From NCBI RefSeq assembly GCF_902713615.1, contig NC_052176.1, forward strand, positions 11,670,243-11,734,242: a DNA stretch of 64,000 bases, read 5' to 3'. This DNA comes from Scyliorhinus canicula. Lineage: Eukaryota. This document shows, in pieces, positions 1 through 64,000 of this stretch; positions within the stretch are counted from its first letter, which is position 1; each line of letters starts with the position of its first letter. Below the pieces are notes generated by a model. That model ran no database searches and had not been told where the DNA came from. It worked only from the letters and a program-made list of their open reading frames with translations. Both the position numbers and the translations under genes were made by a program.

Positions 1-1034
1 GCATTGATTCCATTTCTATCTTCCAGCTCACCTATTCTTCCGATATCGGAGTTACGTTTTCTTTATGCACGGAAAACAATGATGGAAACAGATGATACGT
101 CGACAGAAGGAGAGGTTCAGCGAGCTGGTTCCAGCACACAATAGGTACAGTGTCACTCATACAGCACACAGATACTGCCAGATCATTAGGTCTACAGTCC
201 AACAAAAATACAATTAGAGACATACACAGATACAAATGTTGCCAGGCAACCTTTCAGTAAATTAGTCAAACAGAGCAGTTAAGAGGGAGGTTGTATTCAT
301 TCCTCTCCAACCTCGTACACCTGTGAGCTGGACACATCAATCTCGGGGCGAAAGCAACACATCCGTAGATTAAATTGCACGGTATCACATTGGTTAAAAA
401 TTAAGTAGATTAACTTCAACACATTGTCTCAGATATTCGTTATGTGGCAGTGCAGCAGAATTCCACAGTTGCACACAACACCAGGGACACAGGACAAGAG
501 ACTGACAAAGGCAGAGTGAAGACAACATTGTTGCACCTTGGAGGAAACTGAATCCAGCAGAGAAAGATACACACATGTTCTCACTTCACCAGAGTAATAC
601 AGAAACCGAAGAAATCCCTCGCACACAATATCAGAGAATGACAGAGTAATTCCAGAGTAAATCCTGCATTTACACACAATACCACCAGTGACAGATCCAG
701 AAGGAAAACAGTATCTGTGTACAGTACCAGAGACTGGTGTGTACAGAATGGTTCAGCACCACAGTTACTAAGGCAGAGAATGACGATTGCAATACTAATG
801 GAAACTTTAGACTCACTTCCAACACTGACATCAATGAGCTGCATATTCATATGTAATTCAGAAACTAGACCACATAATTTATCTCAAATTCACATTCAGT
901 TTCCATAGGTACACAATTCACCTCATGCCTCCATACAGCACCCTGGATAGACAGCCAAAAATTCAAACTTCCTTCAGATGAAGTGCACTAGCCTGACAGA
1001 TACAGAAGTAAATTTAGTCTCACATTCCAGATTA

Positions 1035-1337
1035 GGGGGTGGCCCAGTGGTTTGAACTGCTGCATCACAGCTCCAGGGACCGAGGTTCAATTCCGGCTTT
1101 GGGTGACTGGTGTTTGCACTTTATCCCTGTGGGTTTCCTCTCACAGTGCAAAGATGTGCAGGTTAGGTGGATAGGTCAGGATAAATTGTCCCTCAGTGTC
1201 TAAAAAAGTTAGGTAGTTACTGGGTTATGGGGATAGGGTGGAGGCTTGGGCCCAGGTAGGTTACTCTTTCCAAGGGTCAGTGCTGGCTCGATGGGCTGAA
1301 TGGCCTACGCCTGCACTGGAGGGATTCTATGATTCTG
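1035..1337 (+). mobile_element. HE1-type tRNA-derived shark SINE (degenerate)
   Basis: Head with ggttcaattcc B-box, central gggtttcctc...aagatgtgcaggttaggtgg, CR1-like tail ending attctatgattct; similar to other copies in the window. Confidence 0.8.
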
Positions 1338-2748
1338 CGACAAGAAAAGGCAGATGGAGAAAATAGCTGACACTGACCGGCATGAACAGATACAGAATAT
1401 ATTCCACACACACATCCAAAACCACAGACTTTCAAATCTAGAATTAAGCCCATTAAACACAGTTCCAGTGAATGGTAGTAAAATAATTAAACTGTAATGT
1501 ATGAGAGACACAGATTGTCTCTGTGTCCACACTCTCAAACTGCCAGGGATTGAAGATCACTGAATGTATCCCACAGTCACACACAATACCTCTGGCTGAC
1601 AGAGAATAGAAACACACTCACAGAGCAGTGCAGAGACTGGGAGGTACAGATTGATAACAACACTCACACACACCAAACAGAGATTGACAAACCACAATTG
1701 ATCTCTCACACATTCAGTTCAGAGACTGACTGATGCAGAGTGAATCCTAAACTCAGACATATCATCAGATTGTCAGATAGAGAATCAATTCCATAATCAC
1801 AAAATGTAAAAAAATGATAGCGCCAGACAGATACGTGAGAAATTTCACTCAAAACATCTGAAGGAACTAGAATTTGCAACACAAATTCAATGGTTGTCTT
1901 CCTATCAGACACAGTCTCATAAAGAATGATGTCTACGGCCATATTCCAGCAAATGGCAGATACAGACAGGTAATTAGTGGATGATGGACTAGTCCAAACG
2001 GGGTTATGGGGATAGGGTGGAAGTGAAGGCTTAAAGTGGGTCGGTGCTGACTTGATGGGCCGAAGGGCCTCCTTCTGCACTGTATGTTCTATGTTCTAAA
2101 AGTCACACACTGAAGCAGAGAATGATGAATACTGAACAAATCCCTGAACTTTCAGAGATGGACAGTTACAGGTTTACATACAGACTCACATACTGACCCA
2201 GTGGTGACAATTACCAAGTAACCACATTTCACATACAGACCAGTTACCACTTGGTATATTTGTTGCTTAAACATGAGCATTGTCAAAAACACAGCAATTT
2301 TCTCCCTTCCTAATTGCTGTGTTTAAGGTGGCTGTGGATTGCGTTCTTTCAGCTTATTGCCTGTCTGCCAAAGCTACACCCAGAGTGCAAGGGACCAAGA
2401 ACATGCCAACCTATAATTCATATGCACAAAAACTTCAAACCCACAGCTTCTTCCCAATATCAGTTTGCTTCATTGTAAAAGTGAATTTCACAGGTCAGGC
2501 ACAGACAGGGTAAAAAACAAAAAACATTCACAAATCATATGTAGATACTGAGCGATCACAACATCCACATTCCATGCCTGGAAGATTAAGAGTAAAATCC
2601 ACATCTAATTAGCAGAATAAAGAACAGGTATGAATTAAATCTCCATTGTGTTGCAGTAACTGATACAGCATAGGACCAATGTTCTCACATTGGGAACAGA
2701 GAAGGGGAGAGTAAATCACACTGTTGCATAAAGGAAAATGGCAGATAG

Positions 2749-2923
2749 ATGAAAATCACGCATTTTCACAAGTAGGCTTCAATGAAGTTACTGTGAAAAG
2801 CCCCTAGTCGCCCCATTCCGGCCCCTGTTCGGGGAGGCTGGTCCGGGAAGTGAACCGTGCTGCTGGCCTGCCTTAGTCTGCTTTAAAAGCCAGCGATTTA
2901 GCCCAGTGTGCTAAACCAGCCCC
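2749..2923 (-). mobile_element. Short (~175 bp) tRNA-derived SINE
   Basis: Reverse complement of the family at 49506-49680 (ggggctggtttagcaca...ggcttttcacagtaacttcattgaagcctacttgtga). Confidence 0.8.
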
Positions 2924-5900
2924 TGATGCAGATACAGACTGAACCCACATTCACTTCCCGAATTTAAAAGGTACAGGAGAAAAACAATATTTCATCCATA
3001 GCAGAACTAACTTGTGGAGAGAAAAAAGCCAATTACGCAGCTATAACTGAAAGGTACAGATGAAAATACTGATTCAGAACCTGGAAACTGTCAGCTACAT
3101 ATAAAATGAGCAAAACAAACCCATATGAGACTGTAATGGGTTTGCACTGATCCCATTCACTTGAAAATTACAGACAATGTGTAAGGTGTTTCCTTCCACA
3201 TTGGAAATTACAGGTAAACCCAAATTCACACATCAGAAATTGGCAAATCCAAAACTATCATTCACTACAGCCAGAAATGACAGGAATATAATAAAATACA
3301 GTCACCATAAAAAGGCACACAAAATAAAATCCAGCAGAAACTAAATTCGAGATGAAAATCTATCATCACAGATTAGAAAGTGACTTGCACAATAATGTCC
3401 AAATTTTCCAAAGAATCTGATATTAAGGTGTGCAGCTTTGGTGGGTTTGCTAAGATCGCGAGGGTGAGCATTACTTGGTAGGGTAGTGTTTCCAAGGGTC
3501 AGTGCAGACTCGATGGGCTGAATGGCTTCCTTCTGTACTGTAAGAATTCTATCAATTCCCCTTGCTCAGCTCAAATGCATAGAATAGACATGAAGCTGAC
3601 ATCGCATACCTGAAAATGGGAGGTGCAGATCAAAACCCACATCTGTTTATAAAAACACACTTGCAATTAATTTAAAACATGGCAATTACTTTTCAGAAAC
3701 CAACAGACACTGACCATTTATTCATATATTTGTGACAGAAAAGCGCACAATTATTCACTTTTCTCACATCAGAATGGATAGGAGTAGAGAAAAGTAAATC
3801 TGAATGAACCAGGAATTTTAAAAGATGGAATAGTTTACTTTAATTTTTGTCAGAAACTGAACTGAGTTGATAAAACAAAATAAGCTACTGAGCTATGAGA
3901 GATTGAGGTGAACATCCTAACACAGAGCAACACTGAAAACGGTGATAGATGCACGATACAACACAATGTTACAATTCACTGCAACATACAGAGTGAAAAC
4001 AATACTCACATGGCAGCGATGCACATCCTCAGTACAAAGCTATACAGATATATCACATATTGACAGCTTTATGAATATAAATGTGCTTCCATTCATCTAT
4101 CTAAAGAGATAGAGATGAATATCTACCTTTTCTAGAAACTTAAGGTTGCAGGACAAACCCAGAATCTATGTATCAGAAACTCTGGGAGACAGTAAAATAG
4201 ACAGTAACATACGCAAGACTTGGTTGACTTATAGAAACTTTGGCCTATTATAATTGTAGTCAGAAGTTACTAAAATGAACTTTCTCAAAAGATATAGGTA
4301 TCAGAGAGGACGTTGATGTGAAAATCCTACATTCCTACAGTACCATCTGTGACAGATCTTGAAGGAAAACAGTCTTTATATCCCATATCGGAGACTGATA
4401 CATACAGGATAAATCTGGCACAGAGATATTTGGCAAAGAATGAAGACTGCTGATGAAATGTCAAACTCACACTCACTTTCCGTGGCATCCTCGCTGTTGT
4501 TAGTGTATCGGACCACACCCCAACTTTTGTTAGGACACCGGATGAGAAACTGCAAACATTTTTTTCAATTTGTAAAACTGTGAGGAAAGGAAACTTCACC
4601 CCAAGAGTGATGACACTGACCAATATAATAAAACAAACTTTAATTTAAACACAGAATTAAGCACGTTAACATCAAAAAGTTAGCTTTACTATTAACAGTG
4701 AATCCGATACTCTCAAACAATTTCAGACTGTCAGGTAAAGAATCAATTACATATTCACAAAAAGAAAAAAAAATGATATTGACAGTTATGTGATAAATTT
4801 CACTCAAGTACATCTGAGGGAGCAAGAATTTGCAGGATGAGTCCCATGGTTGCATTGCTATCAGAGACAGTCACACAAAGAATCATACCCATACCGATAT
4901 TCCAGCAAATGACAGATACAGACAGGAAAGTACGGGATTATAGATTGGTCCAAAACTCACATTCTGAAGCAGAGAATGGTGATGCGAAACAAATCCCAGA
5001 ACAATTCACTTGCGGTGAATGACAGATGCAGAATGACTTGGATACTGACATAGTGGCCCAGTGATGAACAGATTTGGATAAGTATATTTCACATGCAGAC
5101 TAATATTGGTTTTGGTATATTTGTCGTTTAAACGTGAGCATTATCAAAAACAATTTTGTACCTTCCTAATTGCTGTCTTTAAGGTGGCTGTGTACTGCCT
5201 TTTTTCAACCTTGTAGACTGTCTGCCGAAGCTGCATCGAAAAAACAACAAAGAACACACCAACAATAAACATGCAAACACACAAAAGCCACACAGAAAAT
5301 CAATTTACTCCGCACAGACAGTGACCCAAGCCGGAATCGTACCTGGGACTTTTGAGCTGGCAAGCAATTGTGCTGACCGCAATGCTACCGTGCTGCCAGA
5401 TTTATGTACAGGTTTACTGTAAATAATCGTTCAGTTAATAGTTAATGAGGAAAAACACAATTTCAATACTGGCACGAGCACCAAACTGCTCACTCTTTTA
5501 ACACTGAGGAAGCGGCTGCAGTCTACAATGTGAATAAATGTTATTATGTTTGCAGTTGGCTGTAAATTAGACATTCTGCCGGCAACTGAGACCGTTTTAA
5601 CCAGCAGCCAGATTAAAGACGATTGGACACCAGATTATAAAAATCTGTGGAGACAGTTTCGGATCTAAATCCACCTGCTACAGATCCGAAATGTTTCTCT
5701 CCACAGATGCTCCCAGACATGCTGAGTTTATCCAGCATTTTCTCTTCAATTCACATTTACAGCATCCGCATTATTTTGCTTTAATTTATTTTGGGGTTGT
5801 TGTCAGTTACAGAGAGAAACCGAAATCCGAAACTGACAGATAAAGGGAATCTGTAGACTCGGTGAAGAGAGAGAATCCAACAATCCTATACTGAAAACTC

Positions 5901-5944
5901 AATGATTTATTTTTTACGGTCCCGATTCAATTTTATCTGTTATA

Positions 5945-6155
5945 TCTTTTCGCGCCCATTTAAGCGTTGAAATAAATATTCGGTTGGAATCTGAACATTT
6001 GGCGCCCAAACTTTCCGCCCTCAGCACCGTGGGTTCTCCTGATTGGTGCTTCAAACAGATATCTGATTGGTCACTTTGTAGCCGGCTCCACAATGTTGTT
6101 GAGATAACCAATCAGCAATGTGTGCACCGCCATTCCTCCTGAAGCTATAAGAGAA
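5945..6155 (+). promoter_or_regulatory. H2A promoter: E2F-like sites, three CCAAT boxes, TATA-like ctataag
   Basis: tttcgcgc and tttggcgcccaaa; gattgg at ~6041 and ~6066, ccaatc at ~6108; ctataaga at ~6145; repeated at 28860-29070. Confidence 0.7.
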
Positions 6156-6159
6156 GTGA

Positions 6160-6597
<438 letters not shown>

Positions 6598-6627
6598 AGC
6601 GACCATTCTTTAATCTAATAACCCAAA

Positions 6628-6643
6628 GGCTCTTTTCAGAGCC
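6628..6643 (+). terminator. Histone 3' stem-loop (SLBP site)
   Basis: GGCTCTTTTCAGAGCC followed by purine-rich gaaaaagg. Confidence 0.95.
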
Positions 6644-7133
6644 GCTCACTTTATCTGAAAAAGGCCGAACCATTATCTGACCGTCAGAGATTCTGCTCTG
6701 TTGCTTAATGTGCAAATGTTTCACGCTTTAATGACATCAATCCGCAGCGCATTCTGTGCGCGACATTATTTACGTGTTCAGTATTTATGACACATGTGAA
6801 TTGACGGTGTTTGTTGGGAATAAAAGTCTCTGAACTGAAATTGGGTTACTGTGTGACGCACTTCATACTCGGAGCCTCGAATTAACATCAAACCCTGGCT
6901 CACGATGTGCAGGAAGGTTTTTATGGAAGCAGTTTATTGGGGCAAGAAATCTTGGGAAACTGAAATTATTGTAGCTCCAATAAAAATGCTTTGATATTAC
7001 ATACTGAGCGGCAAAATTGACAACAGCATATTATATAAACGATGAATTTCCCTGGAGACGAGAAACTTCATTATAATGTGAATGTAAATGTAACCGTAAT
7101 GTAACCGGAAGCTCTTTTCCTGAAAGACTTGGT

Positions 7134-7149
7134 GGCTCTTAAAAGAGCC
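7134..7149 (-). terminator. Histone 3' stem-loop of H3
   Basis: Minus strand GGCTCTTTTAAGAGCC, then ACCAA and downstream gaaaagagc. Confidence 0.95.
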
Positions 7150-7181
7150 TTTGTTGTTGTTATTATTGGTGAAGCCGGGTT

Positions 7182-7806
<625 letters not shown>

Positions 7807-8218
7807 TCACAGGGACAGGGAACGGATATTTGAGACCATCGAAAAAAAATCAATCTCGAATTGTGAATATCAAAAACATCTCAATGATTCCTGCTCCCAT
7901 TTTTGTCCCGGATTCGACTCACCCGAGGTTAGATGAATAAAACCGAGCAGGCACAGAATTCCCGCTGTCATTACAATGTCCGTGTTCACTATGTGCGGTT
8001 ACAGGGCTGACTGCGGAGAAAGGTTGTTTCAGACTGTACAGCAAATCTATGTGGCCTTCTAATGAGAAAACAAATGAATGATAGGAAAGGATTTCCTGCT
8101 ATAACGCCACCCGTCTTAACAGGAAATCGAGGTTTCCAGGGTCTGACTCGCTAAACCAGCTCCATGGGTTATTCTGCTGCAATTCTGAGGTCAGTGCTCT
8201 CAATGTGAGGGTTTGGGC

Positions 8219-8234
8219 GGCTCTGAAAAGAGCC
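8219..8234 (-). terminator. Histone 3' stem-loop of H4
   Basis: Minus strand GGCTCTTTTCAGAGCC. Confidence 0.95.
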
Positions 8235-8268
8235 TTTGGGTTTTGTTAAAATAGTCAAATGGAGTTTC

Positions 8269-8589
<321 letters not shown>

Positions 8590-8631
8590 TCAGTCAAATC
8601 GCTGCTGAATGAGAGACGAGCTGCTGCACTT

Positions 8632-8690
8632 TCCTTTATTATACAGCCCGCCCCGACCTGACTGAGAAAGAGAGAGAGGCGGGGAGCAGA
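8632..8690 (-). promoter_or_regulatory. H4 promoter: TATA, GC box, H4 site II-like element
   Basis: Minus strand tcagtcaggtcggggcgggctgtataataaag. Confidence 0.65.
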
Positions 8691-9271
8691 CTGAGTGACA
8701 GACAGAGCAGTGAAATGTCTTTGACCATCCAGCTCCGCCTCCTGCCTGCTCCAACCCACATTTTATATTCCAAACAGAAGTGAAAAGAACGCGCTGAACA
8801 CGTACAAACTGCAACATCACAAAGCAGCTAGTTAGAAACGCGGATCTATTAAATCCAGGCATGTCAGTAATAATCCGGCCTCAGTCCACTCCTTTCTAGA
8901 ACCAGCCCAACTATCTGCTCCCATTTCAACCCCAGCTCCGATTCCATCCCCACACAACTCGGGTCGGGAATTTTACTAACATCCCTTCCAGCTGATATAA
9001 AGTGTTTGAGTTGAGGTGGGATTTCTCCGCCATGTTAACTATTTTACACACTCTTCCCATGAATGTGTCACTGTTCCCCGGACACATCCCGGTTAGGAAG
9101 AAGCAGCAACTTCCCTGTGTTTTAGTGCAGAGTGGGGGGAGAAGCCCGGTGCAGAGCATGTCAGCGAGTGAGCGGCAATACTGGATTGACATTTCTATCT
9201 GAAATCTGCTCCCAGCACCGGGACAGGGATTCATTGGTCGGGGGATCAGCTCTTTCCGGAGAGATGTGGGT

Positions 9272-9287
9272 GGCTCTGAGAAGAGCC
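9272..9287 (-). terminator. Histone 3' stem-loop of H1 copy 1
   Basis: Minus strand GGCTCTTCTCAGAGCC-ACCCA, downstream gaaagagct. Confidence 0.95.
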
Positions 9288-9323
9288 TTTGGGTTCAGAG
9301 GTTTACAATTTGCTCGCGTTCTT

Positions 9324-10001
9324 TCACTTCTTTGCTGGTTTCTTAGCCTTTGCTGATTTCACTTTGGGCTTGACCCTCGATTGGATCTGCTTTTTTCCGC
9401 CCTTGATCTTTTTCACAGGAGAACTTTTCTTCGGGGCTGCTTTCTTCGCGCTCTTTTTGGGAGCTGCCGCCTTCTTGGCTGCGGGTTTCTTGGGAGATTT
9501 CTTGGCTGCGGGTTTCTTGGCTGCTGCTTTCCTGGGAGATTTCTTGGTTGCGGGTTTCTTGAGAGTTTTCTTGGCTGCGGGTTTCTTGGGTGCTGCTTTC
9601 TTGGGAGATTTCTTGGCTGCTGCTTTCTTCACTAAAGGTTTCTTGCCTGCTCCGGTCTTTATCACTTTCCCCCCGGCTGTCTTCTTAACGATCTTGAAGG
9701 AGCCGGAGGCGCCCGTGCCCTTGACCTGAGCCAAGCTGCCGTTGTCCACACTCCTCTTGACACTTTGCTTAATCTGGGACCCCCGTTTATCCACATCGAC
9801 CCCTTTGCTCCACAGCTGCTTCTTTATGGCCTGGAAGGAAACCCCCTTGCGATCGCCGCTATCCGCCACAATCTTGTGGATCAGCTCGGCCAGCCCGGGA
9901 CCTTCTGGTTTCTTCCGGGGAACCACCTTCTTCTGCTTCTTGACAGCCTTGACTGGGGCGGCGACTGGAGGAGCCGTTTCGGCGGCTGCACTTTCGCTCA
10001 T
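9324..10001 (-). CDS. H1: Linker histone H1 copy 1 (divergent globular domain), 225 aa
   Basis: MSESAAAETAPP..., winged-helix ending QVKGTGASGSFK, K/A/P-rich tail with SPKK motifs; stem-loop. Confidence 0.95.
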   Translation of the reverse strand: MSESAAAETAPPVAAPVKAVKKQKKVVPRKKPEGPGLAELIHKIVADSGDRKGVSFQAIKKQLWSKGVDVDKRGSQIKQSVKRSVDNGSLAQVKGTGASGSFKIVKKTAGGKVIKTGAGKKPLVKKAAAKKSPKKAAPKKPAAKKTLKKPATKKSPRKAAAKKPAAKKSPKKPAAKKAAAPKKSAKKAAPKKSSPVKKIKGGKKQIQSRVKPKVKSAKAKKPAKK

Positions 10002-10077
10002 GTCCGGGACTCGGCACAAATTCTCTCCGTCAATGTGAAGTGGCTGAGAAATGAAGCCTCTGGTGGCGGCACTGAGC

Positions 10078-10158
10078 AACTTAAAGGCAGCGAGCGGACG
10101 GGGCGGAGACAACCTGCTCTCAGCTCCAGGCTGCTGCTGCTGCGTCTGTGTTTTTCTC
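10078..10158 (-). promoter_or_regulatory. H1 promoter: AC box, GC box, TATA-like tttaag
   Basis: Minus strand aaaaacaca ... ctccgccccgtccg ... ctttaag; same elements at ~55090-55172. Confidence 0.65.
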
Positions 10159-11322
10159 TGGTCATAAACTCTCCAATTCCACTCAAATTCCAGCTCCACA
10201 GTGTCCCAGGATAAATCCTTCCTGTCTCTCACACTCTAATGTTTGCTGTAGGAAAGGTTTCCCGCGATTTGAAGGCTCCATTTCGGATTTAAACCCGTTT
10301 TACTGATGCACTGTTCGCCCTCTCTCACCCGATCGCTCTCATTTTCCCAACCTTTCCGCAGAAATCTGGAAAGCAGCATCTAAACCGCCCTGAAATCCAA
10401 CTTGGGAAAGTAGGAGGGGATCAGGGGGATTGATTGAATGAACAATATTTCCATTTTGTCCCAGAGGAATTGGGAGATCTGCTGATCAGAGCGGACACAC
10501 AAACACAGTTGGTTTCTCCTGTTTGGCCCGCCCCTTTCACTCTCTCTTCCACAATATTCACATCCACACACAAGGTTTGGAAATTACATTTCCCAGGGCA
10601 GAATTCTCCCTCTTCTCAACATTTGTTTCCAAATCGGTGCCTTAATTGTAGATTTTCATCTCACTTACTGATCAACTGAGTTTTCTGCTCCCTATCTTCT
10701 GTTTCCCTAAATACCCGGCAGCAGCAAGTCATATTTTTAAATCTAAACTCATTGATGACACGCTTTACTTGAATGTGGAAATACAATTGATCTCCTCTCC
10801 AACAGTGGAGATTTTCCTGATTGATGTCATCCTCCTGCACTGCCGGTAACACTGAACCCCAAACTCAACAAGCAGGGACAGACAGTTAAAGAATAGTCCC
10901 ACCCCCTCTGAGAGTGGAGATTTTCACAGTGACACACAGATTCTGACCATTCTGATCCGAACAGCAAATTTAAAAAATAAAGATGGACTCAAAGAGGGAA
11001 CGTGTAAACCAGGAGAACGTGTAAACTAGTGGGGAGTGTAAACCAGGGACAATAATAAATGAGGGGAGTGTGTTCACCAGAGAAATGTGTAAAATCAGTG
11101 GAAGATGCATAATCAAAGACATTCTCCCCGTGTGTGGGTTCCCCCGGGTGCTCAGACTTCCTCCCACAGGCCAAGCATAGAACAGAGAACAGTACACCAC
11201 AGAACAAGCCCTTCGGCCCTCGATGTTGTGCCGAACAATGATCACCCTACTCAACCCCACGTATAAACCCGTAACCCAACTCCTTCTGCCCTGCAGTAAT
11301 TCTCGAGTTCTATGGAAAATGA

Positions 11323-11584
11323 AGTCAGTCGGTGAATTGTTAGTTTGCAGAAAGTATGAGTTTGAGGGGCTGAATGGCAGTGTAATAACAAACAAGCTGC
11401 AGGCAATGGCTGCAAATTGAATATCTCATTGGGACAAACACACAGCTACAAAGGTGATTGGTTGAGCCCTGGGGCGCAGGGCCACTTGCACCCACACACA
11501 CACTGTCCCCCCAACACGGGCTCTATCGGAGGTTTTGCTCCAAATGTGATGACAGTGAAATGGGGAATATTCCCATTGATTCTC
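11323..11584 (+). repeat. Dispersed ~260 bp cluster-specific element 'E', copy 1 of 5
   Basis: Near-identical copies at 23680-23940, 35475-35638 (cut by gap), 48897-49072 (inverted, partial), 57077-57338. Confidence 0.9.
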
Positions 11585-11594
11585 AATGCGGAAT

Positions 11595-11700
11595 TGCTGC
11601 GCAGATCTGCGCATGCCCGGGGTAGCCCCGCCCCCTGCCTGTCGTCACTGAGATTACGCGCGCATGCGCAGCCCCGCCCTCACACACACTCCATTTGCTC
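11595..11700 (+). promoter_or_regulatory. CpG-rich promoter with NRF1-like and GC-box motifs
   Basis: tgcgcatgcc, gcgcatgcgca (11660-11670), two ccccgccc; paralogue at 57345-57435. Confidence 0.6.
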
Positions 11701-12082
11701 AGTGTGGAGACGCTTTGTTCAAACTGAGTGAAATGTCAGGGCCCAGGTCAGCGAGGAAACAGCGTTCTCATTGCAGCAGCCCATCCATTTGGGAGTGTGA
11801 GCAAAGAGGCTCAGAGATCATTACTGACTCGGGGGGAGTTCAGGGAGAATCGGGGGCTGTTTGCAAGAGGCGCAGCGGGAGCCCCATCTTGTTCCGGGAC
11901 TTGGAGTGAGCGGGGGGAAGGGAGAGCTCTTTCTGGGCCTGGCTTATTGTCTGATTCTGGGGCAGGATTTGGACAGTATTTTCTATTTTTACTAATTATC
12001 AGTTGAAAGAATTGTTTAATTTATCATTGGCCTCATCTGACCCTGATTTACAAGAATTTTTTTTCTTCCCAACGTTCATCAG

Positions 12083-12153
12083 ATGAAGAGATGAGTTCCA
12101 AGATGATGATACCTCAGCAACATGAATGTGCAGCCGTCTCCTTCTAACTGACA
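12083..12153 (+). other. Candidate 71-nt internal non-coding exon
   Basis: Branch-like ccctgat, T/C tract, cag| acceptor and aca|GTAAGT donor; conserved at 57835-57905. Confidence 0.45.
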
Positions 12154-12344
12154 GTAAGTACAATATTAATCCAACATTGCAGAGACACAGACACAACATC
12201 AGCTCCACCGTCACAGGGAACAGAAGCAGCCACACTTACATTGAGCTCAAGTCCCAGATAAACATGTCCTATCCAACAGTGACACACAAGAGGGCAGGTG
12301 GGATAACTTTCCACAATTCACCCCTAGTCCATGAACTTTTTGCA

Positions 12345-12657
12345 GACAGTGCAGAAAGAGGCCATTTGGCCCATCGAGTCTTCACCAACCCACTTAAGCC
12401 CACACTTCCACCCTATCCCTGTAACCCAATAACCCCACCTAACCTTTTTTGCTCACTAAGGGCAATTTATCATGGCCAATCCACCTGACCTTCATGACTT
12501 TGGACTGTGGGAGGAAAGCGGAGCACCCGGAGGAAACCCACGCAAACACGGGGAGAACGTGCAGACTCCACACAGACAGTGTCCCAGTGGGTAATCCAAC
12601 CTGGGACCCTGGCGCTGTGAAGCCACAGTGCTATCCACTTGTGCTACCTTGCTGCCC
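12345..12657 (-). mobile_element. HE1-type SINE
   Basis: Reverse complement of the SINE at 19606; paralogue at 58097-58390. Confidence 0.85.
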
Positions 12658-13129
12658 TATCATGGAACGTCGAATCAACTTGTTTTGATAACAGCTTTTC
12701 ATCTGTAAATTAATCAGGAAAGTATTAATTAGGCTATAGATTGAGCAATCAACGTGGAAGTATCCATTTGCACTTTTTTGAAACTTTGTTGGGCTAAAAT
12801 GTATCAGAAGCACTTTAATCTCACAAGTTGTGAACCTTAGGCACATGTAAAAAGTCAGATAGTAGAGCTGATTGAAAAATACATAATTAATCCTAAATTT
12901 GTACTGAGACAAGTCCAAAATAAAATATTGGGGGAATGTCCAATTCACATAACAAGCATGTCTTTCGGGACTTCTGGGAGGAAATGGGAGCATGTGGAGG
13001 AAACCCATGGAGACACGGGGAAAATGTGCAGACTCTGCAGAGGCAGCGACCAAGTGGGAAACAAATCTTGGACCGTGGCGCTGTGAACCTCTCCCCTGAT
13101 ATACACAATGCCCTGTTACAAACTGTTTT

Positions 13130-14168
13130 TTCACACTCCCCTGGTTTGCATGCTGACTTGGTTTCACACTGCCCTGGTTTGCATGCTGACTTGGTTTCAC
13201 ACTGCCCTGGTTTGCATGCTGACTTGGTTTCACACTGCCCTGGTTTGCATGCTGACTTGGTTTCACACTGCCCTGGTTTGCATGCTGACTTGGTTTCACA
13301 CTGCCCTGGTTTGCATGCTGACTTGGTTTCACACTGCCCCTGGTTTGCATGCTGACTTGGTTCACACTGCCCTGGTTTGCATGCTGACTTGGTTTCACAC
13401 TCCCTGGTTTGCATGCTGACTTGGTTTCACACTGCCCTGGTTTGCATGCTGACTTGGTTTCACACTGCCCTGGTTTGCATGCTGACTTGGTTTCACACTG
13501 CCCTGGTTTGCATGCTGACTTGGTTTCACACTGCCCTGGTTTGCATGCTGACTTGGTTTCACACTGCCCTGGTTTGCATGCTGACTTGGTTTCACACTGC
13601 CCTGGTTTGCATGCTGACTTGGTTTCACACTCCCCTGGTTTGCATGCTGACTTGGTTTCACACTCCCTGGTTTGCATGCTGACTTGGTTTCACACTCCCC
13701 TGGTTTGCATGCTGACTTGGTTACACACTGCCCTGGTTTGCATGCTGACTTGGTTTCACACTGCCCTGGTTTGCATGCTGACTTGGTTTCACACTGCCCT
13801 GGTTTGCATGCTGACTTGGTTTCACACTGCCCTGGTTGCATGCTGACTTGGTTTCACACTCCCTGGTTTGCATGCTGACTTGGTTACACACTGCCCTGGT
13901 TTGCATGCTGACTTGGTTTCACACTCCCCTGGTTTGCATGCTGACTTGGTTTCACACTCGCCCTGGTTTGCATGCTGACTTGGTTTCACACTGCCCTGGT
14001 TTGCATGCTGACTTGGTTTCACACTGCCCTGGTTTGCATGCTGACTTGGTTTCACACTGCCCTGGTTTGCATGCTGACTTGGTTTCACACTCCCCTGGTT
14101 TGCATGCTGACTTGGTTTCACACTCCCCTGGTTTGCATGCTGACTTGGTTTCACACTCCCCTGGTTTG
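13130..14168. repeat. 33-bp minisatellite, ~31 units
   Basis: Unit CTGGTTTGCATGCTGACTTGGTTTCACACTGCC with occasional 1-nt indels. Confidence 0.98.
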
Positions 14169-14686
14169 AGCTCTCAACTGATGTACACACTCCCCAATTT
14201 GCACACACTCTTGTTGTGCATCTTTACCAGGTTCCATACACTCCCCTGGTTGAGATACCTCCCCTATTTTACACATTCCCCTAGTTTGCATATTCCCCTG
14301 CTTCACACACTCCCCTGCATTATACGCACTCCTCTGCTTCATACATCCCCCTGCTTCATACACCCCCCTGCGTAATGCACCCCCCTGCGTGATACACCGC
14401 ACTACTTTATGCAGTCCCCTGGTTTACACATCCCCCTGCTGTATGAACTCCCATACTTCATACATCCCCCTGCTTTATACACTCCCCTGGTTCACACATC
14501 CCCCTGCTGTATACACTCCCATGCTTCATACATCCTGCTGTTTAATTACCCCACTGCTTTATACAATCCTCTGCTTGATCCACTCCCCTGGTTTACACAT
14601 CACCCTGCTCTATGCATTGACATGCTTTATCCATCCCCCTGCTTCATAGGTCCCCCTGCTTTATGTACTCCCCTGGACTTTGTTTT

Positions 14687-14812
14687 CGGCCTGCATGGAG
14701 CTTATACACTCCATGATATCTCTCAGTTCTAGCAGTGCTCCCAGGCCTCGTTTCCTGTCCTCCCCCAGAACTGGCAAGTCCAGTCCATCGAGGAATAGCT
14801 TCATCCACGAGT
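14687..14812 (-). mobile_element. L1-clade LINE ORF2 fragment (left remnant, split by the CR1 insertion)
   Basis: Reverse complement resembles 38645-38770; continues at 20041. Confidence 0.75.
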
Positions 14813-15107
14813 TTGCACTGAGTGCTGAATTTGGTGCATTTGACTGCTATAGTGAGAGTTTGGTGACTGAGGGAGTATAAGGGTTCATTTTTATCTAAAG
14901 TCTAGTCTTTTTTTTATTTAGTTAAATAACTTAAAAGGTGCTGTTTGGTTTAGAAGAAGGTGAATTTTCAATCAGCTTTAAACAAGGTTCAACTTGTAGG
15001 TACTTGCAGCTGGAGCTTGTTAATTAGTTAATTGGATAAGGCCAGTTTTCAGAGGCTAGATTCACAGTATAAAAAGGATCCAGCTACAGTGCAGACATTG
15101 TTTGCAC

Positions 15108-15415
15108 TGAGTGCTGAACGTGGTGCATTTGAGTGCTGTAGTGAGAGTTTGGTGACTGAGGGAGTGCTGAATTTGAGTGCTATAGTGAGAGTTTGGTGAC
15201 TGAGGGAGTGCTGAATTTGGTGCATTTGAGTGCTGTAGTAAGAGTTAGGTGACTGAGGGAGTGCTGAATTTGGTGCATTTGAGTGCTATAGTGAGAGTTT
15301 GGTGACTGAGGGAGTGCTGAATTTGGTGCATTTGAGTGCTATAGTGAGAGTTAGGTGACTGAGGGAGTGCTGAATTTGGTGCATTTGAGTGCTATAGTGA
15401 GAGTTAGGTGAGGAG
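15108..15415. repeat. 53-bp tandem repeat in the CR1 5'UTR (~6 units)
   Basis: gagtgctgaatttggtgcatttgagtgctatagtgagagtttggtgactgagg; ~4 units at 62100-62315. Confidence 0.9.
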
Positions 15416-18400
15416 GGAGTAAGGTGCTCCTTTCATTTCATTTCTGCAAAGAGCGAGAAGGGAGCCAGGAGTTCACAGAGTGCAGCCGACTGGGAGCAGA
15501 GTCAGAGGGTGGAGGTCCAGTTGGTCCACAGGGCAGCTATATTCTGTAAGTTAAGAGGGGATGGAGGCTAGGGCAGTTGCATACTCCTCCTGTAGGATGT
15601 GGGTGGTGAGGGATACCACCGGTGTCCCCTCTGACTATACCTGCGGGAAGTGCACCCAACTCCAGCTCCTCGGAGACCGTGTTAGGGAACTAGAGCTGGA
15701 GCTGGATGAACTTCGGATCATCCAGGAGGCAGAGGGGGTAATAGGGAGTCACAGGGAGGTAACCGCACCCAAGGTGCAGGACAGGAGTAGCTGGGTTACA
15801 GTCAGGGGAAGGAAAACAAATGGGCAGACAGTGCAGAGATCCCTCGTGGCCGTTCCCCTTCAAAACAAGTATACTATTTTGGATGCTGTTGGGGGGATGA
15901 CCTACCGGGGGAAGGCCCTAGCGGCCAGGTCTCTGGCACTGAGTCTGGCTCTGGGGCTCAGAGGGGAAGGGGGGGGGGAATAGAAAAGCAATAGTAATAG
16001 GAGATTCAATGGTTAGGGGAATAGATAGGAGATTCTGTGGTCGCGAGCGAGACTCCCGGAAGGTATGTTGCCTCCCTGGGTGCCAGGGCCAGGGATGTCT
16101 CGGATCGTGTCTTCAGAATCCTGAAAGGGGGAGGGTGAGCAGCCAGAAGTCATGGTGCACATTGGTTCAAACGACGGAGGTAGGAAAAGGGGTGTGGAGG
16201 TAATAAACAAGTTTAGGGAGTTAGGCTGGAAGTTAAAGGCCAGGACAGACAGAATTGTCATCACTGGTTTGTTGCCGGTGCCACGTGTCAGCGAGGCTAG
16301 GAATAGGGAGAGAGTGCAGTTGCACACCTGGCTGCAGGAATGGTGCAGGAGGGAGGGCTTCAGGTATTTGGATAATTGGAGAGCATTCTGGGGAAGGTGG
16401 GACCTGTACAAGCAGGACGGGTTGCATCTGAACCAGAGGGGCACCAATATCCCGGGAGGGAGGTTTTCTAGTACTCTTCAGGAGGGTTTAAACTAATTTG
16501 GTAGGGGAATGGGAAACGGATTTGTAGTCCAGCAACTAAGGAAGCCGATATTCAGCTCACCAAAGTGTGTAGTGACGCAGTGGGGAAGGTAACACTGACA
16601 AAGGAGAGTACTTGCAGGCACGGAGATGGGTTGAAGTGTGTATACTTCAACGCAAGAAGCATCAGGAATAAGGTGGGTGAACTTAAGGCATGGATCGGTA
16701 CTTGGGACTAGGATGTGGTGGCCATCACGGAAACTTGGATAGAAAAGGGGCAGAAGCGGTTGTTGGAGGTCCCTGGTTATAGATGTTTGAACAAGATTAG
16801 GGAGGATGGTAAAAAAGGTGGGGGGGGGGGTGGCATTCTTAATTAGAGATAGTACAACAGCTGCAGAAAGTCAGTTCGAGTAGGATCTGCCTACTAAGGT
16901 AGTATGGGTTGAAGTCAGAAATAGGAAAGGAGCAGTCACCTTGTTGGGAGTTTTCTATAGCCCCCCCCCCCCCCCCCATAGCAGCAGAGATGTGGAGGAA
17001 CAGATTTTGGAAAGGTGCAGAAGTCACAGGGTAGTAGGCATGGGTGACTTCTACTTCCCAAACATTGAGTGGAAACTCTTTAGATCAAATAGTTTGGATG
17101 GGGTAGTGTTTGTGTAGTGTGCCCAGGAAGCATTTCTAACACAGTATGTAGATTGTCTGACCACAGGGGAGGCCATATTGGATTTGGTACTTGGTAATGA
17201 ACCAGGGCAAGTGACAGATTTGTTAGTGGGGGAGCATTTTGGAGGTAGTGACTACAATTCTGTGACTTCCACTTCAGCAATGTTTAGGTGCGTGCAACAG
17301 AACAAGGCTTACAATTGGGGGAAAGGTAAATACAATGCTGTAAGACAAGAACTGAAGTGCATAAGTTGGGAACATAGGCTGTCAAGGAAGAACACGTGAA
17401 ATGTGGAACTTGTTCAAGGGTCAGGTACTAAATGTCTTTGATATGTATGTCCCTGTCAGGCAGGGAACATATAGTCAAGTGAGGGAATCATGGTTGACAA
17501 GAGGTTGAATGTCTTGTTAAGAGGAAGAAAGAGACTTGTGTAAGGCTGAGGAAACAAGGTTCAGACAGGGCGCTGGAGGGATACAAGATAGCCAGGAGGG
17601 AACTGAAGAAAGGGATTAGGAGAGCTAAGAGAGGGCATGAAAAATCTTTGGCGGGTAGGATCAAGGAAAACCCCAAGGCCTTTTACACATTTGTGAGAAA
17701 TATGAGAATGACTAGAGCGAGGGTAGGTCCGATCAAGGACAGTAGCGGGTGATTGTGTATTGAGTCTGAAGAGATAGGAGAGGTCTTGAACGAGTACTTT
17801 TCTTGAGTATTTACAAACGAGAGGGGCCATATTGTTGGAGAGGACAGTGTGAAACAGACTGGAAAGCTCGAGGAGATACTTGTCAGGAAGGAAGATGTGT
17901 TGGGCATTTTGAAAAACTTGAGGATAGACAAGGCCCCAGAGCCTGACGGGATACACCCTAGGATTCTATGGGAAGCAAGAAATGAAATTGCAGAGCCGTT
18001 GTCAATGATCTTTTCGAACTCACTGTCAACAGGGGTGGTACCAGGAGGTTGGAGAGTGGCGAATGTTGTGCCTCTGTTCAAAAAAGGGAATAGGGAAAAC
18101 CCTGGGAATTACAGGCCAGTTAGTCTTACTTCGGTGGTAGGCAAAGTAATGGAAAGGGCACTGAGGGATAGGATTTCTGTGCATCTGAAAAGGCACTGCT
18201 TGATTAGGGATAGTCAGCACGGATGTGTGAGGGGTAGGTCTTGCCTTACAAGTCTTATTGAATTCTTTGAGGAGGTGACCAAGCATGTGGATGAAGGTAA
18301 AGCAGTGGATGTAGTGTACATGGATTTTAGTAAGGCATTTGCTAAGGTTCCCATGGTAGGCGTATTCAGAAAGTAAGGAGGCATGGGATAGTGGGAAATT

Positions 18401-18810
18401 TTGCCAGTTGGATAATGAACTGGCTAACCAATAGAAATCAGAGATTGGTAGTGGATGGGAAATATTCAGCCTGGAGCCCAGTTACCAGTGGAGTACCGCA
18501 GGGATCAGTTCTGGGTCCTCTGCTGTTTGTGATTTTCATTAATAACTTGGATGAGGGAGTTGAAGGGTGGGTCAGTAAATTTGCAGATGATACGAAGATT
18601 GGTGGAGTTGTGGATAGTGAGGAGGGCTGTTGTCGGCTGCAAGGAGACATAGATAGGATGCAGAGCTGGGCTGAGAAGTGGTAGATGGAGTGTAACCCTG
18701 ACAAGTGAGAGGTTGTCCATTTTGGAAGGAGAAATGTGAATGCGGAATACAGGGTTAACGGTAGGGTTCTTGGCAATGCTGAGGAGCAGAGAGATCTTGG
18801 GATCTATGTT

Positions 18811-18998
18811 GAAATGAAATGAAAAATGAAAATCGCTTATTGTCATGAGTAGGCTTCAATGAAGTTACGTGAAAAGCCCCTAGTCGCCACATACCGGCGC
18901 TTGTCCGGGGAGGCTGGTACGGGTATCAAACTGTGCTGCTGGCCTGCTTGGTGTGCTTTAAAAGCCAGCGATTTAGCCCAGTGAGCTAAACCAGACCC
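18811..18998 (-). mobile_element. Short tRNA-derived SINE inserted in CR1 ORF2
   Basis: Same family as 49506-49680; flanked by the direct repeat tatgtt. Confidence 0.9.
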
Positions 18999-19605
18999 TA
19001 TGTTCAGAGATCTTTGAACGTTGCCACTCAAGTGGATAGAGCTGTGAAGAAGGCCTATGGTGTGCTAGCGTTCATTGGCAGAGGGATTGAATTTAAGAGC
19101 CGTGAGGTGATGATGCAGCTGTACAAAACCTTGGTAAGGCCACATTTGGAGTACTGTGTGCAGTTCTGGTCACCTCATTTTTGGAAGGATGTGGAAGCTT
19201 TGGAAAAGGTGCTAAGGTAATTTACCAGGATGTTGCCTGGAATGGAGAGTAGGTCTTACGAGGAAAGGTTGAGGGTGCTCGGCCTTTTCTCATTAGAACG
19301 GAGAAGGATGAGAGGCGACTTGATAGAGGTTTATAAGATGATCAGGGGAATAGATAGAGTAGACAGTCCGAGACTTTTTTCCCCGAGTGGAACAAACCAT
19401 TACAAGGGTACATAAATTTAAGGTGAATGGTGGAAGATACAGTGGGGATGTCAGAGGTAGGTTCTTTACCCAGAGAGTAGTGGGGGCATGCAATGCACTG
19501 CATGTGGAAGTAGTTGAGTCGGCAACATTAGTGACCTTCAAGCGGCTATTGGATATGTACATGGATTATGGTAGAATAATGGAGTGTAGATTAATTTGTT
19601 CTTAA

Positions 19606-19960
19606 GGGCAGCACGGTAGCATTGTGGAGAGCGCAATTGCTTCACAGCTCCAGGGTCCCAGGTTTGATTCCGCCTTGGGTCACTGTCTGTGCGGAGTCTG
19701 CACATCCACCCCGTGTGTGCGTGGGTTTCCTCCGTGTGCTCCGGTTTTCTCCCACAGTCCAAAGATGTGCAGGTTAGGTGGATTGGCCATGATAAATTGC
19801 CCTTATTGTCCAGAACTGCCGTCAGTGTTGGGTGGGGTTACTGGGTTATGGGGATAGGGTGGAGGTGTTGACCTTGGGTAGGGTGCTCTTTCCAAGAGCC
19901 GATGCAGACTCGATGGGCCGAGTGGCCTGCTTCTGCACTGTAAATTCTATGATAATCTAT
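19606..19960 (+). mobile_element. HE1-type SINE inside the CR1 3'UTR
   Basis: gggcagcacggtagcattgtgg head, ggtttgattcc B-box, tail tgtaaattctatg; the LINE tail resumes after it. Confidence 0.9.
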
Positions 19961-20040
19961 GATTAATCTCGGACAAAGGTTCGGCACAACATTGTGGGCC
20001 GAAGGGCCTGTTCTGTGCTGTATTTTTCTATGTTCTATGT

Positions 20041-21985
20041 TCCCCTGTTGGGGATCTGAGGTGTGCAGTCCCCGGTAAAAGTCCTCAAGGTCTTGTTAAC
20101 CTTGTTTGGGTCTGTTTCTAGTGTGCCTCTGTTGTCCCTAATTTGCACAATCTTTCTGTTGGCTGCTCAGCTGGCCTTCTCTGCTGGTGTGCCAACAGGC
20201 GGCTGGCTTTGTCCCCGTGTTTGTATAGGGTTCCCCGTGCTTGGTGGAGTTGGTGCACTGCTTTACTCGTGGAGAGCAGGTCAAAGTCCATTTGTAGCTT
20301 TTCCCTCTCTGCCAAGAGCTCTATTGTTGGGGCTGACTGCTGCCTAGCCACTCTCTCCTCTCTCCCTTTGTGCTTTAAAGGCAATAGTTTCCCCTCCAAT
20401 CACGGCCTTTAGCTCCTCCCAGACATGGAAGCTGAGACCTCCCCATTTTGGTTGTTTGTCGTAATCTCCGCTATGGCCTGTGATACCCTCTCGCTGAAAG
20501 CCATGTTGGCCAGTAGGGCAGCGCCCAACCTCTATGTGGGGCATTGGGTACTGCCCATCTCCAACCTCACATCCATATAATGTGGAGCATGGTCTGAGAT
20601 TACGATTACGGAGACTCCGCCTTGACCAGCCCTGGGAGCACCGATTTTCCAACCAGAAAGAAGTGACTCCTCAAGTATATGTTGTGGACTGGTGAGAACA
20701 AGGAGAAATCCTGCTGCCCTGGGTGGGTGAACCTCCCACCGCCCCCATCTGCCCCATGAAGCGACCGGGTTCCTTCACCATGTTCAAGGTCTTCCCCGTT
20801 CCGGGGTTTGAGCTGTCTGTCCATGTGTTCTGTACACAGTTATAGTCCTCCACCCCCCACCATGATCAGTCGGTGTGTCGCTATGTAGGGGATTTCTGCC
20901 TTTGTCTTGTTAATGAATTTTGCGTTGTCCCAGTTGAGAGTGTTCACATTGACAGTACTACCGGTGCGCCATCCAACCATGACGTACCATCCCCCTGGGT
21001 CCGTTACCGTCATCGTCTCCTTAAACATAGTCCTGTTCTTTAACAGAATCACTACCCCCCAGGCCCTCGTCCCATGGCAGGAATGGTAAGTCTGTCCCAC
21101 CCAGCCCTTCCTTAGCCACAGCCGGTCCTGCTCTCTCAGGTGTGTCTCTTGGAGGACGACTATGTCGGCTCTCATGTTTCTTCGGTGGGTGAAGACTCTG
21201 GATCTTTTCACTGGGCCTTTAAGTTCCTTGACATTCCAGGTTACCAGGTCCCTTTTCCCATCGCCTCCCCTTCCCGTCCCCCCGCTCCCATCTTCTTTCC
21301 CTTCCTCTGTCCCCTTTCCCCAAGCTCCTTTTCCCCTATACTTCTCCGTCCCTGCTGTTTGTTCTCACTCCCCCTGTCAGGCACTGTTTCCTCCCCCCCC
21401 CCCCCCCCCCCCCCCCCCCCGTTGGAAGACAGCCGCGGCCTCTATCTGCTGCATGTTCCCGGCGTTAGCTCTCCCGCTAGTGTGGTGACCCTCCTCCCGG
21501 GAGTTACTGTCCCGCTGTCCTCCCACCCAATCTCTGCGGTTTCTGTATGTTCTTTCCACATCATGCCCGACACTTGGTCCTCCACCTTTTGCCCTTGTCT
21601 ACACGTATAGGGCCACCATCTTCCGCCTCTTCGTCAGTCAGTTGTGTTGTGGGGGTGGAGGAGGGGTGAGGTTCTTTTCTCCCCCTCCCCTCTCCAATTG
21701 TTGGTTTGCCAATGCGCTGCCGCTCTTCGCCTGGACCCCTTCGGCCTCTCCTGTGGTCACGGCCCCAGCCCGCAGTCTGTGACAAACGTATCTGCTTCAG
21801 TTGGGGCCTTAAAAACAATATTTTTTGCCCTGGTATGTGACCCAGGCCTGGCTGGATATAACATTCTTAAGTGAACGCCGCTTTCGTACAGCGCTGCTTT
21901 GGCCCTGTTAAATCCAGCTCTGCACGTGGCCAGGTCAGCCCCAATGTCCTGATAAATTCAGAGTCTGTGTCCTTCCCAATTTCAG
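20041..21985 (-). mobile_element. L1-clade LINE fragment (ORF1 end and ORF2 endonuclease), decayed
   Basis: Translation KRSRVF...ADIVVLQETHL...GWVGQ; same family as 37460-42605. Confidence 0.85.
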
Positions 21986-23214
21986 TTCCTCATGTTTAAA
22001 AATAAAAAACCAATGAGGAGACAATAAAATGGAGTTCTGCTCCGATCGGGCTGAGAAGCCCGAAGTGCCGGGACCTGCGCAGGAGACCACCCACGATGCA
22101 GTCGTCAATCACCCCAGCCCCGGAGAGAGAGAAGGTGAACAAAACCCCGAGAAATGGAGAGAGGCCCACAATTCAAACAAGAACGAAAACAGAGAGAGAG
22201 ACAAAAGGGACCAAGGGGAGAGAGACCCCACGAGACAGAGAGAAGTAAAGACCGACGGGAGGAGACAAGAAGAGGGGCAAAACACACCTCCAAAAAGACG
22301 GAGTTCTCCTTTGATCAGTCCGAACTGCTGGCACCAGTGGAGGAGCCGCCCACGATGCTGGCACTATGTCTTCACTTACAATTCTTTAGTTGCTCACCCA
22401 ATAGACCTTTTTTTTTCTCTTCCCCTGTACTCTGGTAAGTGCCTCCTTATGCCAAGATCTGAACTTTCCAAAATATTTGAATTGTTGCACTTGAAGGTGT
22501 TTTTGATTGTAGTGGAGAGCCTCCACGTGTGAGCTACCCCCTCTGAACTCAGCCCCCCTCTGTTTAGACTCATAACTCATTTTCCAAATTCCCCTCATTT
22601 CACACATTCACAGGTTTACATATTCCCCTTGTTTTGCACACTCTCCTTGTTTTACACAGTCCTATGGTTTACACATTATCCTGGTTAACCCACTCATCTG
22701 CTCAATACACTCCCCTGTTCCACACACGACTCTGGTTTACACATTTCCAATAGTTAACACACTCCCCATGTTTACCCACTCCTCTGTTATGCTTGGCTTT
22801 ACACACTCCCCTGCTTTTACACACTCTGCAAGTTTACATATGCTTTTCTTGTCCACACTCTCCTGCTTATAAGCACTCCCTGTTCACATTCACCACAAAT
22901 TCTATAAACTCCTGGTTTTAACTCCCCAGGTTTTACCCATTTCAACAAATACACACACTCATATTGTGTAATTGTCAGGTTTTCACAATCCTCTCTTAAA
23001 CATACTTATTCACCTGGTTTTACACACACACACCTGGTATTACTGCCTCAAATTATACATGTATTGTACAATCACTGGGTACACCCAGCTTGCACAATCA
23101 CTTACTTTTTCACACTTTCCTTGTTAACACACTTGCACCCATGGCTTTGCACGATCCATTGGTTGTACACACATCACTGACATTACACACTCCCAGTTTA
23201 TGTAATTCTATTAC

Positions 23215-23425
23215 AGGGGAGTGAGCAAAGCAGGGGAGCGAGGGAACCAGGGGAGCGAGTAAAGCAGGGAGCGAGTAAAGCAGGGGAGCGAGCGAACCAG
23301 GGAGCGAGCGAACCAGGGGAGCGAGCGAAGCAGGGGAGCGAGCGAAGCAGGGAGCGAGCAAGCGAAGCAGGGGAGCGAGCGAACCAGGGAGCGAGCGAAG
23401 CAGGGGAGTGAGCGAACCAGGGGTA
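23215..23425. repeat. ~17-bp minisatellite, ~12 units
   Basis: ggggagcgagcgaagca / gggagcgagcgaacca. Confidence 0.9.
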
Positions 23426-23679
23426 GTGTGTAAAACAGCACAGTATTTAATTCCCGGATATGCTAACAAATAGCCGTGTGTGTGAAGAACCAGAGTGTGT
23501 GAGCAGGGGTGTGTGTTAAACCAGGCAAATGTATAAACCAGGGGCTGTGGAAACCAGGAGAGTGAGAAAACTAGGAATGTGCTAAACCAGGAGTGTGTGC
23601 AAAATTAGGGCAGTGAGTAAAGCAGTTGATTGTATAAATCAAATTCACTTTGCAAATTGGAAATGGGTGATAATGAAGT

Positions 23680-23940
23680 GAATCAGTGAAATGTTAGTTT
23701 GCAGAAAGTGTGAGTTTGAGGGGCTGAGTGACAGTGTAATAACAAACAAGCTGCAGGCAATGACTGCAAATTGAATATTTCATTGGGACAAACACACAGC
23801 TACAAAGGTGATTGAATGACCCCCTTGGGCGCAGGGCCACTTGCACCCACACACACACAGTCCCCCCAACACGGAGCTCTATCAGAGATTTCGCTCCCTA
23901 TGTGATGACAGTGAAATGGGGAATATTCCCATTGATTCTC
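23680..23940 (+). repeat. Element E copy 2 (no downstream GC promoter)
   Basis: Matches 11323-11584 and ends at cccattgattctc. Confidence 0.9.
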
Positions 23941-24158
23941 AAAGTACCAGGGACTGATACATACAGGATAGATCTGGCACAGAGGTTTTGGCAAAGAATG
24001 AAAACTGCTGATGAAATGTGAAATTCACACTCACTACCAGTGGCAACCTCACAATGAGCTGTTGTTTGTGTATCGGACCACACCCCAACATTCGTTAGGA
24101 TACCGGACAAGAAACTGCAAACATCTTTTTCAATTTGTAAATTGAAAATTGTACATTA

Positions 24159-24252
24159 ACTCAATGTACAGCTCATATATACAGAATAAACTCGATGTAC
24201 AGCTCAAATGTACAGAATAAACTCTATGTACAGCTCAAATATACAGAATAAA
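24159..24252. repeat. 31-bp tandem repeat, 3 units
   Basis: actc(a/g/t)atgtacagctcaaatatacagaataa. Confidence 0.85.
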
Positions 24253-26369
24253 CATGAAGGTGACATCACATACCTGAAAAGAGGAGGTGCAGATCATAAT
24301 CCACATTCGCTTACCAAAAACACACTTGTAATAAATTTAAAACGTGACAATTACTTTTCAGAAACCAAAAGACGCAGACAATTCATATACTTGTGACAGA
24401 AAAGTGCACAAATATTCAATTTTGTCACATCAGAATGGATAGGAGTAGAGAAAACTATGTCTTAATGAATCAGAAATTTAAAAAGATGGAATAGTTTACT
24501 TTAATGTTTTCAGGAACTCAAATGAGTAGATAAAACAAAATAAGATACTGAGCTATGAGAGATTGAGGTGAACATATTAACACATAGAGCCACACTGAAA
24601 ACTGTGATAGATGCACGATATAACACAATGTTCCAATTCACTGCAATATACAGAGTGAAAACAACACTCACATGGCAGCAGTGGACATTCTCAGTGAATA
24701 GCGGGACAGATATACCACATACTGGCAGCTTTATGAGTATAAACATGCTTCCATTCATCTATTTAAAGAAATAGAGATTAATATCTACCCTTTGCAGAAA
24801 CATAAGGTTGCAGCACAAACCCAGAATCTATGTATCAGAAACTCTGGGAAACAGAGTACAATAGACAGTGACATATACAGACTCGGCTGACTCATGGGAC
24901 GTTAGACCTAATACAATTGTAGTTAGAAGAACGACAATCAACTTTCTTAAAAGATATAGGTATCAGAGAGGATGTTGCTGTGAAAATCCTACTTTCCTAC
25001 ACAGTACCATCTGTGACAGGTCAAGAAGGGAAACAGTAATGACATACTGTACCGGAGACTGATACATACAGGATAAATCCGGCACAGAGATATTTGACAA
25101 AGAATGAAGACTGCTGATGAAATGTCAAACTCACACTCACTTTCCGTGGCATCCTCACAATGAGCTGTTGTTAGTGTATCGGATCACACCCCAACTTTTG
25201 TTAGGACACCGGACGACAAACTGCAAACATTTTTTTCAATTTGTAAAACTGTGAGGAAAGGAAATTTGTCCCCAGGAGTGATGACACTGACCAATATATT
25301 AAAACAAACTTTAATTTAAACACAGAATTAATCACATTAACATTAAAGCACCAGCTTTACAATTAACAGTCAATCCTATACTCTCGCAGATTGTCAGGTA
25401 AAGAATCAATTACATATTCACAAAGAAAAAAAACATATGATAGAGAGAGAGAGAAATACAGCACAGAACAGCCCCTTTGGCCCAAGATGTTGTGCCGAAC
25501 TTTTGTCCTAGTTTTATCATGGAAGTTTGGACACCAAGGGCAATTTATCATGGCCAATCCACCCAACCTGCGCATCTTTGGACTGATATTGACAGTTATG
25601 TGAGAAATTTCACTCCAGTGCACCTGAGGAAACAAGAATTTGCAGTATGAGTCACATGGTTGCATTGCTTTCAGAGACAGTCTTACAAAGAATCATATCC
25701 ATATCGAGATTCCAGAAAATGACAGATCCAGACAGGAATGTAGGGGATTATGGATTAGTGCAAAACGCACATTCTGAATCAGAAAATGCGTGAATCGAAA
25801 ACAAAAACCAGAACAATTCATTTGCAGCGAATAATAGATGCAGAATGACTTGGATACTGACATTGTGGCCCAGTGGTGAACCGATACTGGATAAACATAT
25901 TTCATATACAGACCACTATTGGTTTTAGTATATATGTTTGAATGTGGGCATTATCAAAAAGTACCTTCCAATAGCTGTGTTTAAGGTGGCTGTGGACTGC
26001 CTTCTTTCACCCTCGTAGCCTGTCTGCCGAAGCTAGATCGATAGAACAAGGGCACAACAAAGAACACACCAACAATAAACATGCAAACACACAAAAACCC
26101 CACAGTTGCATCCCAATAACTGATAGGGTAAATAAAACAAACATTCAAAAACAGATGCAGATACTGAGTTATCACAACATCCACATTCCGTGACTGAAAT
26201 ATTCAGAGTAAATTCCACATCCAATTAGCAGAGTAAAGAACAGGCATCAAGTAAACCTCCATTGTGTTGCAGTAACTGACACATGCAGCACAGAACCAAC
26301 ATTCTGACATTGGGAACAGACAAGTGAAGATTAAAACGCATTGTTACATAAAGGAAACTGACAGAGACT

Positions 26370-26709
26370 TAGAATTTACAGTGCCGAAGGAGGCTATTCG
26401 GCCCATCGAGTCTGCACCGGCTCCTGGAAAGAGCCAAGGTCCACACCTCCACCCTATCCCCATAACCCAGTAACCCCACCCAACATTAAGGGCAATTTTG
26501 GACACTAAGGACAATTTAGCATGGCCAATCCCCCTAACCTGCACGTCTTTGGACTGTGGGAGGAAACCGGAGCACCCGGAGGAAACCCACACACACGCAC
26601 GGGGAGGATGTGCAGACTCCGCACAGACAGTGACCCAAGCCGGGAATCGAACCTGAAACCCGGGAGCTGTGAAGCGATTGTGCTCTCCACAATGCTACCG
26701 TGCTGCCCT
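26370..26709 (-). mobile_element. HE1-type SINE
   Basis: Reverse complement closely matches 19606-19945. Confidence 0.9.
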
Positions 26710-27167
26710 TAATACACATTCACTTCCCGTATTTAACAGGTACAGGAGAAAAACGACTTTCCATCCATGGCAGAACTAACCTGTGGAGAGAAAATAGACA
26801 ATGAGACAGCTGTACAGCAGAAAATACTGATTCACAAACTGGAAACTGTCAGCTCAATAGTAAATGAGCAAAACAAACTCATATGAAACTGTAATGGGTT
26901 TGCAGTGATCCCATTCACTGTCCAAAAATTACAGAAAAAGTGTAAGGTGTTTCCTTCTACATTGAAAATACAGGTAAACCCAAATTCACACATAATAAAT
27001 TGACAAATTCAAAGTGCAGCCAGCATTTACTACGGTACGAATATGACAAAAATAGAATAAGATAGTCACCAAATAATGGCACTCAAAATAAAATTGACAT
27101 GAAGCTAGTAGAAATGGAATACTAGATTAATATCTCCAATCACAGATTAGAAAGTCGGTTCACCCCG

Positions 27168-27385
27168 ACACTCACACACTGAATCAGAGAGTGAGTAAAT
27201 CCCACACTCACACTGCATCAGAGAGTGAGTAAATCCCACACTCTCACACTGTATCAGAGAGTGAGTAAATCCCACACTCACACACTGTATCAGAGAGTGA
27301 GTAAATCCCACACTCACACACTGCATCAGAGAGTGAGTAAATCCCACACTCTCACACAGTATCAGAGTGAGTAACTCACACACTG
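27168..27385. repeat. ~37-bp tandem repeat (5-6 units) upstream of H2B
   Basis: cacactgtatcagagagtgagtaaatcccacact. Confidence 0.9.
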
Positions 27386-27444
27386 ACAAACTTGGACTGG
27401 AGACATTCTTTCTGAAATGCATTTGCTGTTTGTCGTAAGGAGGT

Positions 27445-27602
27445 TACTGATTGGTGGAAAATCCTAAATCTGATTGGTCTGTTCAGATATCCAATAAAAT
27501 AAACAGAACATAACTGGCTGTTCTCATTTTCACATTGTCCAATCACAATCATTCCTTTCCCCATTCCTCATTAGCATAGATGTGAGGCTCTGTCTATTTA
27601 AT
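27445..27602 (+). promoter_or_regulatory. H2B promoter: four CCAAT boxes, octamer variant ATTAGCAT, TATA-like tatttaa
   Basis: gattgg x2, ccaat x2, ctcattagcatag at ~27567, ctatttaatc at ~27594. Confidence 0.7.
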
Positions 27603-27646
27603 CAGCGCTCGGAAGGGGTTTGCTTTATTTCTGGGTGAAACTGAAG

Positions 27647-28033
27647 ATGGCTGACGAGAAGAAACCAACATCGAAACCAGCTGCCAAGAAGGGAGCCAAG
27701 AAAGTCATTAAGAAACCGGCAGTAAAGGGCGGCAAGAAGCGGCGAAGGTCGAGGAAGGAGAGTTACTCCATCTACATCTACAAAGTGATGAAGCAGGTTC
27801 ACCCCGACACCGGCATCTCCTCCAAGGCCATGAGCATCATGAACTCGTTCGTCAGCGATATTTTCGAGCGTATCGCGGGTGAGGCTTCCCGCCTGGCCCA
27901 TTACAACAAGCGCCACACCATCAGCTCCCGGGAGATCCAGACCGCCGTGCGCCTGCTGCTGCCCGGGGAACTGGCCAAGCACGCCGTGTCGGAAGGGACA
28001 AAGGCGGTCACCAAGTACACCAGCTCCAAGTAA
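27647..28033 (+). CDS. H2B: Histone H2B with divergent N-tail, 128 aa
   Basis: [15 protein letters not shown]...[27 protein letters not shown]...AVTKYTSSK. Confidence 0.98.
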
Positions 28034-28070
28034 AACTGCACAATGGACTGAAAACCACCCCAAACACAAC

Positions 28071-28086
28071 GGCTCTTTTAAGAGCC
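28071..28086 (+). terminator. Histone 3' stem-loop of H2B
   Basis: GGCTCTTTTAAGAGCC-ACCCA. Confidence 0.95.
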
Positions 28087-29075
28087 ACCCACAACTTCTG
28101 TAAAGCAGCCAAACCATCATACTTTAAATTATCGGTTTATTTCTATTATGAATATCCAGATCCGTTTTAATAGTGTTTCACTACAACAACATCCTGTATA
28201 ATGCCGAGTTATCGTCATGTCGATCATTGTACGTTGTTTATAAAATCCCATCATTTAGTGATGCTCGGTGACCGCTTCATACTCGGCTGCTGTCGCTGGA
28301 TTTGGAGAGAGAATAGAACTCAATACCTCCCGTAGCATTTGTGTTCAGCCTTACAAATTACTCCCTTTCCATTTATGTTCATGTTCACACTCAATGATCG
28401 AGAGCACCCCGGTGGTGTGGGTAAACTCCATTTCAATACTGACACTAGCTCCAAACTGCTCACTCCACTTTTAACACTGAGGAAGCGGCAGCAGTCTACA
28501 ATATGAATAAATGTTATCATGTTTGCAGATGGCTGTGAATTAGACACTGACGGCGGCTGAGAGCATTTTAAACAACAGCCAGATTAAACCTGTGGAGTCA
28601 GTTCCCCTTCTACAGATCCTAAACGTTTCTCTCCACAGATGATACCAGACACGCTGAGTTGATCCAGCATTTTCTCTTTAATTCACATTTGCAGCCTCCG
28701 CGTTATTTTGGTTTAATTTATTTTGGGTTTGTTGTCAGTTACAGAGACAAAATCAGAAACTAACAGATAATGGGAAACTAGACGCGGGAAAGAGAGAGAA
28801 TCCAACAATCTTATACTCAAATGATTTAGTCACATTTTTTATTCAATTTTATCTGTTTTATATTTTCGCGCCCATTTAAGATTTGAAATAAATATTCGGT
28901 TGGAATCTGAACATTTGGCGCCCAAACTTTCCGCCCTCAGCACCGTGGATTCTCCTGATTGGTGCTTCAAACAGATATCTGATTGGTCACTTTGTAGCCG
29001 GCTCCACAATGTTGTTGAGATAACCAATCAGCAATGTGTGCACCGCCATTCCTCCTGAAGCTATAAGAGAAGTGA

Positions 29076-29513
<438 letters not shown>

Positions 29514-29543
29514 AGCGACCATTCTTTAATCTAATAACCCAAA

Positions 29544-29559
29544 GGCTCTTTTCAGAGCC
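29544..29559 (+). terminator. Histone 3' stem-loop of H2A copy 2
   Basis: GGCTCTTTTCAGAGCC. Confidence 0.95.
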
Positions 29560-29974
29560 ACTCACTTTATCTGAATAAGGGTGACCTGTTCTGGATCCGC
29601 TTAGTGCCGTGTTTGTGAGAATTTCCCTGAGGCTTCAGGCTGGAATGAGAGCTTTCCCCGGTGTTGGTATTTACCGGAGGGCGGCAGTTTCTAGCGGGCT
29701 GGCTTTCTGAAACTGACCGTTTATGTGCAATGGGTCTGCGGGGTTTCAGAATTCATTCCCGCTCTCATTACAATGTCAGTGCTCACTGTGCGGTTACAGG
29801 GCTGACTGCGGAGAAAGGTTTTGTGTTTCACTCTGCAGCACGTTCATATCGCCGTGAACAGAGAAATATTTGTCTATTATAACGCGACACTTTGCCTCCC
29901 CAATCGCGAAACCAGCTCCATGGGTTATTCTGCTGCCATTCTAAGGTCAGTGCTCTCAATGTGAGGATTTGGGC

Positions 29975-29990
29975 GGCTCTTAAAAGAGCC
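29975..29990 (-). terminator. Histone 3' stem-loop of H4 copy 2
   Basis: Minus strand GGCTCTTTTAAGAGCC. Confidence 0.95.
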
Positions 29991-30024
29991 TTTGGTTTAT
30001 GTTATAATTGTCAAATGGAGTTTC

Positions 30025-30345
<321 letters not shown>

Positions 30346-30578
30346 TCAGTCAAATCGCTGCTGAATGAGAGACGAGCTGCTGCACTTTCCTTTATTATAC
30401 AGCCCGCCCCGACCTGACTGAGAAAGAGAGAGAGGCGGGGAGCAGACTGAGTGACAGACAGAGCAGTGAAATGTCTTTGACCATCCAGCTCCTCCTCCTG
30501 CCTGCTCCAACCCACATTTTATATTCCAAACAGAAGTGAACAGAGCGCGCTGAACAACACGGACAATCTGCAACATGA

Positions 30579-30850
30579 TGGGCTGCACAGTGGTCAGCAC
30601 TGCTGCCTCACAGCGCCAGGGACCCGGGTTCACTCTGACCTTCTGACATTCTGTGTCTCTGTGGGTTTCCTCACACAGTAAAGATTCGCAGGTTAGGTGG
30701 ATTGGCTGTGCTAAATTAACCCTTTGTGTCTAAGGGTGTGGATGTTGGATGGAGTTGCGAGGGAGTGGGCCTGGGTAGGCTTGCTCTTTCAGAGAGTCGC
30801 TGTGGACTCGATGGACTGAATGGCCTCCTTCTGCACTGTAGTAATTATAT
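30579..30850 (+). mobile_element. HE1-type SINE (degenerate)
   Basis: gcacagtggtcagcactgctgcctcacagcgccagggacccgggttc head and CR1-like tail. Confidence 0.8.
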
Positions 30851-31559
30851 GGGAAGGATCTCGGTGTTGCTGGACGTGGTGCAGGTCTGGCCCATTCCCC
30901 AGTCCTGCGCGCAGCAGTCACCCGAGCCATCATCAAGTTCATCTGGAGATCACAGGGACCCATATACAAAATATACAAACAGAAGGGACAGCATATACAG
31001 ATCTCTGGATAAGGGAGGGAGAAACATACCCAAGGCCGTCCTCACCTTGCTGTCCACCTGTGTGTGTGGCTACATCAAGCTGTGCGTGGGCCCCCAGTAC
31101 ACAAACACCAAGTGTCACTACGTACTGAGGTTCTATCTGTCCCGGGTGTTACAAAGGATGGATCTGGCTTCATTGCCGCTGGATGCTCTGGTCCTGGTAC
31201 CGTGTCGTAACACCTGGCCCTCAGGGAAACATTTGTTCAGGAAAACACCTTTGGACACAAGGCAATCATGCAGTGGTCTGCACGTAATGTCTTCGAGGCC
31301 CTTAGGGTAAAGGAGATGGTGGATCATGTCAGATGGTTCCCCTGAGCAGACTGTCAGAGGCATCTGGCAGATCATCTCATCACCAGAACTTTCAAACAAG
31401 CAGCAAGACCCAGCTTGGATGGTGGTGAGAAGGGCCCTCCCTGTCATATCCTTCATGCACACAAAGTCTCAACACCGTCTCACACTGCCCTCAAACTGGC
31501 TGCTCCATGTGGTTACTCACCTCCATGTGGAATGTGCCTTTCCAAAGAATGTCTGAAGA

Positions 31560-32472
31560 GAGAAAGTTCATGGATGACACCAAGGTTGGTGGAGTGGCAG
31601 ATAGTGTTGAGGATTGTCAGAGGATACAGCAGGACAAACATAGGTTGGAGACTTGGGCATAGAAATGGCAAATGTAGTTTAATCTGGACCAATGGGAGGG
31701 AATGCATTTTGGTCGGTTTAACATCGAGGGGAAATATATCGTAAATGGCAAAACTGAGGAATATAGAAAGTCGGAGAGTTCTGACTCGCAGGTCCACAGA
31801 TCCTTGAAGGTGGCAACAGAAGTGTACAAGGTAGTCAAGAAAACATACGGAATGCCTGCTTTCATTGGGCGGAGCATCAACTATAAAAACTGACAAGTCA
31901 TGCTACAGCTGTATAGAACCTTGTTAAGGACGCACTTGGAATATTGTGCACAATTCAGGTCGCCACACTACCAGAAGGATGTGGAGGCTTTGGAGAGGAT
32001 GCTGTGGAGATTTATCAGGCTGTTGTCTGGTCTGAAAAGTGTGAGCTATATGGAGAGGCTGAATAGACTCAGACTGTTTTCATTAGAAATGACAGAGTTT
32101 GAGGTGTGATCTGATAAAGGCTGACAACATTCTGAGGGGCATGGATGGAGTGAATGGGCAGGCAATCTTTCCCAGGGTGGAGGGGTCAGTCACCAGGGGG
32201 CATAGATTTAAGGTGCTCAGAGAAAAGCTTACAGAGGATGTGCGAGGCAGGTATTGTTACGCAGACAGTGGTGAGAGCAAGGACCGCGTTGCCAGGGGAG
32301 GTTGAAGAAGCAGATACATTACGGCGGTCAAAAGTCATCTTGACAAACACATGGATAGGATGGGTATAGAGGGATACGGCACAAGGAAGTGCTGAGGGTT
32401 TTGGCAAAGGTTGGTATCATGACCTGTACAGGTTTGGAGGGCCGAAGTTACTGCTCCTGTGCTGTATTGTTA
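31560..32472 (+). mobile_element. CR1 LINE 3' fragment
   Basis: MLQLYRTLLRTHLEYCAQF motif and tail gccgaag...gtgctgtattgt. Confidence 0.85.
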
Positions 32473-33012
32473 TTTGTTTGAGAGATGCAGTGGTATTTGT
32501 CCAGGTTAATCCCGAGCAGGTCTGTGACACAGGACTCTGTGCTCTCCAGGCTATTCCCAGGGACACACGCTGACACTAACATCAACTGCAGCTGGAGGAT
32601 CATAAACTCTGTGTATAGACTCTCTTTGATCTGCCCGAAACCTGTTGAACTTCCAGGGTAAAGAATTGTCCTTGACTGATTGTTGCAGATGGGCACATTC
32701 CAAAGTCCAGGACTACGTGCTGAGGGACGCACTCAGGTTTGGGGTACCCAGCATCAAGGCTCAATGGGGAAAGGCCACTGTGTAAGTTCTTCCAGCAAAT
32801 GTACACCGAGGGGCTGGTAACCAGGTAACCCCCCCCCCCCCCCCCCCATTCTGTGTGATTAATAATAAAGAGGGGCTGGTAACTGTGTAAAACTTGTGTG
32901 TGTGTGATTAATACTAAAGAGGGGGCTGGTAACGATGATAAACCCCCCGGTCTGGGTGATTAACACTAAAGAGGGGATGGTAACTGTGTAAAAACCCCAA
33001 TCTGTGTGATTA

Positions 33013-33955
33013 GCGTACAACAGGTTTGTTTCAAACACGAGCATTCGGAGCACCGCTCCTTCCTCAGGTGAATGGAGAGGTATGAACGGGATATGGCGCT
33101 CGAATCATCGATCGACAGTTCCAAGGCGTCACAGCAAAAAACCGCACCGACCTACTCAGAAGACAACACTGGGATCACAACTGACAGAGTACCCTTCGTC
33201 GTCCAGTACTTTCCTGGGGCGGAGAAACAACGACATCTTCTTTGCAGCCTTCAACACATCATCAATGAAGATGAACATCTTGCCAGGGTCATCCCCACAC
33301 CCCCACTACTTGCCATGAAACAACCGCGCAACCTCAAACAAACCATTGCAGGAAAGGATGTCCCGAAGCGTGGTACATTGGCGAGACCATGCGGACACTG
33401 CGGCAAAGAATGAATGGGCATCGTGCGACAATCACCAGGCAGGAATGTTCCCTTCCAGTCGGGGAACACTTCAGCAGTCAAGGTCATTCAGCCTCTGATC
33501 TCCGGGTAAGCATTCCCCAAGGCGGTCTTCAGGACACGCGACTCGTAGAATTGCCGAGCAAAAACATATAGCTAAGTTCCGCACCCATGAGTGCGGCCTC
33601 AACCGGGATCTTGGATTCATGTTGCATTACACCCACCCCCCAACATCTGGCCTGGACTTGCAAAATCCTACCAGCTGTCCTGGCTTGAGACAATTCACTC
33701 CCCTTTAACCTGGGATCACCCCCTATTTCTGGATCTGTAATGATTCGATTACCTGCAAATGCTCACATTCCAAGCATTGTCCAGCATCTCTGACTTCGTC
33801 TATATAATGTTTCTGGAACATACCTCTCCTTTCACCTGAGGAAGGAGCAGTCGCTCCGAAAGCTCGTGTTTGAAACAAACATGTTGGACTTTAACCTGGT
33901 GTTGTAAGACTTCTTACTGTGCTCACCCCAGTCCAACGACGGCATCTCCACATCA
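33013..33955 (+). mobile_element. Penelope-like element fragment with GIY-YIG remnant and inverted pLTR piece
   Basis: RVPFVVQYFPG and WYIGETMRTLRQRMNGH; 33018-33084 is the inverted copy of 33819-33886; flanked by the direct repeat tgtgtgatta. Confidence 0.85.
33831..33874 (+). ncRNA. Minimal type I hammerhead ribozyme motif (Penelope-associated)
   Basis: cac-CTGAGGA-a-ggagc/agtc/gctcc-GAAA-gc-TC-gtg. Confidence 0.65.
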
Positions 33956-34029
33956 TGTGTGATTAACACTAAAGAGGGGCTAGTTAGGGTTAGTAACTGA
34001 GTAACTGGGCTGGTAATTGAGTAAAACAC

Positions 34030-34305
34030 TGAGGCACAGCGCCAGGGTCCCAGGTTCGATTCCCCGCTGGGTCACTGTCTGTGCAGAGTCTGCAGATTCT
34101 CCCCGTGTCTGCATGGGTTTTCTCCGGGTGCTCTGGTTTCCTCCCACAGTCCAAAGACGGGCAACGGACGGTGGAATTGGCCATGCTAAATTGCCCTCAG
34201 TGCTCAAAAAGGTTTGGGAGAGGTAATTGGGTTAAGGGGATAAGTTTGAAGTGAAGGCTAAAGTGTGTCGATGTAGACTTAGTAGGCTGAATGGCCTCCT
34301 TCCGC
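34030..34305 (+). mobile_element. HE1-type SINE (5'-truncated)
   Basis: cacagcgccagggtcccaggttcgattcc...cccacagtccaaaga. Confidence 0.8.
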
Positions 34306-34308
34306 GTG

Positions 34309-34491
34309 ATGAATGAAAATGTAAATTGCTTAATGTCACAAGTAGGCTTCAAATGAAGTCACTGTGAATAGCTCCATTCGCCAGATTCCAGCACCAGTTC
34401 GGGGAAGCTGGTACGGGAATTGAACCGTGCTGCTGGCCTGCCTTGGTCTGCTTCAAAAGCCAGCTCTTTAGCCCTGTGCTAAAGCAGCCCC
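34309..34491 (-). mobile_element. Short tRNA-derived SINE
   Basis: Same family as 2749-2923 and 18811-18998. Confidence 0.8.
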
Positions 34492-34534
34492 TGCTGAACA
34501 CTAAAGAGGGGCTGGTAACTTTGTCCCCGCCCCG

Positions 34535-34978
34535 AGGAGGTTCCCAAGAATGATCCCTGGAATGAAGAACTTGTATGAAGAACGTTTGGGAACTCTGGGT
34601 CTATATTCGTTGGAGTTTAGAAGGACGAGGGGGGATCTTCTTGAAACTTACAGGATGCTGCGAGGCCTGGATAGAGTGGACATGGAGAGGATGTTTCCAC
34701 TTGTAGGAAAAACTAGAACCAGAGGACACCATCTCAGACTATCAATTTAAAACAGAGATGAGGAGGAATCTCTTCAGCCAGAGGGTGGTGAATCTGTGGA
34801 GGCCAAATCACTGAGTGTCTTTAAGACCAAGATAGATAGGTTCTTGATTAATAAGGGGCTCAGGGGTAATGGGTAGAAGGCTGGAGAATGGGAATGAGAA
34901 AATATCAGCCATGATTGAATGGTGGAGCAGACTCGATGGGCCGTGTGGCCCAATTCAGCTCCTGTGCCTTATGGTCTT
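34535..34978 (+). mobile_element. CR1 LINE 3' fragment
   Basis: YEERLGTLGLYSLEFRRTRGDL motif and tail gactcgatgggccg...cttatggtct. Confidence 0.85.
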
Positions 34979-35474
34979 TGTGATTAACACTAAAGAGGGG
35001 CTGCAAACTTTGTAAACAAACCCGGTCTGTGTGAGTAACACGAAAGAGTGGCTGCTAACTGTAAAACCCTCAGATCTGTGTGGTTGAGATTAAAGAGCGG
35101 CTGGTAACCTGAGTAAAACCTTCCGGTCTGTGTGATTCACACTAAAGAGCGGCTGGTAACCATGTAAACCCCCTCGGTCTGTGTGATTAACACTGAATGT
35201 TTAAAATTATTGAAGCTTCACAGGGTGGAACATGACCAATGTAAATATTTTGAGAAGAATTGTAATGTGAATATTGAAATGTGTGTAATGTCCTCATTAT
35301 CCAATTAAAGAAATTCAATTAAATCTGGACCTCTGGAGAAAATGTAAATATTATTGTACGATACGATATTATTGTGATGACAATTTGAAATGTTTGACAA
35401 TGTTTGTTTCAAGGGATTTTATAAATGAAGTATATTTTTGAAAATAAATTGTTTGCTTCTCTGAAAATTGTCGC

Positions 35475-35638
35475 CAGTCGGTGAAATGGTGGTTCGCAGA
35501 AAGTGTGAGTTTGAGGGGCTGAATGGCAGTGTAATAACAAACAAGCTGCAGGCAATGGCTGCAAATTGAATATCTCATTGGGACAAACACACAGCTACAA
35601 AGGTGATTGGTTGAGCCCTGGGGCGCAGGGCCACTTGC
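35475..35638 (+). repeat. Element E copy 3 (truncated by gap)
   Basis: Matches 11325-11489. Confidence 0.9.
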
Positions 35639-36138
35639 NNNNNNNNNNNNNNNNNNNNNNNNNNNNNNNNNNNNNNNNNNNNNNNNNNNNNNNNNNNNNN
35701 NNNNNNNNNNNNNNNNNNNNNNNNNNNNNNNNNNNNNNNNNNNNNNNNNNNNNNNNNNNNNNNNNNNNNNNNNNNNNNNNNNNNNNNNNNNNNNNNNNNN
35801 NNNNNNNNNNNNNNNNNNNNNNNNNNNNNNNNNNNNNNNNNNNNNNNNNNNNNNNNNNNNNNNNNNNNNNNNNNNNNNNNNNNNNNNNNNNNNNNNNNNN
35901 NNNNNNNNNNNNNNNNNNNNNNNNNNNNNNNNNNNNNNNNNNNNNNNNNNNNNNNNNNNNNNNNNNNNNNNNNNNNNNNNNNNNNNNNNNNNNNNNNNNN
36001 NNNNNNNNNNNNNNNNNNNNNNNNNNNNNNNNNNNNNNNNNNNNNNNNNNNNNNNNNNNNNNNNNNNNNNNNNNNNNNNNNNNNNNNNNNNNNNNNNNNN
36101 NNNNNNNNNNNNNNNNNNNNNNNNNNNNNNNNNNNNNN
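35639..36138. other. Assembly gap (500 N)
   Basis: Run of n. Confidence 1.
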
Positions 36139-36738
36139 GAGGAAACACTTTTTTGAAATGTGGAACTCACTGTCTGAAAGGATTGCAGAGGCAGGAACCC
36201 GCACTACACTTAACAATTGTTTAAATGAGTACTTGAAATGCCAGAACATATAAGATTAGGGGCCAAGAGCTGGAAACTGGGCTAAGAATCGATATTTTCT
36301 TGATGGCATGCACAAACAGGATCAGCTGTAGGGTCTCCTTCCGTGCTGTCAATACTCTGTCACCCTATAATCGGGCAGGTAGGGACACAGAATTGGGAAC
36401 AGAAACAAAAGCAAAATGAGAGGAATAACCTTTTGATGCCGGAGGTGGTTAAAGTCTGGAATACACTGCCTGAGTGTGTGGTGGGGAATGGTTCAATCGA
36501 AACGTTCAAAGTTGGAATAAATTGTTATCTGAAAAGGAAGAATGTGCAAGATGACGGCACTGGGGAAGCTGCCCATTTGGAGAGACAGTACAGACAGGAC
36601 GGGTCGAATGGCCTCCTGCCCTGCCCTGATATTAAAGCTGTGACGAGCAGTAAATATGATTGTCTATCTGAAAGAACCAAACAGAGAAATAAAGAAGTGA
36701 CATCATTGCGAATAAGTCAATCAGGAAAATTGCCTGCA

Positions 36739-36779
36739 CCAATCCCTATTTGCATCGGGCTGTGGTTTGCTATCAAAAA
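36739..36779 (+). promoter_or_regulatory. H2B-type promoter: CCAAT, perfect octamer, degenerate TATA
   Basis: ccaat 36739-36743, ATTTGCAT 36748-36755, tatcaaaa. Confidence 0.7.
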
Positions 36780-36832
36780 CTCGAGTTGCTGGGTCAGGCT
36801 CAGTTACTGGGTTTGTGAAATTGAAGCTTACG

Positions 36833-37210
<378 letters not shown>

Positions 37211-37240
37211 AACTGTTCTCAAACTCAGCAAAAACTCAAC

Positions 37241-37256
37241 GGCTCTTTTAAGAGCC
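37241..37256 (+). terminator. Histone 3' stem-loop of the H2B pseudogene
   Basis: GGCTCTTTTAAGAGCC-ACCCA. Confidence 0.95.
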
Positions 37257-37359
37257 ACCCACAACTTCTCGGAAACAGCCAAACCATCATATTTTAAATT
37301 ATTATTTGTTTATTTCTATTATGAATAGCCAGATATCTTTTCATAGCGTTTCACGAGAA

Positions 37360-37459
37360 NNNNNNNNNNNNNNNNNNNNNNNNNNNNNNNNNNNNNNNNN
37401 NNNNNNNNNNNNNNNNNNNNNNNNNNNNNNNNNNNNNNNNNNNNNNNNNNNNNNNNNNN
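37360..37459. other. Assembly gap (100 N)
   Basis: Run of n. Confidence 1.
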
Positions 37460-40253
37460 GTGCTGGGTGCCCCCTGGACAAAGGGAAACCCCGGAGTGCA
37501 TGGGCACGTCCACCAGGTAAGTATGGTTAATCCCACAGGAGCAGGGGTACAATAATCCCCACCAGGATAGTCACCCGGAATGTCAGGGACATAACGGCCC
37601 AGTGAAAAGATCCAGAGTCTTCATCCACCGAAGAAGCATGAGGGCCGACATAGTTATCCTCCAAGACAGACACCCGAGAGACCAGCACAGGCAGCAGGTA
37701 AGGAAGGGCTGGGTGGGACAGACTTACCGTCCCTGCTATGGGATGAGTGCCAGGGGTAGTGATTCTGTTAAAGAACAGGACGATGTTTAAGGCGACAAAG
37801 ACGGTAATGGAACCAAGGGGATGGTCCGTCATGGCTGGATGGCGCAGCGGTAGTAATGTCAATGTGTACGCTCCCAACTGGGACAACGCAAAATGGATTA
37901 AAAAGACCATGGTGGGAATACCCTACATAGCGACGCACCGACTGATCATGGTGGGGGGGTGGGGGGACTTTTACTCTGTGCAGGACCCAAGGACAGAGAG
38001 GTCAAACCCCAGAATGGGGAACATCTTGGAAGATGGAAAAGGAACCCGGTCGCTTCATGGGGCAGATGGGGACAGTGGACCCATGGAGGATCACCCGCCC
38101 AGGGCAGAAGGAGTTCTCCTTCTTCTCCCCAGTCCACTAATATACTCGAGGATTGACTTCTTTGTGGTCGAAAAATGGGTGCTCCCAGGGCTGGTCAAGG
38201 CGGAGTATTCCACAATTGGAATCTCCGACCACGTTCCACATTATATGGACATGAGGTTAGAGACAGGCAGCACCCAACGCCCCACATGGAGGTTGGACAC
38301 TGCCCTACAAGGACTTCAGCGAGAGGGTATCGCAGGCCATAGCGGAGTAGACGACAAACAAGATGGTGGAGGTTTCATCCTCCACGTTCTGGGAGGCGCT
38401 AAAGGCCGTGATTAGAGGGGAAATTGGGCAGAATGGTGCCACAGTGGGTTAGCACTGCAGCCTCACTTACGCCGAGGTCCCAGTGAACCAACTCCGCCAG
38501 GCATGGGGAACCCTACACAAACACGGGGACAAAGCGCGCAAATTAGGGACAACAGAGGCACATTAGAAACAGACCCAAACAAGGTTAACAGGACCTTCGA
38601 AGACTTTGACTGGGGACTGTACACCTCAGATCCCCCAACAGGGGGCTCGGCGATGAAACCGTTCCTTGATAGCCTAGACATGCCAGTCGTGGGGTAGGAC
38701 AGTAAATGGGGCCTGGGAGCACCGCTAGAACTGGGAGAGGACATGGAGAGTATAAGCTCCATGCAGGCGGGGAAGGCAGCCGGACCAGACGGGTTCCTGG
38801 CGGACTTCTATAAAACATTTGCAACAGCACTGGCCCCACACCTGTGGGAGATATTCACAGACTCACTGGCAAGGGGCAGACTGCCACCTATGCCAGCACA
38901 AGCCTCAATCTCGCTAATAGCTAAGAAAGACCCGACTGAATACGATTCATACAGACCCATCTCACTACTGAACGAAGATACAAACAATATTGGCCAAGAT
39001 CCTGGCCAAAAGACGAGAAGACTGCTTACCAGAGGTGGTCGCAGAGGATCAAACGGGCTTTGTCAAAGGTAGACAGCTAACATTGAACATCAGGCGCCTG
39101 CTGAACGTGATCATGACCCCATCCAGGGACAGAGCACCTAAGATAATAGTTTCCCTGGACGCAGAAAAGGCCTTCAATAGAGTCGAGTGGAAGTTCCTTA
39201 TAGAGGTGCAGGAGCGTTTCGGGTTTGGACCAGGGTTCACCTCCTGGGTGAAGCTCCTGTACAACACTCCCATGGCGAGCATATGGAGAAACAACACCAG
39301 CTCCCAGTACTTCCAGCTGCACAAGGGCACCAGGCCTGGATGCCCGCTGTCACTGCTGCTGTCACTCCAGCGATCGAACCATTACAGGTCGCACTCAAAA
39401 CAGCAAAGAACTGGAGGGGGCTCCAAAGAGGAGGCTGAGAGTATGGAGTCTCGCTCTATGCAGGTGACCTGCTCCTCTGCATCTCGGACCCACAAAGCAG
39501 CATGGAAGGAATCATCGCCTCCTGAAAGAGATCGGTGCCGTCTCGGCCGACAAACTCAACATGAGCAAAAGTGAGATTTTCCCGGTGAACCGGCAAGGGG
39601 GAGGGGCAGCACTGGTGGGACTGGCGCTAAAACAAGCCCAACACAAATTCCACTACCTGGGGATCCTAATCGCTCATCACTGGGCGGGGATCCACAAATG
39701 GAACCTGACCAGTCTGGCAGAGGAAGTCAAAAAGGACCTGCAGAGATGGAACACATTCCCACTCTCCCTGGCAGGGGGAAGAGTATCGATGATCAAAATG
39801 AACGTACTGCCCAGATACCTCTTCCAATTTAGATCCATCCCAATCTATATCCCCAAGGCCTTTTTTTAACTCACTGGACAAGTTAAACATGGCGTTTGTA
39901 TGTGGGGAAAGAATGCTAGAATCACAAAGAAGGTCGTAAAGTGCTAGCCCTCCCAAACCTTCAATTCTAACCCTGGGCAGCGATAGCGGAAAGAGAGATG
40001 GGATGGACAAAGGAGACAGAAGCTGAGTGGATGTGCGCAGAGGAGGCCCCCTCAAGGGGACCTCCCTCCGGGCCCTCGCCACGGCGGCTTTCCCATCCCC
40101 GCCCAAGAAACACTCCAGCAGCCCAATGGTGATAGCCACCCTCCAGACGTGGAACCAACTGCGGCAGCAATTCGGGCTGACCAAAATATCTGACAAAGCC
40201 CCATGTGCAATAACCGCAGGTTCACACCAGCACTCACCGACGCCACCTTCAAA

Positions 40254-40806
40254 AGGTGGAGACAGGATGGGGAGGACATTGACAGTCAGGGACCTATACA
40301 CTGACGGTAGGTGGAGACAGGATGGGGAGGACACTGACAGTCAGGGACCTATACACTGACGGTAGGTGGAGACAGGATGGGGAGGACATTGACAGTCAGG
40401 GACCTATACACTGACGGTAGGTGGAGACAGGATGGGGAGGACACTGACAGTCAGGGACCTATACACTGACGGTAGGTGGAGACAGGATGGGGAGGACATT
40501 GACAGTCAGGGACCTATACACTGACGGTAGGTGGAGACAGGATGGGGAGGACACTGACAGTCAGGGACCTATACACTGACGGTAGGTGGAGACAGGATGG
40601 GGAGGACACTGACAGTCAGGGACCTATACACTGACGGTAGGTGGAGACAGGATGGGGAGGACACTGACAGTCAGGGACCTATACACTGACGGTAGGTGGA
40701 GACAGGATGGGGAGGACACTGACAGTCAGGGACCTATACACTGACGGTAGGTGGAGACAGGATGGGGAGGACATTGACAGTCAGGGACCTATACACTGAC
40801 GGTAGG
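40254..40806. repeat. 55-bp tandem repeat, 10 units, inside L1 ORF2
   Basis: aggtggagacaggatggggaggaca(c/t)tgacagtcagggacctatacactgacggt; starts at 40254, 40309 ... 40749. Confidence 0.98.
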
Positions 40807-41812
40807 ATCACATCACTGGAAGAACTGATGCAGAGATTCCAACTAGCTAAAGACAACAAACTCAGATACCTGCAGCTTAAAACCTTCCTCCGGAAGGAGA
40901 CAAGGACATACCCGCGACCACCATGACAGACACTATTAGAAGAGCTACTGGACGCAGACATCCTAGGCAGAAGGAACTGTAGAGACATGTACGAACAACA
41001 GCTAGAGAGAACCGACACCGAACTGGACACGACAAGGAGGAAATGGGAGGCAGGCTTGGGTTCGAAATAGACTAGGGATTCTGGAGCGGAGCACTGCACA
41101 GGGTCAACTCTCCCTCCACATGCCTGAGGCTCAACCTGACGCAGCTAAAAGTGGTACATAGGGCCCAGTTGACCAGAACCCGAATGAGCAGATTCTTCCC
41201 AGAGGTGGAGGATAGATGTGAACGGTGCCAAGGAGGCCCAGCCAACCATGCCCACATGATCTAGTCTTGCTCCAGACTTGGTGGGTACTGAACAGCCTTC
41301 TTCGAGGCAATGTCCAAGCTGTTGGGGAAGAGGGTAGGGCCATGCCCGAAAGTGGCGGCCTTCGGGGTATCAGACCAGCCAGATCTCTTCATGGGCAGGA
41401 GGGCGGGTGCCCGTGCCTCCCTGATCGCCCGCCGTAGAATCCTGCTCGGCTGGCGATCAGCAGCACCACCTAAAGCTGCAGACTTGCTTTCGCAATTTCT
41501 CCCAATGGAGAAAATCTAATTCACCATCTGTGGGTCGGGAGAGAGCTTCCACAAAACATGGGAGCCATTCACCCGACTGTTCCGAGACCTGTTTGTGGCC
41601 AACACATGAATAAATAGCGAATAGCCAGGGAGAAATAGCCGGGACGAGACAGGCAGAGGAAAGCGAGGGAGGACCTGGGGGTTGGGGGGGAGCAAGGTGA
41701 TGTCACAAAACCCAGCAAGAAAGAATGGGGGCAGCAGTGAAGAAGGGGGGGCAGCAAGGTGGAAGATGAAAAAAGGGGAGCCAGAAGGGGGAACAGATAA
41801 GGAAACAATAAC

Positions 41813-42495
41813 GGGGGTGGGGGGGGAGGGGGTCAGGGAGAGGGGAGCTGGGCGGGGGTGCGGGTCAGGGAGAGGGGAGTTGGGTGGGGGGGATCAGGCA
41901 GAGGGGTGCTGAGCGGGGGGGGGGGGGGTGAGGGAGAGGGGAGCTGGGCGGTGGGGAGGGGGTCAGGGAGAGGGGAGTTGGGTGGGGGGGATCAGGCAGA
42001 GGGGTGCTGAGCGGGGGGGGGGGTGGGGGAGAGGGGAGCTGGGCGGTGGGGAAGGGGTCAGGGAGAGGGGAGTTGGGTGGGGGGGATCAGGCAGAGGGGT
42101 GCTGAGCGGGGGGGGGGGTGAGGGAGAGGGGAGCTGGGCGGGGGGGGATGAGGGAGAGGGGAGCTGGGCGGTGGGGAGGGGGTCAGGGAGAGGGGAGTTG
42201 GGTGGGGGGGATCAGGCAGAGGGGTGCTGAGCGGGGGGGGGTGAGGGAGAGGGGAGCTGGGCGGGGGGGGGTGAGGGAGAGGGGAGCTGGGCGGTGGGGA
42301 GGGGGTCAGGGAGAGGGGAGTTGGGTGGGGGGGATCAGGCAGAGGGGTGCTGAGCGGGGGGGGGTGAGGGAGAGGGGAGCTGGGCGGTGGGGAGGGGGTC
42401 AGGGAGAGGGGAGTTGGGTGGGGGGGGATCAGGCAGAGGGGTGCTGAGCGGGAGGGGGGGGTGAGGGAGAGGGGAGTTGGGTGGGGGGGGGGAAT
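41813..42495 (+). repeat. G-rich composite tandem repeat (G-quadruplex-prone)
   Basis: Recurring gggagaggggag(c/t)tggg and gggatcaggcagaggggtgctgagcggggg modules. Confidence 0.9.
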
Positions 42496-43289
42496 AGGGA
42501 GGATTGTTTGCTGAGCAGACAATGACAGACTGTTATTAGAGAAACCTGAGAAGAAGCCTTTGTGTTCTGTACAATAAATGAAAACAAACGGCAATGTATC
42601 TAATTTAAAAAATGCCGGAAAAAAGATTTTTTAGGAAGAAGTGTGTAAAAATAGAGGGGTGCGCACAACAAGAAAGTGTGTAAACTCCTCTGCCACCCTG
42701 CATATCCCTGATCCTGGTCACCCCGGCATCCACAGCCCCCCACTCCGCCAGCCACCGGAATGGATATTGGCGGAGATGCAGTTTGCTGAGCAGCGGCTCC
42801 CTTACGATAGCAACTGCTCCTGACGGGGGAGAGCTGCGGCACGTGGCGACCATGTTCCAGACTTTGAGACGGTCCTGGTACAAGACGGGCAGTGCCAACA
42901 AAGAATTCTGAAGACCTTGCTGGCCAACAAACAGTAGTTGCAGGTCGTAGTTCAGGCCGTGGAACTGGCGGAAGAAATACGTCCCCAGGGCACACCATCG
43001 TCGAGGAGGTTCAAAGTACAGATATCACTGCAGAGTCTGAAGGGGGAAAGTCGCAATGTGGATGCGAAGGCACACCAGCGCCTGACCGCCCTCCGCTATT
43101 GGGACACTCAAGACCTCTGCAGGGACCCAGTGCAATCCATTGTCCCAGGAGAACCGAATCAGAGTTCTCTGGATGCGTGTGACAAAGTCAGGGGGAGGGT
43201 TCAAAGTGACCAGCCGGTACCACAGCATGGAGGCTATCAGCTGGTTTATGATGAGAACTCGACCCCTGTAGGACAGCACTGTATACAGT

Positions 43290-43773
43290 CAAGTACCGAA
43301 ACACATCTTCACCTACACACACCTCAATATTTATTACCTGAACACATACTTTTTTAAAAAAGGGGGGAGATATCATTAAATACAACCATGTATATGATGG
43401 AGTGCAGACAGGCAGTGATTGACACACAGGATGACCAGTAAGCACACAGAACAAAGCAGCCAATCACCAGACAGGACACAACCATTATAAAGCCAGAGGG
43501 CACCAGTTTTCCCGCTCTCTCGGGATCCAGTCTCTGAGACAGTCAGAGCTCGTGAGCAGCAGCCAGTGCAAACACCATGTGGTAGTCAGTTAGTCTGGTC
43601 AGGCTAGCCTCAGGTCTCCAGTCAAGTCAGCATAGTGTCAACCCACAGTTAAGCATGTAATATAGTTAGATGGTAAATAACATCGTGTTGCATCTCATCA
43701 AGTGTTGGAAGCCCGTCTCTCCCTACACTGCATCAAACACAGTCCACATAGACCCAGCTTACCCAACACATCA
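43290..43773 (+). mobile_element. LTR retrotransposon 3' end: polypurine tract plus ~400 bp LTR
   Basis: aaaaaggggggaga directly followed by ta(tg)...ca (43371-43773) containing ccaat and tataaa; interrupts Tx1 ORF2. Confidence 0.65.
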
Positions 43774-44164
43774 ACCGGGGTCAGTGAACATGATCATCAG
43801 CGGAAGCCGAAAGGACCACCGCCAGGCTCGGCTCACGCAGAACCAGCCTCGGCAACCTCCTCCACAGGAGGCACAGGACCACCGCCAGGCTCGGCTCACG
43901 CAGAACCAGCCTCGGCAACCTCCTCCGCAGGAGGCACAGGAAAGGCTCCACGCAAAGAGAATAAAGTTGGCCGGACAAGGGGCAGCCCTGACGCACTCCT
44001 CTCCCAAAGTTAACGGGTGCCGTCAGGGACCCGTTAACATTAATCAGACACTCCGAGGCAGCGTACAGTAATCGGATCCGGGCGACCAAGTACTCGTGCC
44101 CCATCCTGTCGAACGCCTTCTCCTGGTCAAGAGGCAGGAAGGCGCTCAACATACCAGTCCTCTG

Positions 44165-44554
44165 GGGGCAGCATGGGGGGCAGGGGGGTAGCATGGGGCA
44201 GCAGGGTAGCATGGGGCAGCAGGGTAGCATGGTGGTTAGCATAAATGCTTCACAGCTCCCGGGTCCCAGGTTCGGTTCCCGGCTGGGTCACTGTCTGTGC
44301 GGAGTCTGCACGTCCTCCCCCTGTGTGCGTGGGTTTCCTCCGGGTGCTCCGGTTTCCTCCCACAGTCCAAAGATGTGCGGGTTAGGTGGATTGGCCATGC
44401 TAAATTGCCCGTAGTGTCCTAATAAAAGTAAGGTTAAGGGGGGGGGGGGTTGTTGGATTACGGGTATAGGGTGAATACGTGGGTTGAGTAGGGTGATCAT
44501 GGCTCGGCACAACATTGAGGGCCGAAGGGCCTGTTCTGTGTTGTACTGTTCTAT
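44165..44554 (+). mobile_element. HE1-type SINE with tandemly repeated 5' end, inside Tx1 ORF2
   Basis: gggcagcagggtagcatg repeated, then full SINE body and ttctat tail. Confidence 0.9.
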
Positions 44555-47500
44555 TTCCTGGACCACATGGATATTATCGTAAATGGTGCAGTTCAGGACG
44601 GTGTAGGACTGGTCAGGGTGGATCATGTGGTCCAGCATAGGGTAGAGGCGCAAAAATATGACCTTGGCAAATATTTAGTAGTCTGGGCTGAGGAGGGAGA
44701 CCGGTCTCCAGTTTTTAAGTTGGCGGAGATCCCCCTTCTTGGGCGGCAGGGCAATAACGGCCCTGCGCCATGAAACGGGCATCTCCCCGGTAGCGATACA
44801 TTCCCCCAGGACCCCAGCGTAGTCGCTCCCCAGGATGTCCCAGAACACCCTGAAGAACTCCACGGTCAGCCCGTCCAGCCCTGGGGTCTTGCCCCTTGAC
44901 AAGCTGTCGAGGGCACGGGTCAGCTCTTGAAGATTGATGGTATGTTCGAGCCTCCAGACGCCGTCCGGGCCGACCTGAGGCAGGTCCTCCCACAGAACTC
45001 TGCAAACGTCCTCGCTGCACGGATCCGGAGTAAAGAGGTCAGAATAAAAGTCCCTGATTAGGGTCCTGACCCCCTCCGGATCCGAGACGAGGGACCGTCG
45101 TCGCCCAGCAGTGAAGGAATCTGCTGATGGGCCCCGCGTCCTCTTTCCAGCGAGTAGAAGAAGGGGGAGCCGCAGTCCATGTCTGCCAAGAGATGGATCC
45201 ACGACCTCATGTACGCGCCATGGGACCCGACAAGTTCCAGGTTCCGCAGCGTGCCCCTCTACTCGCTGTACACCAGGCCCAGGGCCGGGTCCTCATCGGG
45301 ATCAGCCAGACGTGATTCCAGGTGGAAGACTGCTTCAGCCAATTTGGCGATCGTGGATTTCCGCCACGCCGTTGACCCCTTCGTGTCCCTCTGACAGAAG
45401 GCGTGGACGTGAGTCTTGCCCACGTCCCACCACAGCCTCAAGGAGGGGAAGCCATCCCGCTTCTTTCTCCAGCCGGCCCAGAAACGGAGAAACGAGTCCA
45501 GGAACCGCTCGTTGTCCAGCAGCGTGTTGTTAAAGTGCAAGTACGCGGACCGTGCCTGAGCGCGGGATGGGCCGAGCCCCGCCCACACCAGGTGATGATC
45601 CGAGCACGGCACCAGCTCCAGAGATGCCGTCGGAACGCTGGGCGAGTACATCCTAGAAATGTAAAGACGATCGATTCTGGGCGCTCCGAACAGAGGGCCC
45701 ACAAATGTGTACAATGCGATTCAGGACGGAGAGTTTGCCAGACGTCCACCAAGTCGAAGGACCTGACCAGGTCCCTTAACCTGACCACCGCCTACGTGCT
45801 GCGCTGGACTCTACCACAGTCCTTGTCCTGGAGGATGCAACTGGAATCCCCTCCAAGGACGATGCACTCGCCCACAGGGATGGTGCCAAGAAGAGTGGAC
45901 CCTTTGTCAAAGAAAGCCGTCTGCTGCAGCCCGGCCAGGGGAGTGTATACATTCACAAAGTGAAGCACCACGTCCCTGTCGCGGATCGTTAAATGCAACA
46001 GACGGCCAGGCACTGGCTCCTTGATCCTCAAGGTCCCTGTCTGAAAATGTGGAGCCAACAGGATAGTCCACCCCGCCCGAACGTGGGGCCAAGTGACTCA
46101 TGCAGTCTCCTTCTTGCCACTCCAGGGTCCACTTAGCTTCGTCCCCCGGAATGGCGAGGGTTTCTTGCAGGAAGCACACCCCGTACTTTCCGCCCTGGAG
46201 GACAGAGAAGCATTGGAAACGGTGATGCGTGTCCGTGCTGCCGTGGATGTTGAGGCTGGCTATGGTTACCTCCATGTCAGTTGTAGAGTGTGTCCTTCAC
46301 CAATCAGCCATAACTCAGTGCTCAGAGGAAATAGAGGGTTGTTGCCCCCTCCACTCCCTCAGGAGCCCCGCGAGGAACAGAACAGCTTGGCGCTGCTCCC
46401 CTTGGTCTGGGTCAATCCAACCCCCAGGATCGGCCTCAGGCGGGTTCCTCACAGGCTCCCCACCTGGATTCAGAGTCAGTGGACGGTGGCGGCTCCGACC
46501 CGGCCTCCACTGTCGATGCCAGGCCCTCGGAGAGACCCGGGAACAGCTCCAGGATGGATCCTGGGCTCGTTGGCATCGTCTGCGTGGGCCTTGTGAGTGG
46601 GGAACCTTCCTCGCCGTCGCCCGCCCACAACCTGAAGATATCGGGGCTCTGGTGGCTGCTGCCAGCCCCCAGCGATGAAGAAAAGGAGGTGACCGGGGAG
46701 TAAAACTACACAGGGCGGAACGAGCACTCGGGGGTCAGGTCTCCGCCCGCCCCCCGGGCCTCCCTGGTTGGGGGACGATGGCAGCTCGGGTGCCTCAGCG
46801 GCCTTGGAGGCTGCCTTGGCCTTCTTTTTAATGGTGCTGGACGTCAGTATGATGGGAATAAACCCAGGAGATACCCGGCCCCGCTCGCCTGGGGAGGGGG
46901 TAGCGAGATCCACCACCTCCTCCAGCCCGGGCCGGCGGTGCTTGTGGGGGGGCAGGCTGATCTTACTGTGGGGCCTCCCCTCTCCCCCCCTCCCCCAGCC
47001 CCCCTCCCCCCCCCCCCCCCAATCGCCCAGCCCCTGGGACTGTGGTGAGGCTGGAACAGCCTCCAGCTCGGGGCCGTACCCAGGGTCCCCACCGCCCTCC
47101 GGACCCCGTGTGTTGGTCTCTCCGGGCCCCTCATGTTGTTGTGAGGCGGTGGCGGTATCCCGAGGTGAGGCTGCAGCCTCTGAGTTGGTTGGGACGGGCA
47201 CGGGGTCAGTACTCGTGATGGGGCCAAGGTGTGGATGGGCCCGGTCCGACCGTCACACCGTCTTCCCTTTGGCCTTTTTATGCTGCCTCTTGGCTAGCGG
47301 AGGCTCCCCCACCCCCTGCCAGCAGCTACGGTGTTGTTAGGGGCCGGCTGCTGGGCAGACAAAGAGGTGGTAGAGTAGAGGGGGGCAGTGCCAGCCACGG
47401 CCGTCCTGGAGATGGTGTTGGCAGCAGCCGTCAGGGTGGGGCAGTTCCGGCCCAGCCCTCTGTAAGCATGGCACCGCATGCCATCCACAGACCAGATCTC

Positions 47501-48309
47501 TTAATGGTCCTTCCCTTGGTGGGGAACCACAAACCCTCCCTCTGTGACCTTCTCCCGGGTAAGGCGGGTAAAAGCCTGATGCCGGAAGGAGTATACTTGA
47601 CGGAGGGAAGGGTCCCGGCAGGCCGAGTGTCAGAGGTGCCACCCCGGACCTGACCTCCCCCAGGAAGTTGAGATAGAGGAGGAGGAGCTCAGTGGGGAGG
47701 TAGGATGGGACATTGACACGTTCAGCGGTGGCTTCCAGCGGGTCCACCGCCATGTGTCCCACCCACTGTGAACCCCCTTCCAGGACACGGTGGGCCGCCT
47801 GCTCGGCACGCAGGAAAAACACGGCCTTGCCATACATCGTAGAAGCGGCTACGATGGCCAAGGGGCCGACGACCCCGGCCATCACACGAGTGCACGCCTC
47901 GATGGTCATGGTGGGATGGGCATAACATTTGACCCCAAGTTGCCGCGTTAGTAGGCGGAATGGTGAGGGGGCCGCGGAGGGTCGAGAGGCTGTTGCCCCC
48001 ACACAGGTTCTTGGCCGCCCTGCCCCCGGCAGAGTGGAGGATGCCCCTGAGGTACTGGCTATGCCCACCCTTGGTATGGCACAACCATGTAACTGAAATC
48101 AGGGTACTAGGGGAAGGCACCACAACAGCAGGTGTCACAGGGCAGCAGCAGATAGTCACTGTAAGCCGGGCAGCGTTCTTCAGCCCCGGAGTGGCCTAAA
48201 GCAAAGTGGCAGCTGCCACACACCCACCACAGGGGGTGAAAAAGGGGGGGGCGGACTGCGCTCTTCAGCCCTGTGAGGGCCCAAGGCAAAGTCCTTTGTC
48301 TTCACAGCA

Positions 48310-48845
48310 GCTCCAGGCGGACCCACTCCCACCTCACTCAGAGGGGCGGGAGGGCAGGGTCTTCACCCCGGGATGGGGAACTGCACCAGGCCCCAGGCGG
48401 TCCCGGTCCCACCTCACTCAGAGGGGCGGGAGGGCAGAGAGCAGGGTCTTCACCCCGGGATGGGGAACAGCACCAGGCCCCAGGCGGTCCCGGTCCCACC
48501 TCGGGCACCAGGATGGGAGAACAGAGGGCAGGGTCTTCACCCCGGGAGGGGGGCAGAACCAGGCCCCAGGCGGTCCCGGTCCCACCTCACTCAGAGGGGC
48601 AGGAGGGCAGAGGGCAGGGCCTTCACCCCGGGAGGGGGAACAGCACCAGGCCCCAGGCGGTCCCGGTCCCACCTCACTCAGAGGGGCGGGAGGACAGAGG
48701 GCAGGGTCTTCACCCCGGGAGGGGGGCAGCACCAGGCCCCAGGCGGTCCCGGTCCCACCTCGGGCACCGGGATGGGAGGGCAGAGGGCAGGGTCTTCACC
48801 CTGGGAGGGGGGCAGCACCAGGCCCCAGGTGGTCCCACTCTCACC
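48310..48845. repeat. ~86-bp GC-rich tandem repeat, 6 units, in the Tx1 5'UTR
   Basis: acctc anchors at 48331, 48411, 48498, 48584, 48671, 48757. Confidence 0.92.
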
Positions 48846-48896
48846 TTCAGCAGCAAAGCAGCAGCTCCACTCCCGCAACTCTGAGACACTGTGTGA

Positions 48897-49072
48897 GTGT
48901 GTGTGTGGGTGCAAGTGACCCTGCTCCCCAGGGCTCAACTAATCACCTTTGTAGCTGTGTGTTTGTCCCAATGAGATATTCAATTTGCAGCCATTGCCTG
49001 CAGCTTGTTTGTTATTACACTGCCATTCAGCCCCTCAAACTCACACTTTCTGCAAACTACCATTTCACTGAC
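48897..49072 (-). repeat. Element E copy 4 (inverted, cut at its AC tract)
   Basis: Reverse complement matches 11325-11502. Confidence 0.9.
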
Positions 49073-49344
49073 TCACTTCAATTTCACCCCTTTAATATTT
49101 GAAATTGAATTTGGTTTGTACACGATTCTGGTTCACACAGTCCGCTGGTTGATACATTTCAGTGGCTTTAGAGAATTGTCTTGTCTTGGACAGTCCCCTG
49201 GTTTGAAGCACTCCCCTGATTTCCACACTCCCTGTTTTACCCACACCACTGATTTACTCACTCCCCTGGTTTCCAATTTGTAATTGAATATGATTTGAAC
49301 ACTCCGCTGGTTTACACAGTTAGCTGAGTCTACACGTTCTCCCT

Positions 49345-49762
49345 ATGTTTCCTCCGGGTGCTCCGGATTCCTCCCACAGTCCAAAGATCTGCAGGTTATG
49401 TGGAATGGCAATGTTAAATTTTCCTTAGTGTCCAAAAAAGGTGAGGGAAGGTTTCCGGGGAGAGGGTGGTGTGGGGATAGGGTTGAGGTGTGGGCTTCGG
49501 CAGTTGGGGGGGCTGGTTTAGCACAGTGGGCTACGCAGCTGGCTTGTAATGCAGAACAAGGCCAGCAGCGCGGGTTCAATTCCTGTACCGGCCTCCCCGA
49601 ACAGGCGCCGGAATCTAGCGACTGGGGCTTTTCACAGTAACTTCACAGAAGCCTACTTGTGACAATAAGCTATTATTATTAGTATGCTCTTTCCAAGGGC
49701 CATTGCAGACTCGATGGGCTGAATGGCCGCCTTCTGCACTGCAGATTCTATGAAATCTATGA
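49345..49762 (+). mobile_element. HE1-type SINE 3' part with a nested short SINE at 49506-49680
   Basis: HE1 body interrupted by ggggctggtttagcacag...ttattatt. Confidence 0.85.
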
Positions 49763-50796
49763 ACTCAGCTCCAGTTGAAAGTTTCTCCAGTCTCCACTTG
49801 AATAGTTAACATCCAGTTCTGAGCAGCTTGCAGCACTTTCTCTGTAACGCGCACCATGACATACTGCCAAACCTGGATTTTAAAATATTTCTTCAGTAAC
49901 TGCATGTTTACCAATAATAATTCTTATAATATGTGTCATTGCTTAGTATCATGAGACCTGGTCTCGTCCTGACGTCTGAAACTGCCTTTACCATTCTGCT
50001 TAAGTTATAAATGTTCTTATCTGTAACATATGTACTACATCAATGACATTAGATCAGTTAGTCCTGGTAAATGAAGGAAAAGTGGATGAACTACCTTTGG
50101 GACCCACTCCAGCTGACCTCCACGACCCACTATGTTCTCTTACCTTTAATGCAGCAGGTGAGCTTGCTTGGTCCTTATGATCTCACTTCAATCAGGTTCA
50201 GATGTGGAGAGGGCAGCGTGTGTATCAGGTGCAGAGTTCAGCTGGTTCCTTTGTGCTGTCTTCATCCTTTTGAGGATGAAAATCCAAACCTTTAACATGT
50301 AGATCCTTGTGATGTGTAATAGCAACAGAATGCTCGTTTTACTCAGCACTGGATTCTCCTCCTAGACGCGACGCAAGAATTCTGAAAACCTCATGGGGTT
50401 GTGGCGTATTTTTTATGTGCTGTCACAGGTGAGGTGCAGAAGCTCAGTTTGTACATTTGGTGTCAGCTATCAGTTTGTAATTGAGTCCGGGGTCAAAGGG
50501 AGTTTTCACCAACCAATTCTCTCTCAAAATCTGAAACTTCTCTTCTGGAAAAAAGCGATAAAAACTTGATCAGCGCAGCCAGTCTATCGACAGTTCCCTT
50601 ACTAATCGTTTTCTTCCATATGTCATTGCAGCGTGGGGAACGTGTAGTAGGTTTGGCTTTCTACTCGCAGTTGCCTAACATTCAATTACTTTTGGAAAGC
50701 ATCAATTTCTTCACAGCGCCAAAAGCAATCCTCCTCCTTTCCTTGCAATTTGAGGTTCAGTGCGTTTAGAATTGAAAAGATGTCTGCAAGGTAAGA

Positions 50797-51130
50797 CATA
50801 GAACATAGAACAGTACAGCACAGAACAGGCGCTTCGTCCCTCGATGTAGTGCCGAGCAATGATCACCCTACTCAAACACACGTATCCACCCTATACACGT
50901 AACCCAACAATCCCCCCATTAACCTTACACTACGGGCAATTTAGCATGGCCAATCCACCTAACCCGCACATCTTTGGACTGTGGGAGGAAACCGGAGCAC
51001 CCGGAGGAAACCCACGCACACACGGGGAGGACGTGCAAACTCCACACAGACAGTGACCCAGCCGGGAATCGAACCTGGGATCCTGGAGCTGTGAAGCATT
51101 TATGCTAACCAGCATGCTACCGTGCTGCCC
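50797..51130 (-). mobile_element. HE1-type SINE
   Basis: Reverse complement matches 44213-44554; catagaa tail repeats. Confidence 0.9.
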
Positions 51131-51177
51131 ACCACATAGAGAGCATCCACGTCTCATCTCCAAATAAATCAGCCGGA

Positions 51178-51423
51178 GGGATCCTGATTTGCATTGGCAC
51201 AATTTATAAAGACATACCTTCAAATATCCCCTTTATTCTGCTGTGTTCCTGATTTCAGCTCCTTCTGAATGGGTTGTTGAGCAGAGGCCGTGGAGCTGAC
51301 ACCAGCTCTGCTTTGTGTTGCTGTCACTCCCCTGGGCGACTCTCCCACAGATTTAGTTGTGAGATCCGGGCCTGTTTGTGTCTCTGACCCTCTCTTCTTT
51401 ATTACAAAACCATCCATTTCCAA
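51178..51423 (-). mobile_element. Probable hAT (Charlie/Buster-like) transposase N-terminal relic
   Basis: MDGFVIKKR...LKSGTQQNKGDI*RYVFINCANANQD resembles the region preceding the BED finger of ZBED5/Buster-type proteins (recalled, not searched). Confidence 0.45.
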
Positions 51424-51514
51424 TTCTTCCCAGCTGCCAGCTACAAAATGGAGGATCTGCTCTCCAGCGCCGCTTCAACCTGGTGTTGCTTCAAAGAAGC
51501 TGCCCCTGGACAGC

Positions 51515-51602
51515 CCGGTGACGTCAGGAAGAGGCGGTCCGGACGCTGTGTGCCGCGCCTGCGCACTGCCTGATCGGGCTGAGTGGGCACGCATGCGCGG
51601 GA
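51515..51602. promoter_or_regulatory. CpG-rich motif cluster: CRE, ETS-like and NRF1-like sites
   Basis: TGACGTCA, caggaag, gcgcctgcgca, cgcatgcgc. Confidence 0.5.
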
Positions 51603-51959
51603 CAGCCCCCGGAGAGTGACATTCTGTCTCCGGCTGATAGCGTTTTAAACAGCAGCCAGATTAAACTCGATTCCAATCCAAATTGTAAGAATCCGTGGGA
51701 ACAGTTTCGGATCTAAATCCGAAACATTTCCACGGGTACTCACAGACATGCTGATTTTCTGCAGCATTTTCTCTTTAATTCACTTTTGCAGCATCCGCAT
51801 TATTTGCTTTAATTTGTTTTGGGTTCGTCAGTTGCAAAGAAATCCCCAAATCCGAAACTGACAAATAAAGGGAAACTGTAGACTCGTCAAAGAGAGAGAA
51901 GCCAACAATCCTATACTCAAAACTAAATGATTTAGTCACATTTTTTTCGGTCCTTGTTC

Positions 51960-52140
51960 AATTTTATCTGTTATATCTTTTTGCGCTTTTTTAAGCTTTG
52001 AAATAAATATTCGGTTGGAATCTGAACACTTGGCGCCCAAACTTTCCGCCCTCAGCACCGTGGGTTCTCCTGATTGGTGCTTCAAACAGATATCTGATTG
52101 GTCACTTTCAGAGCCACTCACTTTATCTGAAAAAGGGTGA
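51960..52140 (+). pseudogene. Ghost H2A locus: upstream promoter fused to half of the stem-loop, CDS deleted
   Basis: gattggtcacttt|cagagccactcactttatctgaa joins the equivalents of 28993 and 29553. Confidence 0.9.
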
Positions 52141-52504
52141 AGTGTTCTCAATCCTTTTAGTGCCGTGTTTGTGAGAATTTCCCTGAGGCTTCAGGCTGGA
52201 ATGAGCTTCCCGTGTTGTTGGTATTTAACGGAGGGCGGCTGTTATTAGCGTGCAGGCTTTCTGAAACTGACCCGTTTATGTGCAATGGGTCTGCGGGGTT
52301 TCAGAATTCATTCTGTTACTATTGGAGACTCTTTTCTTACTCGGAGCCTCATGTTAAAATCAATTCTGCTTCAGAGATAAGGAGACCAGAAACTCCTGCA
52401 ATTAAGAGTAAATTGAAACTTTGAGAGACTAACGGGATCGCAGCTTTTATTTGTCAATTTAGCGACCCTTATCCAGCACTGGGACGGGAAGAATCTACTA
52501 ATCG

Positions 52505-52548
52505 AAAGCCTCTTTCAGAGTCACCCACTCCCTCCGTAAAAGGGTGAC
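52505..52548 (+). other. Orphan degenerate histone stem-loop with downstream element
   Basis: aaagcctctttcagagtcaccca...aaaagggtga with no histone CDS upstream. Confidence 0.6.
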
Positions 52549-52688
52549 CGGTTGTCCATTCACTTACTTCTGGTACGTGAGAATGTCACTAAAGCTTCCG
52601 AATGCAATGAGACACTGCCAATGTTTATATTCGAAATGATCGCAACTGAGGGGTTGGGTGTTGTAGCTCTTTTCCTGACAGACGTGGT

Positions 52689-52704
52689 GGCTCTTAAAAG
52701 AGCC
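52689..52704 (-). terminator. Histone 3' stem-loop of H3 copy 2
   Basis: Minus strand GGCTCTTTTAAGAGCC. Confidence 0.95.
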
Positions 52705-52733
52705 TTTGTTGTTATTATTGGTGAGGCCGGGTT

Positions 52734-53201
<468 letters not shown>

Positions 53202-53850
53202 CTATTTAAGGCATTATAGTGACCGCCCTCTTCTCCTCATTGGATGCAGCCCGATCCCGTGGACAAGTTTGAAAAGAGCGATGGGCGGCAAGGATATCAG
53301 GGCCCTGATTGGTGGACCTGTAACTGACACAACATCAATTTCAAAAAGCCCGCCAATTTCACAGGGACAGGGAACGGATATTTGAGAAAACTAAAAAAAA
53401 ATCAATCTCGAGTTGTGAATATCAAAAACATCTCAATGATTCCTGTTCCCATTTTTGTCTCAGATTCGACTCAATGCCTGAGCACCCGGATTAAATTCAC
53501 CTTCACTCCCTGATTTTTCTACAACAGACTGGGATAAAACTCCCATTGAGGGGTGGAATTCTGTCTCATTTTATTCTGATCAGCGATATCAGTTCTTTCA
53601 TTGCAAAAAGCGATAGATATTAAAGGTAAAATTGACTGATTGTTCGGGGGGAGATGGACGGAGGATGCGGTGATTACAGATCAGTTATGTAAACCGCGTT
53701 TCTGATCAAATTCTGACGTTGAACATTCATGTCCGAAAGTAGATTAATAAAATCCGGCAGGTGCAATTTCACTGGGACAAGTAACGGATATCTGAGAAAA
53801 ACAATCCCAAATTGGAGACATCTAAAACTTCTCAATGATTCCTGGTCCCT

Positions 53851-53953
53851 TTTGCCCAGTCCTTTGCCTCCTTTCCCTCTGCCAGACATGATGCTTCTTC
53901 AGTCAAATCGCTGCTGAATGAGAGACGAGCTGCTGCACTTTCCTTTATTATAC
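53851..53953 (-). pseudogene. H4: H4 remnant: TATA, 5'UTR and first 13 codons only
   Basis: [13 protein letters not shown] (ATG 53889) then unrelated sequence; upstream promoter also missing. Confidence 0.92.
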
Positions 53954-54260
53954 CCGCCTCAGTCAACTCCTTACTAGAACGAGCCCAACTATCTGCTCTC
54001 ATTCCAACCCCAGCTCCGATTCCATCCCCACACAACTCCTCTCCCAGACTGGTTGGGAATTCCACTAACATCCCTTCCCGGTTAGGAAGAGGCAGCAACT
54101 TCCCTGTGTTTTAGTGCAGAGTGGGGGGAGAAGCCCGGTGCAGAGCATGTCAGCGAGTGAGCGGCAATACTGGATTGACATTTCTATCTGAAATCTGCTC
54201 CCAGCACCGGGACAGGGATTCATTGGTCGGGGGATCAGCTCTTTCCGGAGAGATGTGGGT

Positions 54261-54274
54261 GGCTGAGAAGAGCC
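54261..54274 (-). terminator. Defective H1 stem-loop (2-nt deletion)
   Basis: Minus strand GGCTCTTCTCAGCC versus GGCTCTTCTCAGAGCC in copy 1. Confidence 0.85.
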
Positions 54275-54310
54275 TTTGGGTTCAGAGGTTTACAATTTGC
54301 TCGCGTTCTT

Positions 54311-55015
54311 TCACTTCTTTGCTGGTTTCTTAGCCTTTGCTGATTTCGCTTTGGGATTGGCCCTCGATTTGGTCTGCTTTATTCCGCCCTTGATCTTTTC
54401 CACAGAACTTTTCTTCGGGGCTGCTTTCTTCGCGCTCTTTTTGGGAGCTGCCGCCTTCTTGGCTGCTGCTTTCCTGGGAGATTTCTTGGCTGCAGGTTTC
54501 TTGGCTGCGGGTTTCTTGGGTGCTGCTTTCTTGGGAGATTTCTTGGCTGCGGGTTTCTTGGGAGATTTCTTGGCTGCTGCTTTCTTGGCTGCGGGTTTCT
54601 TGGGTGCTGCTTTCTTGGGAGATTTCTTGGCTGCTGCTTTCTTCACTAAAGGTTTCTTGCCTGCTCCGGTCTTTATCACTTTCCCCCCGGCTGTCTTCTT
54701 AACGATCTTGAAGGAGCCGGAGGCGCCCGTGCCCTTGACCTGAGCCAAGCTGCCGTTGTCCACACTCCTCTTGACACTTTGCTTGATCTGGGACCCCCTT
54801 TTATCCACATCGACCCCTTTGCACCGCAGCTGCTTCTTTATGGCCTGTAAGGAAACCCCCTTGCGATCGCCGCTATCCGCCACAATCCTGCAAATCAGCT
54901 CGCCCAGCCCGGGACCTTCTGGTTTCTTCCGCAGAACGGCCTTCTTCTGCTTCTTGACAGCCTTGACTGGGGCGGCGGCTGGAGGAGCCGTTTCGGTGGC
55001 TGCACTATCGCTCAT
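54311..55015 (-). CDS. H1: Linker histone H1 copy 2 (Cys-containing), 234 aa
   Basis: MSDSAATETAPP...ELICRIV...QLRCKG...KGTGASGSFK; intact frame. Confidence 0.93.
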   Translation of the reverse strand: MSDSAATETAPPAAAPVKAVKKQKKAVLRKKPEGPGLGELICRIVADSGDRKGVSLQAIKKQLRCKGVDVDKRGSQIKQSVKRSVDNGSLAQVKGTGASGSFKIVKKTAGGKVIKTGAGKKPLVKKAAAKKSPKKAAPKKPAAKKAAAKKSPKKPAAKKSPKKAAPKKPAAKKPAAKKSPRKAAAKKAAAPKKSAKKAAPKKSSVEKIKGGIKQTKSRANPKAKSAKAKKPAKK

Positions 55016-56227
55016 GTCCGGGACTCGGCACAAATTCTCTCCGTCAATGTGAAGTGGGTGAGAAATGAAGCCTCTGGTGGCGGCACTGAGCAACTTAAAG
55101 GCAGCGAGCGGACGGGGCGGAGACAACCTGCTCTCAGCTCCAGGCTGCTGCTGCTGCCTCTGTGTTTTTCTCTGGTCCCAAACTCTCCAATTCCACTCAA
55201 ATTCCAGCTCCACAGTGTCCCAGGATAAATCCTTCCTGTCTCTCACACTCTAATGTTTGCTGCAGAAAAGGTTTCACGCGATTTGAATGCTCTATTTCGG
55301 ATTTAAACCCGTTTTACTGATGCACTGTTCGCGCTCTCTCACCCGATCGCTCTCATTTTCCCAACCTTTCCGCAGAAATCTGGAAAGCAGCATCTAAACT
55401 GCCCTGAAATCCAACTTGGGAAAGTAGGAGGGGATCAGGGGGATTGACTGAATGAACAATATTTCCATTTTGTCCCAGAGGGATTGGGAGATCTGCTGAT
55501 CAGAGCGGACACACAAACACAGCTGGTTTCTCCTGTTTGGCCCGCCCCTTTCACTCTCTCTTCCACAATATTCACATCCACACACAAGGTTTGGAAATTA
55601 CATTTCCCAGGGCAGAATTCTCCCTCTTCTCAACATTTGTTTCCAAATCGGTGCCTTAATTGTAGATTTTCATCTCACTTACTGATCAACTGAGTTTTCT
55701 GCTCCCTTTCTTCTGTTTCCCTAAATACCCGGCAGCAGCAAGTCATATTTTTAAATCTAAACTCATTGATGACACGTTTTACTTGAATGTGGAAATACAA
55801 TTGATCTCCTCTCCAACAGTGAAGATTTTCCTGATTGATGTCATCCTCCTGCACTGCCGGTAACACTGAACCCCAAATTCAACAAGCAGGGACAGACAGT
55901 TAAAGAATAGTCCCACCCCCTCTGAGAGTGGAGATTTTCACAGTGACACACAGATTCTGACCATTTTGATCCGAACAGCAAATTTTAAAAATAAAGATGG
56001 ACTCAAAGAGGGAACGTGTAAACCAGGAGAACGTGTAAACTAGTGGGGAGTGTAAACCAGGGACAATAATAAATGAGGGGAGTGTGTTAACCAGAGAAAT
56101 GTGTAAAATCAGTGGTAGATGCATAATCAAATATAATTTAATTACAGATTAGTGTGTAAAACCTGTAAAATGAGCGGAATGTATTAAACCTGGGATTGTA
56201 TGGAACTAAAGTAGCCTGTCACAGTGG

Positions 56228-56730
56228 GAAGTGAGTAAACCGGGAGAGGGAGTGAACCGGGGGAGGGAGTAAACCGGGGGGGGGAGAGTGAACCGGGGGG
56301 GGGAGTGAAATGGGGAAGGGAGTGAACCGGGGGAGGGAGTGAACCGGGGGAGGGAGTGAACCGGGAGAGGGAGAGACCCGGGAGAGGGAGTGAACCGGGG
56401 GAGGGAGTGAACCGGGAGAGGGAGTGAACCCGGAGAGTGTGAGAACCGGGAGGGAGAGTGAGAGAACCGGGAGAGGGAGTGAACCGGGAGAGGGAGTGAA
56501 CCGGGAGAGGGAGTGAACCGGGAGAGGAAGTGAACCGGGGGAGGGAGAGAACCGGGAGAGGGAGAGAACCGGGAGAGGGAGAGAACCGGGAGAGGGAGAG
56601 AACTGGGAGGGAGAGTGAGAGAACCGGGGGAGGGAGTGAACTGGGGGAGGGAGTGAACTGGGGAGAGAGTGAACCGGTGGAGTGAGGGAACCGGGGGAGG
56701 GAGTGAACTGGGGGAGGGAGAGACCGGGAG
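56228..56730. repeat. ~17-18-bp purine-rich minisatellite
   Basis: gggagtgaaccgggaga / gggagagaaccgggaga. Confidence 0.92.
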
Positions 56731-57058
56731 GTGGAACAGTGGTTAGCACTGCTGCCTCACTGTGCCAGAGACCTGGGTTTAATTCCAGAGTTGGGTGACT
56801 GCCTGTGTGGGGGTTTGGACCTTCTCCCCGTGTGTGTGGGTGGGTTCCCCCCCGGTGCTCAGATTTCCTCCCACAGGCCAAAGATGTGCAGGATAGGTGG
56901 ATTGGCAAGGCTGAATTATGGCTTCGTATCCAAGGATGTGTTGGTTCAGTGGGGTCTCGGGTTTATGGAGATAGGGCGGGGAGTGCGCCAAGGTGGGATG
57001 CTCTTTCCGAGGGACGGTGATGGGCAGAATTGCTTCCTTCTGCCCTGCAGTGATTCTC
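56729..57058 (+). mobile_element. HE1-type SINE (degenerate)
   Basis: cagtggttagcactgctgcctcac head; aagatgtgcagg core. Confidence 0.8.
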
Positions 57059-57076
57059 GGCTTCTATGGAAAATTA

Positions 57077-57338
57077 AGTCAGTCAGTGGAATGTTAGTTT
57101 GCAGAAAGTGTGAGTTTGAGGGGCTGAATGGCAGTGTAATAACAAACAAGCTGCAGGCAATCGCTGCAAATTGAATATCTCATTGGGACAAACACACAGC
57201 TACAAAGGTGATTGGTTGAGCCCTGGGGCGCAGGGCCACTTGCACCCACACACACACAGTCCCCCCAACACGGGCTCTATCGGAGGTTTTGCTCCAAATG
57301 TGATGACAGTGAAATGCGGAATATTCCCATTGATTCTC
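57077..57338 (+). repeat. Element E copy 5
   Basis: Matches 11323-11584. Confidence 0.9.
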
Positions 57339-58920
57339 TGCTGAATTGCTGCGCGGATCTGCGCATGCCCGGGTAGCCCCGCCCCCTGCCTGTCGTCATC
57401 CTGCGATTGAGAGCGCATGCGCAGCCCCTCCCCCACACTCCATTTGCTCAGTGAGTGGAGACGCTTTGTTCAAACTGAGTGAAATGTCAGGGCCCAGGTC
57501 AGCGAGGAAACAGCGTTCTCATTGCAGCAGCCCATCCATTTGGGAGTGTGAGCAAAGAGGCTCAGAGATCATTACTGACTCGGGGGGAGTTCAGGGAGAA
57601 TCGGGGGCTGTTTGCAAGAGGCGCAGCGGGAGCCCCATCTTGTTCCGGGACTTGGAGTGAGCGGGGGGAAGGGAGAGCTCTTTCTGGGCCTGGCTTATTG
57701 TCTGATTCTGGGGCAGGATTTGGACAGTATTTTCTATTTTTACTAATTATCAGTTGAAAGAATTGTTTAGTTTATCATTGGCCTCATCTGACCCTAATTT
57801 AAAAGAAATATTTTTTCTTCCCCACGTTCAACAGATGAAGAGATGAGTTCCAAGATGATGATTCTTCAGCAACATGAATGTGCAGCCGTCTCCTTCTAAC
57901 TGACAGTAAGTACAATATTAATCCAACATTGCAGAGACACAGACACAACAGCAGCTCCACCGTCACAGAGAACAGAAGCAGTCACACTTACATTGACCTC
58001 AACTCCCAGATAAACATGTCCAATCCAACAGTGATACACGAGAGGGCAGGTGGGATAATTGTCCACAATTCACTCCTAGTCCATGAACTTTTTGAATACA
58101 GTGCAGAAAGAGGCCATTTGGCCCATCGAGTCTGCACCAACCCACTTAAGCCCTCACTTTCACCCTACCCCCATAACCCAATAACCCCACCTAACATTGT
58201 TTGCTCACTGAGGGCAATTTATCATGGCCAATCCACCTGACCTTCATTTCTTTGGACTGTGGGAGGAAACCCACGCAGACACAGGGAGAACGGGCAGACT
58301 CCACACAGACAGTGTCCCAGCGGGTAATCCAACCTGGGACCCTGGTGCTGTGAAGTCACAGTGCTATCCACTTGTGCTACCTTGCTGCCCTATCATGGAA
58401 CGTCGAATCAACTTGTTTTGATAACAGCTTTTCATCTGTAAATTAATCAGGAAAGTATTAATTAGGCTATCGATTGAGCAATCAACGTGGAAGTATCCAT
58501 TTGCACTGTTTTGAAACTTTGTTGGACTAAAATGTTTCAAAAGCACTTTAATCTCACAAGTTGTGAACCTTAGGCACATGTAAAAAGTCAGATAGTACAG
58601 CTGATTGAAAAATACATAATTAATAATTAACAGGCTGATGGGCCTGTTCTGTGCTGTACTGTTCTATGTTCTATGCTCTAATCCTAAATTTGTACTGAGA
58701 CAAGTCCAAAATAAAATATTGGGGGAATGTCCAATTCACATAACAAGCATGTCTTTCGGGACTTCTGGGAGGAAACAGGAGCATGTTGAGGAAACCCATG
58801 GAGACACGGGGAAAATGTGCAGACTCTGCAGAGGCAGCGACCAAGTAGGAAACAAATCTTGGACCGTGGCTCTGTGAACCTCTCCCCTGATATACACAAT
58901 GCCCTGTTACAAACTGTTTT

Positions 58921-60717
58921 TTCACACTCCCCTGGTTTGCATGCTGACTTGGTTCACACTGCCCTGGTTTGCATGCTGACTTGGTTTCACACTGCCCTGG
59001 TTTGCATGCTGACTTGGTTCACACTGCCCTGGTTTGCATGCTGACTTGGTTTCACACTCCCCTGGTTTGCATGCTGACTTGGTTTCACACTCGCCTGGTT
59101 TGCATGCTGACTTGGTTTCACACTGCCCTGGTTTGCATGCTGACTTGGTTTCACACTGCCCTGGTTTGCATGCTGACTTGGTTTCACACTGCCCTGGTTT
59201 GCATGCTGACTTGGTTTCACACTGCCCTGGTTTGCATGCTGACTTGGTTTCACACTGCCCTGGTTTGCATGCTGACTTGGTTTCACACTGCCCTGGTTTG
59301 CATGCTGACTTGGTTCACACTCCCCTGGTTTGCATGCTGACTTGGTTTCACACTGCCCTGGTTTGCATGCTGACTTGGTTTCACACTGCCCTGGTTTGCA
59401 TGCTGACTTGGTTTCACACTGCCCTGGTTTGCATGCTGACTTGGTTACACACTGCCCTGGTTTGCATGCTGACTTGGTTTCACACACGCCTGGTTTGCAT
59501 GCTGACTTGGTTTCACACTCCCCTGGTTTGCATGCTGACTTGGTTTCATACTCCCCTGGTTTGCATGCTGACTTGGTTTCACACTCCCCTGGTTTGCATG
59601 CTGACTTGGTTTCACACTGCCCTGGTTTGCATGCTGACTTGGTTTCACACTCCCCTGGTTTGCATGCTGACTTGGTTTCACACTGCCCTGGTTTGCATGC
59701 TGACTTGGTTTCACACTCCCCTGGTTTGCATGCTGACTTGGTTTCACACTGCCCTGGTTTGCATGCTGACTTGGTTTCACACTCCTCTGGTTTGCATGCT
59801 GACTTGGTTTCACACTGCCCTGGTTTGCATGCTGACTTGGTTTCACACTGCCCTGGTTTGCATGCTGACTTGGTTTCACACTGCCCTGGTTTGCATGCTG
59901 GCTTGGTTTCACACTGCCCTGGTTTGCATGCTGACTTGGTTTCACACTGCCCTGGTTTGCATGCTGACTTGGTTTCACACTGCCCTGGTTTGCATGCTGA
60001 CTTGGTTTCACACTGCCCTGGTTTGCATGCTGACTTGGTTTCACACTGCCCTGGTTTGCATGCTGACTTGGTTTCACACTCCCCTGGTTTGCATGCTGAC
60101 TTGGTTACACACTCCCCTGGTTTGCATGCTGACTTGGTTACACACTCCCCTGGTTTGCATGCTGACTTGGTTACACACTCCCCTGGTTTGCATGCTGACT
60201 TGGTTTCACACTGCCCTGGATTGCATGCTGACTTGGTTACACACTCCCCTGGTTTGCATGCTGACTTGGTTACACACTCCCCTGGTTTGCATGCTGACTT
60301 GGTTACACATTGCCCTGGTTTGCATGCTGACTTGGTTTCACACTGCCCTGGTTTGCATGCTGACTTGGTTACACACTGCCCTGGTTTGCATGCTGACTTG
60401 GTTTCACACTGCCCTGGTTTGCATGCTGACTTGGTTACACACTCCCTGGTTTGCATGCTGACTTGGTTTCACACTGCCCTGGTTTGCATGCTGACTTGGT
60501 TTCACACTCGCCTGGTTTGCATGCTGACTTGGTTACACACTGCCCTGGTTTGCATGCTGACTTGGTTTCACACTGCCCTGGTTTGCATGCTGACTTGGTT
60601 TCACACTGCCCTGGTTTGCATGCTGACTTGGTTTCACACTCCCCTGGTTTGCATGCTGACTTGGTTTCACACTCCTCTGGTTTGCATGCTGACTTGGTTA
60701 CACACTCGCCTGGTTTG
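58921..60717. repeat. 33-bp minisatellite, ~54 units
   Basis: Same unit and same flanks as 13130-14168. Confidence 0.98.
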
Positions 60718-60949
60718 AGCTCTCAACTGATGTACACACTCCCCAATTTGCACACACTCTTGTTGTGCATCTTTACCAGGTTCCATACACTCCCCTGGTT
60801 GAGATACCTCCCCTAATTTACACATTCCCCTAATTTGCTCTTTCCCCTGCTTCACACACTCCCCTGCATTACACAGACTCGCCTGCATTATACGCACTCC
60901 CCTGCTTTCTACACTCCCGTTTTCCACACTCCTCTGCTTCATACACTCC

Positions 60950-61445
60950 CCTAAGTGATGCACCCCCTGCGTGAAGCACTCCCCTGCGTGATGCACCCCT
61001 CCCTGCATGATGCACTCCCCTGCGTGATGCAGTCCCCTGCGTGATGCACTCCCCTGCGTGATGCACCCCCCCTGCGTGATGCACCCCCCTGCGTGATGCA
61101 CCCCCCTGCGTGATGCACCCCCCTGCGTAATGCACCCCCCCTGCGTGATGCACCCCCCCTGCGTGATGCACCCCCCCTGCGTGATGCACCCCCCCTGCGT
61201 GATGCACCCCCCCTGCGTGATGCACCCCCCCTGCGTGATGCACCCCCCCTGCGTGATGCACCCCCCCTGCGTGATGCACCCCCCTGCGTGATGCACCCCC
61301 CCTGCGTGATGCACCCCCCCTGCGTGATGCACCCCCCCTGCGTGATGCACCCCCCCTGCGTGATGCACCCCCCCTGCGTGATGCACCCCCCCTGCGTGAT
61401 GCACCCCCCCTGCGTGATGCACCCCCCCTGCGTGATGCACCGCCC
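60950..61445. repeat. 18-19-bp minisatellite, ~26 units
   Basis: ccccccctgcgtgatgca. Confidence 0.95.
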
Positions 61446-61803
61446 TGTGTGATACACCGCCCTGCTTTATGCAGTCCCTTGGTTTACACATCCCCCTGCT
61501 GTATACACTCCCATGCTTCATCCATCCTGCTGCTTAATACACCCCCTGCTTTATACACTCCTCTGCTTGATACACTCCCCTGGTTTACACATCACCCTGC
61601 TCTATGCACTGCTATGCTTTATACATCCCCCTGCTTCATAGGTCCCCCTGCTTTATGTACTCCCCTGGACTTTGTTTTCGGCCTGCATGGAGCTTATACT
61701 CTCCATGATCTCTCTCAGTTCTAGCAGTGCTCCCAGGCTCCGTTTCCTGTCCTCCCCCAGAACTGGCAAGTCCAGTCCATCGAGGAATATCTTCATCCAC
61801 GAG

Positions 61804-64000
61804 TTTGCACTGAGTGCTGAATTTGGTGCATTTGAGTGCTATAGTGAGAGTTTGGTGACTGAGGGAGTATAAGGGTTCATTTTTATCTAAAGTCTAGTCT
61901 TTCTTTTATTTAGTTAATTCACTTAAAAGGTGCTGTTTGGTTTAGAAGAAGGTGAATTTTCAATCAGCTTTAAACAAAGGTTCAACTTGTAGGTACTTGC
62001 AGCTGGAGCTTGTTAATTAGTTAATTGGATAAGGCCAGTTTTCAGAGGCTAGATTCACAGTATAAATAGGATCCAGCTACAGTGCAGACATTGTTTGCAC
62101 TGAGTGCTGAACTTGGTGCATTTGAGTGCTATAGTGAGAGTTTGGTGACTGAGGGAGTGCTGAATTTGGTGCATTTGAGTGCTGTAGTGAGAGTTAGGTG
62201 ACTGGGGGGAGTGCTGAATTTGGTGCATTTGAGTGCTATAGTGAGAGTTAGGTGACTGAGGGAGTGCTGAATTTGGTGCATTTGAGTGCTATAGTAAGAA
62301 TTAGGTGAGGAGAGAGTAAGGTGCTCCTTTCATTTCATTTCCGCAAAGAGCGAGAAGGGAGCCAGGAGTTCAGAGAGTGCAGCTGACTGGGAGCAGAGTC
62401 AGAGGGTGGAGGTCCAGTTGGTCCACAGGGCAGCTATATTCTGTAAGTTAAGAGGGGATGGAGGCTAGGGCAGTTGCATACTCCTCCTGTAGGATGTGGG
62501 TGGTGAGGGATACCACCGGTGTCCCCTCTGACTATACCTGCGGGAAGTGCACCCAACTCCAGCTCCTCGGAGACCGTGTTAGGGAACTAGAGCTGGAGCT
62601 GGATGAACTTCGGATCATCCAGGAGGCAGAGGGGGTAATAGGGAGTTACAGGGAGGTAACCGCACCCAAGGTGCAGGACAAGAGTAGCTGGGTTACAGTC
62701 AGGGGAAGGAAAACAAATGGGCAGACAGTGCAGAGATCCCTCGTGGCCGTTCCCCTTCAAAACAAGTATACTATTTTGGATGCTGTTGGGGGGATGACCT
62801 ACCGGGGGAAGGCCCTAGCGGCCAGGCCTCTGGCACTGAGTCTGGCTCTGGGGCTCAGAAGGGAAGCGGGGGGGAATAGAAAAGCAATAGTAATAGCTAT
62901 TCAATGGTTAGGGGAATAGATAGGAATTCTGTGGTCGCGAGCGAGACTCCCGGAAGGTATGTTGCCCCCCGGGTGCCAGGGCCAGGGATGCCTCGGATCG
63001 TGTCTTCAGGATCCTGAAGGGGGATGGTGAGCAGCCAGAAGTCATGGTGCACATTTCCTACCTACGTCGTTTGTACCAAAGGGGTGTGGAGGTAATAAAC
63101 ATGTTTATGGAGTTGGGCTGGAAGTTAAAAGGCAGGACAGACAGAATTGTCATCACTGGTTTGTTGCCGGTGCCACGTGACAGCGAGGCTAGGAATAGGG
63201 AGAGAGTGCAGTTGCACACCTGGCTGCAGGAATGGTGCAGGAGGGAGGGCTTCAGGTATTTGGATAATTGGAGAGCATTCTGGGGAAGGTGGGCCTGTAC
63301 AAGCAGGACGGGTTGCATCTGAACCAGAGGGGCACCAATATCCTGGGAGGGAGGTTTTCTAGTACTCTTCGGGAGGGTTTAAACTAATTTGGTAGGGGAA
63401 TGGGAAACGGATTTGTAGTCCAGCAACTAAGGAAGCCGATATTCAGCTCACCAAAGCGTGTAGTGACGCAGTGAGGAAGGTAACACTGACAAAGGAGAGT
63501 ACTTGCAGGCACGGAGATGGGTTGAAGTGTGTATACTTCAACGCAAGAAGCATCAGGAATAAGGTGGGTGAACTTAAGGCATGGATCGGTACTTGGGACT
63601 AGGATGTGGTGGCCATCACGGAAACTTGGATAGAAAAGGGGCAGAAATGGTTGTTGGAGGTCCCTGGTTATAGATGTTTAAACAAGATTAGGGAGGGTGG
63701 TAAAGAGGTGGGGGGGGGGGTGGCATTCTTAATTAGAGATAGTACAACAGCTGCAGAAATGCAGTTCGAGTAGGATGTGCCTACTGAGGTAGTATGGGTT
63801 GAAGTCAGAAATAGGAAAGGAGCAGTCACCTTGTTGGGAGTTTTCTATAGCCCCCCCCCCAATAGCAGCAGTGATGTGGAGGAACAGATTTTGGAAAGAT
63901 GCAGAAGTCACAGGGTAGTAGTCATGGGTGACTTCAACTTCCCAAACATTGAGTGGAAACTCTTTAGATCAAATAGTTTGCATGGGGTAGTGTTTGTGCA
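61804..64000 (+). mobile_element. Duplicated CR1 LINE, 5' portion (runs off the window)
   Basis: Paralogue of 14813-17115 with the same L1 junction and the same in-frame TAG in gggactaggatg. Confidence 0.95.

Follow-up and report, generated by a model that had tools for sequence, protein, structure and literature searches.

Among linker histones, fast evolution is a known trait of the germline variants and of sperm H1-derived proteins, and the mRNAs of H1oo, H1T2 and HILS1 are polyadenylated. These three proteins, together with H1t and PL-I, have the linker-histone fold in common with the H1 of the small-spotted catshark, Scyliorhinus canicula. The catshark globular domain scores best against H1.4, H1.2, H1.3, H1.1 and GH1, and the likeness to mammalian H1.1–H1.5 and chicken GH1 covers both protein and gene: a tripartite protein with a PF00538 winged helix and a Lys/Ala/Pro-rich tail bearing S/TPKK motifs, and an intronless gene with an H1-box promoter that lies in a core-histone cluster and carries a 3' stem-loop and a downstream element, the last two in copy A of the catshark pair described here. 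In mammals, the H1.1–H1.5 genes have dN/dS values of 0.09–0.19 (PMC5400378).

The window analysed in this work, a 64-kb stretch of S. canicula DNA, is a histone gene cluster of three partial units that holds two H1 genes, copy A and copy B (Table 1). A first-pass annotation of the sequence had singled out this pair as strongly divergent among frozen core histones and proposed a germline H1 subfamily under positive or relaxed selection. A literature search found no work on catshark H1 genes or their expression; in two shark proteomics papers, H1 comes up no more than incidentally.

The histone cluster and its two H1 genes

Table 1. Positions of histone genes, regulatory elements and repeats in the 64-kb catshark window.
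Feature	Position	Strand	Description
H2A	6208-6597	+	unit A
Larger segmental duplication	7110-17114		roughly 10 kb; paired with 52665-63998; holds H1 copies A and B
H3	7182-7592	-	unit A
H4	8269-8580	-	unit A; intact, near H1 copy A
H1 copy A duplicated block	9087-11117		pairs with 54076-56131 (copy B block)
Copy A histone 3' stem-loop	9247-9292	-	Rfam RF00032, 34.7 bits (gathering score 34)
Copy A purine-rich downstream element	about 9247-9256	-	after stem-loop
H1 copy A (P0001)	9324-10001	-	unit A; intact intronless ORF, 225 aa, PF00538
Copy A promoter	10080-10153	-	H1 box AAACACA, GC box CCGCCCC, TATA-like TTTAAG
Tandem array, ~33-bp period	13129-14168		in one duplication copy
H2B	27647-28033	+	middle unit; intact
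H2A	29124-29513	+	middle unit
H4	30025-30336	-	middle unit
H2B-like copy	36833-37207	+	
N runs	37360-37459		
H3	52734-53144	-	unit B
H4 remnant	53674-53889	-	unit B; dead
Copy B damaged 3' stem-loop	54261-54274	-	2-bp deletion, 3' arm
H1 copy B (P0006)	54311-55015	-	unit B; intact intronless ORF, 234 aa, PF00538
Copy B promoter	55094-55167	-	same H1 box, GC box and TATA-like element
Tandem array, ~33-bp period	58920-60717		in the other duplication copy

The core histones of the cluster are frozen, as the first-pass annotation had put it, for H3 and H4 but not for H2A. The H3 genes of units A and B differ at 0 of 411 nucleotides and the H4 copies encode the same protein with one synonymous change, in agreement with the 0–1 differences counted earlier, whereas the H2A genes of unit A and the middle unit differ by two amino acids (98.45% identity, dN 0.019, dS 0.027). 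Divergence in the 5' flank of the H3 pair is 3.65%, at which rate the genes should have some 3.7 synonymous changes; none was observed (P of zero = 0.024), which suggests that recent conversion or silent-site selection underlies the nucleotide identity of H3. Both H2A ORFs have an in-frame upstream ATG extension of 16–17 codons. The H2B-like copy, which sits just ahead of the N runs, is 87% identical to the intact H2B, contains an in-frame stop inside the histone fold and is probably a pseudogene. Each copy of the segmental duplication contains a long array of ~33-bp repeats, which differs in copy number between the two and spans about 1 kb in one and about 1.8 kb in the other. Elsewhere in the genome, gene maps place H4, H3, H2A and H2B as neighbours of the S. 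canicula H1 paralogues.

Both H1 proteins contain a winged-helix globular domain of three helices and a beta-hairpin wing, as assigned by PF00538 and by an AlphaFold2 model with helices at residues 37–48, 56–65 and 70–87, strands at 90–92 and 101–104, and a pLDDT of 88–91 over the domain. PDB matches to GH1 and H1.x were found with E values of about 6e-18. After residue 108, the model has low pLDDT and no secondary structure, corresponding to a disordered lysine-rich C-terminal tail. The tails are 117–126 aa long, with S/TPKK motifs and 46–48 Lys against 2 Arg; neither arginine enrichment nor a protamine-like composition was found in them, as in the other five S. canicula paralogues. The globular domain gives 65–68 bits against human H1.1–H1.4 and chicken GH1, compared with 36–38 for H1.0, 31–34 for H1x and 28–31 for H5, while its identity to chicken GH1 and human H1.2, counted from the alignments, is about 51–54%. 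The statement of the first-pass annotation that the domain departs strongly from somatic vertebrate H1 is therefore right as far as identity goes, but the domain still scores by far best against H1.1–H1.5 and GH1. Of the 120 best hits that the protein search listed, those nearest to both copies come from S. canicula, followed by S. torazame, and are named 'histone H1-like'. Because no other S. canicula H1 family appears among these 120 best hits, the multi-copy family would be the species' only visible candidate for bulk somatic H1 within that set.

The promoters of the two genes are built from the same elements, located 80–150 nt upstream of the ATG. The composite pattern occurs twice in the window, once per H1 gene, and was not found in any of 100 shuffles. 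Vertebrate H1 promoters usually have a CCAAT box; none was seen by eye between the GC box and the TATA-like element in either H1 promoter (10002–10420 and 55016–55434). An intronless gene, a core-histone cluster and an H1-box promoter are replication-dependent traits of both copies, to which copy A adds the stem-loop and the downstream element. The copy A stretch is represented by 65–85% of its sampled words in 20 sequencing runs from seven studies, with tissues unlabelled and no run recorded as RNA. For copy B, the N-terminal words reach at most 45% in any RNA-guessed run, in a stretch that is not comparable with that of copy A.

Copy B gave no Rfam Histone3 match at the gathering score, and the 2-bp deletion in its stem-loop is the sole difference between the copies over 181 aligned columns past the stop codon. 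Because the stem-loop-binding protein recognises a 6-bp stem and a 4-nt loop and this stem-loop is damaged, the copy B mRNA would probably be poorly processed at its 3' end. As this deletion falls within a short run of dinucleotides, an error in the assembly could account for it. Next to copy B, the H4 remnant encodes 13 residues of H4 followed by unrelated sequence. Copy B may be impaired and on its way to becoming a pseudogene; against its being simply dead stand an intact ORF and promoter and a central block without any amino-acid change.

Divergence between copies A and B

In the codon alignment, copies A and B differ non-synonymously at 24 codons and synonymously at four. Eleven amino-acid differences fall in residues 1–65 (E3D, A7T, V13A, V26A, P28L, A38G, H42C, K43R, F56L, W64R and S65C) and three purely synonymous codons (41, 73 and 77) in the first 93, exactly as the first-pass annotation had counted by eye; the substitutions H42C, W64R and S65C and the reshuffled tail repeats that it had pointed out are likewise present. 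The tails also differ by three in-frame indels, two of 5 residues and one of a single residue. Trp64 of copy A is separated from the Arg of copy B by a single base (TGG/CGG) at a CpG, and most other S. canicula H1 paralogues have Arg at this position; Cys65 is one step from Ser. Decay of CpG sites was considered as a source of the differences and ruled out: CpG transitions account for 4 of the 32 differences, and the observed/expected CpG ratio of the H1 genes, 0.62–0.65, is higher than the 0.46 of the window.

The amino-acid changes are confined to the N-terminal tail, helices 1–2 and the distal tail. When placed on the AlphaFold2 model, the globular differences (positions 38, 42, 43, 56, 64 and 65) are predicted to lie in helix 1 and at both ends of helix 2, and the modelled helix 3 and wing contain no difference between the copies. 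The net charge of the tail is almost the same in the two proteins (+48 and +49) despite 13 substitutions and a 9-residue difference in length. Such conservation of tail charge has also been described for mammalian H1 (PMC5400378).

Selection was estimated from the two sequences by the Nei-Gojobori method with a conditional 95% interval. This method counts 25 non-synonymous and seven synonymous changes, the latter exceeding the four synonymous codons because three two-hit codons each include a silent step, and gives dN = 0.050, dS = 0.046 and dN/dS = 1.09 (95% CI 0.46–2.99). A ratio above 1 is not significant for the pair, either with the Nei-Gojobori counts (p = 0.52) or with the raw 24:4 codons (p = 0.18), whereas a ratio of 0.19 is rejected (p = 5e-6) and so is 0.5 (p = 0.04). 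On average, the pair evolves as if nearly neutral, and not demonstrably above neutral. The earlier proposal of positive or relaxed selection thus survives in its second half, given a dN/dS of 1.09 against 0.09–0.19 in mammals, and not in its first. The pair can serve as a calibration for such by-eye counts: the 24:4 excess is striking, but it equals the neutral expectation for this Lys/Ala/Pro-rich gene, because 515 of the 672 aligned sites (about 77%) are non-synonymous.

The changes are distributed unevenly along the gene. Codons 1–65 carry 12 non-synonymous and three synonymous changes (regional dN/dS 1.29) and codons 151 to the end carry 13 and two (regional dN/dS 1.96); neither regional ratio is significantly above 1. 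Codons 66–150, which encode helix 3, the wing and the proximal tail, carry two synonymous changes and no non-synonymous change; if they had changed as fast as the ends, 13.9 would be expected (P = 9e-7), and if they had followed the non-coding DNA, 6.6 (P = 0.0013). Constraint therefore persists in the parts of the protein to which H1 function is generally assigned, because this central stretch is unchanged and the tail charge is conserved.

To place these numbers against the surrounding DNA, the coding sequence was compared with the non-coding sequence of the duplication, with the 3' flank of copy A taken as 9087–9262. All non-coding DNA of the duplication differs at 212 of 5886 positions (3.6%, with a range of 0.6–8% by block) and the immediate H1 flanks at 23 of 1351 (1.7%). 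The whole H1 coding sequence, at 32/675 (4.7%), is not different from the duplication non-coding rate (p = 0.16). When the gene is divided, the ends (30/432, 6.9%) are above this rate (p = 0.0016) and the centre (2/240, 0.8%) is below it (p = 0.018). The coding ends thus show 2-fold the divergence of the duplication non-coding DNA and 4-fold that of the immediate flanks, which is not predicted by simple neutral decay after duplication. Synonymous divergence is raised at the ends as well, with five changes at about 101 sites.

Paralogue variants and the origin of the differences

The protein search recovered five further distinct H1 paralogues from S. canicula, one of which also has a shorter X2 isoform, and seven from S. 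torazame. We compared the seven S. canicula proteins with one another at the protein level, the codon-level data being those of copies A and B. For 14 of the 24 differences between A and B, both states are carried by other S. canicula paralogues. Both the V-V-P and the A-V-L version of residues 26–28 occur among these; Thr7 and Cys42 are shared with P0012 and Trp64 with P0004; and the C-terminal end (residues 206–214) exists in two versions, of which P0005 has one and P0012 the other. Changes private to one copy number about 3–5 in A and about 4 in B, and every one of the seven paralogues has singleton residues (3–14 in each). The four-gamete test is failed by 106 of the 171 pairs among 19 informative columns, which means that the variants are combined reticulately. 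In a maximum-likelihood tree, all seven S. canicula proteins group together (98/94), apart from those of S. torazame and without any supported branching inside the clade, and the Scyliorhinus stem branch is long (0.32). The tree is star-like within species and shows no long-lived H1 subtypes. The simplest reading is that the family is young or continually homogenised and that a pool of variants is shuffled between its copies.

We therefore favour, with a probability of roughly 0.68, the explanation that these are ordinary replication-dependent, multi-copy H1 genes under uneven and weak constraint whose variants are swapped among at least seven copies. Constraint would keep helix 3, the beta-hairpin wing and the proximal tail fixed, and the N-terminal tail, the surfaces of helices 1–2 and the distal tail would tolerate substitutions as long as the protein remains lysine-rich and highly basic. 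Where at least seven copies can stand in for one another, selection on any one of them would be weak, and private amino-acid changes would appear in every paralogue; we infer this step from redundancy to weak constraint, as we do the conversion mechanism that follows. Exchange among the genes of the cluster, by gene conversion or unequal crossing-over, would shuffle the standing paralogue variants, and neighbouring copies would thereby come to differ by whole imported patches. We propose that it is because of such patches that the coding ends exceed the adjacent non-coding DNA in divergence and that synonymous divergence rises there too. Copy A has the full signals of a working S-phase histone gene and would be expressed in somatic cells during S phase, and copy B would probably have lost efficient 3' processing and with it some of its function.

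Several observations sit less easily with shuffling under weak constraint. The variant pool is mostly non-synonymous, which is not explained by gene conversion alone, and diversifying selection would likewise raise the divergence of the coding ends. Some of the states shared with paralogues could be recurrent mutations, for example Trp64 with its one-base difference at a CpG. The private changes are symmetric between the copies, with no sign of faster decay in B. Decay of copy B alone, considered separately, was likewise not supported by the polarity of the changes.

That copy B, or both copies, is a young pseudogene which has yet to acquire a stop codon, and that the non-synonymous excess is neutral decay, appears unlikely. 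It would account for a dN/dS of about 1, and copy B has the stem-loop deletion, no Rfam match and a destroyed H4 as its neighbour. The in-frame stop in the H2B-like copy demonstrates that genes do die in this cluster, and no RNA-guessed run contained more than 45% of the sampled N-terminal words of copy B, none of the runs being recorded as RNA. However, both ORFs are intact with every tail indel in frame, the 85 central codons contain none of the 6.6 amino-acid changes expected at the non-coding rate, and the tail charge is conserved along with both promoters. In addition, private changes are not concentrated on copy B, and the signals of copy A are complete.

We consider positive selection on the pair somewhat less probable still. 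According to this explanation, diversifying selection has acted on the N-terminal third and the distal tail, and the copies are gaining distinct chromatin-binding properties. The regional ratios of 1.29 and 1.96 point in that direction, as do the divergence of the coding ends relative to the non-coding DNA and flanks, the clustering of changes on helices 1 and 2 that spares the DNA-reading helix 3 and the wing, and the positive selection reported for mammalian H1.1 (PMC5400378). On the other hand, neither the overall dN/dS nor the regional ratios exceed 1 significantly, and the synonymous divergence of the ends is raised too, as would be the case for imported sequence. Since 14 of the 24 differences are shared reticulately with paralogues, they do not count as separate events for this pair, and the star-like tree within species shows no long-lived subtypes.

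In a different version, which we regard as a long shot, diversifying selection would act across the whole family on the exposed surfaces of helices 1–2 and the tail ends and preserve coding differences between the copies, with conversion homogenising the surrounding non-coding DNA. If true, this would account both for coding ends 2–4 times as divergent as their flanks and for a variant pool made up almost wholly of non-synonymous changes, and a somatic linker histone would be acting like a conflict-driven gene family.

A germline- or early-embryo-specific subfamily of the sperm, testis or oocyte type is very improbable. In some animals, oocytes and embryos are supplied by large tandem histone clusters, and the low globular identity to tetrapod somatic H1 (about 51–54%), the long Scyliorhinus stem branch and the Trp and Cys residues of some copies could be taken in its favour, but no tested feature supports the germline assignment of the first-pass annotation: the H1-box promoter, the core-histone cluster and the stem-loop and downstream element of copy A are canonically replication-dependent, the tail is rich in Lys rather than Arg, the globular domain is nearest to H1.1–H1.5, and no alternative H1.1–H1.5-like family of S. 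canicula occurs among the 120 best hits listed. Trp and Cys, which the first-pass annotation had noted as rare in somatic H1 but present in sperm H1-derived proteins, are no mark of a sperm protein here, as Cys is normal in the globular domain of the cluster H1s of other sharks and both Trp64 and Cys65 are single-step changes. According to Gusse and Chevaillier, dogfish sperm is reportedly packaged by protamines, which also counts against such a subfamily.

Comparison with known H1 systems

The closest relatives outside Scyliorhinus among the matches listed are the 'histone H1-like' proteins of Cetorhinus, Carcharodon, Mustelus, Heptranchias and Pristiophorus, with E values of 1e-33 to 1e-45. 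The cluster H1s of other sharks and rays have the same architecture and tail type, with a globular identity to Scyliorhinus of 57–73%. Variation of this domain is general in sharks, at 57–76% identity between orders. Relative to the outgroup Heptranchias, the identity is 61–65% for Scyliorhinus, compared with 76% for Cetorhinus and 71% for Mustelus, which suggests a modest acceleration in the Scyliorhinus lineage or a comparison between paralogues.

From the germline H1s, with which they share the fold, the catshark proteins differ in having a tail without Arg enrichment, and their genes in lying in canonical core-histone units with, in copy A, the stem-loop signals. From tetrapod H1, they differ in their globular identity of about 51–54% and in that the paralogues cluster by species in an unresolved star. 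The differences from mammals are a pairwise dN/dS of about 1 against 0.09–0.19 and a CCAAT box that was not seen by eye. Tail indels by repeat slippage and signs of recombination are described for mammalian H1 (PMC5400378) and are likewise found in the catshark genes.

For multi-copy histone clusters in general, the comparison implies that much of the difference between neighbouring copies can be shuffled family variation rather than new change. If the pattern extends to the whole family, sharks would lend themselves to working out which parts of H1 are important. The net charge, helix 3, the wing and the proximal tail seem to be, and the exact sequence elsewhere may not be. The mammalian H1.1–H1.5 are strongly conserved subtypes, whereas the catshark H1s have an end-region dN/dS of about 1 and form no stable subtypes.
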